Part shown: positions 1-64,000 of the stretch, in pieces
Position numbering within the stretch: the first letter of the stretch is position 1
Layout: the number at the start of each line of letters is the position of its first letter
Assembly (NCBI RefSeq): GCF_001189295.1
Contig: NZ_CP012159.1
Span: forward strand, 4,168,525-4,232,524
Direction of reading: 5' to 3'
Origin: Chondromyces crocatus
Lineage (GTDB): Bacteria; Myxococcota_A; Polyangia; Polyangiales; Polyangiaceae
DNA: 64,000 bases
Made by a program: the position numbers and the translations under genes
The notes under the pieces: generated by a model
The model's input: the letters and a program-made list of their open reading frames with translations, nothing else
The model's database searches: none
What the model was told of the DNA's origin: nothing

Positions 1-1023
1 GGCACCCCCGTGGGCGAACCCGTCCGAGGGCTCACCGTGATCGCCATGGGGAAGCTCGGCGGCCGCGAGCTTGGCTACGGCTCCGATCTCGATGTGTTCT
101 TCCTCTTCGATCCCGCCCGTGCGACGCCTGGATCGCCTGGCGCCGGCCCCGACGCGGACACCTATTTCGCCCGCTGCGCTCGCCGCATCATCCGACTGAT
201 CTCCGTCTCCCATGGCGCCGGTCCTGGCTACGAGCTGGACACCAGGCTGCGCCCCTCCGGGAGCCAGGGCATGCTCGTCACCTCCATCGACGGTTTCGCC
301 CGGTATCACGGCATCCGGCGCGCCGGCGTGGACGCTGCGAGCGAGCGTCCGGTTGGCGTGCGAGCGGCGGCGTGGGAGCGCCTCGCCCTCCTGAGAGCCC
401 GCACGTCGGCCGGCGATCCCGAGCTCGGCGTCGAGGCCATCTCGATCGCCCAGCAGGCTGCATACGGCCACGTGGAGGATTTCAGGACGATCGTGGAGGA
501 AATCTATCGCCTGAGAGGGCGCATGGAGCGCGAGCTGTCCAACGAACGAGGAGGGCGTCGCGACCTCAAGCTCGGCCGAGGTGGCCTCGTGGACATCGAG
601 TTTGCCGTGCAACTCCTTCAGATGCGCCATGGCAACGACCCCCGTGTTCGCACCACGGACACCCTGGGCGCCATCGACGCGCTCGTTGCAGGAGGGCACC
701 TCCCTCCGGCGCAGGCGGAGACGCTGCGCGACGGATACGGATTCCTCCGCAAGCTGGATCAACGCAGTCGCGTGGTGAACGCGGACCCTTCCCATCTCCT
801 GGAGAAAGGTGCCCCTGGCGTCCCCTCGCTCGCGAGACGGATGGGCATCCGAGGCCGGAACGCGGCCGAGGCCGCAGCAGAGCTGTTCGCGAGCTACGGC
901 GAGATCACCGAGCGCGTCCGCGCCACCTACGACAGCATCGTCTCTCGACTGGGTGGCCCACCTGCCCCAGAACGCGCCGGAGCAGCCACCGAACAGAGCG
1001 CGCCCTCCTCCCGTGTCGGCTAG
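1..1023 (+). CDS. glnE: Glutamine synthetase adenylyltransferase (GlnE), C-terminal nucleotidyltransferase domain; 5' end lies outside the window
   Basis: Open frame runs from position 1. It carries the nucleotidyltransferase motif GKLGGRELGYGSDLDVFFLF and the GlnE-like block DTRLRPSGSQGMLVTSIDGFARYH. Confidence 0.65.
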   Translation, partial: GTPVGEPVRGLTVIAMGKLGGRELGYGSDLDVFFLFDPARATPGSPGAGPDADTYFARCARRIIRLISVSHGAGPGYELDTRLRPSGSQGMLVTSIDGFARYHGIRRAGVDAASERPVGVRAAAWERLALLRARTSAGDPELGVEAISIAQQAAYGHVEDFRTIVEEIYRLRGRMERELSNERGGRRDLKLGRGGLVDIEFAVQLLQMRHGNDPRVRTTDTLGAIDALVAGGHLPPAQAETLRDGYGFLRKLDQRSRVVNADPSHLLEKGAPGVPSLARRMGIRGRNAAEAAAELFASYGEITERVRATYDSIVSRLGGPPAPERAGAATEQSAPSSRVG

Positions 1024-1035
1024 GATGACCGCGCC

Positions 1036-2316
1036 ATGCGGAGCAGCGCGCTCATCCCCCTCGTGTCCTGGTGTCTGCTCCTCGGAGGACTGCGGCATGC
1101 CCACGCCGCGCCTGGAGACACGATCACCGTCTCCGTCCTGACCTACGGCCCTGGTAGCTCTGCCTTCGACAAGTTCGGTCACCAGGCCATCCGCGTCCGC
1201 GACACCGCAACGAGACAGGACCAGGTTTACAACTTCGGGACCTACGGCTTCGACTCACCAGCGCTCATCCCCAAGTTCCTGATGGGCCGGTTCCAGTACT
1301 GGCTCTCGAGCAGGAGCTACGGCGCGTCGATCCGCTCCTACGTCCGCGCGGACCGCTCGATCGTCGAGCAGGTGCTGAACCTGACACCCGCCCAGCGTGC
1401 CGAGGTGAAGCAGCGCCTCGAGACGAACCTTCTCCCCGAGAACAGGTACTACGCCTACGACTATTACCTGGACAACTGCGCCACCCGCCCACGCGATCTC
1501 ATCGACGCCGTGATCGGCGGTCGCCTCCACGAGGCCTCCAGGGAGCCTGCGCCGCTCACCTTCCGCCAGCACACGCAGCGCCTCACCTCGAGCAACGTCC
1601 CGTTCTACCTCGCCCTCCACATGGCCATGGGCCCGACGATCGACCGCCCGATCGACCGCTGGGAAGAGATGTTTCTCCCCGAGAAAGTGGAGCAAGCCCT
1701 GCGCCGCGTCACCGTGCCGGGCCCGACCGGAGAGGAGCCACTCGTGAAATCCGAGAACCGAATTCATGTCTCCGCGCGTCCTCCGGTCCCCGAAGCGCCA
1801 CCGGACTGGACTTCCCGCTTCATCGTCGTCGGAGTCCTTATCGGCGGCTTCTTCGCTGCGCTGGGGGCTGCTGCGAAGAGGAATGCCGTGGCACGCGTGG
1901 TTTTCGGAAGTGCACTCGCCCTCGTCGGCCTCGTGCTGGGGTTCTTCGGCTTCCTGTTCGTCTTCCTGTGGCTTTGCACCGACCACACCGTCGCCTTCCG
2001 CAACGAGAACATCCTCCAGATGGCCCCCTGGACGCTGCTCCTCGCCGCGTATGGCATCGGCGTCGCGCGAGGGCGTGCCCCTTCCATCCAGAAAGCCTTC
2101 CGCGTGACGGCCGCGGCTGCCGGAGCGTCATTGCTCGGCCTCCTGCTCGAGGTGGCCCCCTGGTTCTCTCAGGACAACGCCGCCTTCATCGCCCTCGCCT
2201 TGCCCCTGTGGTCGGGTGCAGCGGTGGGCACATGGCTGCTCCAGGAAAAGTCGGCGAAAGCGTCAGCCCAGGACCCAGCGCAGGCCACGGCGTCGACGGA
2301 AGGCGTCAGCAACTGA
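1036..2316 (+). CDS. Signal-peptide protein with DUF4105/Lnb-like N-domain and C-terminal multi-TM segment
   Basis: N-terminal hydrophobic signal (LIPLVSWCLLLGG...AHAAP), then motifs YGPGSSAFDKFGHQAIRV and YNFGTYGF, then several C-terminal hydrophobic helices. Family assignment is from memory. Confidence 0.4.
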   Translation: MRSSALIPLVSWCLLLGGLRHAHAAPGDTITVSVLTYGPGSSAFDKFGHQAIRVRDTATRQDQVYNFGTYGFDSPALIPKFLMGRFQYWLSSRSYGASIRSYVRADRSIVEQVLNLTPAQRAEVKQRLETNLLPENRYYAYDYYLDNCATRPRDLIDAVIGGRLHEASREPAPLTFRQHTQRLTSSNVPFYLALHMAMGPTIDRPIDRWEEMFLPEKVEQALRRVTVPGPTGEEPLVKSENRIHVSARPPVPEAPPDWTSRFIVVGVLIGGFFAALGAAAKRNAVARVVFGSALALVGLVLGFFGFLFVFLWLCTDHTVAFRNENILQMAPWTLLLAAYGIGVARGRAPSIQKAFRVTAAAAGASLLGLLLEVAPWFSQDNAAFIALALPLWSGAAVGTWLLQEKSAKASAQDPAQATASTEGVSN

Positions 2317-2340
2317 CTCCTCCTGTATGCTCCGACCTCG

Positions 2341-2919
2341 ATGAGCCTCGTTTACGTTTTCGCGCTCGTCGTGTCGCTGGGGCTGTTTCTGGTCCAGGCC
2401 CTCATGGGCGGTGAGAAGGGCGACATCGACGCCGATCACGACGTCGGTGAGGCATGGCACGGGAGCGCTGGATCCAAGGATCTGGGCGTCATCGGCGCCC
2501 AGGGCACTCTCTCCACGCTGAAGTCTACGCGCTTCTGGCTCTTCTTCGCGCTCGGTTTCGGCCTGTCGGGCTCGCTGCTGCACTACCTGGATCTTGCCGA
2601 CGACGTGACCACCATCGTGACGTCTCTGGCCACCGGTCTCGTCTCCGGAGCGATCGTCGCATTCGCGTTTCGAGCGGTTCAGCGCACCTCCGCGAGCTCT
2701 TCGACAGGCCTCTCCGAGGCCGTCGGCCGCACGGGACGCGTCCTCGTGTCGGTGAACCGAGAAAAGGTCGGTCAGGTTCGCGTCGAACTCAAGGGTCACA
2801 GCGTCGACATCCTGGCGATCACCGACGAAGAGGAACTAGCGCGCGGTGAGGCCATCCTCATCGAGTCCCTCGAAGGTCAGAAAGCGCGCATCGTCCGACT
2901 CCCTCCTGAACTGAAGTGA
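2341..2919 (+). CDS. NfeD-like membrane protein (short form, OB-fold C-domain), partner of the flotillins
   Basis: Two N-terminal TM helices and a beta-rich C-terminus (GRVLVSVNREKVGQVRVELKGHSVDILAITDEE...GEAILIESLEG). It sits immediately upstream of the SPFH genes, as in yuaF-yuaG / yqiJ-yqiK operons. Confidence 0.6.
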   Translation: MSLVYVFALVVSLGLFLVQALMGGEKGDIDADHDVGEAWHGSAGSKDLGVIGAQGTLSTLKSTRFWLFFALGFGLSGSLLHYLDLADDVTTIVTSLATGLVSGAIVAFAFRAVQRTSASSSTGLSEAVGRTGRVLVSVNREKVGQVRVELKGHSVDILAITDEEELARGEAILIESLEGQKARIVRLPPELK

Positions 2920-2969
2920 GCAGCAGTCAAGCGGTACCGGCATCCGCACGTGGCTGATACGCTCGGAGG

Positions 2970-4331
2970 ATGTGGCATCCTCTATACCTCAGTGCTGCCG
3001 AAGCGATGCAGCGTGAGGCCACGCGGCGGGGGCGGGCCGGAACGGGTCCTCTCGACGACGGTCTCATCCTGGTGCTCGCCGCCGCCGTCGGCGTCGTCGT
3101 CGTCTTCGCGATCTTCCTGCTCCTCCTCCGGAGCTTTCTCAACATCTGCAAGCCCAACGAGATCCTCGTCTTCAGCGGGCGCAGGCACGTCCTCCCCGAT
3201 GGGACCGTGAGTGGGTACAAGATCCTCCACGGCGGACGTGGCTTCCGGGTCCCCTTCCTGGAAATGGTGAGCCGGATGGACATGCGGCTCTTCCCCGTGG
3301 AAGTGACCGTCCAGAATGCCTACTCGAAGGGTGGCATCCCCCTCAGCGTCCATGCCATCGCCAACGTGAAGATCGCCAGCAGCGACGCCAGCGTCCGCAA
3401 CGCGGTCGAGCGCTTCCTCAACGCCAGACCCGCTCAGATCGCGATGGCCGCCCAGCAGACCCTGGAAGGCGTGCTACGCGAGGTCGTATCTCAGCTCACG
3501 CCGGAAGAGGTGAACGAGGACCGGCTGAAGTTTGCCGACACCTTGATGGAGCACGCACGCGACGACTTCGACAAGCTCGGTCTCGAACTCGACGTCCTGA
3601 AGGTGCAGCACGTGTCCGACGAGCAGCACTACCTCGAGAACCTCGGCCGTGGCCGGATCGCTACCATGCTCCGCGATGCGGCGAACGCCGAGAACGCCGC
3701 GAGCCAGGCCGTCGCCGAGGCCCAGGCCGCCGCCCGGCAGCGGGCAGAGACGGCGATGAAGCGCGCAGAGACGGTCATCGCGCAGAAGCGCAACGGCGTG
3801 CGTGGCGAGCTGGCCCGCTTCGAGGCCGACGCGCGACAGGTGGAAAACGAAGCGGACATCGCCGCGCAGACCGCGCGTGCCGTGGCCGAACAGGAGCTGC
3901 AATCGATGCGTGCCGAGCTGGAACGACTGCGCCTCCACTGCGACGTCGTCCTTCCCGCCGAAGCGCAGCGCCGCGCCGGCGAGCTGAGAGCGCGCGGAGA
4001 GGCAGCGCCCACCGTGGAGAACGGCAAAGCCGCCGCCGAAGCCCTGCGCCTCGTCGCTCACGAATGGTCGGTGGCAGGCCGTGCTGGCAAGGACGTCTAC
4101 GTGTTGCAGCAGCTCCGCTCCCTGGTTGCCGCCGCGGCGCTCCGGGTCGCGCGCACCGAGCTGGGTGAGGTCTCCGTCGTCGCCGGAGCCGAGGACGACG
4201 CCCTCAGCGCCGTCGTGGCCAGCTACCCCGCGGCCGTCGCTCGCGTACTCCAAGAGACGGGACACGCGCTTGGGATCGATATCCGCGCCCTCATCGGCGC
4301 TCCGGTCGCCAGCGTCGAAGGGAGGGGGTGA
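2970..4331 (+). CDS. Flotillin / SPFH (band-7) family protein, paralog 1
   Basis: N-terminal TM, then the SPFH core (PNEILVFSGRR...GYKILHGGRGFRVPFLEMVSRMDMRLFPVEV...YSKGGIPLSVHAIANVKI) and an Ala/Glu/Arg-rich coiled-coil flotillin tail. Confidence 0.85.
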   Translation: MWHPLYLSAAEAMQREATRRGRAGTGPLDDGLILVLAAAVGVVVVFAIFLLLLRSFLNICKPNEILVFSGRRHVLPDGTVSGYKILHGGRGFRVPFLEMVSRMDMRLFPVEVTVQNAYSKGGIPLSVHAIANVKIASSDASVRNAVERFLNARPAQIAMAAQQTLEGVLREVVSQLTPEEVNEDRLKFADTLMEHARDDFDKLGLELDVLKVQHVSDEQHYLENLGRGRIATMLRDAANAENAASQAVAEAQAAARQRAETAMKRAETVIAQKRNGVRGELARFEADARQVENEADIAAQTARAVAEQELQSMRAELERLRLHCDVVLPAEAQRRAGELRARGEAAPTVENGKAAAEALRLVAHEWSVAGRAGKDVYVLQQLRSLVAAAALRVARTELGEVSVVAGAEDDALSAVVASYPAAVARVLQETGHALGIDIRALIGAPVASVEGRG

Positions 4332-4334
4332 GCC

Positions 4335-5699
4335 ATGGAAATCCTCGTCGTTGTTCTCGTCGTCGGGCTCCTGGTCGTGAGCCTCCTCGTTTACACCCTG
4401 AAGAGCCTGCTCGTGGTGAGCTCCCCGAACGAGGTCGTCATCCTCTCGGGCAGCGAAAACCAGGTAGAGGGCCGCACCGTCGGCTACCGCTCGATCCGCG
4501 GCGGCCGTGCCGTACGCATCCCCCTGCTCGAGTCCGTCGATCGCATGGATCTCAGCAACATCGCCGTCGAGATCTGGGTGAAGGGGGCCTACTCGAAGGG
4601 AGGCATCCCCTTGAACGTGAACGGCGTTGCCCACGTGAAGCTCCCGGGAGAGGAGCCGCGGCTGTCCAACGCCGTCGAACGCTTCCTCGGGCGCAGCCGC
4701 GAGGACATCGCGTCGGTCGCCCGAGAGACCCTCGAAGGCAACGTCCGCGGCGTGCTCGCGCAGCTCACGCCTGAAGAGGCGAACCAGGACAAAGAGGCCT
4801 TCGTGAGCAAGCTGCTCGACGAAGCCGAGCACGACATGCTCCGCATGGGGCTCATCCTCGACACCCTCAAGATCCAGAACGTCACTGACGACGCCAATTA
4901 CCTGAACTCGATCGGGCGTATTCGAGGCGCGAAGGTGAGGATGAGCGCCAGTGTCGTCGAGGCCACCACCCAGGCCGAGGCCGCGGAGCAGAAATCCGAC
5001 AACTGGGCGAAGAGCGAGATCGCCAAGCTCGACGCTGATTTGGCCATCGCCCACCAGGAGACCGACCGGCGCATCAAGGACGCCCAGAGTCGGCGAGAGG
5101 CCATGATCGCCGAGTCCCGAGGTGTCGTCCTCGCCCAGATCGCCCAGGCCCGCGCCGAGATCGAGCGGCAGAAGGCGCGCGCAGTGCAGGTCGAGCGCCA
5201 GCTCGAAGCCGACGTCATCCAGCCGGAAGACGCCGAACGTCGGCGCATGGAGGAGGAAGCTCGAGGCGACGCAGCGAAGATCATCGAGCTCGGACGCGCC
5301 GAAGCGCAGGCCCTGCATAGCCTGGTCGAGCAGTTCCAGAAGGCAGGCCCGCACGCGCGCGAGGTCCTGGCCCTTCAGCAGACCATGCCGCTCCTCTCTC
5401 ACATCGTCGGCGCGCAGCACCCCGTGCGGATCCAGAAGCTCAGCTTCCTCCCCGCGACCTCGGGTGACAGCTCCCTGGCACGTCAGGCCATTGCCACCTC
5501 GGAGCAGATCCGAGCCGTCACCGGCGTCGATCTCGCGGACGTCGCAGCACGGCTGGGCGGCGGACCCGGCCGAACGGTGCCCCCTCCCGCCGCGTTGCCC
5601 GCGCCCTCGCGGCCTCTGCCCTCCGCACCGCCACCCCCGCGGACGACCCCACCCACTGCCCAGACGCGGACGCCGAGCCCGGCAAAGCAGACGACATGA
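4335..5699 (+). CDS. Flotillin / SPFH family protein, paralog 2 (tandem with paralog 1)
   Basis: Same architecture (PNEVVILSGSEN...GYRSIRGGRAVRIPLLESVDRMDLSNIAVEI...YSKGGIPLNVNGVAHVKL). Starts 4 bp after the previous stop. Confidence 0.85.
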   Translation: MEILVVVLVVGLLVVSLLVYTLKSLLVVSSPNEVVILSGSENQVEGRTVGYRSIRGGRAVRIPLLESVDRMDLSNIAVEIWVKGAYSKGGIPLNVNGVAHVKLPGEEPRLSNAVERFLGRSREDIASVARETLEGNVRGVLAQLTPEEANQDKEAFVSKLLDEAEHDMLRMGLILDTLKIQNVTDDANYLNSIGRIRGAKVRMSASVVEATTQAEAAEQKSDNWAKSEIAKLDADLAIAHQETDRRIKDAQSRREAMIAESRGVVLAQIAQARAEIERQKARAVQVERQLEADVIQPEDAERRRMEEEARGDAAKIIELGRAEAQALHSLVEQFQKAGPHAREVLALQQTMPLLSHIVGAQHPVRIQKLSFLPATSGDSSLARQAIATSEQIRAVTGVDLADVAARLGGGPGRTVPPPAALPAPSRPLPSAPPPPRTTPPTAQTRTPSPAKQTT

Positions 5700-5723
5700 A
5701 TTCGTAACTCCACTGTCACCGAA

Positions 5724-5759
5724 CTGCAGGACAGAATGGCCTCACGCCCTGTCCTGCAG
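5724..5759 (+). terminator. Perfect 11-bp inverted repeat (ctgcaggacag / ctgtcctgcag, 14-nt loop) 25 bp after the flotillin-2 stop; candidate intrinsic terminator
   Basis: Stem-loop read directly from the sequence. There is no U-tract, which is common in high-GC genomes. Confidence 0.35.
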
Positions 5760-6062
5760 GGGCCTCGTGGTCATGCCACCGGCAGTCGACCCAGCCCGTC
5801 CAGACATGGACGACACCGGCGCCGCTCCGGCGCTCAGCGATTCTCTACTCCCTCCCGCATTTCAACCTGCGCGTTGCGTGATTCGTCCCACGAATCGCGC
5901 GCCCTCCGGCGCCCCTCCTCGCTACACCGTGAGTCGACGTGCTTCGCCGCTGCGACACGATGCGCGAGGGCAGCCTCTCCAATGCAGTGAGCAGCAAATT
6001 GCCGCGTCGCGTCATGTGCCATGAACCTGTTCTTTTGAAAGCAACCGCCTTTCAACGCCGAG

Positions 6063-7166
6063 TTGCCCTCTGGTACGTTGCACGCGGCTATGACTTTGCC
6101 CCCCCTCCACCCCGGTCTCACTGCGAAAACCCATACGACCGAGCGTCTTTCGACGCACGTGCTGGCGAACGACAGAGAGGGGGTGCCGGTGGTGTTCATC
6201 CACGGCAACTGCTCCACCGGGCGCTTTTTCGAGGATGTGCTCGTGGCGCTGCCCGAGGGCTTTCGTGGCATTGCACCCGATCTACGTGGCTATGGTGATT
6301 CGGAGGCTCGCGGTGTCGACGCCACGCGCGGACTCCGTGATTATTCGGAGGACCTCCACGCATTGCTCCACCACCCTGAGCTCGGCGCGAAAGGCGCGAA
6401 AGTCCACCTCGTCGGGTGGTCCGTGGGCGGCGGGGTCGTCATGCAATACGCCATCGACCACCCCGAGGAGGTCGCCTCCCTCACGCTCATTGCGCCGCTC
6501 TCGCCCTATGGTTTCGGCGGAACGAAAGACACCTCGGGGACGCCCTGCTTCGACGATTTCGCGGGCTCCGGCGGCGGGACCGCCAACCCGGACTTCGTGA
6601 AGCGCCTCCTCGCAGGCGATCGCAGCGATGAGGCCGACACCTCGCCCCGCAAGGTGATGAACCAGTACTACTTCAAGCCCCCTTTCCGGGTCTCGCCAGA
6701 GAAGGAAGACCTCTTCGTCTCCGAGATCCTGAAGATGAAGGTGGGCGACGGCAATTACCCTGGTGAGCCCACCGAATCGAAGAACTGGCCGAACGTCGCG
6801 CCCGGACAGCACGGCATGAACAACGCCTTCGCCCCGAAGCATTACAACGCCTCTCGCTTTGCGGAGGTGAATCCGCAGCCGCCGGTGCTCTGGATCCGAG
6901 GCTCCGAAGATCAGATCGTCTCGGACCACTCCCTGTTCGATCTCGGCTTCCTGGGCAAGCTCGGCGCCGTCCCGGGCTGGCCGGGCGAGGAGATCGTTCC
7001 CCCGCAGCCCATGGTCGGCCAGACCCGCGCCGTGCTCGACGCGTACCGCGCGCGAGGTGGCAGCGCCCGCGAAGAGGTCCTGCCTGGCGTCGGCCATTCG
7101 CCCCACATCGAAGCCCCAGCGGCATTTCTCCAGATCTTCACCACGTTTCTGAAGGAGGTTCAGTGA
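6063..7166 (+). CDS. Alpha/beta-fold hydrolase
   Basis: VVFIHGNCSTGRFFEDV...PDLRGYGDSE, nucleophile-elbow context HLVGWSVGGGV, C-terminal GVGHSPHIE. An alternative start is at 6090. Confidence 0.7.
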   Translation: MPSGTLHAAMTLPPLHPGLTAKTHTTERLSTHVLANDREGVPVVFIHGNCSTGRFFEDVLVALPEGFRGIAPDLRGYGDSEARGVDATRGLRDYSEDLHALLHHPELGAKGAKVHLVGWSVGGGVVMQYAIDHPEEVASLTLIAPLSPYGFGGTKDTSGTPCFDDFAGSGGGTANPDFVKRLLAGDRSDEADTSPRKVMNQYYFKPPFRVSPEKEDLFVSEILKMKVGDGNYPGEPTESKNWPNVAPGQHGMNNAFAPKHYNASRFAEVNPQPPVLWIRGSEDQIVSDHSLFDLGFLGKLGAVPGWPGEEIVPPQPMVGQTRAVLDAYRARGGSAREEVLPGVGHSPHIEAPAAFLQIFTTFLKEVQ

Positions 7167-8164
7167 GCACAGGGCGCTTTGCAGCGATTGCCGGGACGGG
7201 TCGATACGTCCCCGAGCGCGTGATGACCAATGCCGACGTCGAGGCCCTGCTGGGGGAGTCGGTCGACGCCTGGCTGAGGGAGCGGGTGGGCATCATCGAG
7301 CGACACGTGATGTCGGACCAGGAGACCACCTCCGACCTGGCTGCCGCCGCCGCGCGGCAGGCCCTCGAGCGGGCAGGGGTCGCCCCCGAAGATCTGGATC
7401 TGATCATCGTGGCGTCGGACACCCCGGACTACCTGAGCCCCGGGACCGCCTCTCCCTTGCAGTCCAAGCTGGGGGCCCGCAAGGCTGGCACCTTCGACGT
7501 GAACTGCGCATGTGCCTCGTGGGTCACGGCCCTCGACGTCGGCGCCAAGACCATCGTCGCCGACCCTGACTACAACAACGTGCTCGTCGTCGGCGCCTAC
7601 GGGATGACCCGCTACGTCGACTGGAAAGACAAGTACACCTGCACCCTCTTCGCCGATGGCGCCGGCGCCGTCGTGCTGCGCGCGTCCACGGAGCCAGGCG
7701 TCTTCGCCGCTCGCCTCAGCGCGCATGGCGACTTCCACGACGCCCTCGGCATCTACACCGGAGGCACCGCCCGACCGGCCACCGTCGAGGAGGTGACGAC
7801 CCGCGGCAAGCCGCGCGTCCAGTTCGTCCGGAAGTTCCCCGCCACCTTCAACTCCGAGCACTGGCCCCCCCTCGTTCATGGCGCCCTGCGGAAGGCTGGG
7901 CTCGGCCTCGACGACATCCAGCTCTTCCTGTTCACGCAGCTCAACCTGCGCACCATCGAAGGGATGATGGGCATCCTGGAGCAGCCGATCGAGAAGGCGC
8001 ACTGGATCATGGACAAGTGGGGCTACACCGGCTCCGCGTGCATCCCCATGGCGCTCGACGATGCCGCGCAGCAGGGCAAGATCAAGCGGGGCGACAACAT
8101 CGTTCTGTGCGCGAGCGGCGGTGGAATCGCCATGGGCGCGGCCGTCGTGCGCTGGACGCTCTGA
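7163..8164 (+). CDS. 3-oxoacyl-ACP synthase III (FabH/KAS III-like)
   Basis: Active-site Cys context FDVNCACASWVTALDVGAK and a C-terminal GYTGSACIPMALD...GDNIVLCASGGG; length and order are those of FabH. The GTG start overlaps the upstream stop (GTGA). Confidence 0.8.
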   Translation: MSTGRFAAIAGTGRYVPERVMTNADVEALLGESVDAWLRERVGIIERHVMSDQETTSDLAAAAARQALERAGVAPEDLDLIIVASDTPDYLSPGTASPLQSKLGARKAGTFDVNCACASWVTALDVGAKTIVADPDYNNVLVVGAYGMTRYVDWKDKYTCTLFADGAGAVVLRASTEPGVFAARLSAHGDFHDALGIYTGGTARPATVEEVTTRGKPRVQFVRKFPATFNSEHWPPLVHGALRKAGLGLDDIQLFLFTQLNLRTIEGMMGILEQPIEKAHWIMDKWGYTGSACIPMALDDAAQQGKIKRGDNIVLCASGGGIAMGAAVVRWTL

Positions 8165-8366
8165 CATCCCCAGGGCTGGGGCTCGCACGCTGTTTTCTGC
8201 GCGATGAGCGTCGCGTCCGGAGACGGCAGGGCGAGACCCAGCTCGTCGCACGTGGAGCGCCATGGGGTGAGCCCTCGACGGGCCTGGCGCGTCGGGAAGG
8301 CGGGGGCGTGAGCCCTCGCCCTTGAAATCAGCAGGGACGAGGAAAGCAGCGGGGCAGGAGCGGACT

Positions 8367-9953
8367 ATGTACATCGGAGACTGGATGGACCGCGGAGAGC
8401 GCTACTGGCCCGAAGCGCTCGCCATCGTCGATGCCGCGAAGGGCGAAACGGGACGATTCACCTACCGACAGATGAACCGTCGAGCGAACCGCCTCGCGCG
8501 GTGGCTGAGGGACACCGCCGGGATCCAACGCGGCGACCGTGTCGGCTTCCTCGGCATGAACGGTGTCGAGTGCCTGGATCTGCTCTTCGCGTGCGGCAAG
8601 ATTGGCGCCATCTTCGTCCCCTTCAACTGGCGCAGCCACCCGCGTGAACTCATCGACCTGTTCGGCAGGACCAAGCCGAAGGTGCTCGTGTTCGACGACG
8701 AGTTCCGCGCTGCGGCGAGCGAAGTGCTCCCGTGTGCTCCGAGCGTCACGCACGCCCTCCACCTCGGCGGACCTGGTGTGCGCTGGGCGCCGAGCGATCC
8801 TGGTGGAGATGCCACGCCGGCGATGGCACCGACGAACGACAGCCGACCCTACGAAACGACGCTCGCGGACATCGACGATGGCAGCGTGACCAACGACGCC
8901 GTGGATGCGGAAGACATCCTCCTTCTGCTGTTCACGGGAGGCACGACGGGCCTGCCCAAGGCTGCCCAGATCTCGTACCGGATGGTCGCGTGGAACACGT
9001 TGAACACCGTCATCCACGAGCTTCAGCGAGGTGACGTCACCATCTCCCACACCCCGATGTTCCATACCGGAGGACTCCTCGTTTACACCCTGCCGCTGCT
9101 GACGCTGGGCGGGACGGTGGTGATCATGCGCAAGTGGGGCCCCGAAGAGATGCTCGAGCTCATCGAGCGGGAGCAAGTGTCTCTGCTCTTCTGCGTCCCC
9201 ACGCAGTTCCAGCTCATGATGGATGCGCCTCGGTTCTCGCGGACCTCGTTCCAGAGCGTCCGCTTCCTGACGAGCGGCGGCGCCCCCTTGCCGATCCACG
9301 TCATCCACCGTTACCGGGAGTCCCACGGCGTCGTCTTCAAGCAAGGCTTCGGCATGACCGAGTTCGGTCCCGGCATCTTCTCCATGTCCCCCGAGTTCGC
9401 GGAGACCAAGGCAGGGAGCATCGGCAGACCGAACTACTTCATCGACGCGCGCATCGTGGACGACGAGAGCAACCCTGTCCCCAGCGGCGTCATCGGCGAG
9501 CTGGTCCTCAAGGGCCCCGCGGTCTGCTCGGGATACTTCGAGGACGCCGCAGCGCTACAGCAATCCGTGGATGCTCAGGGGTGGTTTCACACGGGCGACA
9601 TGGCCCGCATGGACGACGACGGCTTCTACTACATCGCCGATCGCAAGAAGGACATGTTCATCTCCGGCGGAGAGAACGTCTATCCCGTCGAGATCGAGCG
9701 TGTTCTCTACCAGATCGGGGCCATCGCCCAGTGTGCCGTCTTCGGTGTGCCCGATGCGAAGTGGGGTGAAGTCGGCCTCGCTGCCGTGGTGCTACGCCCG
9801 GGAACCTCCGTGACCAGCGACGACCTGATCGAGCACTGTCGCGCGAACCTGGCGCGTTACAAGGTCCCGAAGTCGGTCGTCTTCCTCGAGCAACTGCCGA
9901 TCTCCGCAGCCGGCAAGATCTTGAAGCGAGAGCTACGGGACCGCTTTTCCTGA
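8367..9953 (+). CDS. AMP-dependent synthetase/ligase (acyl-CoA ligase)
   Basis: AMP-binding motif LLLFTGGTTGLPKAAQ, then GFGMTEFG, WFHTGDMARMDDDGFYYIADRKKDMFISGGENVYPVEIE and a terminal PISAAGKILKREL. The ORF is open from 8322; the ATG at 8367 is preferred. Confidence 0.8.
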   Translation: MYIGDWMDRGERYWPEALAIVDAAKGETGRFTYRQMNRRANRLARWLRDTAGIQRGDRVGFLGMNGVECLDLLFACGKIGAIFVPFNWRSHPRELIDLFGRTKPKVLVFDDEFRAAASEVLPCAPSVTHALHLGGPGVRWAPSDPGGDATPAMAPTNDSRPYETTLADIDDGSVTNDAVDAEDILLLLFTGGTTGLPKAAQISYRMVAWNTLNTVIHELQRGDVTISHTPMFHTGGLLVYTLPLLTLGGTVVIMRKWGPEEMLELIEREQVSLLFCVPTQFQLMMDAPRFSRTSFQSVRFLTSGGAPLPIHVIHRYRESHGVVFKQGFGMTEFGPGIFSMSPEFAETKAGSIGRPNYFIDARIVDDESNPVPSGVIGELVLKGPAVCSGYFEDAAALQQSVDAQGWFHTGDMARMDDDGFYYIADRKKDMFISGGENVYPVEIERVLYQIGAIAQCAVFGVPDAKWGEVGLAAVVLRPGTSVTSDDLIEHCRANLARYKVPKSVVFLEQLPISAAGKILKRELRDRFS

Positions 9954-10155
9954 TCCAGGCTCCCCGCGAGGCCGCCGACGGAACCACCGCCGTCCCTGCC
10001 GACCCGCTACCCAGACCGTCGGACCATCGTCAGCGACCTGGTCCCCTCGTTTCCAGACCGACACCCCCGTCCCCATCCCTGCACAGCGGGCGCGCTCCCC
10101 TCGGGCTGCAATGATTTCAAAGAGTTGACCCATCTCCTGAAGGAGGTCACCCCCA

Positions 10156-10520
10156 CCTCCTGGAGGAAAACGTCGATGTCCTCCAGGAGCTGGCGATGAA
10201 CCTGGAGGAGGTGCTCCGTCGTCCACCGGGACGAGGCGGACGTCCTGCCGGACGACGCCGAAGTCCTCCAGGAGGTGGGGGTGAGCCTGGAGGAGATGCC
10301 AGGTCGTCCTCGGGGAGGAGGCGGACGCCCTGCCGGACGACGCCGAAGTCCTCCAGGAGGTGGGGGTGAGCCTGGAGGAGATGCTCGGTCGTCCTGGAGG
10401 AGGAGGCGGACGTCCTGCTGGACGACGCGGAGGACCTCCAGGAGATGGCAGCGAACCTGGAGGAGGTGCCCGGTCATCCTGGAGGAGGAGACTGACGGCT
10501 TCCCGAGAGGCGTCGATGTC
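10156..10520. repeat. Tandem direct repeat, 85-bp unit x 4 plus a partial copy; each unit holds the near-palindrome cctccaggagg
   Basis: Units at 10156, 10241, 10326 and 10411 align nearly base-for-base (gacgacgccgaagtcctccaggaggtgggggtgagcctggaggagatg...). 85 is not divisible by 3, so a simple in-frame peptide repeat is unlikely. Confidence 0.8.
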
Positions 10521-11122
10521 CTCCGGGTCAGCCAAGGGTCGCGGGCGTGAGCCCCATGGCGTCGTGAGCCTCCGGTGCGATCATCCCTGGAACTGAATGC
10601 ATTGCGCGCAGACACGGTAATGTCGTGCCAGAGCCAATCGAATTCGTTCATGTTCACGAATGCCATGCATCCGTGCTGACGATGCCGCCCTCCTTCGCCG
10701 CTTTCGTCCCATTCGTACGAATTCCACGGAACGCCGCGCGATCCAGGCCAGCCCGCCACGGACAGGCCTGACGATGCAATCATCACCACCAGCGTACCAC
10801 CGCTTGCCGGATGATCCATCATGCGTCGCGCTGGGCGCGCACGCGTGCGCGTATGGCCCCTTCGCCCGCCGGTTTGCGTCCTTGGCGCTGCGGTCCGGTG
10901 AGACGTCAGAGAAGGTGGGCGCTGGCCATCCGGTCGAAGTTTGCTCGCTCCAGGGCGCGCATCATCTCACCGTGTAGGATAGGACACGGTTGAGGCAGTT
11001 GCTCACTCACCCCAACGCTTTCTGTCTGCGACTGTAGGGTAGGGGAGCATCGTCGGCGTTCTCGCTCCTGGCGAGCCAGCCTTCGCAGGCGCTCACGTCG
11101 ACTCAGGTGCTACACTCGCTTT

Positions 11123-12229
11123 GTGTCGCTGAAGATCGATCAGGACCACGGGCGTTTTCGTCAGATTGTCAGAGGACGAATCCGCCAGAATCTCCGCAAA
11201 TACATCTCGCAGGGGGAGCTCGTCGGTCGGAAGGGGAAGGACCTCGTATCCATCCCCATCCCGCAGATCGACATCCCTCGTTTCCGCTTTGGGGACAAGC
11301 AGAAAGGCGGCGTCGGACAGGGAGAAGGCAACCCTGGCGACCCGGTGAGTGCGGACGACAAGCATCCTGGTCAGGGCCAGGCGGGGTCGGGCGAAGGCGA
11401 ACACATTCTCGAAGTGGACGTCACCCTCGACGAGCTCGCCAGCATTCTGGGCGAGGAGCTCGAGCTTCCCGACATCCAGGACAAGGGAAAGAACAAGATC
11501 TCCAACGCGCACGACCGCTACTCGGGAATCCGGCGCGTCGGCCCGGAGTCGCTGCGCCATTTCAAGCGGACCTATCGTCAGGCGCTCCGCCGCATGATCT
11601 CCAGCGGGACCTTCCGCGCAGAGGCGCCTGTCGTCGTCCCCATCCCCGAGGACAAGCGTTACCGGTCGTGGAAGACGGTCACCGAGCCCGTGGCGAACGC
11701 GGTCATCATTTACATGATGGACGTCTCGGGTTCGATGGGCGACGAGCAGAAGGAGATCGTGCGCATCGAATCCTTCTGGATCGATGCCTGGCTCACCCGG
11801 CAATACAAGGGGCTGGAGTCTCGCTTCATCATTCACGATGCCGTCGCACGCGAGGTGGATCGGGAGACCTTCTTCCACACGCGCGAGTCAGGCGGCACGA
11901 TGATCTCGAGCGCTTACAAACTGTGCGCGCAGATCATCGACAACGATTATCCGCCTGCCGAATGGAACATCTATCCGTTCCATTTTTCCGACGGCGACAA
12001 CTGGTCGATGGACGACACCCTCTCGTGCGTCGACATCCTCAAGAATCAGCTCCTGCCTCGCGCGAACATGTTCGCCTATGGGCAGGTCGAGAGTCCCTAT
12101 GGATCCGGGCAGTTCATCAAGGATCTCAAGGAGCACTTCTCGCAAGACGACCGGGTCGTCCTCAGCGAGATTCGCGACAAGGACGCCATTGTGGGCAGCA
12201 TCAAGGAGTTCCTCGGGAAGGGGAAGTGA
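11123..12229 (+). CDS. yeaH: YeaH/YhbH family protein (DUF444)
   Basis: Conserved C-terminal block [31 protein letters not shown]...[63 protein letters not shown] matches the remembered E. coli YeaH region (MDVSGSM...ETGGTIVSSALKLM...WNIYAAQASDGDNW...). Confidence 0.85.
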
Positions 12230-12240
12230 GCTGAGGCGAG

Positions 12241-13809
12241 ATGAGCAAATTCGCGCTTAAGACAGCCCTGCCACGTTATCTGCGCGCCGAGCAGGAGCGC
12301 ATCGAATCCATCGCCCGCGGATACGGTCTCGATTTCTTCCCGGTGATCTTCGAAATCCTGTCGTACGACCAGATGAACGAGATCGCAGCGTACAGCGGTT
12401 TTCCTAGCCGCTATCCGCACTGGCGCTGGGGGATGGAGTACGAGCAGCTCTCGAAGAGCTACGAGTATGGCCTCTCCAAGATCTACGAGATGGTCATCAA
12501 CAACAACCCGTCGTACGCCTACCTGCTGGAAGGCAACTCGCTGACGGACCAGAAGCTGGTGATGGCCCACGTGTTCGCCCACGTGGATTTCTTCAAGAAC
12601 AACTTCTGCTTCCGCTCCACGGATCTCGACCAGCGTGGAGGCATCGTCGATCCCGTTCGGCGCCCCGGGAAATACGATCCCGATCGACGCTGGATCGACA
12701 AGATGGCCAATCACGGCTCACGAATCTCACGGCATATCGAGCGCCACGGTCTGAACAAGATCGAGGCCTTCGTCGATCAGTGCCTCTCCCTCGAAAACCT
12801 GATCGATCCCTGGGCGCCCTTCAGCGGCAAGCCGCCGCCGAGAGACGAGGAGAGCGAGAACGAGGAGGAGCCGTCGCTCGACGTCTACCGGCTCCGCGCG
12901 AAGCCCTACATGGACGAGTTCATCAATCCGGAAGAGGTGCTCGAAGCGCAACGCAAGAAGCGCCAGGAGCAGAAACGTCCGGAGCGGCGGGTACCCGAGC
13001 AGCCCGAGCGCGACGTGCTGAAGTTCCTGCTCGATCACGCCCCGCTGGAGCGGTGGGAGAGCGACGTGCTCGAGGTCTTGCGGGAGGAGGCGTACTACTT
13101 CACACCGCAGCGCCAGACCAAGATCATGAACGAGGGCTGGGCGAGCTACTGGCACTCCAAGATGCTCACCGAGAAGGTCCTGGATGCCTCCGAGATCATC
13201 GACTACGCGGAAAACAATGCGGGCGTGATGGCCACGGCCCCGGGGCGCCTCAATCCATACAAACTGGGGGTCGAGCTCTATCGCGATATCGAAACGCGGT
13301 GGAACAAGGGGCAGTTTGGTCGAGAGTGGGAGGAGTGTCAGGATCTGGATGCAAAGCGCTCGTGGGACATGCGTCTCGGACTCGGGCGCGAGAAGATCTT
13401 CCAGGTGCGAGCGCTCTACAATGACGTGACCTTCATCGATGAATTCCTCACACCGGAGTTCGTCATCGAGCACAAGATCTACACCTTCGGTTTCTCGGGA
13501 AGAAACGACAGGTACGAGATCGAGAGCCGTGAATTCAAGCAGGTGAAAGAGAAGCTCCTCTTTCAGCTGACGAATTTCGGTGACCCCTACATCCGCGTGG
13601 TCGACGCCAATTACGCGAATCGCGGGGAGCTGTTGCTGGAGCACCAGCACGGCGGTGTCGACCTCCGTGCCGATTACGCCAGGGAGACGCTCATTGCGCT
13701 GGTTCGAGTGTGGAAGCGGCCCGTCGGAATCGCGACACGATTGGAGAATAAGCCGGTGCTCCTCCGGTATGACGGCAAAGAGCACTCGATGACGCCATTC
13801 AAACTATGA
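12241..13809 (+). CDS. spoVR: SpoVR family protein
   Basis: N-terminal [41 protein letters not shown] is the SpoVR hallmark. It directly follows yeaH, the usual operon order. Confidence 0.85.
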
Positions 13810-14260
13810 TTCGGGGGCTCCATTCGGCCTGTGCGGGCACCACGATGCCGCCCGTGAGGCGTCGTTTCACCATGGTCATGAGGTCAGTTCCTCCGCAGAT
13901 CCTCGTGGCGTCCTTGTGGAAAGCCACCGGGACACCGGACCTGAGCCACGTCGCGAGAAGCAGGCCGTTTGGAAATGAGGGCCGATATGGACGCGCTCCC
14001 AGGTTCATGTGAGCAAGATGCCTACATGCTTCCGTGAGTAGTGTCAGGTGTGTTGCTGGGGATACATTGTGGCGTGATGTGTGGCATGCTTGGTGCCTTC
14101 GGACGTGCCATCAAACCGTTCTGGCTCACAGCGGAGCGCGCAGCCGCATGCCGGAATCCGCGCGACACACTCGACGTGGCGACCCTGAACCGGGTAGCCT
14201 GTCCCGGTGCCCTGCCCCGAAGCTGACTTCCCACCGGGGTCGCTGTACACCGAGGCATTG

Positions 14261-14833
14261 ATGTCCGGCTCGAAGCGCTCCGATTCTGCTCTGACGATGC
14301 GCCCACCGCCCCTGACGGCCGAGTGTGGCTTGATCATCAACACCAGCTTCTCAGTAACTGGATTCGGAAAGCGGTGGACTCACTGTCACCAGCTTGCGAA
14401 CTACCTGGCCAGGTACGCCAGTGCGAACGAGAACGATCCGGAACGCACCTCGACGCTGCTTTCCACATTCTTCAACGAGCTTCTCGAGGCGATCTACCGG
14501 AATCATGCGCGCCGCGGGTTGATCAATATTACCTTCGAACGACGGCTCGATCGTGTTTGCGTCAAGGCCGAGGTGCCCGTCGACGAACAGAGTCTCGGCT
14601 TCTACAAGCGGACGATAGAACTCGCTTCGAATCCCGAACTCACGGCCTGGTACCGGGAGCGTCTGGAGAATGACATCTCCGAAGAGGATGCCGGCGCTCT
14701 CGGCCTTCTGGAGCTGACTGTGGTGTACGGAGCGCAGATCGCCATTCATGACGCACCCGGTCCTGACGGTAATGGTCGTCAATCCATCCAACTCTGGGTT
14801 GAATTCCCTTATTCGGAGCTCGACGAAGTATGA
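14261..14833 (+). CDS. HATPase-like Ser kinase of a partner-switching module (RsbW/SiaB-like), paralog A
   Basis: N-box-like FNELLEAIYRNHA and G-box-like GALGLLEL. Paralogous to the 18560 and 20519 proteins. The ORF is open from 14207; start is uncertain (14261 or 14297). Confidence 0.5.
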   Translation: MSGSKRSDSALTMRPPPLTAECGLIINTSFSVTGFGKRWTHCHQLANYLARYASANENDPERTSTLLSTFFNELLEAIYRNHARRGLINITFERRLDRVCVKAEVPVDEQSLGFYKRTIELASNPELTAWYRERLENDISEEDAGALGLLELTVVYGAQIAIHDAPGPDGNGRQSIQLWVEFPYSELDEV

Positions 14834-16065
14834 GTGTTTCGCTCGCGCCCGACTCCCAACTCCCCCCGTCTTCGGCGTCAGAGGGGGCATCCTGGCGTTC
14901 GTCGGTCAGCTTCAACATCAGGGTGAGTGAGCAGGAGCAGGAGGTCGCCTTCACCGGCATGCTCCGGCCCTTCGTCGCGGATCACATGAAGGCGATCCGG
15001 GCGACGCTGGAGACCGCGGCGAAGAATGCGCGTGGCGAGCTGCAGCTCGATTTCAAGCGCCTGAAGTACATGAACAGCGTGGCCTTCCTCGAGATCAATC
15101 GGTTCATCCGATGGGCCGTCGAGGCCAGGCCGGATCTCAAGATCGTCCTGATCATCTCCAGCGTCATCCCCTGGGCGATTCGCAAATTCCAGGTGATCGC
15201 GGAGCTGTATCCGAGCGTCTCCGTCGTGGTGTACGACAAGTCGCTGTATCCGATCCAGCAGGTGATCGAGGACGAGGATTTCGTCAACGTTCTCCGCACG
15301 CAGGAGAAGATCGTCTGGGAGGTCGAGCGAAAGATCATCTCTCGACACGGCCTGCGCCCCGGGATGCGGGTCGCGGACATCGCGTGTGGAATGGGAGATT
15401 TCGTGCTCCGTGTGCAGAAGGAGTTCAACCCGGAATACATCATCGGGGTGGACCATTCTCGTGCCTTCCTGCGCCATGCGCAGTCGCACGCAAAATCCCT
15501 GGGCCTGGAGAACATCGAGTATCAGTACGGAGATGCCGCTGCACTGCTGCTACCCGACGACTCGTTCGATTTCGTCAGCTGCAGGCTGGCGCTCCAGGTG
15601 TTCCACAGGCCCGAGCAGATGGTCCAGGAACTCTATCGAATCTGTCGACCAGGTGGGCGAGTCTATATCACCAATGAAATGATGTCGTGCGTGACCGGCT
15701 ATCCTGATCAAGCTTCGATTCGTCACGGGTATGATCGCTTCCTGGAGCTGAGTAGAATGGTAGGGATGGACTTCGACATCGGGGTCCGGACCATGAAGAT
15801 CTTGAAAAACGCAGGGCTGGAAGAGGTCAAAGGGGATCTCATCGGGATCGACAACATGAACAGCGATAGAGCCTATTTCGCCAAGGTGGTGGAAAGCTGG
15901 ATCGTTTCATCGGGGGACGTTGCCCGATCCGCAGAAGCGGACCCGAGAATCCACGAACAGATCGCCGCCGGCCTGAGGGCACATGTCGAAGCGATCCTCG
16001 GTGAGGGAGGCTATGCATCCTGGCCAATCTATGCAGGCTCCGGCCGAAAGCCGGTCCGGCCCTAG
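14830..16065 (+). CDS. Fusion protein: N-terminal DUF1987/SiaC-like domain plus C-terminal class I SAM-dependent methyltransferase
   Basis: N-domain VAFTGMLRPFVADHMKAIRATLE...LQLDFKRLKYMNSVAFLEINRFI is paralogous to the other two DUF1987-like domains in the cluster. C-domain has SAM motif I VADIACGMGDFVL and post-II CRPGGRVYI. The start overlaps the upstream stop (ATGA). Confidence 0.6.
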   Translation: MSVSLAPDSQLPPSSASEGASWRSSVSFNIRVSEQEQEVAFTGMLRPFVADHMKAIRATLETAAKNARGELQLDFKRLKYMNSVAFLEINRFIRWAVEARPDLKIVLIISSVIPWAIRKFQVIAELYPSVSVVVYDKSLYPIQQVIEDEDFVNVLRTQEKIVWEVERKIISRHGLRPGMRVADIACGMGDFVLRVQKEFNPEYIIGVDHSRAFLRHAQSHAKSLGLENIEYQYGDAAALLLPDDSFDFVSCRLALQVFHRPEQMVQELYRICRPGGRVYITNEMMSCVTGYPDQASIRHGYDRFLELSRMVGMDFDIGVRTMKILKNAGLEEVKGDLIGIDNMNSDRAYFAKVVESWIVSSGDVARSAEADPRIHEQIAAGLRAHVEAILGEGGYASWPIYAGSGRKPVRP

Positions 16066-16153
16066 CGAAGAGGACGGTTGACTCTGCTTGCATGGTGGAG
16101 CAGCAGTGATGGAAGGCTGGTCACTCAGATCTTAATGCAGGAGAGCTGATATC

Positions 16154-18535
16154 GTGTCGGCAAGGACGCATGATGAGCCTCAGCGAAAAGGGCCTCGCGG
16201 CCTGTTCGCCGGGCTGAAGAAATTCAATACGAAGTTCCTGCTGGTGACGGGGCTCAGCGTGATTATCGGCGCTGTGCTCAATATTGTCGTCGCGCGTCAG
16301 GGTATTCATTCGCTCAGTCAAAAATCTGCCTATGAAATCGAGAGTGGACTCAATACTGCGAACCGCGAATACATAACCAATCATCTCGCCGACAAGGCCC
16401 AGCAGACCAACTTCGTCCTTGGCCAGGCGTATGCGGATCTCCAGACCTTCGCCGACATCGTCCAGGAGATGGTCGATCACAAAGGGGAGCTCCAGCCAGT
16501 CCTCGATGCTGCTGCGGCGCTGCCGTTCTTGCACGACAAGCTCGAGTACAACGCCAAGGGCGACTGGTATCAGAATAAATCCGACGAGCAGACCGGGGTC
16601 GTGGTCTGGGGATACAATGGCAACAAGGGGACCATCGATCCCGCCGTCCAGAAGGCCGTGGACGACACTGCGCTCCTCGATCTGATTCTCCCCTCCTTCA
16701 AGCGACGTGGTTCCGAGAAGCTCCAGATCTATCTGGTAGGGCCGAAGAGCCACCCGTTCACCCGTGTCGCCGACTATGCCGACATGGGGACGAGCTTCGA
16801 CGCGACCTATCCTGGCCATAACGAGAAGAACTGGTACGACTTCTTCTTTCCGAACCTCGCGGAGAGCTGGCAGCAGTGGTTGAAGGACCCTGCGAAGCTG
16901 AAGGCCCTTCCGTCGACCGTCACCGTGACCCCCCCCTATGCGGACGCCGCTGGTGGCGGGATCGTGCTGACGGCCTTCAACCCCATCTGGACCAAGGATC
17001 GGAAAGACTTCGCCGGCGCGGCGGCGCTCGATTTCACGCTCGGTCAGCTCATCGACTCGATCAAGGACGTTCGCCTGGCCCAGACGGGCTTCGCGTTCCT
17101 GGTGCAGTCCGACGGCAACGTGCTCGCCGTGAACGAGTCGGGCGCCACCACGTTGCGCCTCAGCTCCGGCGCGAGCGAGGAGGGCAAGGGCGTCGGCATC
17201 CTGCAGCAGTACCTGAAGAACAGCGGTTCGGAGGCGGTCGCCTCTCTCGTGCTGCCCCAGGATGATCGGATCGACTACCACGAGATCACGATCGAGGGAG
17301 AAATCTACATCATCGCGCTCCAGCGGCTCGCACGCGTGAGCACCTGGATGGATGCGCGAGGCATCGTCCCCGAGCAGTGGACGATGGGCTTCGTGGTCCC
17401 CAAACGCGAAATGTACGCCTCGCTCGTCGCGGCGCAGTCGGCGATCGAGCAGAGTCGTACGAGCATCGTCACGATGCAGATCCTCATCACGGTGGGGCTG
17501 CTCGCGGCGCTGTTGCTCGGTGTGTATCTGGTGTCCCGCCGGATGACGGGGGCGCTGGTCGAACTCTCCACCGGCGCGACGCGCATGCGGGAAGGCGACT
17601 ACAGCGTCCGGATCGATGTCCAGTCCGAGGACGAGATCGGCCAGCTCGGCGTCGCCTTCAACGAGATGGCGAGCGAGATCGAGGCCTACACGAACAACCT
17701 CGAGGACCTCGTCAGCGAGCGGACCCGCGCCCTCGAAAAGGCGAACCAGGAGATCAGCGAGCTGAACGCGAAGCTGGCCCAGGAGAACATTCGCCTGGGT
17801 GCGGAGCTGAACGTGGCCCGTCAGCTCCAGCTGATGGTGCTCCCGGCGCCTCAGGAGCTGCAGGAGATTCAGGAACTCGACATCGCGGGGTACATGGCTC
17901 CTGCCGACGAGGTCGGTGGAGACTATTACGATGTGCTCCAGAGCGACGGAATGGTGAAGATCGGTATCGGCGACGTCACCGGTCACGGCCTGGAGAGCGG
18001 CGTGCTCATGCTGATGGTGCAGACCGCCGTCCGCACCTTGCTCGCCACCAATGAGCGCGACCCCAAGAAGTTCCTGAGCATCGTCAATAAAGTCATCTAT
18101 CAGAACATTCAGCGCATCAATTCGAACAAGAACATGTCGCTGACGCTTCTGGACTACAGCGACGGCTCGCTCAAGCTCACCGGGCAGCACGAAGACCTGA
18201 TCATCGTTCGCGCCGACGGGAGCCTCGAACGATTCGACACGATGGCGCTCGGGATGCCCATCGGGCTGGACCTCGAGATCGAGGACTTCATCTCCGATGC
18301 CGAGATCAAGCTAGAGGCGGGGGACGTAGTGACTCTGTTCAGCGACGGGATCACGGAAGCCGAGGATACCGCTGCCCAGCAGTACGGGATCGACCGCCTC
18401 TGCGACGTGATCAGCAAGAACCATCAGTGCTCATCCAAGGAGATCAAGGACGCGATCATTGAAGATGTGTTGGCTCATATCGGATACAACAAGGTCTATG
18501 ACGACATCACCGTGCTGGTCATCAAGCGGGTGTGA
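16154..18535 (+). CDS. Membrane sensor protein: periplasmic domain, HAMP, PP2C/SpoIIE Ser phosphatase (RsbU/SiaA-like)
   Basis: TM1 LLVTGLSVIIGAVLNIVVA, a periplasmic domain of about 430 aa, TM2 ILITVGLLAALLLGVYLV, HAMP (DEIGQLGVAFNEMASEIE), a coiled coil, then PP2C motifs (DIAGYMAPADEVGGDYYDV...IGDVTGHGLESG...FSDGITEA). Confidence 0.85.
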   Translation: MSARTHDEPQRKGPRGLFAGLKKFNTKFLLVTGLSVIIGAVLNIVVARQGIHSLSQKSAYEIESGLNTANREYITNHLADKAQQTNFVLGQAYADLQTFADIVQEMVDHKGELQPVLDAAAALPFLHDKLEYNAKGDWYQNKSDEQTGVVVWGYNGNKGTIDPAVQKAVDDTALLDLILPSFKRRGSEKLQIYLVGPKSHPFTRVADYADMGTSFDATYPGHNEKNWYDFFFPNLAESWQQWLKDPAKLKALPSTVTVTPPYADAAGGGIVLTAFNPIWTKDRKDFAGAAALDFTLGQLIDSIKDVRLAQTGFAFLVQSDGNVLAVNESGATTLRLSSGASEEGKGVGILQQYLKNSGSEAVASLVLPQDDRIDYHEITIEGEIYIIALQRLARVSTWMDARGIVPEQWTMGFVVPKREMYASLVAAQSAIEQSRTSIVTMQILITVGLLAALLLGVYLVSRRMTGALVELSTGATRMREGDYSVRIDVQSEDEIGQLGVAFNEMASEIEAYTNNLEDLVSERTRALEKANQEISELNAKLAQENIRLGAELNVARQLQLMVLPAPQELQEIQELDIAGYMAPADEVGGDYYDVLQSDGMVKIGIGDVTGHGLESGVLMLMVQTAVRTLLATNERDPKKFLSIVNKVIYQNIQRINSNKNMSLTLLDYSDGSLKLTGQHEDLIIVRADGSLERFDTMALGMPIGLDLEIEDFISDAEIKLEAGDVVTLFSDGITEAEDTAAQQYGIDRLCDVISKNHQCSSKEIKDAIIEDVLAHIGYNKVYDDITVLVIKRV

Positions 18536-18559
18536 CACAGGGGGAGACTGGGCATCACC

Positions 18560-19477
18560 ATGAGCGAAATCATCGGCGTATACTCACTGGATGATTCGTT
18601 CAGCGAGCACATGTCGCTGACGCTGTATCCGGATTCATTTCCGGTGAGGTGGAGCCTGTGCAACCTGACCGCGAACTTCATGGCGGAGTATTTTGGCGAG
18701 CTGTTTCCCGATGCGGACAGCGACGACAGGATGCTGAGCCGTGACGAGATTTCCGGCGCGGTAGGGTACGTGCTGAATGAACTTGTCGAGAATGCTGTCA
18801 AGTTCAACATGAACGGGGAGATCACGGTCACGGTCGGGCTGGGGCGAGAGGATCTGGTATGCCTCGTCAGCAATCAGATCCAGAACGCCTCCGTTCCTAA
18901 CTTGCGGCAGAAGCTGCTGGAACTCACACAGGAAGATCCTGGTGAACTCCTGCGTCGCCAGGCCGAGGCGAACTTCGAGGACGCGGAGAACACTGGTTCG
19001 GGGCTTGGCTACCTCATCATCATGAATGACTATGGGGTGAGCCTCGGTTGGAAGCTGGATCCGATCACGTCGAGCAGCTTCTGCATCAAGACAATGGCAC
19101 GGATCCCGATTCTGAACGAAAGGTCGAGAATGGAAATCAAGGGTGGAAACTACCGGGTTTGGTATGACGCGAACGAGGTGACAGTGTATTTCGAGGGGAT
19201 TCTTCGCCTGGGCGGCCCCCAGGAGTATGCCCCCATCGAGACGCTGCTCGACAAGGTCCTCGAGAGCAACCCGAGCAAGATCACTCTGGACCTCCGGGCA
19301 CTGAACTTCCTGAACAGCTCCGGGATCAACGTCCTCTACAAGTTCGCCATTGCGACGAGGAAGAAGGGCGAGCTGCAGCTGCTGGTCCGGGGCTCGAAAA
19401 ACGTACCCTGGCAAGGGAAGTCGCTACCCAACCTCAAGAAATTCAACCAAAACTTCGAGCTTACGCTTGTCGACTGA
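18560..19477 (+). CDS. Fusion protein: HATPase-like kinase domain (paralog B) plus C-terminal DUF1987/SiaC-like domain
   Basis: N-box VLNELVENAVKFN and G-box GSGLGYLII. C-terminus VTVYFEGILRLGGPQEYAPIETLLDKVL...ITLDLRALNFLNSSGINVLYKF matches the domain at 21053 (LTFEGAIRIDNPYRYLSGYLDEL...MDFVKMRFCNSNGFYVIMDIV). Confidence 0.6.
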   Translation: MSEIIGVYSLDDSFSEHMSLTLYPDSFPVRWSLCNLTANFMAEYFGELFPDADSDDRMLSRDEISGAVGYVLNELVENAVKFNMNGEITVTVGLGREDLVCLVSNQIQNASVPNLRQKLLELTQEDPGELLRRQAEANFEDAENTGSGLGYLIIMNDYGVSLGWKLDPITSSSFCIKTMARIPILNERSRMEIKGGNYRVWYDANEVTVYFEGILRLGGPQEYAPIETLLDKVLESNPSKITLDLRALNFLNSSGINVLYKFAIATRKKGELQLLVRGSKNVPWQGKSLPNLKKFNQNFELTLVD

Positions 19478-19553
19478 GCTTGAGTTCGGTGAAGTGTCTC
19501 CTTCAGCCCTGGCGGCCTTCGGGCATCGCCAGGCCGAGCGATGACGGCACCCC

Positions 19554-20528
19554 ATGAACACTGCGACCCGACCCAGGGGCGACGTGCAGAGGCAAACCAA
19601 CCTGGATGCCATTCGGTCGGTCGTCAAAGATCGATCGGCATGGGGAGATCTGCTCCGTGAGGAGAGACGCTTCATCGAGTTCATGGAGCGCTGTAACGCG
19701 CTGCTCGATTACGTCGACAAGCTGAAAGCCGATTTCGATGACCTCTCGTTGGTGCACGAGGCGATCCTCGAGCATGCGACGAGCATCGAAAACGAGATGG
19801 AACGGTACAACCGGGAGATCGGCGAAGATCTCGCTGTCGCACAGCGGGTCCAGCGCGCCCTTCTCCCGGATGCCGGCCACTCGTTCCACTCGGTCTTCGA
19901 GGTCGCCATCCACCACCGGCAGCTCGCAGAGGTGGGGGGTGACTACTACGATTTCTTTTCTTTTCCCGATGGCCGCTATGCCGTCGGGGTTTACGACATC
20001 TCCGGTCACGGCGTCTCCTCGGCGCTGATCATGGCCTTTCTGAAGTCGCAGTTCGCGCATGCGACGAAGGATCTCAGGGATCCGGGCGCGATCGTCGATT
20101 GGGTCAACCGGAGCGCTTACTCGTTCTTGCGCGAGGTCCGACGGTACTCGACGGTCAACTTCGTCGTGTTTACGCCCAGTTTTCTGCGATACGTTTCCGG
20201 CGGTGGCTATGGGTTGCTGGTGCGACGAGGGGCACCGCGCCACTTCAATCGGGTGAGTAACTTCATCGGATTGCGGCAGAAGCCGTTTCAGGAGTTCGAG
20301 CTGCCATTCGAGTCGAACGATGTGCTGGCGCTCTACACCGACGGCATGTTCGAAGCTCAGGGAGCCAACGGCGAGTCGTACTCCGTTCAGCGGCTCAACG
20401 ACATCGTCGTGAAGCACTGCGAAGAGCCGGTGCAGACGATCCTCGATCGGTGCATAGAAGACTACACGCGCTTCCGAGTGGCCGATACTGACGACATCAC
20501 GCTGATCATTCTGCGAAGGTGCGCCTGA
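19554..20528 (+). CDS. Cytoplasmic PP2C/SpoIIE-family Ser phosphatase
   Basis: AQRVQRALLP...GGDYYDFFSFPDGRYAVGVYDISGHGVSSALIMAF...LALYTDGMFEAQG. Confidence 0.8.
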   Translation: MNTATRPRGDVQRQTNLDAIRSVVKDRSAWGDLLREERRFIEFMERCNALLDYVDKLKADFDDLSLVHEAILEHATSIENEMERYNREIGEDLAVAQRVQRALLPDAGHSFHSVFEVAIHHRQLAEVGGDYYDFFSFPDGRYAVGVYDISGHGVSSALIMAFLKSQFAHATKDLRDPGAIVDWVNRSAYSFLREVRRYSTVNFVVFTPSFLRYVSGGGYGLLVRRGAPRHFNRVSNFIGLRQKPFQEFELPFESNDVLALYTDGMFEAQGANGESYSVQRLNDIVVKHCEEPVQTILDRCIEDYTRFRVADTDDITLIILRRCA

Positions 20529-21019
20529 TGAAGCCGGAGATCAATCATTCGCAGACGTCTGTGGGGGCGTCGTTTTCGATCTCCCCCATCAATCACATCA
20601 CGAGTGATGTGGCGGGGCTTCTGGCGAACTTCCTGGATGCGCTGCTCGTCAGGTTCTACCCACGGCGGATCTGTCAGAAGGTCAACGTCGTGGTGACCGA
20701 GCTGGTCACCAACGTGATCCAGCACGCTTCCGATCGGGAGGGGGAGGTCCGGCTGGATCTACGGATAGATCCGAGTGGGCTCGTCATAAAAGTCTCCAAC
20801 AAGGTGTCGCTCGATGAATACCGGACCGTCAAGGCGGTCTTTGACGAGATTTTCGCCGCGGAGGATCCCAGGGAGCTTTTCGCGAGGACGGTACGGGGGC
20901 GCCGTATCGACAAGCAGCGAGGTGGGCTGGGGCTCATCCGGCTTACCGCGGAGAACAAGTTCCATCTGTCGACGCAATACGTCGACGGGGTGCTCGTCAT
21001 CCAGGCGACTTTCCCGTGA
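20519..21019 (+). CDS. Anti-sigma-factor-type Ser kinase (RsbW/SiaB-like HATPase), paralog C
   Basis: VVVTELVTNVIQHA (N-box) and QRGGLGLIRL (G-box), about 165 aa. Overlaps the upstream stop by 10 bp. Confidence 0.7.
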   Translation: MRLMKPEINHSQTSVGASFSISPINHITSDVAGLLANFLDALLVRFYPRRICQKVNVVVTELVTNVIQHASDREGEVRLDLRIDPSGLVIKVSNKVSLDEYRTVKAVFDEIFAAEDPRELFARTVRGRRIDKQRGGLGLIRLTAENKFHLSTQYVDGVLVIQATFP

Positions 21020-21052
21020 AAGGTTCGGTATGCTCTCGATGAAAGGTTGCGT

Positions 21053-21463
21053 ATGAAGACCCTCAGCTATGGCGAGATCACGGACGGTGGGCTGAGTGTC
21101 TTTCAGTCCGTTGCCAGGCTCGAGGATGACGGGCGTCTGGTGCTGACCTTCGAGGGGGCAATTCGCATCGACAATCCCTATCGCTATCTGTCCGGGTATC
21201 TGGACGAGCTGGCGAGAGTGCTCCCGCAGTATCCGATCAACGCGACGACGATGGATTTCGTCAAGATGCGTTTCTGTAACTCGAATGGCTTCTACGTCAT
21301 CATGGACATCGTGGATGCCGTCTACAATCTGGTGCCCGGCCCGGTGGTCGTGCGTCGAATCTCGGATGACGATTGGCAGCACGAGACGCTCCCGATTCTC
21401 CTCAACCTGAGCGAGGAGCACATCGCGGCGCGGACGACGTTCGACGACGTGAAGGAGCCGTGA
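21053..21463 (+). CDS. Stand-alone DUF1987 (SiaC-like) partner-switch protein
   Basis: About 136 aa. LVLTFEGAIRIDNPYRYLSGYLDELARVL...TTMDFVKMRFCNSNGFYVIMDIVDAV fits my recollection of P. aeruginosa SiaC (LSMQGDSYPENSYELF...LELDLRLLYLNTSSIKAMMDIL). An in-frame TTG at 21047 is an alternative start. Confidence 0.55.
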   Translation: MKTLSYGEITDGGLSVFQSVARLEDDGRLVLTFEGAIRIDNPYRYLSGYLDELARVLPQYPINATTMDFVKMRFCNSNGFYVIMDIVDAVYNLVPGPVVVRRISDDDWQHETLPILLNLSEEHIAARTTFDDVKEP

Positions 21464-21697
21464 GGCCTCCATCCTGCCCCTTGCCGGGGCCCTGTCCTCC
21501 TCAGAACGCCACGTAGCACCCCCCGATACCCTCCCGGACCCACAGCGCCGCGTCGCCAGCCCGCATTCCTCGGGCTCCGGCGTGCGACTGCATGCTTTCC
21601 GCACCCGCTGGCGGGCCCGCGTCCCTCTGGCCGGCTCGAGGCAACGTTCACCGCTTGACGCTACCGGGTCGAGGGAATACTTCGTACGCGAAGTATC

Positions 21698-22330
21698 GTG
21701 GCCGTCCCGCTCTCCCCACTCCCCGACAGGTCGAGTATCGACGCAATCGTCGAGACCATTATCTATCTCTACACGGAGAGCCGACGCCTCACGAAAGGGA
21801 TGGCGAGCTCATTCGGGCTCACTGGCCCGCAGCTGACCATTCTGAAGCTCCTGGAGTCGTTCCCCGATCTGTCTCTGTCCACGCTCTCCGAGCGGATCCA
21901 CGCACAGAACAGCACGGTCACGGGGATCATCGACCGCATGGAGCGCGAGGGGCTGGTCAGGAGAGAGCGCTCTCGTGTCGACCGCCGCGTCGTGTTGCTG
22001 CGTCTGAGCGAGAAGGGAGCCAGGCTCGCGCAGGAGATCCAGGTCGAGCCGATGGAGATCTTCCGTCAGGCGCTCTTCCGGCTCGACGCTGACGACCTGC
22101 ACGACCTCCTGCGGATCCTCATGAAGCTGCAGCGGGAGGTGCTGCAAGGGGTCGCCCAGTCGGGCAGCAAGCTCCCAGCACTCCCCGCGCAGGCGATGCA
22201 GGCCCTCGCGTCGGTGCCCGAGGTCGCCGCGACGCCGCAGGGGAGCGCAATGGCCGGGGATGGAGCGGAGTCGACCAAGGTGACGAAGCGTCGCGTACGT
22301 CCCGCGTCGACGAGCCGAAAGGAGCCGTGA
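21698..22330 (+). CDS. MarR family transcriptional regulator
   Basis: Winged-helix block LTGPQLTILKLLESFPDLSLSTLSERIHAQNSTVTGIIDRMEREGLVRRERSRVDRRVVLLRLSEKG. The true start may be internal. Confidence 0.75.
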   Translation: MAVPLSPLPDRSSIDAIVETIIYLYTESRRLTKGMASSFGLTGPQLTILKLLESFPDLSLSTLSERIHAQNSTVTGIIDRMEREGLVRRERSRVDRRVVLLRLSEKGARLAQEIQVEPMEIFRQALFRLDADDLHDLLRILMKLQREVLQGVAQSGSKLPALPAQAMQALASVPEVAATPQGSAMAGDGAESTKVTKRRVRPASTSRKEP

Positions 22331-22608
22331 CCCCAAGGAGAACGGGCTCGTCTGCATCGTGTCGCGCGTCATGGTGGTTCTACACCGCGCCTTCGGCACG
22401 TCGTCCGACGGCAGGGGGGGCTCCGGAGCGCCTCTGGGGACTGGAGGGGGCACTACGGTGGCGCGACAGCCCGGAGGATCCATCGTCTGGCAACAGGGCC
22501 CGGTGTGGGGCAGGGGAGTGAGCGAACGATGAACTCCGTGTCCCGACGACCTCACCTCTTTCTCGATCTGGAGCAACTGCGGAGCACAGCGCAATCAGGA
22601 GGAGCACG

Positions 22609-23400
22609 ATGAGCGAAGCGAGAACCTTTCATCGAATTCAATGTACGTCCTCCGGTGGCATTCTCACCGTCGTCCTGAACAACCCGGCCCGCAAGAACGC
22701 GATCGGGCCGACGATGGTGAATGAGCTGCTCTACGCGCTGGACGACGGGATGCATGATCCGGAGGTGCGCTGCTTCGTGCTCACCGGAGCAGGAGACGCC
22801 TTCTGTGCAGGTGGCGACTTCTCGGACATGACGTCGGGGACCGGCGGCGGCGATGCACTCCCGGTGCATGGAGATTATGCGGATCTGCTGCTCGCCTTTG
22901 CCGCCTCGACGAAGCCGATCATTGCGCGCGTCAATGGGCATGCGCTGGGGGGTGGGCTCGGACTGGTCGCGGCGTCGCACTTTGCTGTGGGTGTGGCCGG
23001 CGCGAAGCTCGGGACACCAGAGGTTCACGTTGGACTGTTTCCCATGATGATCATGGCCGTCCTTCAGCGGAACGTGCCCCGGCGGAAGCTGCTGGAGATG
23101 ATGCTGCTCGGGCGCCGCTTCGACGTGTACGAGGCCGTGGAGCTCGGGCTCCTGAACCAGGCCGTGGAGATCGAGCAGCTCGACCCCGCGGTGGACGCGA
23201 TCACGGCCGAGCTCACCGCGAAGAGCCCCATCGCGCTCCGGATGGGGCTCGAGGCGTACGCGCAGCAAGACGATCTGAGCCTGGAGGCGGCCTTGCCGCT
23301 TCTGCGCGAGCGTCTGGCGGCGTGTCTCTCGACCGACGACGCAAGAGAAGGACTGATGGCTTTTCTCGAGAAACGATCCCCCCGCTGGACGGGGAAGTGA
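22609..23400 (+). CDS. Enoyl-CoA hydratase/isomerase (crotonase) family; candidate methylglutaconyl-CoA hydratase
   Basis: ILTVVLNNPARKNAIGPTMVNELLYAL...FVLTGAGDAFCAGGDFSDM...ARVNGHALGGGLGL. It is adjacent to the carboxyltransferase. Confidence 0.8.
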   Translation: MSEARTFHRIQCTSSGGILTVVLNNPARKNAIGPTMVNELLYALDDGMHDPEVRCFVLTGAGDAFCAGGDFSDMTSGTGGGDALPVHGDYADLLLAFAASTKPIIARVNGHALGGGLGLVAASHFAVGVAGAKLGTPEVHVGLFPMMIMAVLQRNVPRRKLLEMMLLGRRFDVYEAVELGLLNQAVEIEQLDPAVDAITAELTAKSPIALRMGLEAYAQQDDLSLEAALPLLRERLAACLSTDDAREGLMAFLEKRSPRWTGK

Positions 23401-23409
23401 GGTGCCGCG

Positions 23410-24978
23410 ATGAACATGCGAGAGCTCGTGAAAGCGCTGGAGGAACGCCGCGCCGAGGTTCGGCGGATGGGTGGGGCAGAGCGGGTCGAGAAGCAGCACG
23501 CCCGAGGGAAGCTGACCGCGCGGGAGCGCCTCGCGCTCTTCTTCGATGATGGCGTCCATTTCGAGGTCGGCATGCACGGCACGCAGATGGGCCTCGCTGC
23601 CGGGCCGGATGGAAAGGATCGGCCCCCGGCCGACGCGGTGGTCTGTGCGTTCGGCAAGGTCGATGGCCGGATGACGTGCGCCGTCGCGTACGATTTCACC
23701 GTGAAGGGGGGGAGCATCGGGTACACGGGGGAGGAGAAGGTCACCCGGATGCGCCAGATGGCGCTACGGGGGCGCTGGCCCATCGTGTGGTTCATCGACT
23801 CCGCGGGCGCCCGGATCGATCCCGGATCGACGCATGCGGACCAGATCTCGCTGTTCGCTGGCTCGGGCCACCTGTTCCGCGAGCAGGTCCACATGAGCGG
23901 CGTCGTCCCTCAGGTGGCGGCGATGGTCGGGCCAGGCGCGGCGGGGACGGCCTACATCCCCGGCCTGGCGGACTTCGTGCCCATGGTGAAGGACATCGGG
24001 TCGATGGCGCTCGGAGGGCCTCCTCTCGTCAAGGCGATGACGGGGGAGGACATATCCGAACAGGAGCTCGGTGGGACGAAGGTCCACGCGACGAAGAGTG
24101 GCGTCGGTGACGCGGAGTATCCCGACGATCAGGCCTGCATCGCCGCGATCAAGCGGTACCTGTCCTTCTTCCCCGCGAGCTGTGACGAGGAGCCCCCGCA
24201 GCTCGCCGTGACCGACCCCGTCGAACGCGCCGAGGAGTCGTTGCTCGATCTCCTGCCCGAGAACCCGCGACGCGCCTACGACATGTACAAGCTCATCGCG
24301 GCAGTGGTCGATCACGGGGAGTACTTCGATCTGAAGCCTCGGTGGGCGCGCTCGATCATCACCTGCCTCGCGCGCATCGGCGGGCAGAGCGTGGGCATCG
24401 TCGCGAACCAGCCCATGCAGCTGGGAGGCATCCTCGGCGTCGATTCCGCCGACAAAGCGGCGCGGTTCATCCAGATCTGCGACGCCTTCAACATCCCCCT
24501 GGTGTTCCTGCAGGACGTCCCCGGCTTCATGATCGGGTCGAAGGTGGAGCACGAGGGGATCATCCGGCACGGAGCGAAGCTGCTCCATGTGATGGCTGCG
24601 GCGACCGTCCCCAAGATCTCGGTCGTCGTCCGGAAGGCCTACGGCGCGGGCTACTACGTCATGTGTGGCCGCGCCTATGAGCCGGATCTCATCGTCGGGT
24701 GGCCGACCGCCGAGATCAGCGTCATGGGGCCCGAGGGCATGCTCGGGATCGCTGCCAGGAAGATGTTCGGCGACACGCCGCCTCCTCCCGAGGTGAAGCA
24801 GCAGATCGTCGACTCCATCCAGAAGAACATCGACGTCATGAAGGTGGCCGGGTGGGGGCTCATCGATGACGTCATCGATCCGCGCGAGACCCGTCGCGCC
24901 ATCGCGTGGGGGCTGGATCTCGCCCGGAAGAAGCGCGTGGAACGGCCGCACCGGAAGCGCGGCATCATCCCGGTCTGA
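23410..24978 (+). CDS. Acyl-CoA carboxylase carboxyltransferase (beta) subunit (methylcrotonyl-/propionyl-CoA carboxylase type)
   Basis: KLTARERLALFFDDG...FGKVDGRMTCAVAYDFTVKGGSIGYTGEEK...IVANQPMQLGGILGVDSADKAARFIQICDAFNIPLVFLQDVPGFMIG, about 520 aa. Confidence 0.85.
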   Translation: MNMRELVKALEERRAEVRRMGGAERVEKQHARGKLTARERLALFFDDGVHFEVGMHGTQMGLAAGPDGKDRPPADAVVCAFGKVDGRMTCAVAYDFTVKGGSIGYTGEEKVTRMRQMALRGRWPIVWFIDSAGARIDPGSTHADQISLFAGSGHLFREQVHMSGVVPQVAAMVGPGAAGTAYIPGLADFVPMVKDIGSMALGGPPLVKAMTGEDISEQELGGTKVHATKSGVGDAEYPDDQACIAAIKRYLSFFPASCDEEPPQLAVTDPVERAEESLLDLLPENPRRAYDMYKLIAAVVDHGEYFDLKPRWARSIITCLARIGGQSVGIVANQPMQLGGILGVDSADKAARFIQICDAFNIPLVFLQDVPGFMIGSKVEHEGIIRHGAKLLHVMAAATVPKISVVVRKAYGAGYYVMCGRAYEPDLIVGWPTAEISVMGPEGMLGIAARKMFGDTPPPPEVKQQIVDSIQKNIDVMKVAGWGLIDDVIDPRETRRAIAWGLDLARKKRVERPHRKRGIIPV

Positions 24979-25041
24979 GGTTCGAGCGCTCCGACCCCGT
25001 GGCGAGCGCCGGCCTGGCGTTCGCGCGATTCAAGCATCACT

Positions 25042-28000
25042 TCACGCGTCGTAACGGAACGGCGCCCTCGCCTGCGCGTAGGCCTGGATGAGCGCCCGTT
25101 CCTCCGGCGTCAGCTTCACGAAGCGCGCCCCGAAGCCCGGGGGACCCTCCCCACCGGCTGGCCGAGCCCACTCCACGACCCCCATCACCTCGATGGTCCG
25201 CCCCTCGGGGAATGGGATCCGCACGGAGACCGTCGCCCCGCGCGCCGGCGTCCGGTGGGTGGGCACGAAGATCCCCCCTTGCTCGACCACGTCCTGCTCC
25301 GGCCCCGCCTGGTAGAAGTTCGCCGGACTGTTCCCGCCGAGCTTCGCCTCGAACCGCGGCGCTGGCGGCCCTGAGGGTCGTCCCCGGGTGAGTGCTTCCT
25401 TGAGCTTCTCGTCCAGGGAGCGCACCAGCGCCTCGACCTCGCTGAGGTGCTGCTCCACCGCACGGACCCCGAACGCGCTCTGGGTTGCCGACTTCGCGAG
25501 CGGCGCCACCGTCTGCTCCACGATCGACAGGTACTGCGAGACCACCTCGGACACCGAGGTATCGGTCTCCACCTGGACCTCCACCTTCGGCTGGGCGAGC
25601 GACCGCATCGCCGCCGAGAGGCGCTGCAGCTCCGGCGAAAGCCAGCTCTTGAGATCCCGCTCCTTCGCCCCGTCCTGGCTCGCGGTGACCGCGCCCCCGA
25701 TCGCCCCCCGGATCCCTTCGAGCTGCTCCGCCAGCATCGTCAAGGTCCCCGTCACCCGCACCACCGGGTCGTCGTCCTTGCCGCCCATCCGCTTGATGCG
25801 CTGGAAACCTCGCTTGATCTCGTCCCAGCGCGCCTCCTGCTCTGCCGAGAGCCTCCCCCGCATCTCGGCCAGCTTCAGCAGGTTCTGCTCCGCGCCGCTC
25901 GTGAGCGTCTGCGACTCGCTCGTGTAGTGGTCGTCCACCAGCCGGTCGATTTCCGCGTCCGTGTGCGCCGAGACCACCTTCTCCGTGAGCTTGTTCATGT
26001 TGCGGTAGCTGCCTTGCAGCTTGAACGGCGGCTCCGTGCGGAAGGCGTCCTCCTGCGAAGCGCTCCGGATGTACTCCTGGTTCACGGCCAGCAGCACCTT
26101 CTGCACCCGGAACAGGCGCTTCAGCACCTCCACGATCTCGGTGACCTCCGCCGCCGAGTAGGCGTAGCTGAAGTCCGTCGACGCGACCTCCTCCCCTTGC
26201 GCCAGCTTGACGAACCGATGCACGTCCGCCGGCTCTCGCCCTGCGAGCGGGGCGAGGGTCGGGTTCGACGTGAGCGCGTTCTCCAGGTAGCTCAGCGCGA
26301 AGATCGACTCCTTCCCGTCGAGGATGTCGCCCAGGTTGTACGTATCGGCCCGGTTCGAGAGCATGTCGGGGATCTGGAACCGCGCGCCGGACTCCGTGTA
26401 CGGGTTACCGGCCATCACCACACAGAACTTCTTCCCGCGCAGATCGTAGGTCCGCGTCCTGCCGCGCCAGACGCCCTCGATCCGCCGCTGCGCGTCGCAC
26501 AGCGAGATGAACTTCTGGAGCAGCTCCGGGTGCGTGTGCTGGATGTCGTCGAGGTACAGCATCACGTTGTTCCCCATCTCCAGCGCCAGGTTGATCTTCT
26601 CCACCTCTTGCCGCGCCGTCGCGTTGGGCGCCTCGGAGGGATCGATGGAGGTCACGTCGTGCCCCAGCGACGGGCCGTTCACCTTCATGAACACGAGCCC
26701 CAGCTTGCTCGCCACGTACTCCATCAGGGTCGTCTTGCCGTACCCGGGAGGCGAGATCAGCAGCAGCATGCCCATCAGGTCGGTGCGCTTCCCCTCGCCG
26801 GCCGACCCGAGCTGCTTCGCCAGGTTCGCGCCGATGAGCGGCAGGTACACCTCGTCGATCAGCCGGTTGCGCACGAACGACGTCAGCACCCGGGGCGAGA
26901 ACTCGTCGAGCCGCAGTCGCTGCTTCTCACGCTCCACGATCTCCGAACGCAGCTTGCGGTAGGCGCGGTAGCGGGGCATCCGCTCCCGCATCATCTCGCC
27001 CACCCGTGCGAGGAACTCGTCGAGCCGCAGCGTCAGCGCCCGCTCCCGGATGCGCGGGTGTTGCCCCAGGAGCCCCTCGACCCGCGCCTCCACCACCGCC
27101 GCGCTCGGCTCACGATCGAGCCGTCGCTCCGTCACCAGCACCACCGCGGCCTCGCGCACCAGGTATCCCAGGTGCGACCGCTGCGCGTCCCTCGACACGA
27201 ACGCCTCGAGCCAGGCCTGGGCCAGTGCGAGCTGCGCCGCGGGCTGAGGTTCGAGCTGCCGCAGGTCCTCTTCCAGCGCCCCGCGTCCGCCCTCCAGGTC
27301 CAGGTGGGCGAGGAGCGCGTCCCGCAGCTCGAACGCCCCTGTGCTCGTCACGAAGCGCGGATGATCGGCGCACAGCTCCTCCACCAGGTAGCGCGCCGAG
27401 AGGCGCACCTCTCCCTTGCCCGGCTCGATACCATGCGCCTTGGCGGCAGCTTCCACCGCCTGCTCCACCTCGGACGCCAGCGCATCCAGCGCCGACCCCG
27501 AGCTGCCCGACGGCTTCGCTTGCGGCTTCGACGCCTCCGGATCCTCCGCGACCGTCGCCTTCGCCTCCAGCTTCACGGCGACCTCGAGAAGCTGCGCCCG
27601 GAGCCGCCCCAGGCTTCGCGCCCGCCGGTGCAACACCTCCCGCGCGGCCGGCGCCATCGACGCCCAGCACAGGCACCCCAGGGCCCGCGCCCCGCTCGAA
27701 TACCGCAAGAGCCCCGCGGTCGACCGCAGCGCCAGCAGCTTCTCCAGGATCAGCGCGGTATCCCCATCGTGCACCCCGCGCTCGTAGCCCTCATCGTGGC
27801 GCTCGGCCGAGAAGGTCCGCACCACCGCGAGCAACCCCTCGTTCGGCCCTTGCGCCATCCTTCCCGTCGGACCCGCGTCCGACACCACCGACAGCGCCGC
27901 GTCCCGCAGCCCGGCGATGGACAGCCCCGCGCGCCCCGCCTCGGCATCCTCCAGCATCGACAGCGCCAGCAGCTCGCCGCGGTACACCTCCGCCGTCTCG

Positions 28001-30774
28001 CTGACCAGCTGCTGATCCCACAGCTCCCGCGCCGCGTTCAGCGCCGGATCGTCGATCGTCTCGAAGAAATCCGTGCCCGTCAGGTGCAGCGACAGCGCCC
28101 CGTGCTGCGGCACCAGCGTCAGCTCCAGCGGCTGCGTGTTCACGTTGAACTTGTGCCGCCCCAGCCGGATGACGCTGGTCCCCTCTTCGAACAGGTCCTC
28201 GCGATCCCGGAGCAGCCGGTGCGCATCCTGACGCGCCGACTTCAGCCGCGACTCCACCTCGTCGCTCTTGACCGAGTCCCCGAGCTTCGACAGCTCCCCG
28301 GCAAGATCGCGCACCTTCGCGACCATCGGGTCCGTCGCGAAGTAGGCGTTCAGCTCGTCCGCGTTCGCAAAGCTCCGCGCCCGCCGCACGACCCCTTGCA
28401 GGATCCTGTCGGCCGCGCCCACGAGGTTCTGGACCCGCCGCTGCCGCTCGTCCACGAGCTGCTGCCGCCGCGCCCCGATCGCCTCGTTCACCTCTTCCCG
28501 CTTCGCCGCCAGCTCCGAGAGGAACTCGTCGAACTCGCCGAAGCGCCCCTCCAGCTCCTCCAGCTGCACGAGGAGCTTCGACAGCTCGGTGTCGCACCGC
28601 TCCGGCGTGTCGCAGGCCGCCGCCGCGCTCGCCACGCTCTGGCCGAACAGCTTGAACTGCGCCCCGAACTCGGCCCGTCCCTCGGCCCCGCGGAGATCCC
28701 GCGTCCTCGCGTTCAGGATCGCCCGCGCCCGGTTGAGCTGCGCGTAGACCTCGCTCACCCCTTCCAGGATCCGCGTGCGCGCCGTCGGATCGTCCACCTT
28801 CAGCCCGGCCACGATCTCGCTGAGCAGCGACAGGCCGTCGTTCACCCCGTCGAGGTCTGCCTTGAAGGGCTGAAGCTCGCTCGACTTCTTCACCCCCTCG
28901 ATCTGATCCACCAGCGCGCCCAGCCGGTCCGTCAGCGGCTTGAACGCCGCGTCCCCCAGGAGGAACGCCGCCGCCGCCGCGCTCACCTCGTCGAACCGCG
29001 CGACGACCTCGGCCTCCAGCGCGTCCACCCGCGGGAGGTCCATGTACTTCAGCTCGCGCATCGTGATCAGGTGCCCGCGCTGCTTCCGCAGCTCCGTCAG
29101 CGCCCGCATGAATGCGTCCACGCTCTGCAGATCGTCGGGCCGCAGCCCCGACAGCACCCGCCGCTGCGTCTCGTCCGCCTCGGCCAGCGCCTGCGCCGCC
29201 CTCGCCCGGATCGCCTCGACCTTCTCGAACTCGTCGATGATGCTCTCGGCGACCTTGCGCAGCTCGCGCACCACCGTCGAGAGATCGCCTGCCTCCTCGT
29301 GACCGAGCCAGTAGTAGGCGTCGACCATCCGATCGCAGGTCTTGATCACGTCCTCGAAGGTCAACCGCGTCGGCTGCTCGCCCACGCAGAGCCGCCGCAA
29401 GCTGAGCGCCTCCGAGATCCCCCGCACGAGATCCGGGTTCCCCACCTTCGCCAGGTACGACCCGTCCGTCGGCACGGACGCCGCGTACTCCGCCGTGGTG
29501 AACGGCGTCTGCCAGATCTGCATCGGGTGGACGCGCGTCGCCTCGTCGCCCGTCGCCCGGAAGATCACCATCTTCCCGTCATCGAACAGGCTGTACCCGT
29601 GGCAAGGGATCGGCGTCGCGATCTCCTTCCGGATCACGTTGTACGGGAAGAGCAGGTACCTTCCGTCCGACAGCCGGTGGAAGACGTAGAGCACGTCCTC
29701 CCCGTTCGGCGACCGGATCACCCGCTCGAACAGCAGATCGTCGGCGCGCTCCTCGAACTTCTTGCTCTCCCCGGTGAGCAGGTAATACCCGTTCGGGAAG
29801 ACGATGCCCTGATCCTCGGGCAAGGTGAGGCAGGCCTGCCCGATCGCATCGAGCCGCGTCACCTTCTTGAGCCGGCTGTTGTAGACGAGGTAGCGGTAGT
29901 CCTGCTCCCGGAACGGCTTGATCTTGAGCAGGATCAGCGTCCCCAGCTTCGCGTACCGGATCTCCGCGTCGTCGAGCCCCTGGTTCGCGTCTTCCACCGG
30001 CTCGCTGTAGATCCCGAGCCCCGACGCCGTGTTGTTCTCCACCTTGACGGTCAGGTCACCGCCCACCGTCTCCACGAAGATCTCGTCGAGGATCGACACG
30101 TGCGGGTGCTTCCCCGCCACCTGATCCTCGCGCGTCGTCGCCTTCCACTCGAAGTCGTGCGAGCGCGGCCGGAGGTTGTCGTTCTCCCCGCGCCCGTCCA
30201 TGTACTTGATCCGGCCGGAGCCATCGACGCTCCACCGGAACACCTTCACGTCCCGCTCCGTGCTCCCCGTCTGGAAGATGGCGAGCAACCGCGTCTCCGT
30301 GCGCCGGAGTTGCAGGAGCCGCGTCTCCTTCGTGTAGCGGAACAGATCCTTGAAGTCCTTCACGAAGGCTGGATCCGCGAGGAACGCCTCCCCCTCCTCC
30401 AGCGGCACCGGCGCGAAGTCGTGCCCCTCCGCCGTCTGCGTGAAGCGGTGCAGCGCGAACACGTCGCTCACCTGCGCGTCCTGCTTCAGGCCCAGCACCA
30501 CCAGGTAGCCGACCAGCAGCCGCCCGCGGATGCTCACGATGTCCCGCGGGACGCAGTTGTGCTCGGTCCGGATCCGCTCGGTGGCCACGAGCTGCAGCTC
30601 CGTCCCACCGAACGCCTGCTTCCGGCGCTCGTTCAGCGTCTCGGCCTTCTTGCCGAGCGTCTCCGCGTGCTCGAGCAAGCGCCGGCGGATGACCTCGTAA
30701 CTCCCGCCCTCCAGGGCCTCCGCGCCACTCGACGCGGAGGCACCGGCGGCGGCCTCCGGTGCCTTGGATGTCAT
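25042..30774 (-). CDS. Giant (1910 aa) AAA+ ATPase (AAA_5/MoxR-dynein-like) with long coiled-coil regions and a C-terminal PilZ-like domain
   Basis: Single uninterrupted frame. Walker A LLLISPPGYGKTTLMEY, Walker B NVMLYLDDIQ, then CVVMAGNP. The last ~90 aa (RTPARGATVSVRIPFPEGRTIEVMGVVEW...GFGARFVKLTPEERALIQAY) look like a PilZ beta-barrel; the RxxxR-like RTPAR is present, DxSxxG is not obvious. Starts 90 bp downstream of flotillin-3 on the same strand. Confidence 0.7.
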   Translation of the reverse strand: MTSKAPEAAAGASASSGAEALEGGSYEVIRRRLLEHAETLGKKAETLNERRKQAFGGTELQLVATERIRTEHNCVPRDIVSIRGRLLVGYLVVLGLKQDAQVSDVFALHRFTQTAEGHDFAPVPLEEGEAFLADPAFVKDFKDLFRYTKETRLLQLRRTETRLLAIFQTGSTERDVKVFRWSVDGSGRIKYMDGRGENDNLRPRSHDFEWKATTREDQVAGKHPHVSILDEIFVETVGGDLTVKVENNTASGLGIYSEPVEDANQGLDDAEIRYAKLGTLILLKIKPFREQDYRYLVYNSRLKKVTRLDAIGQACLTLPEDQGIVFPNGYYLLTGESKKFEERADDLLFERVIRSPNGEDVLYVFHRLSDGRYLLFPYNVIRKEIATPIPCHGYSLFDDGKMVIFRATGDEATRVHPMQIWQTPFTTAEYAASVPTDGSYLAKVGNPDLVRGISEALSLRRLCVGEQPTRLTFEDVIKTCDRMVDAYYWLGHEEAGDLSTVVRELRKVAESIIDEFEKVEAIRARAAQALAEADETQRRVLSGLRPDDLQSVDAFMRALTELRKQRGHLITMRELKYMDLPRVDALEAEVVARFDEVSAAAAAFLLGDAAFKPLTDRLGALVDQIEGVKKSSELQPFKADLDGVNDGLSLLSEIVAGLKVDDPTARTRILEGVSEVYAQLNRARAILNARTRDLRGAEGRAEFGAQFKLFGQSVASAAAACDTPERCDTELSKLLVQLEELEGRFGEFDEFLSELAAKREEVNEAIGARRQQLVDERQRRVQNLVGAADRILQGVVRRARSFANADELNAYFATDPMVAKVRDLAGELSKLGDSVKSDEVESRLKSARQDAHRLLRDREDLFEEGTSVIRLGRHKFNVNTQPLELTLVPQHGALSLHLTGTDFFETIDDPALNAARELWDQQLVSETAEVYRGELLALSMLEDAEAGRAGLSIAGLRDAALSVVSDAGPTGRMAQGPNEGLLAVVRTFSAERHDEGYERGVHDGDTALILEKLLALRSTAGLLRYSSGARALGCLCWASMAPAAREVLHRRARSLGRLRAQLLEVAVKLEAKATVAEDPEASKPQAKPSGSSGSALDALASEVEQAVEAAAKAHGIEPGKGEVRLSARYLVEELCADHPRFVTSTGAFELRDALLAHLDLEGGRGALEEDLRQLEPQPAAQLALAQAWLEAFVSRDAQRSHLGYLVREAAVVLVTERRLDREPSAAVVEARVEGLLGQHPRIRERALTLRLDEFLARVGEMMRERMPRYRAYRKLRSEIVEREKQRLRLDEFSPRVLTSFVRNRLIDEVYLPLIGANLAKQLGSAGEGKRTDLMGMLLLISPPGYGKTTLMEYVASKLGLVFMKVNGPSLGHDVTSIDPSEAPNATARQEVEKINLALEMGNNVMLYLDDIQHTHPELLQKFISLCDAQRRIEGVWRGRTRTYDLRGKKFCVVMAGNPYTESGARFQIPDMLSNRADTYNLGDILDGKESIFALSYLENALTSNPTLAPLAGREPADVHRFVKLAQGEEVASTDFSYAYSAAEVTEIVEVLKRLFRVQKVLLAVNQEYIRSASQEDAFRTEPPFKLQGSYRNMNKLTEKVVSAHTDAEIDRLVDDHYTSESQTLTSGAEQNLLKLAEMRGRLSAEQEARWDEIKRGFQRIKRMGGKDDDPVVRVTGTLTMLAEQLEGIRGAIGGAVTASQDGAKERDLKSWLSPELQRLSAAMRSLAQPKVEVQVETDTSVSEVVSQYLSIVEQTVAPLAKSATQSAFGVRAVEQHLSEVEALVRSLDEKLKEALTRGRPSGPPAPRFEAKLGGNSPANFYQAGPEQDVVEQGGIFVPTHRTPARGATVSVRIPFPEGRTIEVMGVVEWARPAGGEGPPGFGARFVKLTPEERALIQAYAQARAPFRYDA

Positions 30775-30863
30775 CGGCGAAAACCTCGGCTCCCCGCGGG
30801 GAGCCCCCTACGAACCGAACCGAACACGCCTCCCCGACGGGAGCCCGCCACGAACCGAACCGA

Positions 30864-33137
30864 TCACGCCTGCGGGGGCTTGCCCAGATCGTCGATTCCC
30901 AGCTCGCGCGCCTTGTCCGCCAGCGCCTGGATCTGCTTGCGGCTCTCCGGATCGCTCGCCCCGCCCACGAGGCGCCCGAGCAGGTCGGAGAGGCTCGGCG
31001 CCGGCGCGCTGCCGGGCCGGTTCACCACGTCCTCGAACAGCGTCTTCACCGTCGCGCTCTGATCGATCACGCCGTCGACCGTCTGTCCCAGCGTCACCGC
31101 CTTCATGAAGCGATCGAAGAAGGCCCCATCGCCGCCGACGATGTTGATCTTCGCCGAGGAGAAGGCCGACCGGATGATCTCCGACTGCGCCCGCGCCACC
31201 TCGACCCGGGTCCGGATCTGCTCCAGCTCGATGAGCTTCTCCTTTTCCAGCCGGAGGCGGAACTCCTCGTGCTCGCGGCCCAGCCCATCGAGGGCCTTCA
31301 TCGCCGCCGCCTTCTCGGCCGTACCGGAGGCTTCTGCCAGCAACCGCTCCTTCACGGCGGTCGCCTCGGCAAGACCCATCTTCTCCTTCGACGTCGCCTC
31401 GGCGAGGCCCATCTTCTCCGTTGCGACCGCTTCGGCCTCGCGCGCCTTTGCCGCGGCCAGCCCGCGCTGTTCGATGCCGGTGGCCTCGGCGAGCAGCTTC
31501 TCGCGCGCCACATTGGCCTCCGCCAGCCCGCGCTTCTCCACGCCGGTGGCCTCGGCGAGCAGCTTCTCGCGCGCCACGTTGGCCTCGGCGAGTCCCTGGC
31601 GCTCGATGGCGGCGGCGTCGGCCTCCCGGACCTTCACCCGCACCATCCCCTGCTTCTCTTCGCCGCTGGCGGCGGCCTGCAGCTTCTCCAGCGTCACCCG
31701 GGCCTCGGCGAGCCCCGTCTTCTCCAGCGCCGCCGCGTCGGCCTCGCGGATGCGCACCTTCGCCAGCCCCTCGGCGGCGGCCTCGGCCTGCACACCCTCG
31801 GCGATCCGGATCTTCGCCCGCGTCGCCTTGTCGCTCGCTTCCAGCTCCGCGTCCGCGGTGATCACCTTCTCGCGGGCCCGGAACTTCGCGGCTTCCTCGC
31901 TCGCCTCGGCCGACTTGAGCTGCTTCACGAGCTGCTCTTGCGCCTCGGCCTCGGCGTTGATCCGCGTCACGTCCTTCAGGCGGTTCGCCTCGGCGACGGC
32001 GCGGACGTCCTTGATCCGCTCCTCTTCCTCCGCGACCGTCTTGTCCACCGAGATTCGCCCACGGATCACATCGGCGATCTCCTTGCGCTGCTGCTCCAGC
32101 TCCTTCTCGCGAGCGATCTGCTGCAGCGACACGTCGCGCTCACGCGCCACGACCTCGAGCTGCTTCGCGCGCTCCACGCGCTCCGTCTCCACCTGGATCT
32201 CGCGCACCTTGGCGCGCTCCGCGATGGCGATCCCGCGCTCCTTGGCCTCCCGCGCGACCCGGGCCTCCTCCTCGTTCTTCTCCTTCACGAGCAGGGTCTT
32301 CTTCTCCTCCTCGCTCGCGACGCGGGCCGCCTCGTTCTCCTCGCGGCTCTGCGCGATGGAGATCTCCTTCTTCGCCTTCGCTTCGGCCTCGGCGCGCCGG
32401 TGCTCGAACTGGAACACGGCCTCGTCGGCGTGCAGGTTCTGGCTCCCGATCTCCATCCTCTCCTTCTGCCGCAGCTCGTTGGTGAGGATGTTCTGGATCA
32501 CCGTCAGATCGGTGATCTTCTTGATGCCCTCGGCATCCATGATGTTGTCTTTGTCGAGGGCCTCGAGCGGCGTCTGCTCCAGGTAGTCGATCGCCGCGTC
32601 GTCGAGCACGAACCCGTTCAGGTCCTTGCCGATGACGTCGATGATGTCGTCCTTGAACTGCTGGCGCTCCTTGTAGAGATCCTCGAAGTTCAGCCGCTTA
32701 CCGACCGTCTTCAGCGCCTCGGAGAACTTCGCCGTGAACAGGTCCTCCAGCGTCTTGTGGTCGGACGCGCGTGCGCACCCGATGGCCTGGGCCACCTTGA
32801 GCACGTCCTCCTGGGTCTTGTTCACCCGCACGAAGAACGTGACCTTGATGTCCGCGCGGATGTTGTCCTTGCAGATCAGCCCTTCCTTGCCGCGGCGGTC
32901 GATCTCCACCGTCTTGACCGAGATGTCCATGATCTCGGCCTTGTTGATGATCGGGTAGACCACCTTCCCGGTGAAGGTGACGATGGGCTCGGTCTTCATC
33001 GTGTTGATGATCAGCGCGCGGCCTTGTTCCACCTGCCGGTAGAACTTGGCGACGATGAGCAGGGTGCCAAAGACCGCGAGCGCGATCAGGCAGATGACGA
33101 CCACGAACGGAAGGTACTGCTCCAGGCTCTGGGGCAC
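30864..33137 (-). CDS. Flotillin / SPFH family protein, paralog 3 (757 aa, long EA-rich coiled-coil repeats)
   Basis: N-terminal TM LPFVVVICLIALAVFGTLLIV, SPFH core (PIVTFTGKVVYPIINKAEIMDISVKTVEI), repeated GLAEANVAREKLLAEATG units, and a C-terminus like the other two flotillins. Confidence 0.85.
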   Translation of the reverse strand: MPQSLEQYLPFVVVICLIALAVFGTLLIVAKFYRQVEQGRALIINTMKTEPIVTFTGKVVYPIINKAEIMDISVKTVEIDRRGKEGLICKDNIRADIKVTFFVRVNKTQEDVLKVAQAIGCARASDHKTLEDLFTAKFSEALKTVGKRLNFEDLYKERQQFKDDIIDVIGKDLNGFVLDDAAIDYLEQTPLEALDKDNIMDAEGIKKITDLTVIQNILTNELRQKERMEIGSQNLHADEAVFQFEHRRAEAEAKAKKEISIAQSREENEAARVASEEEKKTLLVKEKNEEEARVAREAKERGIAIAERAKVREIQVETERVERAKQLEVVARERDVSLQQIAREKELEQQRKEIADVIRGRISVDKTVAEEEERIKDVRAVAEANRLKDVTRINAEAEAQEQLVKQLKSAEASEEAAKFRAREKVITADAELEASDKATRAKIRIAEGVQAEAAAEGLAKVRIREADAAALEKTGLAEARVTLEKLQAAASGEEKQGMVRVKVREADAAAIERQGLAEANVAREKLLAEATGVEKRGLAEANVAREKLLAEATGIEQRGLAAAKAREAEAVATEKMGLAEATSKEKMGLAEATAVKERLLAEASGTAEKAAAMKALDGLGREHEEFRLRLEKEKLIELEQIRTRVEVARAQSEIIRSAFSSAKINIVGGDGAFFDRFMKAVTLGQTVDGVIDQSATVKTLFEDVVNRPGSAPAPSLSDLLGRLVGGASDPESRKQIQALADKARELGIDDLGKPPQA

Positions 33138-33518
33138 GACGCACTCCTCTTGCTAGCGACGGGGGCGAGACTACACGAAGCCTCGATGGACCGAAGAAGG
33201 AACGAGCCACGCCATGCTGCTCGTCTGCCTGTTTTTTCGGCGTCGGGTGATGTGACGCCTCCCCCGCGGCATTCCGCGACGAGGCGAGGCAAGACGCCTC
33301 AGCGTCCGGTTCGGCTGTCCCAAGTCGGCGAATTCGCTGAGGCATGTGCGCCCTCAGAAGCGCATCACGCTGCGGAGAAGCGCACCCTCCTCGCGTCCTG
33401 GCTCACGTGCGCGGCGCGCTCTCCCGGGCGCGGCGCGTTCTCCGGGGCGTGTTCGCGCATTGCAGCGTGACGATGGGATCCCCTCGTCGCTTCGGTGCGT
33501 GGGCTCGGCCTGCTGGCC

Positions 33519-33590
33519 TGATGAACGAGCGCTGCGCTCGGAGATGAACGAGCGCTGCGTCCGGAGATGAACGAGCGCGGCGCGCGCGGA
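33519..33590. repeat. Three tandem ~22-bp direct repeats (gagatgaacgagcgctgcgYYcg) between NfeD and flotillin-3
   Basis: gatgaacgagcgctgcgctcg / gagatgaacgagcgctgcgtccg / gagatgaacgagcgcggcgcgcg, read directly from the sequence. Lies in the 460-bp gap upstream of the flotillin-3 start. Confidence 0.6.
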
Positions 33591-33598
33591 CGGGAGCG

Positions 33599-34537
33599 TC
33601 AGCCAGCTCCTCGCCGTGCTTCCTTGGAGTCCAGCGCTTCCACGCCCTCCAGTTCGGCGGCCTCTCCGAGGGCCTCTCTCGCCGCATCCGCGCCTGCCGG
33701 CGCCACGGGGTCGACCTCCAGGCGTTGAATGCGCCGCTCGACCAGCAGGTCTTCCATGGGCTCGACGAAGAAGACCTCGCGCTCCGGGTGGTAGCTCACG
33801 AGCACGGCCTTGTCGCCCTGGCGCAGCACGCCCGGCGAATCGCAGCGCACGTTGAGGATCAGCCCTGCGCCGCCGTCGTGGAGAACCCCTTGCCCGAAGC
33901 GCTCGTCGACGCGGCCCGTGGAGATGATCACCGTCTTCCCCACGAGGTCCATCACCGACTGCGCCGCCTGCGTCACGAACAGCGAGCCGAGCGGGCGCAC
34001 CACCAGCGACGTGAGCGGCAGCGCGATGACGAACGACACCAGCAGCAAGATCCCCTTGAACAGCCAGCCCGGCAGCCCGATGCCTTCCCACAGCGGGCTC
34101 ACGTGCAGCTGCGAGAGCACCGCGAGCAGCCACCCGAACGTCGCGATCAGCGTCAGCACCACCGTCGCGGGGACGCGGTTCAGGTGGAGCGAGCCCACCA
34201 CCCCGGCGAGCCCTCCGCCGCCGACGTGCCCGGCCTCTCCCACGCCCTCGCCCGAGTGGCCTCCCAGCACCCCCTTGGCAGCGCCCTCGATCGTCCCTTT
34301 GGTCGCCCCTTCGAGCGTGCCCTTGATGGTGCCGTCCAGCGTGCCTTTGAGGGCGCCGTCCAGCGTGCCCTTGATGGCGCCGTCCAGCGCCGCATCGGCG
34401 CCTCCGTCGGCGGCGCCGAGCGCGTCGATGTCCAGCGCACCGAGCACCACGAAGAACCAGTAGATCAGCGCCAGCGCCAGCACCCCCGAGTAGATCACGG
34501 CGGGGAAAGCGAGGGACGCGTCGAGCAGCGCGACCAT
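33599..34537 (-). CDS. NfeD-like membrane protein (long form): N-terminal multi-TM plus C-terminal OB-fold
   Basis: Start is taken at the internal ATG (MVALLDASLAFPAVIYSGVLALALIYWFFV). TM helices, a Gly/Ala/Thr-rich linker, then DLVGKTVIISTGRVDERFGQGVLHDGGAGLILNVRCDSPGVLRQGDKAVLVSYHPEREVFFVEP, the NfeD beta-barrel signature. The 468-aa ORF extends upstream (to 35005) without support. Confidence 0.6.
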   Translation of the reverse strand: MVALLDASLAFPAVIYSGVLALALIYWFFVVLGALDIDALGAADGGADAALDGAIKGTLDGALKGTLDGTIKGTLEGATKGTIEGAAKGVLGGHSGEGVGEAGHVGGGGLAGVVGSLHLNRVPATVVLTLIATFGWLLAVLSQLHVSPLWEGIGLPGWLFKGILLLVSFVIALPLTSLVVRPLGSLFVTQAAQSVMDLVGKTVIISTGRVDERFGQGVLHDGGAGLILNVRCDSPGVLRQGDKAVLVSYHPEREVFFVEPMEDLLVERRIQRLEVDPVAPAGADAAREALGEAAELEGVEALDSKEARRGAG

Positions 34538-34694
34538 CGGCGCAGCGTATGCCAAAGACGGCGGCGCGCGCAGGCGATTCGACACGTCGCCCCACCTTCG
34601 ACGCCTTGCTCCCTCGAAGACGGACGTGCTCCCATCCGCCCGCGCTGGGTCCTCCTTCGCGATCGGCGGACCGAGCGGACCGACAGGCATCCCC

Positions 34695-35636
34695 ATGAAC
34701 GAACCTCCCCTCGTCACGCGCGACGACATCACCGCGGCCGCGCAACGTATCGATGCGCACGTCCGAACGACCCCGATCATCCGCATGGAGACCGGCGCGT
34801 TCGGCATCCAAGCTGCGCTGGTCCTCAAGCTCGAGTCCCTCCAGCACACCGGATCCTTCAAGGTGAGGGGCGCCTTCAACCGCATGCTCTCGGCGGACGT
34901 CCCTCCGGCGGGCGTCATCGCCGCGTCGGGTGGCAACCACGGAGTCGCCGTGGCGTATGCCGCCCAGCGCCTCGGCCACGTCTCGGAGATCTTCGTCCCG
35001 CGCACCGCGGCGTCCGTGAAGGTCGAGCGACTCCGCCGCTACGGCGCGCGGGTCACCCAGGTCGGTGAGCGGTACGCGGACGCCCTCCTCGCAAGCCAGG
35101 CCCGCGCGCGCGAGACGGGCGCGCTCGAGGTCCACGCCTTCGACCAGCCCGAGGTCGTGGCGGGGCAGGGGACCCTGGGACGCGAATTCCAGGCGCAAGC
35201 GCCCGAGGTCGAGACCCTCCTCGTCGCCGTCGGTGGCGGCGGGCTCATCGCGGGCGTCGCGTCCTGGACCGCCAGCGAGGTCCGCGTCGTCAGCGTCGAA
35301 CCCGAGGCCGCGCCCACGCTCCACGCCGCCCTCCAGGCGGGGCGGCCCACCACGGTCCCCGTCGCTGGCGTCGCGGTGGACGCCCTCGGCGCCTCCCGGG
35401 TGGGCGAGATCGCGTTCGCCGTCGCGCGGCGCCACATCGAGCGGGCCGTCCTGGTCGACGACGAGGCCATCCTCGCCGCGCGCCGTGTGCTGTGGGACGA
35501 ACTCCGGATCGCCACCGAGCCGAGCGGCGCCGCGGCCTTCTCCGCGCTCCTGTCCGGCGCATACCGCCCGCGGGAGGGCGAGCGGGTGGGCGTGGTGATT
35601 TGTGGGGGGAATGCGGACCCGCGTACCCTCGCATAG
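34695..35636 (+). CDS. PLP-dependent threonine/serine dehydratase family enzyme
   Basis: PLP-lysine motif LQHTGSFKVRGAFN, glycine loop GVIAASGGNHGVAVAYAAQRLG, C-terminal GVVICGGNAD. Diverges from the NfeD gene. Confidence 0.8.
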   Translation: MNEPPLVTRDDITAAAQRIDAHVRTTPIIRMETGAFGIQAALVLKLESLQHTGSFKVRGAFNRMLSADVPPAGVIAASGGNHGVAVAYAAQRLGHVSEIFVPRTAASVKVERLRRYGARVTQVGERYADALLASQARARETGALEVHAFDQPEVVAGQGTLGREFQAQAPEVETLLVAVGGGGLIAGVASWTASEVRVVSVEPEAAPTLHAALQAGRPTTVPVAGVAVDALGASRVGEIAFAVARRHIERAVLVDDEAILAARRVLWDELRIATEPSGAAAFSALLSGAYRPREGERVGVVICGGNADPRTLA

Positions 35637-35971
35637 CCCGGCGATGGGCATATCGCGCGCAGGCTGGGCGCACGGAAAACCGTGCGTAAAACGGCCTGAA
35701 CATCATTGAAATCGAAATCGAATCCATTGCCTTGTCGAGGCCCGGTCGGCTGATTAATCTCCAGCTTGATCCATGGGCTCCTTTCCAATCGCGATCTCCA
35801 GCGCCATTCCGCCCGTGTGTGGAGTGATCGCGACAGGGAGGGACCCGCGCTCCGCATTGCCGGTCTCCGGCGTGATCCTGCAGGCAACTCGAACCTTCAA
35901 CCCGCAGGTCTGAGCGTGCGGCGAGCCGAGACGGACTGCCGCGCCAACCAGGCACACCCTCTATCGCTGCA

Positions 35972-38140
35972 ATGACGCCGCCTTCCACACCCCGACCTCC
36001 GCTCACCGCCGGTATGGTCATCGCCGACAAGTACCGGCTCCTTCGCCACCTCGGCACGGGCGCCATGGGCGTCGTCTGGGCGGCGATCAACGAGGCGACC
36101 GGGCGAGAGGTCGCGCTCAAGCTCATCGTCGCCCCGGTCGATGCTCTGCGTCGCCGGGTCGAACGCGAAGCCCACGCGTGTGGAGCCCTCCGCCACCCCA
36201 ACATCGTCGACATCTACGACGCGGTGCACACCGCCGAGGGCGATCCCGTCCTGGTCCTCCAGCTCCTCCAGGGAGAGACCCTCGCCGATCTCCTCACGCG
36301 CCGTCGCCGTCTCGAACCCGAACTCGCCGCCCACATCGGCCGCGAGATCGCCGCGGCCCTCACCGCCGTCCACGCCCTCGGGATCGTCCACCGCGATCTC
36401 AAGCCCGCGAACATCTTCCTCCACCGCGAGCACGACGGCGGCACCCCCGTGGTGAAGGTCCTCGATTTCGGCGTCAGCAAGCCAGCGCCGGGGAGGACGC
36501 CGGTCTGCACCGCGCCAGGCGACGCCGTGGGCTCACTGCCCTACATGAGCCCCGAGCAGGTCCGCGCCGCCGTCGACGTCGACCTCCGCGCCGACATCTG
36601 GTCGCTGGGCGTCGTGCTCTTCGAGATGCTCACCGGCGAGCGCCCGTTCCAGGGCAACTTCAGCGAGATCGTCCTCCAGATCCTCCAGGGCCAGGTCCCG
36701 CGCGTCAGCCGCTACGTCCGCCACGTCGACCCGGAGTTCGTCGACCTCGTCGCGGGCTGCATGCGGCGCCAGCGCGAGCTGCGCCTCGGCCCCGCCGAGC
36801 ACATCGTCCGGGGCCTCGATCGCCTCGTTGGCGACGTCGACCCCTGGAGCCTCCCGCTCGGGACCACGGCGCCGAGGCGCTCCGAGGCCGAGCCCTGCCC
36901 GGAGCTCCACCGCCAGCACACGCCCGTCTGGAACACGACGTTCGCGCGCTCCACCTCTCCCGGATGGCCCGCCGCGCAGCCACCCGCCTCCGACCGACCG
37001 CGCGAGACCCTCTTGCCCGATCAAGATCGCGTCCGCACCCGCATCGGCTTCGCCGATCCCGCGCCCTGGCGGCTCAACGCTGCCGAATTTTCCGACGCGC
37101 CCCCCCTTTCCTGGCCCGAGCACGAACCGCCCGGCCTGCCAGAGCCCCCGCCTCCGCTGCGCCAGTCGTACTCCTCCCTGCCGGGAGCGCAGCGCCGCGT
37201 CGCCTGGGAAGTGCCGCCCCCGGCCGAACCCGACCCCCAGCGCAACGCCTCGACCTTCGGGAGCGATGCCGACCCGCTCGTTCACACCGGCCCCCGCGGC
37301 GTCGCAGCCTCCTCGGCCGAGGCCGAGCTGCCCACCCGCGCGGAGCGCACCTCGCACCTCCCCGATCTCTCGCGCATCTCCGCGATACCGAGCTCGTTGA
37401 GCGACCGCGCGACGCAGAACAGCCGGACCAGCATCGGCTCCATGTCGGTCCCCGACAGCCGCCGAAGCCTCACCGCCCGCTTGCCTGGGCTCACCACCCA
37501 CTGGCGCGGCGCGCTCTTCATCTCCACCATCGCCACCTTGCTCGCCGCTGGCGCCGTCTCGGCGCTGATCTCCGCGTTCCCGCTGGGAACCCAGGCCGAA
37601 GCTACCCTCGACGCCGACGCCGACGGCGACGCCGAGGCCACCGGCCCCGAGCTGCCGGCCCTCGCCGAGCGATGCCCCGTGCCCACGCTCGGCGCCACCC
37701 CCGCGCGCCCCTCGCGCCCGCTGCGCGTGCCCGCCGCCCTCGCCGCGACCACCCTCGTCGCCATCCCACCGGGCCCCTCGAACGAACCCGAGAGCGACGC
37801 GCTCACCGAGCCCGCCCCTCCACCTCCAGCCCCTGATCAGGCCGAGGCCCGCGCCTCCACCGAGGCCCTCGAGCCCTCGATGTCGGATGACCCCCCCGCA
37901 TCCGAGCCCGCGACCGCGCAGGCCGATGCCACCACGCAGGCCGGCGCCTCCGACGCGCCCGCCACGCCGCGCGCCTCCAGAGGACCCAGCGCCTCGGCCT
38001 TCAACGCGGCACCCATCGCCTCGAAGAGCAGCCGCGCCGGTGCCGCACCGATGCCGCGCGGCGCCACGCCCTCGCGCTGCGTGAACCCGCAATTCCTCCA
38101 GCGTGCCCGCTGCAGCAAGCAGCCACCGGGCCGACGCTGA
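35972..38140 (+). CDS. Ser/Thr protein kinase with Pro/Ala-rich tail and one TM segment
   Basis: YRLLRHLGTGAMGVVWAA...EVALKLI...HALGIVHRDLKPANIFL...VKVLDFGVSK...SLPYMSPEQ. A TM helix sits near residue 500 (ALFISTIATLLAAGAVSALISAF). Confidence 0.85.
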   Translation: MTPPSTPRPPLTAGMVIADKYRLLRHLGTGAMGVVWAAINEATGREVALKLIVAPVDALRRRVEREAHACGALRHPNIVDIYDAVHTAEGDPVLVLQLLQGETLADLLTRRRRLEPELAAHIGREIAAALTAVHALGIVHRDLKPANIFLHREHDGGTPVVKVLDFGVSKPAPGRTPVCTAPGDAVGSLPYMSPEQVRAAVDVDLRADIWSLGVVLFEMLTGERPFQGNFSEIVLQILQGQVPRVSRYVRHVDPEFVDLVAGCMRRQRELRLGPAEHIVRGLDRLVGDVDPWSLPLGTTAPRRSEAEPCPELHRQHTPVWNTTFARSTSPGWPAAQPPASDRPRETLLPDQDRVRTRIGFADPAPWRLNAAEFSDAPPLSWPEHEPPGLPEPPPPLRQSYSSLPGAQRRVAWEVPPPAEPDPQRNASTFGSDADPLVHTGPRGVAASSAEAELPTRAERTSHLPDLSRISAIPSSLSDRATQNSRTSIGSMSVPDSRRSLTARLPGLTTHWRGALFISTIATLLAAGAVSALISAFPLGTQAEATLDADADGDAEATGPELPALAERCPVPTLGATPARPSRPLRVPAALAATTLVAIPPGPSNEPESDALTEPAPPPPAPDQAEARASTEALEPSMSDDPPASEPATAQADATTQAGASDAPATPRASRGPSASAFNAAPIASKSSRAGAAPMPRGATPSRCVNPQFLQRARCSKQPPGRR

Positions 38141-38324
38141 GCCTTCCGCGGAGGTGAGAGGCCCTCTCCGCGCCTCCCGCGCAGCGCACCTCGTCGTGGA
38201 CCACGCCGCGGGCGGCGCTGCTGCAACGGACACACCCGCGCCTCCGCTGCACCTCGGTGCAGAAGCGGAGCCGTAGACGAACGCTTCGACGGCCACCGGA
38301 CGTGGCCCAGGGGGGAAGACGACC

Positions 38325-39113
38325 ATGAGACACGATGGATGGAAGCAAGCCTGGCTGGCCATGCTGGCCGGCGCGGCACTCCAGATCTCCAGCACGGTGC
38401 TGCAAGGGTGCGTGCTCGACAACCAGGGCACGTGTGACGATCAAGGCCGGTGCGTCGGCAAGTCCGGCCGACCCGGCGGCGAGGCCGGGCCCGACTTCGG
38501 CACGCCCTCGAACCCCTCCGGAGGATCCGCCCAGCAGCCCACGAGCGAGCTCCCTGGGCAGCGGCCCCAGGGCCTCTGCTCCTCGAGCTGCGACGACGGC
38601 AACCCGTGCACCGACGACACCTGCGACGACGCCCACCAGTGTCACCACGACCCCGCGATCGACGGCACCCCTGCCGGTGTCGGCGGCTGCCTCGTGATGA
38701 CCTGCCAGTCCGGCATCGCCCGCCCAGCCGAGCCCCTCGAGCCCTTGCCCGCTGGCGTCTCGTGTGGCGAAGACAAACGTTGCGATGGCGCCGGCCACTG
38801 CAAACTCGCCCTCGGTGGCTCCTGCGACGACGACGCGGCCTGCGCCAGCGGACACTGCGTCGCCGGCGTCTGCTGCGGCCTGGCCTGCGACGGCCTCTGC
38901 CTGCGCTGCGACCCCGCGGATTTCGATCAATGCCAGCCCCTCGCCTTCGGCGAGCACGACCCCATGTGCTCCGAGGCGTCTGCCTGTAACGACGCCGGCG
39001 AGTGCAAGCTGGTCGACGGGACGGGGTGCATCTCCGACGGGCAGTGCCTGAGCGGCCACTGCACCGCGCTGGGAGAGCCGAACAGCCCGTTCCGTTGCGC
39101 TCCCGTGCCCTGA
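38325..39113 (+). CDS. Secreted cysteine-rich repeat protein
   Basis: Signal peptide AWLAMLAGAALQISS. About 30 Cys in repeated motifs such as CDDGNPCTDDTCDDAHQCHHDP, GSCDDDAACASGHCVAGVCCG and TGCISDGQCLSGHCT. Confidence 0.5.
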   Translation: MRHDGWKQAWLAMLAGAALQISSTVLQGCVLDNQGTCDDQGRCVGKSGRPGGEAGPDFGTPSNPSGGSAQQPTSELPGQRPQGLCSSSCDDGNPCTDDTCDDAHQCHHDPAIDGTPAGVGGCLVMTCQSGIARPAEPLEPLPAGVSCGEDKRCDGAGHCKLALGGSCDDDAACASGHCVAGVCCGLACDGLCLRCDPADFDQCQPLAFGEHDPMCSEASACNDAGECKLVDGTGCISDGQCLSGHCTALGEPNSPFRCAPVP

Positions 39114-39407
39114 GCGCCCCTCCCGGAGCCTGCGTGACCAGAACCTGGGTGTCACACAGGCTCCCTCGACGCGCCCTGGTGCGTGAGCGCGGGGCCGTGT
39201 GCCGGTTCTTCCGACGCGCGGTGCGGTGATGCCCGCGCTCGTGGGCAGCGTGGAGCGACCGCCTCGACGTGGTCGGTGACGCTCCTGCCTGCCTGCGCGC
39301 GCGCCGCCTCTTGGGCCGGCGAGCGACGCATCCTTTCGAGAATGGAGTGGGAGTCCGAACGAAGTCCTGCGCGGAGCGAGCGATCCCGCCCGCTCCAGCG
39401 CCAGCGC

Positions 39408-42023
39408 TCAGCCGTCCTGCGGTGCGCTCTGTGCCGACGTCCCTGGCGTGGAGGTGCCTTGCGAGCCTCCTGCGCGTGGCGGGGCGCCCTGGCCAGCCGC
39501 TCCCTGCGCGGGGAGATCCTGTGCAGGTCCCCCTGGCGTCGTCGTGCCTTGCTGGAGGCGCGCGCGGGCCGAGGCGTCCTGTGCCGACGGCTCCTGGTCT
39601 GACGACTCTTGCGTCGACGCGCCCTGTATCGCCTGCGCCGTCGCGCCCGGAGTCGACGGCGCTCGTGTGGGCAGGCCCTGCGCTCCTTGCGGCGCTTGCG
39701 CGGGCGCCGTGGAGCCCATCGACGTCGAGCCGGGCACGGTCGGCGCTGGGGGCGCAAGCACCTCGTGGAGGGCCTGCTCGGGAGCGGGCGCCTCCGCGGC
39801 GGGGACCTCGGGCGCGGGCGGCGCCGCTTTCATGGGCGCGAGATCCTGGGCTGCCGCCTCCTGCGCGCCCGAGAGGAGCTTCTCCGACCCACCGGGCGCG
39901 CTCGCGTTCGACGGATCCGGCGCCTTGCCCACCAGCGCCTCGCCACGCGAGATCACGCCGACCAGCAGGCCTGCCAGCAAGGCCCCGAGCGCGATCATGC
40001 TCGCCCACTTGCCCCATCCGCGCCCGCTCTTCTGAGCGCGCTCTTGCGGGACCATGAACACCATCGAGCGCGCCCCGTCGCCGAGCGAGGCTGGCTGACC
40101 CGGGATGGGCGTCCCCGTGCAGGGCGCGCCCAGCGGAGGCAGCGCACTCACGCGGAACGTCGCACTCGTCCCCGCCGACGGGATGAACGGCACGTCGTCC
40201 GACGTGGCCCCGTCTTCGGACGCCCTGTCGGCGCGCCCCGTCTCGGGCGAGCGCGACCCGATGTCCTCGTCGACCGAGCGGTCCACCACCTGCACCGAGA
40301 CCTCGGGATTCCTCCGCGGAGGGAGCGCCTCGGCCATCGACGCCAGCGAGTCCACGACGGGCGTGTGCGGCATCGGCGTCTCTGGCGCTTCCGCGTCCTC
40401 GTGCAGGAGCGCGCTGGCGTCGAGCGGGCGCGTGTCCGGCGGCGGCGTCGCCGGCCCGTACAGCGGCGTCAGCGGACCCATCGGCGTATCGGGCGCGCTG
40501 ATGGGCGACCGCGCGGCCGAGGCCAGACGCCGCACGTCCCGCTCGGGCAGGTTCGAGTCCCGCGTCACCGGCGTCTTCGAGGACGGCACCGGCGTCTTCG
40601 AGGACGGCACCGGCGTCTTCGACGAAGGAGCCTGCGCGTCGCTCGCTGCCGCACCTGCCGCACCTGCCGCGCCTGCCGCACCTGCCGCGCCTGCCGCGCC
40701 TGCCGCGGCCACGGGCATGTTCCGCTTCGCCGTGGCGGCCATGGGTGGCGGTGGCGAACTCTTCACCACCACCGACGACGTCCTCACCACGACCGGCGTG
40801 ACCACCGCGCCGGTCGGCGCCTTCATCGTCGCCGGGACTGCATCGGGCCAGTTGTCCAGATCGAGCACCACCTCGACCTCGGACGGCGGCGACCGTTTGC
40901 TGAGCCCGAAGTCGGGCCGCGTCGGCCGACCCTTGGCCGAGTCGGGCGGCTCTTGCGACACCACCGTCGTCGGCCGCTTCTGCATCGTCGTCGCCTTCGC
41001 CAGCGCCTCGAGCAGCTCCGCCCGCGAGCACGGCCGCGTCGGCTCCTCGTCCGCCGACCTCGGCCTCCGCAGCGTCGGCGGCCCGTCCACCTGCGCCCGC
41101 GGGAACACGCCCAGGACTTCCCGGGCCAGCGCATCGTCGTCGCTCGGCAGCTCCGAGAGCTGCAGGATCCTGTCCTCGTGCGCCATGCACGGCGGCGCCT
41201 TCGGCGTCAGCTCGATGATGAAATCCCCCGAGCTCTCCACCGTCCCGTCGCACACGATCGCCGTCCAGCGCACGCTCGACCGGATGAGCAGCGCCGCGAG
41301 CCGCGTCGCCACCTGCGCCAGCTTCCCGAACGGCTCGTCCTCGTCGTGGACGATGATCAGCCGCCCCGTCGTCTTCTCCGGGTTCGCCATCAGCGCAGGC
41401 CCTGGCGGCCCGCACGACGGCGCGGGGATGTCGGCGAAGCTCTCCAGGTAGCGCCGCACGAGCGGCGGCCCCTGCAACGGCGCGTGCGTCATGCACCGCG
41501 CGTACGCCCGGTAGAACGGCCGCGCCCCACGCGACCGCTCCCAGGCCGACACCGCCCCCGACCCGCCCACGTCGCTCCGCGGCTCCCCGGCCGCATAGCC
41601 TGCCACGTGGCTGAACAGCGAGAGCGCTGCGCCCTCCAGCGCACTCTGGCTGAACTGCCGGTCCACCGTTGCGATCGCGTGCGCGAACGCCGGCTCCTCG
41701 GCGCCAGCGGCATCGATCATGCCGCTCACGCGCGTCCCGAAGATCAACCCGACCGCCCCGCGACCCGGCTCGCGCACCATGTCGTCGCGAGAGAGGTTGC
41801 CGATGGCGAACGCGAACCTGGAGCCTGGCCGTGGCTCCAGCGACTTCATCAGCCGCGCGAGCCGCGTCACATGCGGCCGGGTGAGCTCCCCGCGAGGATC
41901 TGGCGTACAGATGAAGTCGAGCTGGTGCCCTGGCACGTCACCGAACAGGGCATGAACCCATCCGGCGCCATCGGGCGCCACATACCGCAGCGGCTCATAC
42001 GCCGCGACCTTACTGGCGAGCAT
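39408..42023 (-). CDS. Hypothetical 871-aa protein: ~350-aa globular N-domain, low-complexity middle with short tandem peptide repeats, one TM, Ala/Pro/Gln-rich C-terminus
   Basis: Long ORF with (AAGAAG)n and (SSKTPVP)x3 peptide repeats and the TM WASMIALGALLAGLLVGVI. No family recognised. Confidence 0.4.
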   Translation of the reverse strand: MLASKVAAYEPLRYVAPDGAGWVHALFGDVPGHQLDFICTPDPRGELTRPHVTRLARLMKSLEPRPGSRFAFAIGNLSRDDMVREPGRGAVGLIFGTRVSGMIDAAGAEEPAFAHAIATVDRQFSQSALEGAALSLFSHVAGYAAGEPRSDVGGSGAVSAWERSRGARPFYRAYARCMTHAPLQGPPLVRRYLESFADIPAPSCGPPGPALMANPEKTTGRLIIVHDEDEPFGKLAQVATRLAALLIRSSVRWTAIVCDGTVESSGDFIIELTPKAPPCMAHEDRILQLSELPSDDDALAREVLGVFPRAQVDGPPTLRRPRSADEEPTRPCSRAELLEALAKATTMQKRPTTVVSQEPPDSAKGRPTRPDFGLSKRSPPSEVEVVLDLDNWPDAVPATMKAPTGAVVTPVVVRTSSVVVKSSPPPPMAATAKRNMPVAAAGAAGAAGAAGAAGAAGAAASDAQAPSSKTPVPSSKTPVPSSKTPVTRDSNLPERDVRRLASAARSPISAPDTPMGPLTPLYGPATPPPDTRPLDASALLHEDAEAPETPMPHTPVVDSLASMAEALPPRRNPEVSVQVVDRSVDEDIGSRSPETGRADRASEDGATSDDVPFIPSAGTSATFRVSALPPLGAPCTGTPIPGQPASLGDGARSMVFMVPQERAQKSGRGWGKWASMIALGALLAGLLVGVISRGEALVGKAPDPSNASAPGGSEKLLSGAQEAAAQDLAPMKAAPPAPEVPAAEAPAPEQALHEVLAPPAPTVPGSTSMGSTAPAQAPQGAQGLPTRAPSTPGATAQAIQGASTQESSDQEPSAQDASARARLQQGTTTPGGPAQDLPAQGAAGQGAPPRAGGSQGTSTPGTSAQSAPQDG

Positions 42024-42511
42024 GCGTCTCCTCCGACACGGGCTGCCCGGTCATCGTGCTTCGGGCCCCGGAGCAGCCCTGCCCCCCCGGGGGAATGGAC
42101 CGGACCATTCGCGCCCGAGCAGACCTCTGGAGGGTCGGCGCAGCCGCGATAGCCTACCGTGGACTCCGATGACCGAGCCCCCGCCAGCGCTCGCTCGGAC
42201 CCACGCAAATCGTTCGCACCATGCAGCGCGTCCCGAACGGGGAAACCGCCATGAATCGCGAGCCAGCGCACCGATTGACAGGCCTGTTCGTCGTGCGCGT
42301 CCCCCCCGTCCACCGAGGTCCGCCGCGAGCGGCGCGAGCGACGGCCGCGACGCTCCTGCGCGGAGGAGACGGGCGCCCGGGCGTGGATGACGAACAGGGG
42401 ACGAGAGGACGAGGACGGGGATGGGGACGGGGACGGGTATGGGGACGAGAGGGATGCGTCAGCGAGCGCAGAGAGGTGGGTGAAGCGTCGCGCTCGCTGA
42501 CGGGGGGCCGA

Positions 42512-43492
<981 letters not shown>

Positions 43493-43761
43493 GAGACATT
43501 CCTCCGGAAACTACGTCGGCCGGAAATCGACCGCGCAGCCCTGGAATAGGCACGCCCCGAGCGGTTCGCCATAACAGCCTATTTCAGTCTATTTCAGTCT
43601 GTAACACCGGGCGATACGTGACATTGCATCATAGAGGGAGAGGTGCGTGCTTCGCCTACGTCTCCTGACCATCGCGCCAGCGACACGCGGGGATCGGTTC
43701 GAGAGAAATTTCGAATGGTTGCCGGCAGAACGGCTGTCGACGGGCCGGGTCGAGGTCCGTT

Positions 43762-44087
43762 TTGCGACGGTCCTGGGTAGTTCTGCGACGGTCCTGGGTA
43801 GTTGCCCAAGCGGTCCTGGGTAGTTGCTCAAGCGGTCCTGGGTAGTTGCTCAAGCGGTCCTGGGTAGTTGCTCAAGCGGTCCTGGGTAGTTGCTCAAGCA
43901 GTCCTGGGTAGTTGCTCAAGCAGTCCTGGGTAGTTGCTCAAGCGGTCCTGGGTAGTTGCTCAAGCGGTCCTGGGTAGTTGCTCAAGCAGTCCTGGGTAGT
44001 TGCCCAAGCAGTCCTGGGTAGTTGCTCAAGCGGTCCTGGGTAGTTGCTCAAGCGGTCCTGGGTAGTTGCTCAAGCGGTCCTGGGGGG
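43762..44087. repeat. Highly regular tandem array, 22-bp unit (gcggtcctgggtagttgctcaa) x ~15 with three variable positions; preceded by a small (tatttcagtc)x2-3 repeat at 43575-43600
   Basis: Read directly from the sequence. Copies are perfectly phased every 22 bp, with only G/A (gcRgtcc), T/C (ttgcYcaa) and first-unit variants. Repeat GC (~59%) is below the local ~70%. There are no spacers, so it is not CRISPR. Confidence 0.9.
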
Positions 44088-45048
44088 CGGGGTCGCTGGC
44101 GCGTCTCCTCCGGAGGTCGGATCGCCTTCGGATGCCGGTGTCTGGCTCTCCACGCGCGCTCGCGGCGGCGCGGGCGTCTTCTGGAACATTTCGGCGAGGA
44201 TGCGCTCCGTCGCGTCGCTGAGCACATCCCGGTGCAGCCGACCATGCTCGCGGAAGAAGTGCTGCGCCATCCGCCCATCCAGCGCGCGCGTCGCGAGGAG
44301 ATCGAAGGCGGCGCGCTCGTCCAGCGTGCCTTCGGAGGCCACCACCCGGGCGTCCGGGTGCAGCTCCTCCTGGTCGAAGCGCCCCTCCCAGTGCCCTCCC
44401 AGCGTCACCGAGAAGTACTGGAAGGCGGCGTTGCCTGGGCGAGCCATGTGCGACACCGTGACCACGGCCTGAAGCCGGTTCCATTCCTCGGGAGGCATCG
44501 TCTTCCGCCAGCCTTCCAGCGTGGCGTGCATGGTCTCGATCTGATCGCGCGCCGACCCCTCGGCGTTGTGGATGATGTCCGGCGACTGCGCGCGCACGTA
44601 CGCGATCAGCGTCTCCCGCGTGACGTGGCCTTCGGTGAGCGCTCGCTGGAGCAACGCGTGCGCCGACGCGAAGAGGCGCCGCTGGCGGGGAAGCTCGTCG
44701 ACGGTGAAGCGTCGCCGTGGCAGGCTCGCCTCGGCCAGCGCGAGACGCTCGCCGAGCACGGTGAGGCGCGCGCGGGCCGCCTCGTCGAAGGGCGAGGGTA
44801 GCCCCCAGAGGGTGAGGTACACGGCGAGCGGCAGGTGGCTCATCGCCTTCAGCTCGTGGTAGCGGCGGGTGCGGGCGAGGCCTTCGAAGCGCTCTCCGCG
44901 GTGCCGCAGGATCAAGCTGTCGTCGATCTGCGCGACGATGGGACTCATGCGCGAAAGCGCCTCGGCGCGATGAGCCGCGTAGGCGTCATGGAAGGCCTGG
45001 TCGATGACGCCGAGGGGATCGCTCTCGTCGAGGCCGACGTCGATCATG
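44070..45048 (-). CDS. Hypothetical protein (326 aa); its last codons run into the 22-bp repeat array
   Basis: Start chosen at MIDVGLDESDPLGV, whose ATG overlaps the RidA stop (ATGA). The upstream part of the 833-aa ORF is low-complexity and unsupported. No family recognised. Confidence 0.4.
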
Positions 45049-45445
45049 GCGCCTGCTCCGGCAGGGCGACGGCGTCGGCCTCGATCTCGATCAGCATCGC
45101 CGGGTCGATGAGGCGTGAGACCTGCACCATCGAGGTCGCCGGGGGACACGCTGCGAAGAAGGCGCCGTGCGCGCGTCCGAATGCCTCCCAGCGGTCGATG
45201 TCGGTCACGAACATCCGCGTGCGCACGATGGCGCGCCGGTCGAGCCCCAGCTTGCGCAGCGCCTCCTCGATGATCTCCAGGCACCGCGCCGCCTGAGCTT
45301 CCGCGTCTCCTGGCGCGTACACCGTGCCCTCGTTCGTGATCGGCGCCGACCCCGAGACGTAGACGTGGTGCCCGGCTCGAACGGCTCGGCAGTAACTGAC
45401 CTTCGCCTCCCAGGGGGCCCCGGAGAACACACGCTCGAACGACAT
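45044..45445 (-). CDS. ridA: RidA/YjgF/TdcF (Rid) family protein
   Basis: 133 aa. RAVRAGHHVYVSGSAPI...AEAQAARCLEIIEEALRKLG...IVRTRMFVTDI...MVQVSRLIDPAMLIEIEADA is the Rid-family pattern. Confidence 0.8.
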   Translation of the reverse strand: MSFERVFSGAPWEAKVSYCRAVRAGHHVYVSGSAPITNEGTVYAPGDAEAQAARCLEIIEEALRKLGLDRRAIVRTRMFVTDIDRWEAFGRAHGAFFAACPPATSMVQVSRLIDPAMLIEIEADAVALPEQAP

Positions 45446-45531
45446 GCCAGAAACGTAGCACCGGCCACCGGCCTTTCTCGTCCAGTCGGTCCTGGCGCGG
45501 CGGGCACCCTGGCCCTACCTTCGAGAGCTGC

Positions 45532-46983
45532 ATGCGGGACCCCGCGCCACGCTCCAGCCGCTCCGCGGAGGCCGTCGCCGTCCTCGTCGCGGTGGCGCTG
45601 CACGTGGGGCTCCTGGGGACCGGGCTGCTCCCCTGGGCCGAGCGGCCCCTGGCCCAGGCCGACGCCGACGATGCGGTGACCACCTGGTTGGAACTGGAAG
45701 ACGTGCGCCCTGCGCCCGGCGGCGGGGATATGCCCACGGAAGCGAGCACGCCGGAGCCCCCCGGAGCCCCTCGGGCGCCTGCCGAGGCCCCTCCTTCCGA
45801 CGACCCGCTCGCGCGCAACGGCGCTTCCGAGGCTCGCCCCGCGGCGGTCGTCCCGTCGCCACCCGCGCCCACGGAGCCCACCCCGACCCCACCTCCCGCG
45901 GTCGAGCCTCCCGCTCCCCAGCTGCCGTCGGACCCCCTCGATCCGCCACCCGCGCCGCCCGAGGCCCCGTCGCCCGTTGCGCCGCCCATCGCGCCTCCCG
46001 CCGCGGTCCCGGTCGAGCCTCCTGCCATCGCGCAGCTTCCAGGCACACCCCCCTCGGAGACGCCCTCCGCGCCGCCCGAGCCGTCTTCACCTGCCGCCCC
46101 TTCGCCAGGCAGTCCCGACGAGTACGGCGGCGCTCCACCACCCGAGGTGGCGCTGGCCCCAGGCCTCGGTGGCGCGCCCGTGTGGACCTTGCCGGGCGTC
46201 CTCGCGCCTCGACCCGAAGCGACCGCCGCGCCCACCTCGGCTCCAGCGGCCGCGCCGGTCGACCCGACCATCGCGGGCAAGGTGCTCACCTCCAGCATCC
46301 AGACCCGCGACAAATCCCTCGGCTTGCAGATGCCCGCGGCCGGCGTCGTCGCCACCTCCCTCGCCGACGCCGTGCGCAGCTCCACCGCGCCCCTCGACGC
46401 CCGCGCCAAGTTCGAGGTGAAGCTCGGTGCCGACGGCAGCGTGCAGGGCGTGCGTGTCCTCAGCGCCACCGCCGGCGACGCGATCGAGTGGGAGCGCGCC
46501 GCCAGGAACGCAGCGCAGGCGCTCGCCTCGCGCACCCTCCAGGTCGGCGAGGCCGGACGCGACGGCGTCACCGTGGTGGTGAAGGTCGAATCGAAGGTCG
46601 TCTACCCCGCCGGCACCAAGACCAAGGCCGACGTCGAGCCGGTCTGCGCCGAGGACGTGGTCCTCGAGATGGTGCGGAACCTGGAGCAGCTCGGGTCGAG
46701 CGAGAAGCCCACGCGCATCCAGCTCGGCGACGGCAGCTTCTGCATCCCCATCGGCCTCCGCGTCCGGGGCGACGTGGCCAACATCGGCGCCGTCCAGCAG
46801 CGCGTGGTCAGCTCCAGCTTCGACGTCGTGCTCCCCGGCTCGATGAAGCTGCAAGCCGAAGAGGTGCTGCCCGTCGACACCCGCGCCCCCTGGCTCAAGG
46901 ACCTCCCCTCGAAGGGCCCGCGGCTACCCCCGCCGAAGAAGTGGCAGAAGAAGAAGAAGCCCAAGAAGAAAAAGGACCCGTAG
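45532..46983 (+). CDS. TonB-family protein: TM with SxxxH-type His, long Pro-rich spacer, TonB-C-like domain, Lys-rich tail
   Basis: TM AVAVLVAVALHVGLLG has a His in the helix. A ~200-aa Pro-rich region has PxP repeats. The C-domain is AKFEVKLGADGSVQGVRVLSATAGDAIEWERAARNAAQ, and the tail is WQKKKKPKKKKDP. Confidence 0.5.
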   Translation: MRDPAPRSSRSAEAVAVLVAVALHVGLLGTGLLPWAERPLAQADADDAVTTWLELEDVRPAPGGGDMPTEASTPEPPGAPRAPAEAPPSDDPLARNGASEARPAAVVPSPPAPTEPTPTPPPAVEPPAPQLPSDPLDPPPAPPEAPSPVAPPIAPPAAVPVEPPAIAQLPGTPPSETPSAPPEPSSPAAPSPGSPDEYGGAPPPEVALAPGLGGAPVWTLPGVLAPRPEATAAPTSAPAAAPVDPTIAGKVLTSSIQTRDKSLGLQMPAAGVVATSLADAVRSSTAPLDARAKFEVKLGADGSVQGVRVLSATAGDAIEWERAARNAAQALASRTLQVGEAGRDGVTVVVKVESKVVYPAGTKTKADVEPVCAEDVVLEMVRNLEQLGSSEKPTRIQLGDGSFCIPIGLRVRGDVANIGAVQQRVVSSSFDVVLPGSMKLQAEEVLPVDTRAPWLKDLPSKGPRLPPPKKWQKKKKPKKKKDP

Positions 46984-47002
46984 CGTCAGGGCCCCGTCGC
47001 GC

Positions 47003-47415
47003 TCACCAGCGAAAGTGCGACGAGCCGATCTCGGCCGGCACCACGACGCCGAACGCATTCTGCACGCCGGTGACCATCAGCCGGGTGGGATCGGCGGGAT
47101 CGATCAGCAGCTCGCACGGCGCCCCGGGTTGCAGCAAGTGCAGGTGGGTCGAGAGACAGGTCAGGTGCGTCTCGATGACCTGGTTCGCGTCGGCGAGCTG
47201 CAAGGACACGGGCACACGGTTGTACGACGGGCCATGGCCGTAGCGTCCGAGGATCACGGGTGGATCCACGCGGGCGAAGGTCGCACGGGCACGCCTCCCG
47301 ATCGGACCGAGCACCGCCGCGGGCCCTTCCGCCGCCGAAGGCCGCATCCCGAAGCGGACGACGAGGAACCCGACGGTCCCGAGGATCACGACCATTCCCA
47401 GAAGGAAAATCACCA
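47003..47415 (-). CDS. Small N-terminally membrane-anchored hypothetical protein (137 aa)
   Basis: MVIFLLGMVVILGTVGFLVV TM followed by a soluble domain. Lies downstream of the TetR gene on the same strand; the larger overlapping ORF has no support. Confidence 0.35.
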
Positions 47416-47492
47416 TGACGCGGGTCCACCTTAGGACACGGCAGGAGGATGAGGCGCGGCAAAACGCTGGGCCTGTGGAGCTGGTCACGAAG

Positions 47493-48191
47493 TCAGCCGA
47501 GAGCACGACGGGCGCGCTCTGCCATCGACTGAGGAGCGCGCGCCCCTGGCTCGGCCGGCGCCTCGTGCCCCGTGCCGTGCGCGCGCAGGAACGCCGCGAT
47601 GTGATCGTCGCAGAAGCGCGTGTACGACAGCGGCCGGCACGCCACGCCGCCGAGTGCACCTTGATGCAGCAGTGCCAGGAGCGGCGGTGACATGAGCGAC
47701 AGCGCCATGTGCCGCACCTCGCCCGCTCTGAGTTCGCCCCGCGCCACGTGCCGCGCGAGCCGCGCCTCGACGGCCTCCAGCAGCGGATCGAGCACCTCTT
47801 GCAGGTAGGCTGGGCCGAGCGTCTCTTGCCGCAGCCCCACGGCGAGCCCCACCGCGAACACCTCGCCCACACCGTGCTGGTCGAACGCCTCGCCCAGGCG
47901 GCGCAAGAGCCCGTCGAGGGACGCGCGCACGGGGGCGAGCGGCTCGGTGGCGACGGAGAGCAGGTACGGACGCCCGCCCTCGTGCCAGTGCGCGAACACC
48001 GCGGCGAGCACACCTTCGCGCGAGCCGAAGTAGTGCCGGAGCGTCGACGCGCTCACGCCCGCGGCGGCTGCCAGCTCACGCAAGCTCGCGCGGGCCCCGT
48101 CGGGTTCGGTCACCCGCGCGAGGAGGCCACGGAGCAACGACGCCCTCGTCGCCTCGAAGTCCGGGTTGCGTGATCCCGCTGGCCGCCCCAT
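47493..48191 (-). CDS. TetR/AcrR family transcriptional regulator
   Basis: HTH SLRELAAAAGVSASTLRHYFGSREGVLAAV. Divergent from the Rieske oxygenase. Start taken at MGRPAGS; the ORF is open to 48254. Confidence 0.7.
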   Translation of the reverse strand: MGRPAGSRNPDFEATRASLLRGLLARVTEPDGARASLRELAAAAGVSASTLRHYFGSREGVLAAVFAHWHEGGRPYLLSVATEPLAPVRASLDGLLRRLGEAFDQHGVGEVFAVGLAVGLRQETLGPAYLQEVLDPLLEAVEARLARHVARGELRAGEVRHMALSLMSPPLLALLHQGALGGVACRPLSYTRFCDDHIAAFLRAHGTGHEAPAEPGARAPQSMAERARRALG

Positions 48192-48336
48192 CGCGTCGTC
48201 CTCGTGCGTCCGTAGTGTAGACCGTTCGTACACCAGGGTCGTCTGCTTGAACACGCATCTTTTGCGCTCTTCCAGGCGCTCGCTTGACCGTCCCCGGAGT
48301 GTTGTTTAGACCATTTGTACACGGAACGGAGGCGTC

Positions 48337-49401
48337 ATGTTCGAGGGGTTCGCGAACGTGTGGACACCGATCCTGCCTGCGCGGGAGGTCCGGAACGCGC
48401 CGGTCGCGGCGAAGCTCGCCGGGGAGTCGCTGGTGCTCTTTCGCGACGCCGAGGGGCAGATCGGTGCGCTCCTCGATCGCTGCCCGCACCGGGGCGTCGC
48501 GCTGTCGCTCGGCGAGATTTCCGAGGGGGGGCACCTGCAGTGCCCGTTCCATGGCTGGTCCTTCCGCGCGGACGGCGCGTGCGCGCACATCCCGTTCAAT
48601 CCGGTGGGGGACGAGAAGCTCGCGCGGTACGCGGCGCTGGCGGTCCCGGCGCGCGAGGTCGGGGGGCTCGTCTGGGTGTTCACCGGGCAAGACGCGGCCG
48701 GGACCGAGCCGGTGCTGCCGTCTGCGCTGGTGGACCCGCGCTGGGGCGTGACCAGCTACCACGAGGACTGGGACACGCACTGGACGCGGGCGATGGAGAA
48801 CATGCTCGACTTCCCGCACGTGCCCTTCATCCACCGCCGCACCATCGGGCGCGACATGCGGCGGCGGCTGCACAGCCACGCCGAGATGCACATCGAGATC
48901 GCGCCCTCCGACTGGGGCGCGACGTTCCACGGCGCGGTCGATGGAGACCCGACGGGCGTGAGCTTGATGTGGCGGCGCCCGAACGGGATGGAGCTGCACG
49001 TCAAGCCGACGTCGATGCGCGTCCACATCTACTGCATCCCGCTGTCGGAGCGGTGCACGCGGATGCTCCTGCTCACGGCGCGGACCTTCCTGCGCTGGGG
49101 GCCGCTGGCGACGCTGCTGGACTACGCGAACCGCAAGATCCTGCTGGAGGACCGGGCGGTGGTGGAGAGCTCGCAGCCTGCCGAGGTGCCGCCCGCGGCC
49201 GAGGAGCTGTCGGTGGCGACCGATGGGCCGACGCTGTACTTCCGGCGGCACTACTTCCGGGAGTTGCGGGGGTCGACCAGCGCGCTGGTGCCGGTCTCAC
49301 GGCTGCGGGGCGCGGCGGTGGCGCTGCGACGGGAGGCGGGCCTCACCGAGGGGAACTGTGTGGGCCTCGCGGCCACCCCACTCGGCGCGCGAGGAGGTTA
49401 G
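48337..49401 (+). CDS. Rieske [2Fe-2S] non-heme iron oxygenase
   Basis: Rieske motif CPHRGVALSLG...CPFHGW, then a catalytic-domain-like region (HEDWDTHWTRAMENMLDFPHVPFIHRRT). Confidence 0.8.
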   Translation: MFEGFANVWTPILPAREVRNAPVAAKLAGESLVLFRDAEGQIGALLDRCPHRGVALSLGEISEGGHLQCPFHGWSFRADGACAHIPFNPVGDEKLARYAALAVPAREVGGLVWVFTGQDAAGTEPVLPSALVDPRWGVTSYHEDWDTHWTRAMENMLDFPHVPFIHRRTIGRDMRRRLHSHAEMHIEIAPSDWGATFHGAVDGDPTGVSLMWRRPNGMELHVKPTSMRVHIYCIPLSERCTRMLLLTARTFLRWGPLATLLDYANRKILLEDRAVVESSQPAEVPPAAEELSVATDGPTLYFRRHYFRELRGSTSALVPVSRLRGAAVALRREAGLTEGNCVGLAATPLGARGG

Positions 49402-49420
49402 CGCTCGGGCGCGACAGGCA

Positions 49421-50404
49421 TCAGCCTGCCTCCTCTTGCTCGAGGTCCTTGGCGCTCCTGCCCAGGCGCTTCTTCGTCTCGTCGCGCGCCTCGGTGATCG
49501 TGGAGCACGTCAGGAGCAGATCGATCATCGCCCAGACACGCATGGCCTGCCGGATCTTGTCTCCCGTGCTCACCTCGGTCGGAGGGCGGATCGCAGGGCC
49601 GAGCGTCAAGAGGTAGTGCGGCTCGATCGCGTGGTCTCTCGCGTCGGGGAAGACGTCTCGCGGGTTCGCGAAGACCTGGTAGTCGTCGACGTGGTGGATG
49701 GTCTGGAGCCGAGCGTCGTAGCGGAACGCGATGTAGTTTGGTGGCGTTGCGGGCCAGTGTCCCTGGGTCGGGTAGAAGTAACGGCGCCGCTTCGTCGCGA
49801 CCTCCTTGAAGTCGAGCCCCCAGGCGCCACCAGCCCCGAGCGAGACGACGTACACCATGTTCGAGCGGACGTTCTCCATGCCCAAGATCTCCGTGAGGTA
49901 GGCCTTGAATTCATCCAGCAGATGCTTGTTCCGGTTGTTTTCATCCGGGCGCGCGCGGCGGGCGAGTTCCCGGATGCTGCGCCACGTCAGGTGCCGGACG
50001 GGGACGCCGTCCAGCTCGGGCGGGAGCGCACGCTCGGCGTAGGCCTGCGTCGCGTTGGTGACCGCGACGAGGATCTTCGTCTCTCTGGCGTCGTGCAGCT
50101 TCGAGGCGTACTTCCGGAGCTGCTTCACGCTCGGGAGCTTCACGCCTCGCTTGGCCTCGATGATGCAATGGAACGCGCCTGGCCAGCGCATCTCGACGTC
50201 CGTACGGCCGTCTTCCTCGATGCGCTGGAGATGGACGACCCCGCCTTCCGATCCCGGTGTTCCCCCGACGGCCTCCGCGAGCTGCCGCGCGAAGGCCGCC
50301 GACCTCGACGCGACCAGGCCCAGCGCGTAGGTCATGTCGTCTTCCCGGGTGCCCAGGAGATCGAAGATCGTTCCGACGGAGCGGCCGTACCGGAGGAGCT
50401 TCAT
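49421..50404 (-). CDS. Hypothetical protein with a possible PD-(D/E)xK nuclease-like core
   Basis: GRTDVEMRW...[13 protein letters not shown] fits the D..(D/E)xK spacing. This is an inference from the motif only. Confidence 0.35.
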
Positions 50405-50516
50405 CGGGCCCGAGGGTAGCTGAGCCCGAGGCGTGGAGGGCGCGCTGTTCGGCCGCCAAGGCGCGTGCGCGCGAAGCGTGGGACTCGGCCGCCCCCCGCC
50501 CCCACGGGCGGCCGGT

Positions 50517-51911
50517 CTAGAACACGCGGTTCAGGCCGTTCAGTGCGGCGACGCGGTAGGCCTCGGCCATGGTCGGGTAGTTGAACGTGGTGTTCACGAA
50601 GTAGAGCAAGGTGTTCGCCTCGCCCTTCTGGGACATGATCGCCTGGCCGATGTGGATGATCTCGGCGGCGTTGTCGCCGAAGCAGTGGATGCCGAGCAGC
50701 TCCAGCGTGTCGCGGTGGAAGAGGATCTTGAGCATCCCCACGGTGCGGCCGGTGATCTGGGCGCGGGCCAGAGACTTGAACTGCGCCTGGCCGACCTCGT
50801 AGGGCACGCCGGCGGCGGTCAGCTCGCGCTCGTTGCGGCCGAGCGAGGAGATCTCGGGGGAGGTGTAGATGCCGGTGGGGATGTCCTGCACCAGGCGGTG
50901 CTCCAGGCGGCCCTCGACGATCTGCGTGCCGGCGAAGCGGCCCTGGTCGTACGCGGCGCTGGCGAGGGAGGGGAAGCCGACCACGTCACCGACGGCGTGG
51001 ATGTGGGGGACGGCGGTCTGGTAGGCGTCGTTCACCTTGAGGTTGCCGCGGCTGTCGATGGCGATGCCGAGCGCTTCGAGGCCCATGTCGACGGTGTTGC
51101 CGGAGCGGCCGTTCGCCCAGAGGAGGACGTCGGTCTTCAGGCGCTTGCCGCTCTTCAGGTCGAGGATCACGCCGTCATCGGCGGTCTCGACGCGCTCGAT
51201 CTCCTCGTTGTGGCGGATGATGCAGCCGAGATCGCGCAGGTGGTAGGAGAGGGCGTCGATGATCTCGTCGTCGAGGAACGAGAGCAGCTTCTCCCGCGTG
51301 TTCACGAGGTTCACCTTGACCCCGAGCATGCGGAACATGCTGGCGTACTCGCAGCCGATGACGCCCGCGCCGTAGATGGTCATCGACTGGGGCATCTCGA
51401 TCATGCCGAGGATGGTGTCGGAGTCGAAGACGCGCGGGTGGTTGAAGTCGATCTCCGGCGGGTGGTACGGGCGCGAGCCGGTGGCGATGACGAAGTGCTT
51501 GGCCGTGAGCGTGTCGGTGGCGCCGCGGGGCTGGATGACCTCCACGGTGTGCGCATCGACGAAGCGGGCGCGGCCCTCGACGACCTCGACGCGGTTCCGC
51601 TCGTAGAAGCCTTCGCGCATGCCGGCCTGGCGGTTCGTCACCGAGCCGGCGGTCTGCACCAGCTCGCGGAACGTGGGCCCGTGCCCGGCCGCCGCGCGGT
51701 GTCCGGGGAGGTTGCGCAGGTCGACGAGGCGCTGGATGGCGTGGCGCAGCGTCTTGGAGGGGATGGTGGCCGTGTGGGTGCAGGCGCCGCCCACCGCGCT
51801 GCGATCCTCGATCACGCACACCCGAAGGTTGGCCTTGGTACACTTCATGGCGGCACCTTCCCCACCGGGGCCGGTACCGATCACGACGACGTCGAAGGGA
51901 CGGATGCTCAT
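50517..51911 (-). CDS. sthA: Soluble pyridine nucleotide transhydrogenase (SthA/UdhA), flavoprotein disulfide reductase family
   Basis: [17 protein letters not shown]...[13 protein letters not shown]...the central and C-terminal dimerisation blocks, ending ...[16 protein letters not shown]; 464 aa. Confidence 0.85.
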
Positions 51912-51934
51912 CAGGCCGGCATCCTAGGGAGCGC

Positions 51935-52585
51935 TCAACGTCGGGGCAACGTCCCGCCGACTGGAACGATGAGGCCGAGGCCGAAAACCAGGCCAATGGG
52001 CTCCATTTCCCACTGCCTCTTCTGATCGATCCACACCTCGGGCTGCCCGGCGAGCCACGCGACCTCCGCGATGCCGCGCAGCACGAGTCGCCGCGCCAGC
52101 GTGACGTCGATGCCGGTGCGCAGTCCCACGGACACGAGCCAAGGATCCTGGGTCTCGACGACGACGCGACCGTCTCCACGCGCGCGCAGCTCGCCGATGC
52201 CGAGCGACGTGCAGAGGAACCAGCGCCCGCGGTGCCCGCACACGGTGGGGACCGCCATCACGATCCCAGCGTCGATCGGATGCCTGGCCAGCACGGCCTC
52301 GCGATCGATGGAGAACAGCGTCCGCGCCTCCAGCGCGAACGACACCTCCGGCCAGCGGAAGCCGACGTAGGGAGCCACGCCGAGCGAGGGCCCCGGCAGG
52401 ACGCCGAACGCGAAGAGGGGAATGGCGCTCAGCTCCGCGTGAGGCCAGCCGTCGCTTCGAGACGTGGTGGCAGGTGCGGGAGCAGGAGCAGGAGCAGACG
52501 CGGGAGCAGGCGCGGGCGCCGTGGCGAATGCTGCCGTGGTGAACAGGGACGCCGCGAGCACCGCTGGTGCAATCAGCAGCTTCAC
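51935..52585 (-). CDS. Secreted hypothetical protein (signal peptide, Ala/Pro-rich linker)
   Basis: [39 protein letters not shown], then a beta-rich domain. Confidence 0.45.
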
Positions 52586-53000
52586 GCGCGCACCTTAGGG
52601 CTGCGCGCAGGGTCCTTGGAAGCCGCATCGGAGCGCGCGTGGTGGTTCTCGATCGATTGTGCTGATCGTATTTGTTTTGCCAAAACAATCGGTGAGGCAG
52701 GCGCCGTATCGTGCAAGAGCGTCTGTATCGACGAAGTTGCTGCGGATTGTCGTGACCGGAGGCAAGTCCGCTCGCTGCGCCACCAATTCGTGATTCCGAG
52801 CACTGGCGTCCGAGGTCGCTGCGCGCCCCGGTGAGCGGATCCGACCATGCACGCAGATCATGATCCCATGGCCATGTATGCGAAGTGTGAATGGATGAGG
52901 GGAAGGGCCCGCAGGAGGGGTCCTGGTTCTGCGGGAATTTGCGAAGGGCGTGGGGAGGCCCGGAAGGCCCGGGAAAAGGGCGCCTGCTGGCCGGAACTAA

Positions 53001-54809
53001 GTGAGTATGAGGCGCGCCCGCCGAAAGCTCAGCCAGAACGGTCCCCTGGACAAGGAGCGTGCCTTTCGGCTCCTGTTCCGGAAGAAGACTTTCGCGTCGG
53101 TATGGCACTGGCTGGAGCGCCTGGGGGTACCGGTCCGGGATCGGCGGGACGTGGCGCAAGAGGTGTTCATGGCCGCGCACCAGAGCTTCCACACCTACGA
53201 TCCGATGCGCTCGCGTCCGGAGCGCTGGCTGAACAAGATCACGGTGCACGTGGCGGCGCATTACCGTGACCGGGCCCAGCACCGGCGTGAGGAGCTGACG
53301 CCGGACGATCATGACGATGTGGTGGACGAGCAGCCGGGCCCCGACGAGCTGATCGGTGTAGAGGAGGAGCGGCTGGAGGTGATCGACCTGCTCCAGACGC
53401 TGGACGTGGAGCTGCGTGCGGTGCTGATCGCGCACGACATCGACGGCATCCCGATGATGGAGATCGCCGATCAGCATGGGATCCCGCTGTCGACGGCATA
53501 CAAGTGGCGGGCGCGCGCGGTGAGCGCGTTCAAGGCGGCGGTGGAGCAGCGGCGTCGCGAGGAAAACGAGCGGATCGGCGGGGTGGCCATCTTCGGGCTG
53601 CTCGATACGGACGCCGTCCTGGCGACGCTGCGGCGCGCCGTGGACGCCACCCGCGCGCTGCCAGAGGAGGTCGCGGCGGCGCGGTCCGAGACGATCGAGG
53701 CGATGCGCGAGGCGTTCCTCGAGCAGGTCGGTGGTGGATCGCGGCCCTTCGAGGGGGAAGAGGGCAAGGAGGGGGGCAAGGAGGAAGCGTCGAGCGACGA
53801 GCGGGAGACGCGCGAATCCGGGGACCCGCGGGACGCGCGCGCGCTGGACGAGGGCGACACGCGCGCGCCCGGGAAGCGCGACGCTGGTGCGCAGCAGGAG
53901 GGAGGACCTGGGAGCGGGGGGTCGACCTCGGTGCGGGGTGGGTCAGAGGCGCTGCGCGGAAAGCGCGCCACGGCCGTGAAGGTGATGACGGCCTCGGTGG
54001 CAGCGCTGGGGATCACGGTGGGCGTGCTGTGGCCAAAAGCGAGCGCGACACCGCTGAACATGGCGGCGCAAGGGGGAGAAGGCTTCGTGGAGCCGGCCGC
54101 TTCTGCGCTCGTCGTCGGCGTAGCGGCCGTCGTCGGCGCTGCGGCCGTCGTCGGCGCGGCGGCGCCCGATGTGTACGCGATGGAAGCGTCTGCGTCGGGG
54201 GGGGCGGAGGCTTCCTCTGCGAGCGCGGTCTCCACGGCGATGGTGCCATCGTCGGCGAGGGGCGTCGCTGGGGGGCCGGTGCTGGGGGGCGTCGCGCCTC
54301 CGGCGGGATTTCGGAAGGGGTCGTCGCCAGGAGCGCTGCATGTCACCGCGGGGCCGGCTGCCCATGGAAGCCAGGTGCCTCGCGTGACGCCTGCGCGAAG
54401 CGTTTTCGCCGACGCCCTGTCGGTCGCCGCGACACCGGCACCAGCGGCCCCGGCCATCGCGACAGCGGCCCCGGCCATCGCGACAGCGGCCCCGGTGATC
54501 GTGGACGCTCCGGGGGAGAGGATGTCCGCGAAGGTCGCTCCCGATCAGGATTTGATCCTGTTCGATCTGGCCCGGGCTGCGCTGAAACGGAGGGATGGCG
54601 GCGAGGCCCTTCGCCTGCTCGAACAGCATACGCGCGCGGTGCGGACGACGCGCTTCGCTCCCGAGCTGATGCTGGTACGCGTCCGCGCGCTGATCCTGAC
54701 GGGCCAGGAAGGCGAGGCGCGGGTGGCCGCCAGGCGTCTGGTGAAAATTTCTCCGAGTGCGCTGCGGTGGTCCGAGGTCAGGAAGCTGGTCGAGTCGCGG
54801 ATGGACTGA
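53001..54809 (+). CDS. ECF-type sigma-70 factor fused to a C-terminal extension (TM plus Ala-rich extracytoplasmic region plus a terminal helical repeat domain)
   Basis: Region 2 (VAQEVFMAAHQSFHTYDP...WLNKITVH) and region 4 (LRAVLIAHDIDGIPMMEIADQHGIPLSTAYKWRARAVSAFK) within the first ~190 aa. Then an acidic linker, TM VMTASVAALGITVGVLW and a ~250-aa C-region, all in one frame. Confidence 0.6.
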   Translation: MSMRRARRKLSQNGPLDKERAFRLLFRKKTFASVWHWLERLGVPVRDRRDVAQEVFMAAHQSFHTYDPMRSRPERWLNKITVHVAAHYRDRAQHRREELTPDDHDDVVDEQPGPDELIGVEEERLEVIDLLQTLDVELRAVLIAHDIDGIPMMEIADQHGIPLSTAYKWRARAVSAFKAAVEQRRREENERIGGVAIFGLLDTDAVLATLRRAVDATRALPEEVAAARSETIEAMREAFLEQVGGGSRPFEGEEGKEGGKEEASSDERETRESGDPRDARALDEGDTRAPGKRDAGAQQEGGPGSGGSTSVRGGSEALRGKRATAVKVMTASVAALGITVGVLWPKASATPLNMAAQGGEGFVEPAASALVVGVAAVVGAAAVVGAAAPDVYAMEASASGGAEASSASAVSTAMVPSSARGVAGGPVLGGVAPPAGFRKGSSPGALHVTAGPAAHGSQVPRVTPARSVFADALSVAATPAPAAPAIATAAPAIATAAPVIVDAPGERMSAKVAPDQDLILFDLARAALKRRDGGEALRLLEQHTRAVRTTRFAPELMLVRVRALILTGQEGEARVAARRLVKISPSALRWSEVRKLVESRMD

Positions 54810-54868
54810 AATCGAGCGCACCGTCGGCGGGCTGCTCGTTTTCGAGGGAGAGCTGGTAGACTTGCCGC

Positions 54869-55486
54869 ATGCGTGCTTCGGTGGTGGTTTCCTTGGCCGC
54901 TTTCGCGGCGATGAGCGTGGGAGCTGGTCGCGCGTCCGCGCACGAACTCTACGTGACGGCGCTCCCCAACGCGGGTGAGCCCAGGGCCGTGGGGGCCTCG
55001 TCGGGGACTGGACGTTGCGATTTCTGCCACGCCGGGGCCCAGGTGGGGGGGATCCTCGGGGGAACGCGGACCGCGTTCGGTGAGTTGTTCGTCAACCAGG
55101 GGGCGAACCCCGACAACGCCTTCGCGCTGTGGCTGAACCTCTCCCGCGAGGACACCGATGGGGACCAGGTCACGAACGGGGTGGAGCTGGGCGATCCTTG
55201 CGGGGAGTGGACGCGAGAGGAAGAGCCGGAGCGCACGACCGACATCAGCAATCCTGGAGACGCGAGCGACACGACGAGCGCGGTGGGGAAGGAGTGCATT
55301 CCGCTCGACCTGAGGTCGGCGGGAGCTGGGCCAGCCCCGGCGCATCCCGGGTTCGAGCCGGGGTTCTGCGCCGTGCGCGGTGGGCCTGGTGCCGGGCAGG
55401 GGAGTTCTCCGTGGATCTTCGCCGCGACCGCGGCCGCCGTTGCGCTCCTGCGCGAGGGGCGAGGGCGTCGACGCCGCGGCGCCTGA
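54869..55486 (+). CDS. Secreted protein with MYXO-CTERM-like C-terminal sorting signal
   Basis: Signal peptide MRASVVVSLAAFAAMSVGAGRASA. C-terminus is ...CAVRGGPGAG...WIFAATAAAVALLREGRGRRRRGA (Cys, hydrophobic, basic). Confidence 0.5.
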   Translation: MRASVVVSLAAFAAMSVGAGRASAHELYVTALPNAGEPRAVGASSGTGRCDFCHAGAQVGGILGGTRTAFGELFVNQGANPDNAFALWLNLSREDTDGDQVTNGVELGDPCGEWTREEEPERTTDISNPGDASDTTSAVGKECIPLDLRSAGAGPAPAHPGFEPGFCAVRGGPGAGQGSSPWIFAATAAAVALLREGRGRRRRGA

Positions 55487-55584
55487 TTCCTGCTGCATCG
55501 CGAGCGTCGGGGCCGAGAGGCCCTGAGCCAGGGGCCGCAGTCCTCCTGCCAGGGGCCGCAGTCCTCCTGCCAGGGGCCGCAGTC

Positions 55585-56265
55585 CTAGGGAGCGGGCGAG
55601 GGGCTGGCTGGCGGTCCGGGGGGTGTGGGCTTTCCGGGGGGCGTGGCCTCCTCGGGCGCCTTCGCTGGGCGCGCGTAGCGGATGAACACGACGTGGCTGT
55701 GGCCTTCGCTCGGGGCCGTCCTGAGGGCGAGCTGCTCGCCTGCGACGAGCTTGCGGAAGTGATCCGCCGTGAGCCGCAGCCCGTGGCCGTGCGGGGAGAT
55801 GCCCTGGACCTCGTAGCTGCGGTCCTGCGGATCGGCGATGTGCGCGGCGGGGATGATGAGCTCGTGGTCGTCCTTCCCGCCGATCTGGATCTGGCAGACG
55901 TTGACGCGCTCGGGGGGCTCCTCGGCGGGGGCGCAGCGCACCAGGAGGCGGTGGATGTGTCCTCCTTCACGGCTGCAAGGGGCGCGGAGGATCTCGCCGG
56001 CGCCGAGCTTGCGAAAGTCGTCGGGGGTGAGCGTGATCGCGTGCGGGTGGCCGGCGGTGCCGGTGAGGTCGTAGGTCTTCTCGACGCAGGCCTTGATGTC
56101 GTCGAGGTGGACCTGGAAGAGGTGCCCGTGGTTCGTGCCGACGCGGGCGTCGATGCGGGTCAGGTCGGTCCTGGGCTTGCCGCACTCGTCGGCGTGGGCC
56201 GCGTCCGGGAGCAGGGGAAAGGCAGCGAGCGACGCGCCGAGATGCAGGAGGGTGCGGCGGTGCAT
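55585..56265 (-). CDS. Tat-signal secreted protein with two internal ~50-aa His/Cys-containing repeats
   Basis: MHRRTLLHLGASLAAFPLL (RR motif). Repeats TYDLTGTAGHPHAITLTPDDFRKLGAGEILRAPCSREGGHIHRLLV and SYEVQGISPHGHGLRLTADHFRKLVAGEQLALRTAPSEGHSHVVFI. Confidence 0.5.
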   Translation of the reverse strand: MHRRTLLHLGASLAAFPLLPDAAHADECGKPRTDLTRIDARVGTNHGHLFQVHLDDIKACVEKTYDLTGTAGHPHAITLTPDDFRKLGAGEILRAPCSREGGHIHRLLVRCAPAEEPPERVNVCQIQIGGKDDHELIIPAAHIADPQDRSYEVQGISPHGHGLRLTADHFRKLVAGEQLALRTAPSEGHSHVVFIRYARPAKAPEEATPPGKPTPPGPPASPSPAP

Positions 56266-56367
56266 GGGTGGGGGTCGATGCTAGCGGACGTCCAGGGCCC
56301 TCGGGGCGACGCAGGTGTGCTGCCCGCGAGCACGTGAGGCGTCCGTCGCGAGGGCGCCGGTGGTAGG

Positions 56368-59300
56368 TTGGCGTCTCCCATGGGGCCACTCGAGGATCCC
56401 GCCCAGGAACCCGCCGACGGCTCCACCTTGATCGACGCTTCGGGCGGTACGCTGCCCGATCCGTCGGGAAGGGCGGGGAGCGGGCGCGTGACCTCGCCCG
56501 AGGGGCCCGCGGTGCGGGAGCGGGCACCGGGGGACGTGCTCGATCGGCGCTACCGGCTGTGCGCGCGGATCGGGCGGGGTGGGTTCGGTGACGTGTGGCG
56601 CGCCGAGGAGCTGTTGCCCGGTGGGGCGGCGTTCCGGCAGGTGGCGCTGAAGCTGCTCGTCGCGGACTTCGCGGACGCGGCGCACTGGATGAAGGAGGCG
56701 AAGCTGCTCGCGTCCTTCCGGCATCCGTCGCTGGTGACGGTGTACGCGGCGGGGATCTTGAACGACGCGCCGCCGAGCGTCGCAGGGGCGTCGGTCCCTC
56801 CGCTGCCTTCGACGCCTTCGGTGCCCTCGGTGCCTTCAGGGCCGGTGGCGAGTGGCTCGGTTCCACCAGCGCGTCCGCTGCCGTTCGTGGCGATGGAGCT
56901 GCTGGAGGGGTGCACGCTGGCCGAGGTGCTCAAGCAGCGGGGGGCGATCCCCTGGCGTCGGGTGCTGGCCTGGGCGCGGGATGTGGCTGCGGCGCTGGAC
57001 GTGATCCACGCGCGGGACGTGGTGCACCTGGATCTGAAGCCGGCGAACCTGTTCCTCGACCGCGATGGGGCGGTGAAGGTGCTCGACTTCGGCATCTCGC
57101 GGCAGTCGGGCGCGCAGCCGGTGCGGGCGCTCCGAGCGCACGGGCCGCCGTCGATGCGGGAGGTGGACGACAGCGCTCCGACGGCGGCGCTGGTGCCGGG
57201 GCAGACGGCGTTCGCGGCGACGCGACCGGCCGCGCCCGCGGTGGCGACTGCGGCGGGGCGGACGGCGCGCGGGGTGGTGGGGACGCCGGGGTTCATCGCG
57301 CCGGAGGTGATCGGGATGGCGGAGCCGAGCGCTGCCACGGACGCCTATGCACTGGCGGTGTGCGTCGTGCAGCTCGCGACGGGGATGCTGCCGCACGCGG
57401 CGCCCGAGGAGCCGAAGGACTGGTCGGATCCGTCGAGCGTCAGCGCGTGGTGGTCGGCGCTGCGCGAGGCGACGCTGGGGGGGAAGCTGCGGGATCTGGC
57501 GGCCGATCCGGCGCGGCTCCCGCAGGGGCTCCTCGCGCTCCTCACGCGGTTGCTCGCACCGGAGCCCGCGGCGCGGGGGGTCGTCGCGGGGCGGCTGCGG
57601 GCGCTGCTCGACGAGGTGTGGCTGAGGCCCCACGGGGTGCCGGCGGTGCCGTACGCGGGGCTCGCGGCGCTGCCGTCGACGTTCGAGGGGGTGCTGTTCG
57701 GTCGCGACGACGATCTGGGTCGGCTGGGTCGGGAGCTGGAGTTCGAGCCCGCGGTGGTGCTGGTGGGGGCGCGCGGGGTCGGGAAGACGTCGCTCGCATG
57801 CGCGGGGCTCGCGCCGACGCTGGCGCGGGGGCAGGTCGATCAGAAGGACGACTGGGCCGTGGTGATGGTACGGCCGGGCGAGGATCCGGAGGGCGCGCTC
57901 GCGGCGGCGCTGGGAGAGGTTTCGCCCGAGCTTGCGACGGTGGACGTGGACACGCTGCTGCGCTGGTGTGCGCTGTCGCCGGTCGGGCTCGCGGTGGTGG
58001 TGGATCCGATGGACGAGCTGGCGGTGGCCGCGGAGAAGTCCGGGCGGCTCGCTGCGCTGTGCGCGGCCCTCGGCGCTGGCGAGTGCCTGCCCGGGGTGCG
58101 CTTGATCGGGGTGCTGGGGGAAGATCTGGCGCCGGTGTTGCTGGACGGGCCGCTGGGGGATCGGCTGCGCGGGGCGCTCCGGTACGTGGGGCCTCCGGCG
58201 GCGTCGACGGTGCGGGATCTGGTCCAGGGGCCAGCGCGGCTCCGGGGCGCGCGGCTCGAAGGGATCGAGCCGGTGATCCTGGAGGTGCGGCGGGAGCTGC
58301 GAGAGAACGCGGGGGCGCTGCCGTTCGTGGCGCTGGCGCTCTCGGCGTTCTGGGGAGCGCGGCGCACGATCGGGGGGCAAGAGAGCCTGAGCGGGGAGGC
58401 ATGGAAGCGGCTCGGGGGTGTGCGCGGCGCGCTGGCACGCCACGCCGATCGGGTGTTCGCGTCGCTCTCGGCGCCGGAGCGTTCGCTGGCAGAGGAGATC
58501 TTGCTCCGGCTCGGCGCTGCGGACGAGTCGCCGCTTCGCTGGCAGGAGCAGGAGCTGATCGAGGTGGTGGCGTCCGATGGGGACGCGGTGCGCGCGCTGG
58601 TGGGCGTGGCAGGCGTGGCGGGCGTGGCGGGCGCTGCGGGCGCCGAAGGCGGGGCGTCGGGGCCAGTGAGCGTGGCGCGGGGAGCCGCAGGGGTTGCAAG
58701 TCCGCCCGGGGGGGCGTCGGGAGCTGCCGATGCGGGAGGCGCGGGGGGAGAAGCGGCCGTCGGCCAGGTGCTCGCGACGCTGGAGCGCGCGTTGCTGGTG
58801 CGGCGCCGTGGTGGGGCCGTGGAGGTGAGCCATCCGGGGCTGCTCACCGGGTGGCCGCTGCTGCGGGCGGTGCGGGACCGGGAGGCGCCGCGGTTGCGCG
58901 TGCTGGAGCGGCTGCGCGAGGCCGCGGACGCCTGGGAGCGCTCGGGGTACAGCGCCGCGCTGCTGCTGCGCACCGACGAGCTGCGCAAGGTGCCGGCGCA
59001 CGGCTTGACGCGCGGAGAGCTCGAGCTGGTGCGCGCGAGCCGGCGACGGGCGGGCTTCCGGCTGGCGCGGAGGATCGGGACGGGGGTGCTGCTCTCGGCG
59101 CTCCTCGTGGGCGCGGTGGGGACCGAGCGGGTGATGGCCACACGCCAGTCCGAGGCCGACGCGGCGCGGCGTGCGGCCGAGGCGCGGGCGGATCTGGCGG
59201 AGATCCTCGACAAGTCCCGGCGCACCGAGGATCCGTACGCGCGCGCCGCGTTCGCAGCCGAGGCGATGGCGCGTGGGTCGACGGACGCGATGCTGCCGCT

Positions 59301-61383
59301 CGACATGGGGAGTGTGGTGTCGCGGCTGTCGCGCGCGCAGTTCCTGACGTCCGATCCGATCAGCGCGCCGGCGCTGCCCTGGGACGATCGCTGGGTCGTG
59401 GGCGCCGGGCCCGGGGGGACGCTGTTCGTGGGGGATCTGCGATCGTCGGAGCCCGAGCCGGTCGTGGATCCGGCGGTGGAAGAGGCGCTGGAGGGGGTGT
59501 CGTCGAGCTTCCCGACGCCGCGGGCGCACTCGCTGCGGATCCACGAGACACCCATCGTCGAGCGGGTGCCGTTCGCGTTCGACACGGCCGTGGCGACGCG
59601 CGCTGCGTCCGGTGAGGTGCGGGTGGTGCGGCTGCGCGCGAGGCATCCGCCTGCGCTGGTGGCCGTGGCGCCGGTGCGGTGTGTCAGCGCGCTGCACGCG
59701 GCGGCGGCGGCGCCGGTGCTGGCGTGCTCGACCGAGGAGGGGATCGCGCGCTGGGATCTCCGGCGCGGGACCGGCGCGCCGGCCGTGGATCGGCACGCGT
59801 TCCGGGGGGTGGTGCTGGACGTGTCGCCAGACGGGACGCGCGTGGCCGCTGCGCTGGGGCGGAAGGTGCTCCTGTGGGAGCCGCGGCGGCAGAACGGGGT
59901 GACGGTGCCGGGCAAGGAGCTGGAGGTGACGCTGCGGGGTCCCGCCATGCTGGGGAGCTGGAGCCCGAGGGACGCCGTCATCGCGCTGGTGGAGCCGGGC
60001 AGGTTCGCGGTCTACCCGTTCCCGGGTGCGGGTGCCGGTGCCGGTGCCGGTGCCGGTGCGGGTGCCGGTGCCGGTGCGGAGGTGCGCCCGTTGATCGCGC
60101 GCGCGATCGACATCAACCCGGCGTCCGCGCGCTGGGATGCTGGAGGGCTGGACTTCGGGCTGTGCAGCGCGAGCCGAGAGGGGGCGTGGTACTACCTGAG
60201 GCGCGGAGGGCGTGCTGCCGAGGACGCGCCGCCCGAGGGCTCCCCGTGCGCGGCCAGAGGGCAGCTCACGGCCGAGGTGCTGCGCTCGGAGCGCGATGCG
60301 CCGGAACTCGCGGATCTGGAGATCGGTCCGCATCCCCTGGCCGGTGGGTTCCGTCTGCCCGATGGCCGCGTGCTGAGCCGGGATCTCGTGCTGTTCACCC
60401 CGGGGGCATCCGTCGCGGGGCGGCTGCTGCGGTTCGTGGGCCGTGACGCGGCGGGCGAGGAGCTGCCGGCCGGGGATGGAACGTCGGTGGCGGCGGTGCT
60501 GCGCGACGACGAGCAGGTGGCCTTCCAGATCGGAGATGCGGTGCACCTCCACGACGTGCGGAGCGGGCGGAGGCTGCTCTCGCACGAGGGTCGCCTGGTG
60601 CGCCGCTGTGATGGGGGTCGTCTCGTCGGGGCGAAGGCGGAGGGCGATGCGTGGCGCTTCTTCGACGTGCGCACGGGTACGGCGTTCGCGCGCGCGCGGC
60701 GATCTCCTGGGCTGTTGCTCGGGCTGTCGGCGGACTGCAAGCGCCTGGTCACCCAGTCGCTGGACGGGGTGCTGCGCGTGGCGCCGCTGGGGGAGGAGGG
60801 GAGCGCAGCGCGGGTGATCGGGGAGCTGCCCGGTTACGTGTTCGATGTCGCGCCGAGCGCTGCGCGAGACGGCGTCGGGGCGAGCTTGCTGCTCGCGTCC
60901 AGCTCCGGGGCGGTGGTGCGCGTGGACGACGCCACGGGGGAGGTGAAGGTGCTGGCCCAGGCGATCCCCCATGCGACGGCGCTGGGGAATGGCCCTTCGC
61001 CCGGCGACGTGGTGTACGTGGACAGCACGGGCGTGGCGCTGGTGCGCGCGTCCGGAGCCATCGAGCGGCTGCTGGAGGCGTCGTGGGGGGCATCATGGGA
61101 GGATTTCTCGGTCGCGCCCGATGGTCGGACGATGCTGCTGTCGTCGGTCGATCGTGTCGCTGCGCTCGACCTGTCGCGGGGTGAGCTGCTCGGTTCGGTC
61201 GACGCCGAGGGCTGTGAGCGGCTCGCGCCCTGGGACGATGAGGGATCGGTGCTGGCGTGGTCGTTCGATCGGGTCGGCATGCCCGAGGGGCGGGTGATCC
61301 CGCGTGGCGCGTCGCTGGTGCAGCTCCTCGCCCGCGTGACGTCCAACCTGGAGGTCACCCAGAAGCGGCTGACGCCGCGCTGA
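56368..61383 (+). CDS. Giant (1671 aa) Ser/Thr protein kinase, STAND-type P-loop NTPase, and C-terminal repeat/propeller-like region
   Basis: Kinase motifs: YRLCARIGRGGFGDVW, VALKLL, HARDVVHLDLKPANLFL, VKVLDFGIS. P-loop VVLVGARGVGKTSLACAG lies about 450 aa in. The long C-region includes a (GA)9 tract. Confidence 0.8.
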   Translation: MASPMGPLEDPAQEPADGSTLIDASGGTLPDPSGRAGSGRVTSPEGPAVRERAPGDVLDRRYRLCARIGRGGFGDVWRAEELLPGGAAFRQVALKLLVADFADAAHWMKEAKLLASFRHPSLVTVYAAGILNDAPPSVAGASVPPLPSTPSVPSVPSGPVASGSVPPARPLPFVAMELLEGCTLAEVLKQRGAIPWRRVLAWARDVAAALDVIHARDVVHLDLKPANLFLDRDGAVKVLDFGISRQSGAQPVRALRAHGPPSMREVDDSAPTAALVPGQTAFAATRPAAPAVATAAGRTARGVVGTPGFIAPEVIGMAEPSAATDAYALAVCVVQLATGMLPHAAPEEPKDWSDPSSVSAWWSALREATLGGKLRDLAADPARLPQGLLALLTRLLAPEPAARGVVAGRLRALLDEVWLRPHGVPAVPYAGLAALPSTFEGVLFGRDDDLGRLGRELEFEPAVVLVGARGVGKTSLACAGLAPTLARGQVDQKDDWAVVMVRPGEDPEGALAAALGEVSPELATVDVDTLLRWCALSPVGLAVVVDPMDELAVAAEKSGRLAALCAALGAGECLPGVRLIGVLGEDLAPVLLDGPLGDRLRGALRYVGPPAASTVRDLVQGPARLRGARLEGIEPVILEVRRELRENAGALPFVALALSAFWGARRTIGGQESLSGEAWKRLGGVRGALARHADRVFASLSAPERSLAEEILLRLGAADESPLRWQEQELIEVVASDGDAVRALVGVAGVAGVAGAAGAEGGASGPVSVARGAAGVASPPGGASGAADAGGAGGEAAVGQVLATLERALLVRRRGGAVEVSHPGLLTGWPLLRAVRDREAPRLRVLERLREAADAWERSGYSAALLLRTDELRKVPAHGLTRGELELVRASRRRAGFRLARRIGTGVLLSALLVGAVGTERVMATRQSEADAARRAAEARADLAEILDKSRRTEDPYARAAFAAEAMARGSTDAMLPLDMGSVVSRLSRAQFLTSDPISAPALPWDDRWVVGAGPGGTLFVGDLRSSEPEPVVDPAVEEALEGVSSSFPTPRAHSLRIHETPIVERVPFAFDTAVATRAASGEVRVVRLRARHPPALVAVAPVRCVSALHAAAAAPVLACSTEEGIARWDLRRGTGAPAVDRHAFRGVVLDVSPDGTRVAAALGRKVLLWEPRRQNGVTVPGKELEVTLRGPAMLGSWSPRDAVIALVEPGRFAVYPFPGAGAGAGAGAGAGAGAGAEVRPLIARAIDINPASARWDAGGLDFGLCSASREGAWYYLRRGGRAAEDAPPEGSPCAARGQLTAEVLRSERDAPELADLEIGPHPLAGGFRLPDGRVLSRDLVLFTPGASVAGRLLRFVGRDAAGEELPAGDGTSVAAVLRDDEQVAFQIGDAVHLHDVRSGRRLLSHEGRLVRRCDGGRLVGAKAEGDAWRFFDVRTGTAFARARRSPGLLLGLSADCKRLVTQSLDGVLRVAPLGEEGSAARVIGELPGYVFDVAPSAARDGVGASLLLASSSGAVVRVDDATGEVKVLAQAIPHATALGNGPSPGDVVYVDSTGVALVRASGAIERLLEASWGASWEDFSVAPDGRTMLLSSVDRVAALDLSRGELLGSVDAEGCERLAPWDDEGSVLAWSFDRVGMPEGRVIPRGASLVQLLARVTSNLEVTQKRLTPR
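60030..60083 (+). repeat. (ggtgcS)9 hexanucleotide microsatellite encoding (Gly-Ala)n inside the kinase/STAND gene
   Basis: ggtgcgggtgccggtgccggtgccggtgccggtgcgggtgccggtgccggtgcg, in frame as [20 protein letters not shown]. Confidence 0.85.
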
Positions 61384-61390
61384 CGGACGT

Positions 61391-62173
61391 TCAGTCGACG
61401 GAAGGGACGGTGGCCTCGACCTTGGTCGTCTGGCCGCGCGCGCCGGGAGGCGCACGGAAGGCGAGGCCGGAGAGTTCGCGTCGCATGCACTCGGCGGCCT
61501 CCTCGTGCCTGGGATTGGCGGCAGTGGCCTCGATGCTCGTGGGGATGAGGTAGCCGTTCTCGTCGATGCTGAAGGAGAGGGTGATGCTGTCGGGCGGCAG
61601 GATGGCGCCCTCCGCGTCCCGGCAGCGCTGGACGAGCACCCAGTAGAGCTGCGCCCGCGCCGCTTTCTCGATGGCCGGCGAGGACATGCGGCCGCCGATG
61701 GTCACGTCGCCGAGCGTGACCCGCGGGCGCGGGGACTCGGTGCCGTTCAGGTGGAGGACGGGGGCGTCGGGGGCGTGGCTCGAGGTGGCCGTACCGACAC
61801 GGCTCGTGCCGTTCTCGCCGGTCGGCGAGGCCATCGCGCGGGGGGCCGCGGCGAGGAGCTCTTCCAGGGCCGCCGCGCTCGGTGGTCCGAGCAAGGGGGC
61901 CGCGCTGCTCGTGGCGGGGGGGGCAGAGCGGCGCGCCCCAGGGGCTTCGTCAGGGGCCGCGGGAGGGGGGGGCGCCGTGGCCAGGGGAGTCGGAGGGGCG
62001 TCGCCTGGTTCGCACGCCGTGGCGAGCAGGGCGGACAGGGCCATGAAGAGGGGCGCGAGCAGGACCGTGGCGCGGCGCACGCCACGAGCCTCGATCGAAA
62101 TGAGGGGGCGCGCAATCCCTCGCCTTCGGGACGAGGAAGCCCATTCCCGGGGCACGCGGTTCGTGCATAGCAT
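61391..62173 (-). CDS. Hypothetical lipoprotein-like protein
   Basis: Internal lipobox-like MALSALLATAC, so the true start may be that Met. Pro/Ala-rich linker plus a C-terminal ~100-aa domain. Confidence 0.35.
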   Translation of the reverse strand: MLCTNRVPREWASSSRRRGIARPLISIEARGVRRATVLLAPLFMALSALLATACEPGDAPPTPLATAPPPPAAPDEAPGARRSAPPATSSAAPLLGPPSAAALEELLAAAPRAMASPTGENGTSRVGTATSSHAPDAPVLHLNGTESPRPRVTLGDVTIGGRMSSPAIEKAARAQLYWVLVQRCRDAEGAILPPDSITLSFSIDENGYLIPTSIEATAANPRHEEAAECMRRELSGLAFRAPPGARGQTTKVEATVPSVD

Positions 62174-62277
62174 GGGTCTCGTTGCGGGGAGTTCTCGCCA
62201 CGGAGCGCGGCGCAGTCGGACATGCTGCGCTCCCGGTCCATCCTCACCTGTATCCGCACCTGCGCACGAGGTCGGTC

Positions 62278-63651
62278 ATGAAGCGGCTCACGTCAGCACT
62301 CGCGCTCGCCACGGTCTTTGCGTCACCTTCCGCAGCCCTCGCGGCGGGCCAGAAGCTCCTGCTCTCCGAGGTCGTCCCCTCGGGTGATCAAGCGGAATTC
62401 ATCGAGATCTACAACCCTGGCCCTGCCGCGGTGACCCTGACCAATTACTATCTTGCCGATTACAACACGTATTACAACTCGGTGAACTCCGTCGCACCGT
62501 CTGGTGACACGGACTTTGTGATTCGCTTTCCGGCTGGAGCTGTGATCCAGCCGGGTCAGTTCCAGACCGTCGCCCTCAAAGGCGCCGAGTGTTTCCGGAT
62601 GAACTGCGGGGCTGGCGGTGTGTTCCCCGGCTTCGGTGTGTACCCGACCTACGAGGTGCTTCAGGCCGACGCGACGAAGAGCAGCGCGAGCATCCCCGAT
62701 ATGGTCATTCCTTTCACGAACGCCTTCGGCGCCAATGCAGGATTGACCAACGGAGGCGAGCCCGTGGTCCTGTTCTACTGGGACGGCATGAGCGATCTCG
62801 TGTCCGACGCGGACTACGTGTACTTCGGGACGGGCAGCGGTTCGAACGCGGGGATCAACAAGACCGGCGTGTCCGTGGATGGCCCTGACGCCGACTCGAC
62901 GCCCTCGATGTACTTGCCGGAGACGGCGGACAACGTGGCCCGGCATGCGCCGGTGCATCTGGACTCGACCATCCAGGTGCGGACCACGTGCCGTGTGGAC
63001 TTTGCCGAGACCGGGCAGACGATGAGCGGGAGCAATGGCGTGGCGGGCGCCGACGAGACCAGCGAGAACGGGTCGGTCACCTGGGACGACTGCACGGTGG
63101 CGACGCCGAACGACGGTGACCCCGATGGCGACGGCGTGCTCAGCTCCGTCGACAACTGTCCCACGGTCGCGAACCCCAACCAGGAAGACTCGGACGGCGA
63201 CGGCGTGGGCGACGCGTGCGAGGGCATGGGGACGGGCGGCGGCGGTGCAGGAGGGAGCAGCGGCGTGGGCGGGGGGATGTCGGGGAGCGGTGGTGGCCAG
63301 GGGGGCGCTGGCGGCGCCGGCGGCGCTGGTGGCGCTGGGGGTGACGGCGGCGAAGGCGGCGTCGTTGCCAGCGGCGGTGCAGGAGGGACTGGTGGCGCTG
63401 GTGGAATTGCTGGAGCAGGCGGCGCTGGCGGTGAGCCTGGCGCTGGCGGTGACGGCGGAACCATCGGTACACCTACCTCGTCCGGCAGCGGCGGGAGCGG
63501 GCTCTCGCACGGTGGCGCGGATGGCTGCGGATGTCGCGTTGCCGGGGACACGCGCGGTGCTTCTGCTGGAGCGTCGGCGCTTCTCCTGGCGGTCGGTGCG
63601 CTGGCCCTGACGCGACGACGGGGCAGCGATCGCAAGCGTCGGTCCCCCTGA
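62278..63651 (+). CDS. Secreted protein: lamin-tail-like domain, thrombospondin type-3 (calcium-binding) repeats, Gly-rich region, MYXO-CTERM
   Basis: Signal MKRLTSALALATVFASPSAALAAG. LTD-like LLLSEVVPSGDQAEFIEIYNPGPAAVTLTNYYL. TSP3 motifs DPDGDGVLSSVDNCPTVANPNQEDSDGDGVGDAC. Terminal GCGCRVAG...LLLAVGALALTRRRGS. Confidence 0.6.
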   Translation: MKRLTSALALATVFASPSAALAAGQKLLLSEVVPSGDQAEFIEIYNPGPAAVTLTNYYLADYNTYYNSVNSVAPSGDTDFVIRFPAGAVIQPGQFQTVALKGAECFRMNCGAGGVFPGFGVYPTYEVLQADATKSSASIPDMVIPFTNAFGANAGLTNGGEPVVLFYWDGMSDLVSDADYVYFGTGSGSNAGINKTGVSVDGPDADSTPSMYLPETADNVARHAPVHLDSTIQVRTTCRVDFAETGQTMSGSNGVAGADETSENGSVTWDDCTVATPNDGDPDGDGVLSSVDNCPTVANPNQEDSDGDGVGDACEGMGTGGGGAGGSSGVGGGMSGSGGGQGGAGGAGGAGGAGGDGGEGGVVASGGAGGTGGAGGIAGAGGAGGEPGAGGDGGTIGTPTSSGSGGSGLSHGGADGCGCRVAGDTRGASAGASALLLAVGALALTRRRGSDRKRRSP

Positions 63652-63867
63652 CGCGCTCTCTCGCAACGCCCAGAATTCCTGCCCTTCGCGACACGACGCA
63701 CTTCCCCGGTTCGACCGGAGCGCGTCGTGCCCGCTTGCTCGTGCCTTCCTGACAGCGCTTTTCTCCGGGTGGTCGTGCGGCTATCACGCGGTGTCCGTGG
63801 GAACGCGGCGAGAGGCGCTGTCTTGCCTCGACCACGCGCGCGCCTACATTCGCCTGTGGAGTGCCCT

Positions 63868-64000
63868 GATGCCGTCTGCTGCGCCGTTCGATGCCCGTCT
63901 CATCGCTGTCCGGAAGCTCAGCCCTGGCGTGCGTGAGATGATCTTCGAGCGGGTGGACGGTGAGCCCTTCGTGTTCGACGCCGGCCAGTGGGTGAACTTG
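63868..64000 (+). CDS. FAD-binding oxidoreductase (ferredoxin-reductase-like), N-terminal fragment; runs off the window
   Basis: MPSAAPFDARLIAVRKLSPGVREMIFERVDGEPFVFDAGQWVNL resembles the FAD-binding beta-barrel start of FNR-type reductases. Only 44 codons are visible. Confidence 0.35.

Follow-up and report, generated by a model that had tools for sequence, protein, structure and literature searches.

The spacer between an acyl-CoA ligase gene and the yeaH-spoVR operon of Chondromyces crocatus Cm c5 harbours an array of 85-bp tandem repeats. On balance, we take this array to be a lineage-specific, non-coding minisatellite that probably arose within an unusually long and fast-evolving spacer and plays no dedicated role for yeaH-spoVR. 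The window analysed here, i.e., the whole stretch of 64,000 nucleotides, also comprises the genes around the array. They are those named by an earlier reading that had only the letters at its disposal (the sequence-only reading): an AMP-binding acyl-CoA ligase (8322-9953), a DUF444/YeaH protein (11123-12229) and SpoVR (12241-13809). The ligase gene is the last one of an operon encoding an alpha/beta-hydrolase, KASIII and the ligase; the yeaH-spoVR operon runs in the same direction. A methyltransferase gene and a partner-switching cluster of SpoIIE, STAS and anti-sigma-kinase genes follow 3' of spoVR. The spacer between ligase and yeaH measures 1,170 bp.

The core of the array, as defined by Tandem Repeats Finder (TRF), extends from 10170 to 10497, with a period of 85, 3.9 copies, 86% matches, 0% indels and a score of 432, which bears out the earlier count of about four copies. 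A separate repeat search placed the array at 10159-10498 and added a fifth, partial copy of 17 nt at 10511-10527. When the decayed units at its edges are included, the minisatellite widens to 10136-10560; it is not assigned to a strand, and its registers start at 10136, 10221, 10306, 10391 and 10476. It had been said to lie just after the ligase gene. In fact it begins some 180 nt past the stop codon (9951-9953). The units are not equally well preserved. With 10136 as the origin of the 85-nt register, the identity of unit 2 to unit 3 is 93%; unit 4 shares 81-84% identity with these two, unit 1 drops to about 66%, and unit 5 ranges from 41 to 58%. According to TRF and the identity matrix, they are head-to-tail copies of a unit of 10-100 bp, as is characteristic of a minisatellite or VNTR. 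They abut directly; a CRISPR array, in which repeats are split by unique spacers, looks different.

The unit has an inner structure of its own. TRF also detects a nested period of 21 bp (10229-10443, 10.1 copies), and each 85-bp unit is composed of four 21-bp modules (about GnCCTSnnGGAGG) plus one nucleotide. Two kinds of triplets, CTC/CTG (Leu) and GAG (Glu), make up these modules. As CTC is the reverse complement of GAG, dyad symmetry is inherent to the modules, and it explains both the CCTCCAGGAGG palindromes and why the two strands fold so strongly. The near-palindrome CCTCCAGGAGG had been attributed to each unit; it is exact in two of them (10265 and 10350) and deviates by one mismatch in the others. 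When up to one mismatch is tolerated, 11 of the 15 matches in the window fall inside the array, while 2.65 would be expected window-wide. At the 5' head of the array, the search for inverted repeats revealed a partial copy of the unit core in the opposite orientation (10131-10167, minus strand), which matches the reverse complement of 10349-10383 by 86%. Together with unit 1, it forms a near-palindrome (10147-10199, no strand assigned), the 26-nt arms of which are 81% complementary and 1 nt apart. A second copy of the 85-bp unit was detected neither in the 64-kb window nor in 80 related loci.

The array is non-coding. In a codon-phase GC plot, real genes display a GC3 of 0.8-0.94 and a GC2 of 0.35-0.45. 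The array shows a three-base periodicity as strong as that of genes, the phase of which advances by +1 with every 85-bp unit; the region 10500-11100 is flat and lacks any three-base periodicity. Translation of a unit yields 28 sensible codons and one extra C, e.g., VLGEEADALPDDAEVLQEVGVSLEEMLG. Since 85 equals 3n+1, the codon-like periodicity shifts its frame in every unit, and no frame therefore encodes a repeat protein. In a protein-coding tandem repeat one would expect a period divisible by 3 and an open frame. Here, the period is 85 and four frames are stopped: TGA occurs in every plus frame inside the array (10197, 10282, 10367, 10493), one minus frame is stopped at 10476, and two minus frames alone stay open. 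All six frames had been considered open, which is wrong. The argument that an 85-bp period speaks against a protein repeat was sound. A frame-corrected array peptide of 144 amino acids had no homologue at E <= 0.01 among 5.8 billion proteins, and a 30-column profile of the unit gave 0 matches at E <= 0.001 among 1.84 billion representative proteins. With both queries unmatched, a known protein repeat family was rejected. The 3n+1 unit, the rotating frame, the missing homologues and the statistics of the ORF discussed below all agree with an extragenic location, as is usual for minisatellites. As an aside, the codon-like periodicity, with its G-rich first positions on the plus strand, exceeds what is expected of a random minisatellite; it hints at a coding ancestry, for which no parent could be traced.

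The genome annotation lists an "uncharacterized protein", CMC5_031600, on the minus strand (10007-10822). That this ORF is a genuine young gene is highly unlikely. It is annotated, of course, and its 271 codons remain open throughout the array, yet its sole match in the database of 5.8 billion proteins is itself. It is thus an ORFan, also without a paralogue, and neither CMC5_031600 nor the other ORFs of the spacer match any Pfam family. Its GC contents at codon positions 1/2/3 are.63/.60/.71, as compared to.61-.63/.36-.46/.81-.83 in the flanking genes, and its unique, i.e., non-repeat, N-terminal part is flat (.62/.57/.64). It is rich in Ser, Arg, Gly and Pro, which is typical of an off-frame translation of high-GC DNA, and its frame coincides with the periodicity of the units in only about one unit out of three. 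Most likely, CMC5_031600 is a gene-calling artefact and should be flagged as a probable error of annotation.

The folding of the array is strong, however not in the way of a structured RNA. Relative to shuffles, the fold of the whole array reaches z values of -5.7 on the plus strand and -6.5 on the minus strand. Strand-specific folding, which would be typical of a structured RNA, is thus not seen; equal folding of both strands reflects dyad symmetry at the level of DNA. Taken one by one, the units form folds no stronger than those of shuffles (z -0.35 to -1.4). The sole standout is the hairpin at the head (fold of 10127-10205, z = -2.76). In the fold of the whole array, the head near-palindrome pairs with unit 2 in a 21-bp stem. 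The stem positions are invariant among the array units, and no relative contains a homologous sequence in which compensatory changes could show up as covariation. At gathering thresholds, Rfam produced no match anywhere in the window. In E-value mode, it yielded sub-threshold noise of the miRNA type; the best score, 27 bits, belonged to a plant miRNA model with a threshold of 268. Covariance models thus recognise no family even at weak score, and a known RNA family was discarded.

Conservation is equally poor. The closest genome available is that of C. apiculatus DSM 436. Its YeaH is 97% identical, and it has kept ligase and yeaH as neighbours, but its spacer comprises about 212 bp versus 1,170 bp in C. 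crocatus. Positions 9938-11107 of the window do not align to the C. apiculatus spacer; an explicit alignment reveals that only the last 25 nt or so before the start codon are shared. In 80 related Polyangiaceae yeaH loci, neither the array nor the unique part of the spacer has a significant match. The spacers upstream of yeaH in the relatives usually measure 50-350 bp. The sequence-only reading, which had taken the region for a structured one (a candidate sRNA, riboswitch-like leader or multi-site regulator platform), had itself named a region both unconserved and untranscribed as one outcome that would speak against its proposal; the first half of this outcome is what the comparison shows.

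A wider search did not change the picture. Collections of phages and plasmids contain no match to array or spacer, the edges of the spacer carry no terminal inverted repeats, and no Pfam domain is found; IS elements, MITEs and prophage remnants are thus not recognisable, and a mobile or phage origin was dismissed. Scanning metagenome contigs with an exact degenerate pattern of the array gave 0 matches. A looser hairpin pattern gave 120 isolated single matches, compatible with chance or with coding sequence, and no arrays. Homologues of the ligase were found in metagenomes, where one contig stops at the ligase gene (L081) and the downstream context of the other differs (L082). A translated comparison (tblastx) without composition filter produced compositional noise only. 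The other long-period arrays detected in the related loci all have periods divisible by 3. The literature on leaderless mRNAs of myxobacteria, on repeats of C. crocatus and on repetitive elements of M. xanthus yielded nothing relevant. As far as these data reach, array and spacer appear to be private to C. crocatus, where a single genome carries them.

The part of the spacer that is conserved lies next to yeaH. The only upstream block that aligns with C. apiculatus is an extended -10 element, TGcTACACT (11108-11116, plus strand), 6 nt upstream of the GTG start of yeaH at 11123. It is kept as TGCTA(C/G)ACT in the loci L001-L010. More generally, TAnnnT accumulates at gaps of 6-9 nt to the start codon (37 of 81 loci), with about one occurrence or fewer at each of the other positions. 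In 36 loci, the related hexamer [TG]A[CGT][AG]CT is found with a gap of 4-10 nt; 35 of these lack a Shine-Dalgarno sequence. Loci with yeaH directly after prkA carry AAGGAG instead. The extended -10 element probably drives a leaderless yeaH-spoVR mRNA, as predicted from its conservation. Such a putative leaderless mRNA would have no 5' leader and, therefore, no room for a riboswitch. A leader would have to lie between transcription start and start codon; the array sits 626-987 bp upstream of the putative start-codon promoter, if the transcription start is where conservation places it. In Polyangiaceae that have yeaH uncoupled from prkA, the apparently leaderless yeaH-spoVR offers a starting point, open to experiment, for studying how this little-understood stress/sporulation pair is regulated.

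At the other end of the spacer, directly 3' of the stop codon of the ligase, a C-rich and G-poor tract is seen (9954-10135, plus strand). It contains 44.5% C and 23.6% G, and its C/G ratio of 1.88 belongs to the top 0.8% of 180-nt windows. Within the tract, the ratio peaks at 2.8 in a 78-nt stretch that starts at 10003; the GC skew of the tract is -0.23 to -0.28. By its composition, the tract resembles a rut site, i.e., a candidate loading site of Rho.

The origin of the unit may be seen differently. It could be the relic of a pseudogene that once encoded an acidic protein with a Leu/Glu repeat of 28 residues (84 bp); a 1-nt insertion in one unit would then have been spread by concerted evolution. 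The 28 sensible codons plus one C (VLxEEADVLPDDAEVLQEVGVSLEEMxG), the gene-like distribution of GC (high at codon positions 1 and 3, low at 2) and the GC skew of the array (+0.22 to +0.25, plus strand) are consistent with such a past. It is unlikely, nevertheless, since neither the corrected peptide nor the unit profile has any relative in the databases mentioned, neither a start region nor a flanking coding signal is seen, and nothing homologous occupies the corresponding position in C. apiculatus. A parent could be sought in Sorangium, Polyangium and the metagenome-assembled L002, where the neighbour of yeaH on its upstream side, a divergently oriented gene, contains 81/84-bp repeats and codes for a secreted Cys-rich protein. 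These coding repeats resemble the array in that the period is about 28 codons, each unit has a codon-like periodicity, and the distance to yeaH amounts to a few hundred bases. The array, however, differs in its period of 3n+1 and in the stops that interrupt four of its frames. It shares no similarity with them, and an HMM of the Cys-rich protein finds nothing in the spacer or in the rest of the window, which removed this gene from the list of parents. Still less can be said for a copy of codons from the adjacent yeaH gene, which we regard as extremely unlikely. The best blastn matches in about 1 Mb of related DNA do fall into yeaH (nt ~280-340, eight loci, E = 0.002-0.86), and about 13 of the 28 residues are identical by eye. 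Yet neither the yeaH of this window nor its C. apiculatus counterpart is matched, and YeaH ORFs score no better than E = 0.7-25 with the HMM of the unit. Codon-shuffled arrays equal the best blastn score in 20 of 150 trials (p ~ 0.13); the score for the yeaH region was reached in 2 of 150 such trials, the region being chosen post hoc. By the unit HMM and the codon-shuffle test, the similarity is not beyond chance, and a DUF444/YeaH-derived fragment was rejected.

Other explanations concern function. The C-rich tract and the hairpins of the array could act together as a terminator or insulator, which would end or stabilise the hydrolase-KASIII-ligase transcript and shield the yeaH promoter. The unusual C/G ratio directly after the stop codon, the z values of the head hairpin and of the whole array, the codirectional operons and a putative promoter of yeaH's own would fit such a device. 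We consider it improbable, because an intrinsic-terminator consensus is missing, C. apiculatus copes with a spacer of 212 bp and no array, and one terminator would not need four units. Even less probable, to the point of being very unlikely, is a structured sRNA, a cis-acting RNA or a multi-site regulator platform for yeaH-spoVR, as had been proposed from the letters alone. Regular dyad-symmetric units could, of course, repeatedly bind a dimeric protein, and the spacer contains inverted repeats with the half-site ATTCGT (see below). The region, however, is conserved in no related locus, Rfam is negative, the folding is symmetric in the two strands with units that do not surpass shuffles, and the distance to the start-codon promoter is large. 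Finally, the array might be a recently born functional element, be it a hairpin-array terminator or insulator, a C. crocatus-specific platform with several protein-binding sites, or a proto-gene CMC5_031600, in which one ORF reads the 3n+1 repeat in three frames. Also to this possibility we attribute a quite low probability.

For the preferred reading, the non-coding minisatellite, a history can be proposed. Probably, the inverted fold-back copy at the head (10131-10167) seeded the array. Tandem amplification and partial homogenisation would have followed, by replication slippage or unequal recombination. Central units that are 93% alike and edges that have decayed are what is expected from such processes. 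A sequence-specific role in the control of yeaH-spoVR most likely does not exist; the operon appears to have its own -10 element at the start codon. Any effect of the array would most plausibly be a passive one: as a block of hairpins that comes after the rut-like tract where the hydrolase-KASIII-ligase operon ends, it may help to halt read-through before the yeaH promoter is reached.

Similar arrays are known. The MIRU loci of Mycobacterium tuberculosis consist of tandem units of ~40-100 bp in intergenic spacers of a high-GC genome. The array shares with these MIRU/VNTR loci the indel-free head-to-tail units, the spacer between codirectional genes, the high GC content, the homogenised centre with decayed edges, and a unit length that is not a multiple of 3. 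MIRUs are, however, a dispersed family present at dozens of loci with strain-variable copy numbers, whereas the array is known at one locus of one genome, with no second copy in the 64-kb window. REP and BIME elements are short, dyad-symmetric, located at the 3' ends of genes and able to stabilise or terminate transcripts; REP units measure ~20-40 nt and occur by the hundreds per genome in alternating orientation. The array resembles them in being dyad-symmetric and extragenic, in its position 3' of an operon and in forming hairpins on either strand. It differs in that its 85-bp units form one array, all in direct orientation, with a lone inverted fragment at the head. With riboswitches, structured 5' leaders and the sRNAs of Rfam it has in common the intergenic position upstream of an operon and the predicted hairpins. 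It is unlike them in having no Rfam match, no conservation and a strand-symmetric folding, and the putative start-codon promoter would leave no leader.

Known from a single genome and without demonstrable function, the array matters little in itself. It is, though, a candidate VNTR marker for the typing of C. crocatus strains. It also illustrates a trap in RNA screens of high-GC genomes: modules that resemble Leu and Glu codons (CTC/GAG) automatically yield palindromes and apparent RNA structure.

What remains of the spacer, downstream of the array, is a unique, non-coding stretch (10531-11107, no strand assigned), with 3-7 stops in each frame and an RNA fold of z = -1.75; it lacks three-base periodicity as well as similarity to related loci, phages or plasmids. 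A marked drop of GC had been claimed for it. The GC content of 10531-11122 is 0.632, the window averaging 0.681 +/- 0.053. Values as low as this occur in 18% of stretches of the same length, and the genes yeaH (0.604) and spoVR (0.593) fall below it. Consensus scans detected no intrinsic terminators and no sigma-70 promoters, and tRNA or tmRNA genes were not found. The palindromes and direct repeats that had been described do exist, but their richness is within the range of shuffles: 4 hairpins of 6 bp compare to 1.8 +/- 1.7, and 6 direct repeats of the 11/14 type to 2.8 +/- 3.2, a density of direct repeats that arises in 6 of 60 shuffles. The imperfect direct repeat TGTAGGATAGGACA / TGTAGGGTAGGGGA (10973-11046, plus strand) consists of two copies of TGTAGG(A/G)TAGG(A/G)(C/G)A, which start 60 nt apart at 10973 and 11033; it is not present in the C. 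apiculatus spacer. Two inverted repeats share the half-site ATTCGT (10642-10722, no strand assigned). One is the hairpin ATTCGT-N8-ACGAAT (10642-10661), the other one the perfect 12-bp palindrome ATTCGTACGAAT (10711-10722). No other yeaH locus carries the pattern in its upstream region. A third one, at 5881-5895, forms a hairpin with an 11-bp stem upstream of the hydrolase-KASIII-ligase operon. The window thus contains three ATTCGT...ACGAAT inverted repeats, with spacings of 0, 3 and 8 nt, where 0.01 would be expected. By virtue of this clustering, the spacer is not wholly featureless.

At the yeaH start, a -10-like hexamer, TACACT or TAGACT, is conserved 6–9 nt 5' of the start codon (11108–11125 in the window; some 20 nt upstream of yeaH among the related loci L001–L080). 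In the loci of Chondromyces, Sorangium and Polyangium the hexamer is preceded by TG. Since the loci that bear it are devoid of a Shine-Dalgarno sequence, their yeaH-spoVR mRNAs may be leaderless, as the sequences suggest. Where yeaH directly follows prkA, AAGGAG takes the place of the hexamer.

The gene that adjoins yeaH upstream differs between the genera. In six comparators (L002, L003 and L006–L009, i.e., Sorangium, Polyangium and one related metagenome-assembled genome), it is a divergent, minus-strand gene for a secreted Cys-rich protein built from repeats of 27–28 residues (periods of 81 and 84 bp in Tandem Repeats Finder), whereas Chondromyces has the lipid operon (hydrolase-KASIII-ligase) at this place. 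The spacers bordering this operon contain all three ATTCGT-N(0/3/8)-ACGAAT inverted repeats of the window (5881–5895, 10642–10661 and 10711–10722; 0.01 expected). At 5881, the inverted repeat belongs to a hairpin with an 11-bp stem, GCGTGATTCGT-CCC-ACGAATCGCGC. Neither in C. apiculatus nor in the remaining comparator loci are the inverted repeats conserved.

Immediately behind the stop codon of the ligase gene is a C-rich, G-poor tract (9954–10135; 44.5% C, 23.6% G), which looks like a Rho-utilisation (rut) site. Because its codon statistics are non-coding and it is an ORFan, the gene annotated on the minus strand at 10007–10822, CMC5_031600, is probably a spurious call.

On the other side of the pair, the spacer 3' of spoVR measures about 340 bp in the window (13810–14145), as compared to about 1.7 kb in C. 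apiculatus (8680–10389 of its locus, L001). Between the two Chondromyces species, the yeaH-spoVR pair is therefore indel-prone on both sides. The block conserved between them from 14146 onward is coding; its mismatches are distributed over the codon phases as 127/52/211.

The 85-bp array upstream of yeaH is not the only minisatellite of the window. A second one, intergenic and near-perfect, is found at 43768–44084 (14.5 copies of the 22-bp unit CGGTCCTGGGTAGTTGCTCAAG, 95% matches); it is the younger-looking of the two. A short repeat (10 bp × 2.6, 43575–43600) lies just 5' of it, and the long ORFs on either side lack a Pfam domain. Over some 9 kb (38000–47000), long ORFs overlap on both strands; none of these contains a Pfam domain, and few ORFs pass the codon-bias filter. 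A Ser/Thr kinase gene occupies 35972–38140. A further tandem repeat, 40 bp × 2 with 88% matches (30790–30871), is located in a short intergenic spacer bounded by two very long minus-strand genes (25042–30774 and 30864–33137).

Follow-up and report, generated by a model that had tools for sequence, protein, structure and literature searches.

The operon and its genes

A 64 kb stretch of Chondromyces crocatus DNA (the window) carries an operon of seven signalling genes, all on the plus strand, with short gaps between them or overlapping ORFs. Their shared orientation and their coordinates agree with a first-pass annotation of this DNA. Between them they encode three kinase-like domains of the GHKL type, three STAS-like domains, a pair of PP2C phosphatases, and an intact class I SAM methyltransferase fused to one of the STAS-like domains. 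Using the core label S-T-U-W-V, which is taken from the Sinorhizobium meliloti bgr gene order, the genes in the window read S T U W-V U W (V):

g1, 14261..14833, plus strand: predicted slr1658-like GHKL-fold pseudokinase, counterpart of the BgrS position (second gene of the S. meliloti operon)
g2, 14830-16065, plus strand: STAS-like domain fused to a methyltransferase
g2 N-terminal domain (aa 27-135), 14908..15234, plus strand: slr1659-like STAS fold
g2 C-terminal domain (aa ~150-411), 15277..16065, plus strand: class I SAM-dependent methyltransferase with a C-terminal lid, “BgrT” counterpart
g3, 16154..18535, plus strand: membrane sensor phosphatase (TM-dCache-TM-HAMP-PP2C/SpoIIE), BgrU counterpart
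g4, 18560-19477, plus strand: kinase-like N-half fused to a STAS C-half
g4 N-half (aa 1-185), 18560..19114, plus strand: slr1658-superfamily kinase-like domain, BgrW counterpart
g4 C-half (aa 191-305), 19130..19477, plus strand: slr1659-superfamily STAS domain, BgrV counterpart
g5, 19554..20528, plus strand: cytoplasmic PP2C, second phosphatase of the system
g6, 20519..21019, plus strand: small GHKL anti-sigma-type kinase-like protein
g7, 21053..21463, plus strand: divergent STAS-like protein

The g1 product is 100% identical to C. crocatus CMC5_031630. Its start codon was chosen from the alignment of orthologues, and its stop overlaps the start of g2 (ATGA). The start of g6 is probably the ATG at 20528. 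A promoter and terminator scan gave no signal exceeding the shuffled expectation. Downstream of the operon lies a MarR gene, in Chondromyces and Sorangium alike, and the Sorangium version of the cluster also contains a PAS-GAF-STAS gene. The cluster had been called “triplicated,” a description that does not hold: the paralogues share only 21-27% identity, which marks the three sets as old and strongly diverged, and a recent triplication is rejected.

Phosphatases, kinases, and STAS proteins

Domain matches confirm a partner-switching operon of the PP2C/GHKL-kinase/STAS type. The two phosphatases previously proposed, a membrane sensor with a HAMP domain (g3) and a cytoplasmic enzyme (g5), were both recovered as SpoIIE matches. 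The g3 protein matches SpoIIE (3.9e-37), HAMP (8.5e-14), and dCache_1 (2.3e-10) in Pfam, and all four PP2C metal-binding motifs are readable in its sequence, so that homology identifies it as a putative periplasm-sensing PP2C phosphatase of the U type.

By homology, g4 joins a W-type kinase domain to a V-type STAS domain with an invariant phospho-Ser. In its N-half, the E74/N78 pair is found in 82/82 family members, and the G2 box is retained as SGLG. In 81 of these 82 W-type domains Asn replaces the canonical G1-box Asp of GHKL proteins, which suggests an atypical kinase chemistry. The C-half (Pfam STAS, 3.5e-5) carries an invariant LNSSG motif with a predicted phospho-Ser253, the serine being present in 81/81 members. 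Foldseek matches the N-half to UsfX, SpoIIAB, and RsbW and the C-half to RsfB, SpoIIAA, and RsbV, and the g4 model finds a match in each chain of the anti-sigma/antagonist complexes 8ih8, 1til, and 6m37.

The last three genes form a second, cytoplasmic phosphatase/kinase/STAS branch, again as judged by homology. The g5 protein (SpoIIE, E 3.8e-28) is 52% identical to a small, divergently transcribed PP2C adjoining the core in a Nannocystis locus (L044), and a PP2C in a similar position lies upstream in many non-myxobacterial loci. The g6 protein matches HATPase_c_2 (E 5.4e-7) and has an E..N N-box and a GGLG G2 box. The STAS-like identity of g7 is the weakest assignment among the seven genes: it is 27% identical to the g4 C-half (E 1.4e-6), retains a Ser within a CNSNG motif, and has a Sorangium orthologue that matches the V profile at 5e-6.

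Family assignment

The switch domains had been assigned to DUF1987, the family of SiaC in the Pseudomonas aeruginosa SiaABCD system. None of the seven proteins matches PF09345 (DUF1987/SiaC) at E≤0.1, and the domains belong instead to the slr1658 and slr1659 superfamilies (NCBIfam NF047703 and NF047705, each with a cut-off of 100 bits). Both halves of g4 exceed these cut-offs, with 153 bits for NF047703 (aa 15-181, E 5.5e-45) and 145.8 bits for NF047705 (aa 191-300, E 5e-43). The other matches are significant while falling below the cut-off: g1 (58.9 bits, E 4e-16) and g6 (45.4 bits, E 6e-12) for slr1658, and the g2 N-domain (aa 27-131, 42.2 bits, E 8e-11) and g7 (21.3 bits, E 2.5e-4) for slr1659. 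When compared by hhalign to bona fide slr1659 domains, the g2 N-domain is matched with a probability of 98.6% (E 6.9e-16). Among 15 orthologous g2 N-domains scanned at E≤10, one matched SiaC (0.08), five STAS_2 (best 2e-6), and two STAS. Searched against PDB sequences, the N-domain profile reached no more than marginal matches (MlaB 0.06, SiaC 0.94).

The other Sia models fail as well. The g4 protein scores 19.9 bits with the SiaB model NF038262 (cut-off 85), while g3 and g5 reach 125.5 and 58.2 bits with the SiaA equivalog NF038263 (cut-off 700). Membership in SiaABCD is rejected on the grounds of these scores, the missing PF09345 match, and the absence of a SiaD cyclase. Thus the three paralogous switch domains proposed at first do exist, as STAS-like domains (g2 N-domain, g4 C-half, and g7) and not as DUF1987. 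The three kinases likewise correspond to three kinase-like domains (g1, g4 N-half, and g6), with g1 now predicted to be a pseudokinase.

The Sinorhizobium Bgr system

The C. crocatus cluster is collinear with a six-gene operon on S. meliloti pSymB, for which we take SMb20447 to be a locus tag. The identities are 26% for S (g1, E 4.5e-17), 41% for T (g2), 43% for U (g3, over 776 aa), 36% for W (g4 N-half), and 50% for V (g4 C-half), and the S. meliloti W protein is named “slr1658 superfamily regulator” by NCBI. In gene order and domain content this operon matches the published bgrRSTUWV. To our knowledge, a role for S and T has been established in neither S. meliloti nor C. crocatus. The BgrRSTUWV partner-switching system was described by Baena et al. 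(2019; Environ Microbiol 21:3379, doi 10.1111/1462-2920.14624). According to PMC7647112, PMC8457831, and PMC13438883, the phosphorylation state of BgrV is set by the phosphatase BgrU and the kinase BgrW, and the STAS protein BgrV represses the diguanylate cyclase BgrR.

The two operons have in common the order S, T, U (dCache-HAMP-PP2C), W (slr1658-type), and V (slr1659-type), with an identical pattern of motifs. They differ in that S. meliloti has a GGDEF-EAL gene (BgrR) that the C. crocatus cluster lacks, whereas in C. crocatus W and V are fused (g4), an additional PP2C/kinase/STAS trio is present (g5-g7), and a MarR gene follows. The cluster is very probably a member of the Bgr/slr1658-type system. 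The architecture had been considered undescribed, yet all five core genes are present in the S. meliloti operon equated here with bgrRSTUWV. Searches on SMb20447-20450, DUF6272, and DUF1987 combined with methyltransferase found nothing.

Distribution of the core and of the cyclase

In a survey of 80 loci from four phyla, the core of pseudokinase, STAS-methyltransferase, sensor PP2C, kinase, and STAS protein (S-T-U-W-V) was found in essentially every complete locus. It occurs in Polyangiaceae, Nannocystaceae, Hyphomicrobiales, Gammaproteobacteria MAGs, and Chthoniobacter. The STAS-methyltransferase and its own pseudokinase are constant in ~437 species genomes, alongside the phosphatase/kinase/STAS trio, and the S and T genes always adjoin and often overlap in the surveyed loci.

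The GGDEF-EAL cyclase has a much narrower range, being present in 18 of the 80 loci, all of them rhizobial. It therefore defines the Bgr subgroup and not the wider family. A tblastn search with the rhizobial GGDEF-EAL protein found no GGDEF/EAL homologue in the 64 kb window, as the first-pass annotation had noted for the cluster, and no GGDEF-EAL homologue was found in the myxobacterial loci. The GGDEF effector partner which that annotation had named as counting against its reading is nevertheless present in the orthologous rhizobial operons, those same 18. Clustering of the flanking ORFs of the 80 loci revealed no effector conserved across lineages, and recovered only promiscuous Ser/Thr kinases and a second PP2C.

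Known targets of partner switching are sigma factors, secretion, and c-di-GMP cyclases. The output of the present operon might likewise be encoded in trans or work at the level of transcription, the candidates being a cyclase, a sigma factor, and the MarR protein encoded downstream, with g1 and g2 as accessories unrelated to the switch proper. This would fit the cyclase BgrR being the target of V reported in S. meliloti (PMC8457831, PMC13438883, and PMC7647112), the MarR gene found downstream in both Chondromyces and Sorangium, and the altered transcription caused by the loss of slr1658 in Synechocystis, where pgr5 rises ~1000-fold (PMC6525291). However, no neighbours of U-W-V are as constant over four phyla as S and T, while the GGDEF-EAL, MarR, and AraC neighbours are lineage-specific, and the homology of S and T to W and V argues for a shared binding network. 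We regard an output separate from g1 and g2 as unlikely.

The predicted pseudokinase and the STAS-methyltransferase

The fusion of a switch domain to a SAM methyltransferase, proposed from the outset, stands. The g2 protein matches Methyltransf_25 (E 5.6e-20) and has the features of a class I enzyme: a Rossmann fold, motif I (DxxCGxG; VADIACGMGDFVL, aa 181-193), an acidic residue after beta2, and a GDA motif. Its SAM-binding residues are invariant in 83/83 orthologues, and many residues outside the SAM site are invariant too (R252, Q256, Y279, E283, W357, and W398). The fold is of the type seen in small-molecule or peptide methyltransferases. A role in quinone biosynthesis (UbiE) is rejected, as there is no pathway context and g2 lies under the cut-offs of both curated UbiE/MenG models (TIGR01934, 68 versus 158 bits; NF001244, 68 versus 216 bits); these scores are so far below that a “quinone methyltransferase” annotation is unsupported.

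The Mg-binding N-box Asn is absent from 76/76 members of the g1 family, where it is replaced by A/V/T/M/L/Y/I/F. In g1 itself the position is occupied by A, and the G2 box is degenerate. Lacking the N-box Asn and the G2 glycine box of active GHKL proteins, g1 is predicted to be a pseudokinase, and the missing Asn would leave it unable to hydrolyse ATP. The g2 N-domain is modelled as beta-alpha repeats with a pLDDT of ~90. Its Ser83 occupies the canonical phospho-site, the position at which SpoIIAA and BgrV-type domains have their phospho-Ser in the alignment. Across the 83 orthologues this column holds N in 51, S in 13, H in 13, F in 5, and M in 1, which suggests that the domain is generally non-phosphorylatable. 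The degenerate S/T pair contrasts with W/V: the Asn is found in 0/76 S and 82/82 W domains, and the Ser in 13/83 T and 81/81 V domains. From these patterns, the g1/g2 pair would be a paralogue of W/V that has lost its catalytic function.

The original model was that a kinase phosphorylates the fused g2 domain, a PP2C reverses this, and the methyltransferase is gated directly. The presence of Ser83 in C. crocatus, of two apparently competent kinase-like domains (g4 N-half and g6), and of two PP2Cs would suit such a switch. But with Ser in only 13/83 orthologues while every SAM-binding residue is invariant, phosphorylation of this site cannot be the conserved control; the adjoining cognate partner is a predicted pseudokinase in 76/76, and the DUF1987 match is absent. 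Direct gating by phosphorylation is thus unlikely as a trait of the family, because g1 proteins lack the Asn and few fused domains have the Ser, and we find it quite improbable as the explanation of this operon.

Proposed mechanism

As a whole, the operon is best explained as the Chondromyces version of a widespread S-T-U-W-V partner-switching module with a docking-controlled methyltransferase, to which we give a probability of about one half. The ligand state of g3, together with the control exerted on g5, would set the phosphorylation of g4 Ser253 and of g7, by analogy with BgrU, BgrW, and BgrV. Since g1 appears catalytically dead and the g2 STAS-like domain generally non-phosphorylatable, g1 would most likely serve only to bind, docking on that domain as an “anti-methyltransferase factor.” Competition could then take either of two forms: unphosphorylated V-type STAS domains might contend for g1, or the W domain for the g2 STAS-like domain. 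In either case the methyltransferase would be released or captured by protein-protein partner switching and not by its own phosphorylation. That docking operates with the methyltransferase as output is plausible from the residue patterns, at somewhat less than even odds; counted against it is that Bgr, the only studied relative, has a cyclase as its reported target (PMC7647112, PMC13438883, and PMC8457831).

The methyltransferase domain could also be an input, sensing SAM/SAH or a substrate and titrating the W kinase or g1 by means of a non-phosphorylatable STAS-like mimic of V. Metabolic state would in this way reach the W/V switch, with the actual target elsewhere. STAS domains fused to sensors are the usual input devices in such systems (RsbR, YtvA). 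The PAS-GAF-STAS gene of Sorangium and the separate output GGDEF-EAL beside T in rhizobia are in keeping with this, as is the T STAS-like domain itself, which resembles V without the acceptor Ser, much like a pseudosubstrate. On the other side, the many invariant residues outside the SAM site fit a working active site, and in most lineages the operon has no other effector. We hold an input role to be a minor possibility. Returning to docking control, a broader and more doubtful proposal is that S-T-U-W-V is an ancient multi-phylum device whose ancestral output was SAM-dependent methylation, with S holding or releasing T according to the W/V phospho-state, and that rhizobial BgrR is a late, lineage-specific addition.

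Relation to other partner-switching systems

The RsbU/RsbV/RsbW and SpoIIE/SpoIIAA/SpoIIAB modules provide the best structural matches for both g4 halves (8ih8, 1l0o, 1til, and 6m37). They share with the operon PP2C/SpoIIE-type phosphatases and a phospho-Ser in the same loop. Unlike them, the C. crocatus operon has no sigma factor, its W-type domains have Asn for the G1-box Asp, and a pseudokinase/STAS-enzyme pair is added. The regulatory logic is also that of SiaABCD, although there is no SiaD in the cluster, the acceptor is the Ser in LNSSG and not Thr68, the phospho-acceptor of SiaC, and Foldseek places SiaC only at ranks 21-38 for the STAS half of g4, a remote structural resemblance. In P. 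aeruginosa, phosphorylation of a STAS-related protein is governed by a HAMP-PP2C together with a small kinase, and this protein controls an enzyme by binding it directly (PMC8457831, PMC7647112).

The cyanobacterial slr1657-slr1660 locus, which encodes Slr1658 (Zer et al. 2018 Plant J 93:235, as cited in PMC7555055 and PMC6525291), has in common both superfamilies (NF047703 and NF047705) and the layout pair 1/PP2C/pair 2. In a cyanobacterial MAG (L004) pair 2 is fused, as in g4. In cyanobacterial pair 1, by contrast, both the N-box Asn and the serine of LNSSG are retained and there is no methyltransferase, and the phosphatase sensor is PilJ where C. crocatus has dCache-HAMP.

If the methyltransferase is the primary effector, it would represent a new output class for partner switching, give a function to the unexplained bgrS and bgrT genes, and offer a lead on the signalling chain downstream of Slr1658 in cyanobacteria. 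If S-T-U-W-V indeed acts through methylation, no earlier partner-switching system would have had a methyltransferase as its effector, and two paralogues would divide between them the tasks that RsbW-type proteins combine, phosphorylation in one and sequestration in the other. The cyclase studied in S. meliloti is limited to one lineage, whereas the STAS-methyltransferase and its pseudokinase are constant. Whatever the effector, “quinone/UbiE methyltransferase” annotations are corrected, and Bgr, slr1658/1659, and the myxobacterial clusters are joined as one family.

Domain content and family identity

The seven genes, g1 to g7, lie on a single strand and are closely spaced:

14261-21463, + strand: operon g1-g7, seven genes that overlap or lie a short distance apart

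The g1 protein is 100% identical to CMC5_031630 of C. crocatus Cm c5, its stop overlaps the start of g2, and g5 and g6 overlap as well. Pfam recognizes a class I methyltransferase in g2 (aa ~170-285; Methyltransf_25, 5.6e-20), dCache, HAMP and SpoIIE domains in g3, a STAS domain (3.5e-5) with weak DUF6272/HATPase matches in g4, SpoIIE in g5, and HATPase_c_2 in g6 (5.4e-7). Neither g1 nor g7 has a Pfam match, and DUF1987/SiaC matches none of the seven proteins. At the level of sequence models, the domains left unassigned by Pfam are resolved by two NCBIfam superfamilies. The slr1658_superfam model matches g1 (4e-16), the N-terminal half of g4 (153 bits, exceeding the cut-off) and g6 (6e-12), and slr1659_superfam matches g2 at aa 27-131 (8e-11), the C-terminal half of g4 (145.8 bits, exceeding the cut-off) and g7 (2.5e-4), which is only weakly assigned as STAS-like. 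All operon proteins fall far under the cut-offs of the NCBIfam SiaA and SiaB models. Pfam and NCBIfam agree with the inventory of the first-pass annotation, namely three kinase-like domains, two PP2Cs and three STAS-like domains, one of them fused to a methyltransferase, but the DUF1987/SiaC name it gave to the family has to be abandoned.

A profile of the g2-type N-domain, built from 15 orthologues, aligns end to end with the slr1659-domain profile (hhalign probability 98.6%, E 6.9e-16). Scanned one by one at E<=10, these 15 N-domains match STAS_2 (5/15), STAS (2/15) and SiaC (1/15, at 0.08). In a search of PDB sequences, the slr1659 profile retrieves anti-sigma antagonists (RsfB at 2e-3, and SpoIIAA), and the N-domain profile retrieves MlaB at 0.06, with SiaC no better than 0.94. 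The AlphaFold model of g4 (pLDDT 83, pTM 0.78) resembles both chains of the UsfX-RsfB, SpoIIAB-SpoIIAA and RsbW-RsbV complexes, with SiaC lower, at ranks 21-38. Because of these profile alignments, Pfam scans, PDB searches and model matches, the operon domains are identified as STAS-superfamily switch domains and RsbW-class GHKL domains, SiaC being a distant cousin and not the family itself.

Relation to the Bgr operon

A related operon is found on S. meliloti pSymB, presumably under locus tag SMb20447:

gene 1: EAL domain protein (GGDEF-EAL)
gene 2: 172-aa protein
gene 3: class I SAM methyltransferase
gene 4: SpoIIE phosphatase
gene 5: ATP-binding protein, NCBI name “slr1658 superfamily regulator”
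gene 6: hypothetical 112-aa protein

Since gene order and domain content fit, this is very probably the hexacistronic bgrRSTUWV operon of Baena et al. (2019). Two citing papers describe a BgrU/BgrW phosphatase/kinase couple acting through phosphorylation of the STAS protein BgrV on the cyclase BgrR (PMC7647112, PMC8457831), and a third states that the BgrR repressor is encoded by bgrV (PMC13438883). Using component labels after this gene order, identity between the window and S. meliloti is 26% for g1/S, 41% for g2/T, 43% for g3/U, 36% for the N-half of g4 (W) and 50% for its C-half (V). Unlike Bgr, the window operon lacks the cyclase, has W and V fused, and carries an added PP2C/kinase/STAS branch; with these differences, its sequence places it as a partner-switching operon of the Bgr/slr1658 type. 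The literature search returned no paper on the STAS-methyltransferase, on DUF6272 or on the role of the S/T pair. Because bgrT already belongs to a published operon, the fusion architecture is not undescribed, as had been thought at first. In CP090105.1, the annotation of the S-type protein of S. meliloti (L008, 6459-6977; 172 aa, without a methyltransferase domain) reads “ubiquinone biosynthesis methyltransferase UbiE,” probably an error taken over from the neighboring gene.

A cyanobacterial locus follows the same plan minus the methyltransferase, with slr1658-like, slr1659-like, PilJ-PP2C and fused slr1658-slr1659 genes. For the cyanobacterial slr1658 itself, gene disruption is reported to make cells recover less well after iron limitation and to increase pgr5 ~1000-fold (PMC7555055; PMC6525291).

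Gene order across lineages

Full-length g2 relatives number >100 after 90% clustering, mainly in Myxococcota, and a scan at one genome per species finds a g2 relative in 437 genomes. Component profiles built in this analysis were applied to 80 loci out of this set.

Gene orders by lineage (S, g1-like; T, STAS-methyltransferase; U, PP2C; W, slr1658-type; V, slr1659-type)
Polyangiaceae: S T U W-V U W V (W/V fused, plus an additional trio; the window is of this type)
Nannocystaceae and other Myxococcota: S T U W V
One rhizobial group, 18 loci: GGDEF-EAL S T U W V
Other Hyphomicrobiales, Gammaproteobacteria MAGs and Chthoniobacter: divergent small PP2C, then S T U W V

Across phyla, S-T-U-W-V is the core that stays constant, and the cyclase is lineage-specific; this comparison of core and cyclase is a modest but testable advance. 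The flanks of the 80 loci hold no other effector conserved across lineages, and an output exerted in trans or via transcription is considered unlikely.

In the Nannocystis locus L044, a small, divergently transcribed PP2C upstream of the core shares 52% identity with g5. In L044 and two further Nannocystis loci (L046 and L052), a small PP2C in this divergent orientation is the sole PP2C, the large sensor PP2C being missing from its place between T and W, and it is accompanied by a further STAS gene in 2/3 loci. In a distant Myxococcota MAG (L006, 5788-7450), a canonical STAS / HATPase_c_2 / SpoIIE trio lies directly upstream of S-T-U-W-V, whereas the Polyangiaceae trio, g5-g7, lies downstream; downstream of the L006 core are a GAF-PAS protein and, in addition, a hybrid histidine kinase.

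Motif conservation and proposed mechanism

The GHKL N-box E...N is present in 82/82 aligned W-type domains, which also retain the G2 glycines, and the LNSSG serine is present in 81/81 V-type domains. In S-type proteins, the N-box Asn is found in 0/76 (A20, V20, T13, M7, L6, Y5, I4, F1), and the G2 box is degenerate. GHKL proteins without the N-box Asn and G2 box do not bind Mg-ATP productively, and S-type proteins are predicted to be incapable of doing so. In the STAS-like domain of T, the phospho-Ser column (n=83) reads N 51, S 13, H 13, F 5 and M 1, with Ser83 in C. crocatus, Asn in Sorangium and S. meliloti, and His in Nannocystis. Because S lacks the N-box Asn and the T phospho-site is variable, the S/T pair is interpreted as a catalytically dead W/V paralogue that gained an enzyme, and phospho-switching by the fused domain is not conserved among orthologues. 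The direct phosphorylation gate originally proposed for g2 could still operate in this genome, where Ser83 leaves phosphorylation possible, but with serine in so few orthologues we consider it distinctly unlikely.

The W-type domains also have Asn in place of the canonical adenine-binding G1 Asp in 81/82, and the DxGxG glycines are missing:

about 18872: nearly invariant W-family Asn, aa 105 of g4

The S. meliloti member is nonetheless described in the literature as the BgrV kinase, and together these points suggest an atypical nucleotide pocket.

By homology, the operon encodes a membrane dCache-HAMP-PP2C, a cytoplasmic PP2C, two domains that look kinase-competent, and two STAS domains with an acceptor Ser. 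By analogy with Bgr, the phosphatases and kinases would control whether the V-type domains (Ser253 of g4, and g7) are phosphorylated. As S and T are degenerate and strictly adjacent, g1 would bind the STAS-like domain of g2. The V-type domains, or the W domain, would compete within this binding network, so that the methyltransferase would be released or sequestered by partner switching. We give this model, in which the methyltransferase is the output, a probability of about 0.35-0.4. The enzyme might also be a sensor of SAM or of its substrate, and thus an input to the switch, which seems rather unlikely.

The g2 methyltransferase

Ten residues are invariant across the 83 T orthologues (D183, G187, G189, D208, H209, G234, D235, R252, Y279, and E283), and the g2 methyltransferase looks functional. 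UbiE/MenG models give 68 bits on g2 against cut-offs of 158-216, and the database label “quinone methyltransferase” is therefore unsupported. Among the closest solved relatives of the methyltransferase is LahSB, a peptide C-terminal carboxyl methyltransferase. Polyangiaceae g1 orthologues share an acidic C-terminal tail, FP[FY]xE[LV]DE[VLIA] (g1 C-terminus, window 14800-14833); that it is a docking peptide or a methyltransferase substrate is pure speculation.

One protein, P0391 (372 aa), has an slr1659-like N-domain fused to Haem_oxygenas_2, an iron-containing redox enzyme, and no methyltransferase. By predicted domain content, enzyme-tagged slr1659 domains thus extend beyond methyltransferases. 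There are also tandem double-STAS proteins, such as P0274.

Operon surroundings

The flanking genes are as follows:

11123-13809: DUF444 (YeaH-like) and SpoVR (YcgB-like) genes, directly upstream of the operon
21698-22330: MarR gene, 234 nt beyond g7

The DUF444/SpoVR pair is syntenic with Sorangium So ce56. An out-of-frame ORF at 11107-12234 is spurious. Between SpoVR and g1 are 450 non-coding nt, and a promoter/terminator scan gave no signal exceeding chance. In Sorangium (L001, 16623-18747), an additional PAS-PAS-GAF-STAS gene separates the MarR gene from the g7 orthologue; with just 234 nt there, Chondromyces has no such sensor-STAS gene at this position.

The GC content of the operon is ~10 points lower than that of its surroundings (59.2% vs. 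69.2%), as in Sorangium (L001 9447-16588; 61.3 vs. 70.1) and Polyangium (L029 9400-16600; 62.2 vs. 69.5). Horizontal transfer long ago, or else an effect of gene class, may account for the difference. The rhizobial operon has a nearby value, 59.7%, and the DUF444/SpoVR genes upstream are equally GC-poor, also at 59.7%.

Follow-up and report, generated by a model that had tools for sequence, protein, structure and literature searches.

The Chondromyces crocatus copy of a YqiJ-flotillin-giant ATPase gene module: a predicted flotillin-remodelling system with a PilZ-fold addition

Described operons and the Chondromyces locus

The E. coli yqiJ-yqiK and B. subtilis yuaF-floT gene pairs are NfeD2-SPFH2 operons (Hinderhofer et al., 2009; PMC2636767). 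A larger operon was described by Ravi et al. (2024; mSystems, PMC11237479), consisting of YqiJ/YuaF, a Band-7/flotillin protein and a protein combining a beta-propeller, a coiled coil and an AAA ATPase, and occurring with or without CesT/Tir-PspA. One example lies beside the PspA ANH61663.1 of Dokdonia donghaensis, and abbreviated forms without PspA are widespread. These authors proposed a role in sub-membrane dynamics and ranked the operon among the partners of PspA, with an analogy to Snf7-Vps4 for AAA+ partners. No experiment on any member of the ATPase family was found in the literature. In HflK/C-FtsH and prohibitin-m-AAA protease an SPFH cage encloses an AAA+ machine, an established coupling of scaffold and ATPase at the membrane (cited in PMC13086221).

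The window analysed here, a 64,000-nucleotide stretch of the Chondromyces crocatus genome, contains three minus-strand genes (Table 1), and an ORF check confirmed the coordinates given for them in the first-pass annotation. The locus is like the operon of Ravi et al. in its three genes, their order and their domain architecture, and corresponds to the abbreviated form without PspA. The coupling of an NfeD-flotillin pair to a giant ATPase had been put forward as new in the first-pass annotation, but the operon was already on record. The Chondromyces locus differs from the published operon in an extra C-terminal PilZ-fold domain on the ATPase of Chondromyces and other Polyangia (unmentioned by Ravi et al.), in the lack of a CesT/Tir-PspA dyad nearby, and in a long Gly/Ala-rich insert in the YqiJ-like protein and a 461-bp gap between the yqiJ-like and flotillin genes. 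Loci of Hymenobacter and Reichenbachiella carry the complete CesT/Tir-PspA-YqiJ-flotillin-ATPase series, in which the ATPase has DUF3686. As in yqiJ-yqiK and yuaF-floT, a TM-anchored flotillin comes after a small protein that has three TM segments and ends in a beta domain; the E. coli operon, unlike that of Chondromyces, has no ATPase gene downstream.

Table 1. Features of the Chondromyces crocatus locus, with positions in the window.
Feature	Position	Strand	Remarks
Carboxyltransferase gene	23410-24978	+	Convergent neighbour, bounds unit
Giant ATPase gene	25042-30774	-	1910 aa, ATG start
C-terminal PilZ-fold domain, predicted (aa 1806-1910)	25045-25359	-	Divergent, non-canonical; Pfam, AlphaFold2, Foldseek
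AAA+ core (aa 1337-1460)	26395-26766	-	Pfam AAA_5/AAA
Walker B MLYLDDIQ	26539-26562	-	Translation checked
Walker A SPPGYGKTT	26728-26754	-	Translation checked
DUF7902 (aa 610-692)	28699-28947	-	Pfam; inside helical-bundle region aa ~440-700
DUF3686 region (aa 40-488)	29311-30657	-	Pfam E 1.5e-202
Flotillin-ATPase intergenic region	30775-30863	-	89 bp
Flotillin gene	30864-33137	-	757 aa, GTG start after AGAGGAG
SPFH/Band_7 domain of flotillin (aa 35-176)	32610-33035	-	Pfam PF01145
yqiJ-like-flotillin gap	33138-33598	-	461 bp
Tandem repeat in 461-bp gap	33409-33449		19 nt x 2.2 (Tandem Repeats Finder)
Tandem repeat in 461-bp gap	33520-33583		23 nt x 2.8 (Tandem Repeats Finder)
yqiJ-like gene	33599-34537	-	312 aa; DUF1449/YqiJ-YuaF-type membrane protein
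C-terminal soluble beta domain of YqiJ-like protein (VGKTVIISTGRVDERFGQG...GDKAVLVSY...)	33743-33955	-	Translation checked
24/48-nt tandem repeats, (D/E)GxxKGxL linker of YqiJ-like protein	34314-34408	-	Tandem Repeats Finder
PLP-enzyme gene	34626-35636	+	Divergent neighbour, bounds unit

The orientation of the two flanking genes limits the unit to three genes. The junctions within it, previously given as 90 bp and 460 bp, measure 89 bp and 461 bp. Most of the shorter one is spanned by a 40-nt x 2 tandem repeat (30790-30871; Tandem Repeats Finder), and its counterparts in related loci have an estimated median length of 56 bp (n = 82). The yqiJ-like-flotillin gap is unusually long compared to an estimated median of 29 bp in related loci (n = 79), so that co-transcription of all three genes is only putative; an Rfam search of this gap gave no match, and no terminator- or promoter-like sites were found on its minus strand. 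The mechanical yqiJ-like ORF extends to 35005, and the 312-aa form was adopted from record CMC5_031750, to which it has 100% identity and coverage.

The YqiJ-like protein and the flotillin

In the YqiJ-like protein an N-terminal TM helix is followed by a Gly/Ala/Asp-rich repeat linker, a second and a third TM helix and, at the C-terminus, a beta domain. CMC5_031750 is named 'DUF1449 family protein' in UniRef and aligns with annotated DUF1449 proteins from other phyla, and comparison of its profile to E. coli YqiJ gave an hhalign probability of 94% (E 1.4e-7, 131 columns). The region aligned to the C-terminus of E. coli YqiJ is the beta domain, which is the best conserved part of the homologue alignment and presumably adopts an NfeD-type OB fold; the linker varies in length among homologues. 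A long-form NfeD had been assigned to this gene, an identity we rejected because the product is a YqiJ/DUF1449-type 3-TM protein without a protease domain, and a Pfam scan gave no match at all, whether to NfeD or to a protease.

The flotillin consists of an N-terminal TM helix, the SPFH domain, a long Glu/Ala-rich coiled coil with internal 11/22/40-aa repeats (Tandem Repeats Finder) and a C-terminal tail. The SPFH/Band_7 match (E 1.4e-11, 45.2 bits compared to a cutoff of 23.6) was seen only when the N-terminal 250 aa were scanned on their own. This protein has 26% identity to E. coli YqiK over 434 aa (BLASTP E 5e-30). Among plasmid records, the 13 with the ATPase are exactly the 13 with the ATPase-linked type of flotillin, a one-to-one pairing within this collection. 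The SPFH domains of these 13 are 40-61% identical to that of Chondromyces, compared to at most 29% for the remaining flotillin matches listed among plasmid records, and by these identities the ATPase-linked flotillins form a separate, SPFH2/YqiK-like subfamily.

The giant ATPase and its PilZ-fold tail

The giant protein is 100% identical over its full length to a C. crocatus protein annotated as 'DNA repair ATPase', and its Pfam architecture is DUF3686, DUF7902, AAA+ and PilZ-like. In the AlphaFold model the DUF3686 region forms a long N-terminal helix followed by a beta-rich, propeller-like domain (aa ~61-422), at odds with the first-pass description of more than 1500 aa of helical or coiled-coil sequence. 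The AlphaFold2 model of aa 1-700 had a pLDDT of 85.6 and ~28 strands, and its top Foldseek matches in the PDB were all beta-propellers (Elp1, DCAF1, Fbw7, prolyl oligopeptidase and Vps11; E 3e-6 to 1e-4, probability ~1.0), but with low TM-scores. Ravi et al. (PMC11237479) likewise call this region a beta-propeller. The rest of the ATPase comprises spectrin-like bundles of helices and coiled coil, DUF7902 among them, and a single AAA+ module; the giant protein has neither a TM segment nor a protease domain.

A single AAA_5-type P-loop had been recognized earlier, and its Walker motifs were verified. AAA_5 is the best Pfam AAA model (E 2e-8), followed by AAA (E 1e-6), both above cutoff. Across 24 diverse homologues the invariant AAA+ columns are G1344-T1349, D1409, D1410, N1457 and R1475. 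Walker B is Asp-Asp rather than Asp-Glu in every homologue, and for this reason ATP may be hydrolysed slowly, or the protein may serve as a switch. MoxR-type ATPases have the sensor-1 pattern 'NP.E..G...LP.A.LDRF', which the corresponding region of the ATPase ('AGNPYTESG..F.IPDMLANRAD') resembles. The AAA_3 model (MoxR proper) reached only E 0.19, Walker B is DD and there is no VWA partner. No solved relative of the AAA+ core was found, with only the Walker A region matching NVL, Rix7, RuvB and p97 (E ~1e-3). That the protein is a DNA repair ATPase, with its flotillin neighbour incidental, is scarcely credible: this reading draws on the name alone, taken from Pfam DUF3686 and NCBI records, and the literature offered no basis for it. 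Pfam detected no DNA-binding, nuclease or helicase domain, the likeness to RuvB is limited to the P-loop segment (E 5e-4, below cutoff), and the ATPase is partnered by membrane proteins in 82 of 83 loci.

The C-terminus of the ATPase is predicted to fold as a PilZ domain, as the first-pass annotation had suggested. Pfam PilZ matched aa 1832-1900 above cutoff (E 4e-6, 27.5 bits compared to 22.5), TIGR02266 matched with E 2e-12 (below cutoff), and the AlphaFold2 model had a pLDDT of 89 and a pTM of 0.80. The top Foldseek matches in the PDB were Xanthomonas PilZ (7lkm, 4fou, 7lkq) and XC1028 (3dsg), with E 2e-4 to 2e-3, 23-33% identity and moderate TM-scores of 0.46-0.71. The best structural matches, Xanthomonas PilZ (XAC1133/XC1028) and P. 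aeruginosa PilZ PA2960, are divergent 'xPilZ' adaptors of the PilB-PilZ-FimX complex that stand alone, whereas the Chondromyces domain forms the C-terminal end of an AAA+ protein. The binding motifs are missing from Xc1028/Xac1133, which work via FimX and PilB (Galperin and Chou, bioRxiv 10.1101/814665).

The first-pass annotation had linked this domain to second-messenger sensing; in such a model it binds c-di-GMP directly and gates the ATPase, tying the sensing to flotillin remodelling. The confident fold prediction and the Pfam score agree with such a model, as do a conserved Arg at the first arginine position of RxxxR, a formal RxxxR (RFEAR or RYEAR) in Sorangium orthologues and conservation of the Asp and Gly of DVVxxG. 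We nevertheless consider it improbable. In 106 sequences RxxxR was not conserved, the second Arg being K in Chondromyces and A, L, Q or V elsewhere, and DVVxxG replaced (D/N)xSxxG, with Val for the motif Ser in nearly all. The HMM matches (positions 32-100 of 102 for Pfam PilZ; 26-94 of 96) miss the N-terminal switch region, the nearest structures do not bind c-di-GMP, and GGDEF genes lie near only 3 of ~89 loci. The segments RTPAR and GFGARFVKL do lie within the last 105 aa, but RTPAR, read earlier as a PilZ motif, follows the GG motif and lacks conservation. As an addition of the Polyangia lineage, absent from the family elsewhere, the tail cannot belong to the core mechanism. Instead of acting as a direct receptor for c-di-GMP, it most likely serves as an adaptor for protein docking, much as a PilZ protein does in binding the PilB ATPase and FimX.

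Synteny and proposed function of the module

At least 582 loci of the ATPase family were counted in species-representative genomes, and at 50% identity the family forms 966 clusters. Of the 83 related loci with enough flank, drawn from at least six phyla, 82 have a flotillin gene upstream of the ATPase gene in the same orientation, an arrangement that far exceeds chance; the flotillin gene is immediately upstream in all except a few, and one locus (L025) has no flotillin within 10 kb. A YqiJ-like gene usually precedes the flotillin (~78 of the loci). The order of a small TM protein, a ~650-720-aa SPFH protein and the ATPase also occurs in other Myxococcota and on plasmids of Pseudomonas, Streptomyces, Hymenobacter and Deinococcus. 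Synteny and subfamily pairing bear out a conserved, dedicated module coupling a flotillin to a giant ATPase with one AAA+ domain. The module consists of a 3-TM protein of the YqiJ/YuaF type (DUF1449, NfeD-related), the dedicated flotillin and a cytoplasmic ATPase of ~1,600-2,100 aa.

On balance we favour the view that the locus is the C. crocatus copy of this widespread membrane module, in which the ATPase remodels the flotillin scaffold and the PilZ tail serves as an adaptor. The function is most likely ATP-driven remodelling under envelope stress, a mechanism modelled on the SPFH-NfeD cages HflK/C-FtsH, QmcA-YbbJ and FloA-NfeD. The flotillin and the YqiJ-like protein would assemble into an oligomeric scaffold at the inner membrane, on its cytoplasmic face. 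The ATPase would oligomerise via its AAA+ domain and reach this scaffold with its propeller and helical arms, a physical contact that we infer from synteny. ATP use could then drive assembly, disassembly or remodelling of the flotillin lattice or of clients held in it, serving envelope-stress maintenance. The likeness to HflK/C-FtsH and prohibitin-m-AAA is an SPFH scaffold functionally coupled to an AAA+ ATPase, a coupling that is predicted for Chondromyces. FtsH belongs to the classical clade and is an AAA protease anchored in the membrane; the Chondromyces ATPase is AAA_5-like, with a huge propeller-plus-helical N-terminal extension and neither membrane anchor nor protease domain, and homology is limited to the P-loop.

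In ~15-19 proteobacterial and Bacteroidota loci, PspA and CesT/Tir genes lie upstream of the module, and there it would act together with the adjacent pair. The ATPase might instead be mainly a Vps4-like motor that disassembles PspA/IM30 (ESCRT-III-type) polymers, with the flotillin merely recruiting it to damaged membrane. The CesT/Tir-PspA genes directly upstream in many gamma- and betaproteobacteria and in Bacteroidota, and the placing of the operon with PspA partners by Ravi et al. (PMC11237479), speak for this, and an AAA+ motor recycling a membrane-bound polymer is a concept shared with Vps4-ESCRT-III. We regard it as unlikely. Within the limited sensitivity of tblastn with two PspA queries, no PspA was detected in the window or adjoining the module in ~27 Myxococcota and ~28 Actinomycetota loci, whereas the flotillin nearly always adjoins the ATPase and forms an ATPase-specific subfamily. 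Unlike Vps4, the ATPase has no detectable MIT-like domain and is not a classical-clade relative.

The location of the module on plasmids and megaplasmids, its patchy, HGT-like spread across phyla and one orphan fragment adjoining an integrase would fit a phage-defence or conflict system with the large ATPase as infection sensor and the SPFH protein as membrane effector. Such a role is very unlikely compared to scaffold remodelling, as matches to PADLOC families did not extend past the Walker A region (best E 1e-3) and the module has no nuclease, protease or toxin domain. Conservation across phyla is unusually high for fast-evolving defence genes (the ATPase retains 45-60% identity, the SPFH domain 40-61%), and the module is recurrently linked to the envelope-stress genes PspA and YjfI.

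Composition of the three-gene unit

GC3 analysis and ORF listing confirmed the three minus-strand open reading frames that the first-pass annotation had reported as an NfeD gene, a flotillin gene and a giant ATPase gene, and all sequence motifs quoted there were found in the translations. The giant ORF has 100% identity over its full length to a C. crocatus protein named 'DNA repair ATPase'. The mechanical ORF of the yqiJ-like gene extends to 35005, with the 312-aa form corresponding to the database record CMC5_031750. The unit is bordered by a convergent carboxyltransferase gene on one side and a divergent PLP-enzyme gene on the other, and therefore consists of three genes. These are separated by gaps of 461 bp (yqiJ-like/flotillin) and 89 bp (flotillin/ATPase), compared to estimated medians of 29 bp and 56 bp, respectively, in related loci, making the 461-bp gap an outlier. 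Promoter and terminator scans of the unit identified no site on the coding strand, and an Rfam search of both gaps matched no family. Tandem DNA repeats are present in both gaps. Further away in the window are genes for a SpoVR-like protein, a Cache-HAMP-SpoIIE phosphatase, a MarR protein and a Ser/Thr protein kinase, none of which is recurrent beside the module in other genomes.

Positions of the unit, its repeats and neighbouring genes in the window
Feature	Position	Strand	Remarks
yqiJ-like gene	33599-34537	minus	312 aa; GC3 analysis and ORF listing
yqiJ-like/flotillin gap	33138-33598		contains tandem repeats
Tandem repeat, 23 nt x 2.8	33520-33583		begins 15 nt past the yqiJ-like stop
Tandem repeat, 19 nt x 2.2	33409-33449		in the 461-bp gap
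Flotillin gene	30864-33137	minus	757 aa; GTG start, AGAGGAG ribosome-binding site ahead
Tandem repeats, 33/66/120 nt	31362-31771		flotillin coiled-coil region
Flotillin/ATPase gap	30775-30863		contains tandem repeats
Tandem repeat, 40 nt x 2	30790-30871		flotillin/ATPase gap
Giant ATPase gene	25042-30774	minus	1910 aa
Walker B segment of ATPase	26539-26562		YLDDIQH
C-terminal tail of ATPase	25045-25359		105 aa
SpoVR-like gene	12235-13809		
Cache-HAMP-SpoIIE phosphatase gene	16136-18535		
MarR gene	21698-22330		
Ser/Thr protein kinase gene	35972-38140		

The first gene had been described as a long-form NfeD. This form (NfeD1b) is defined by an N-terminal ClpP-class serine protease domain (PMC2636767, PMC13086221), and Pfam and NCBIfam scans with the whole 312-aa protein were empty, giving neither a protease nor any other domain, so that the description had to be abandoned; the excess length of the protein is a repetitive Gly/Ala-rich linker. 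The window protein had no match to Pfam NfeD (PF01957) or YqiJ_N (PF21001), each of which was matched by just one of 24 relatives (E ~0.008-0.01), and a profile search of PDB sequences found nothing. Given this lack of Pfam support, the YqiJ assignment rests on the alignment by hhalign of the 24-sequence profile with E. coli YqiJ (probability 94%, E 1.4e-7), which spans 131 columns covering TM2-TM3 and the C-terminal beta domain, a putative OB fold. The UniRef record of the 312-aa protein is named 'DUF1449 family protein' and aligns with DUF1449-annotated proteins from other phyla. The combination of the profile match and this alignment indicates that the first gene is of the short YqiJ/YuaF (DUF1449, NfeD2) type. 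NfeD2-type YqiJ/YuaF proteins are paired with SPFH2 flotillins (Hinderhofer et al., PMC2636767), and the yqiJ-like gene was directly upstream of an SPFH2 gene in the window and, by tblastn, in approximately 78 related loci.

The flotillin, too, had no Pfam or NCBIfam match when scanned at full length. When the N-terminal 250 aa were scanned alone, an SPFH/Band_7 domain (PF01145; aa 35-176; E 1.4e-11) scored over the cutoff, a match that appears only after removal of the low-complexity coiled coil. A hydrophobic segment (aa ~9-31), read from the sequence ahead of the SPFH domain, provides the N-terminal membrane anchor. The protein aligns with E. coli YqiK across 434 aa of SPFH and coiled-coil sequence (BLASTP; E 5e-30), and its relatives carry the database name 'flotillin family protein'. 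Its length of 757 aa compared to an estimated median of 687 in orthologues is due to the 33/66/120-nt tandem repeats in the coiled-coil region, with units GLAEA...REKLLAEATG.

Synteny and relation to described operons

With a single genome taken for each species, a pattern scan turned up at least 582 loci encoding a relative, and 80 loci were fetched from Myxococcota, Actinomycetota, Gamma- and Betaproteobacteria, Acidobacteriota and Planctomycetota. Upstream DNA was sufficient at 83 loci, and with the window proteins as tblastn queries, 82 of these had a flotillin SPFH domain upstream in the same orientation. The order small TM protein, SPFH protein of ~650-720 aa, ATPase was observed on two Myxococcota contigs and on plasmids of Pseudomonas, Streptomyces, Hymenobacter and Deinococcus. 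The synteny search proposed in the first-pass annotation thus places homologues of the giant gene together with SPFH and YqiJ-like genes. At one locus (L011) the flotillin is ~8 kb upstream and not adjacent. A Labilithrix sp. MAG locus (L025, 1-10000) was the sole one with a full 10-kb upstream flank yet without a flotillin or YqiJ-like gene, and may have arisen by rearrangement or be a paralogue.

In the plasmid collection, the 13 ATPase records were exactly the 13 carrying a flotillin SPFH domain with 40-61% identity to that of the window, whereas the other plasmid flotillins among the matches listed had at most 29% identity. This split in identity and the complete overlap of the two sets of 13 plasmids show that ATPase-linked flotillins form a separate subfamily travelling with the ATPase. 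A functional linkage of the flotillin and the ATPase is strongly supported.

The coupling of a flotillin to a giant ATPase had been put forward as new; however, the operon is already in a comparative-genomics study (Ravi et al., 2024, mSystems; PMC11237479), which described operons of four elements including CesT/Tir-PspA, YqiJ/YuaF, a TM-Band-7-flotillin and a propeller+coiled-coil+AAA ATPase, and abbreviated operons without PspA that are more widely spread than the full form. The window matches the order of the last three elements but lacks the upstream CesT/Tir-PspA dyad, fitting the abbreviated form. The fetched Hymenobacter and Reichenbachiella loci have the full form with a DUF3686-containing ATPase, so this is the same system, and its core was known. 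The present analysis adds the synteny counts, the recognition of the partner flotillins as a separate subfamily and a corrected domain map, with a propeller-like ATPase N-terminus and a YqiJ-type protein in place of a long NfeD. It also adds the prediction that the PilZ tail specific to Polyangia belongs to the non-binding adaptor type. The PilZ-tailed Polyangia form had not been described before and is a variant whose significance is modest.

Domain map of the giant ATPase and its PilZ-fold tail

Pfam identified DUF3686 (aa 40-488; E 1.5e-202), DUF7902 (aa 610-692; E 4.9e-27) and a single AAA module (aa 1337-1460), an architecture common to all 120 closest homologues. The AAA+ ATPase with an AAA_5-type P-loop reported earlier was recovered in this HMM search, with AAA_5 as the best model (34.7 bits, cutoff 22) ahead of AAA (29.4 bits, cutoff 21.2). 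The AAA+ core is very strongly conserved in an alignment of 24 homologues spanning 33-56% identity. Walker A is SPPGYGKTT (aa 1341-1349), of which GYGKTT is invariant, as are N1457 and R1475. Walker B (MLYLDD) has an Asp at the position of the catalytic Glu, and this residue is invariant in the homologues down to 33% identity. The invariant Asp-Asp pair hints at slow or atypical hydrolysis kinetics or at switch-like behaviour. A sequence-profile search of the PDB with the ATPase found no solved relative, with only the Walker A segment matching (NVL, Rix7, RuvB, p97).

The first 700 aa were modelled with AlphaFold2 (pLDDT 85.6). The model begins with a long helix at residues 24-55, continues with a beta-rich domain at 61-422 that has ~28 strands, and has helical bundles at 440-700. 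Because of the beta-rich region, the earlier picture of more than 1500 aa of helical or coiled-coil sequence needs correction. The N-terminus is propeller-like in the model, in agreement with Ravi et al., and structural support for a propeller is moderate. A 'protocoatomer-like' architecture suggested by Foldseek matches to clathrin, Vps11, IFT-A and nucleoporins was rejected, as TM-scores were 0.1-0.2 and the helical part resembles spectrin-type bundles more than a solenoid. Many proteins of ~1,040-1,200 aa have the N-terminal domains only; those of ~1,040-1,090 aa might be split genes and could equally be frameshifts or remnants. In a Reichenbachiella sp. locus (L089, 9001-13967), the ATPase is in two pieces inside a full CesT_Tir-PspA-YqiJ-flotillin operon: a gene for 1088 aa with DUF3686 and DUF7902 and, behind it with a 19-nt overlap, one for 572 aa with the AAA domain. 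This may be a true split or the result of a frameshift. Another locus (L088, 9001-12123) has an orphan 1040-aa N-terminal fragment without a flotillin, adjoining an integrase.

The PilZ-type C-terminus noted in the first-pass annotation was recovered by Pfam (PilZ, aa 1832-1900; E 4e-6; 27.5 bits, cutoff 22.5) over profile positions 32-100 of 102 only, and NCBIfam TIGR02266 (Myxococcus-type PilZ-related) matched below its cutoff. In an AlphaFold2 model of the last 125 aa (pLDDT 89, pTM 0.80) the tail is a beta-barrel with a C-terminal helix, and every significant Foldseek match in the PDB was a PilZ protein. The top matches were Xanthomonas PilZ in complexes with PilB and FimX (7lkm, 4fou, 7lkq) and XC1028 (3dsg). 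[quoted passage not shown]

The consensus of 106 aligned C-termini is PRF(D/E)x..SxSNFY..DVVxxGGxFVxT..GFGAR. The RxxxR motif of the N-terminal switch is RFEAK in Chondromyces, its second Arg being variable over the 106 homologues and RFEAR occurring in some Sorangium only, and (D/N)xSxxG is replaced by DVVEQG, in which the Val in place of Ser is conserved. The RTPAR segment quoted earlier for the PilZ-like barrel comes after the GG motif, not where RxxxR belongs, and shows no conservation. GGDEF genes were near the module in only three of ~89 loci, too rare for a general c-di-GMP link: directly upstream on the same strand in a Deinococcus actinosclerus plasmid (L006, 4517-5998) and within ~1.5 kb downstream in two gammaproteobacterial loci (L054, L069). 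From the model, the PDB matches, the motif loss and the rarity of GGDEF genes, the fold claim therefore holds, while the step from it to c-di-GMP sensing is weak. The tail is predicted to be of the non-binding adaptor PilZ type, which points away from a simple c-di-GMP-receptor model, and a direct receptor role, for which the fold itself would speak, is contradicted by the loss of the binding motifs. The tail was found in 106 of the 120 closest homologues and, among the fetched loci, only in Polyangia-type ones, never being a separate neighbour gene elsewhere; it is a lineage-specific addition in Polyangia, outside the core machine.

Possible function of the module

SPFH proteins build large membrane-attached cages bound by NfeD-type partners, as in HflK/C-FtsH, QmcA-YbbJ and FloA-NfeD (PMC13086221). 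The ATPase has no TM segment and has large protein-interaction domains. A PspA gene and a YjfI-type CesT/Tir gene were located upstream of the module in ~15-19 proteobacterial and Bacteroidota loci, in agreement with Ravi et al. (2024). Where PspA is adjacent, the ATPase could plausibly serve as a Vps4-like motor for PspA; however, tblastn with two queries, which a divergent PspA may escape, found no PspA or YjfI-like protein in the window or in the Myxococcota and Actinomycetota loci.

The invariant co-travelling flotillin, the TM-free ATPase with interaction domains and the company of PspA in several phyla together point to an ATP-driven remodeller. The best reading is that the ATPase would use ATP to remodel the flotillin/YqiJ scaffold, or clients held inside it, in envelope maintenance, with the PilZ tail of Polyangia serving to dock an additional partner. 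A more specific and rather doubtful version is a dedicated ATP-driven machine for the assembly and disassembly of flotillin cages, in which the propeller together with the spectrin-like arms would hold on to the lattice and the Polyangia tail would recruit another regulator, perhaps a c-di-GMP sensor of the EAL or FimX kind, the second messenger acting indirectly. If true, this would be the first known motor working on the SPFH scaffold itself, compared to FtsH, which is caged by one.

Two other roles were considered. An anti-phage defence system would have no support from PADLOC, which gave only matches of P-loop length (best E 1e-3) and had no match to either the flotillin or the YqiJ-like protein, and sequence conservation is too high for one. 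For the 'DNA repair' role of the database name no evidence was obtained, as supporting literature was not found and the genomic context points against it. No experimental study of any member came up in literature searches on DUF3686, 'DNA repair ATPase' with SPFH, TIGR02266 and YqiJ/YqiK with AAA, and the family therefore keeps some interest even though the flotillin-ATPase association is known as a comparative-genomics observation. A distinct flotillin subfamily appears to be paired one-to-one with a giant AAA+ ATPase across six or more phyla and at least 582 species-level genomes. The ATPase offers a tractable handle, as loss of the motor should give a flotillin-specific phenotype.

On the Pseudomonas plasmid pQBR103 (L003, 968-6092) and in other gammaproteobacterial loci, the module lies behind a longer cluster of stress genes, which on pQBR103 consists of YjfI, PspA, rhomboid, DUF2491, DUF350, DUF1190 and glutathionylspermidine synthase genes. 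A polyamine-linked PspA operon of this kind was also described by Ravi et al. (2024; PMC11237479).
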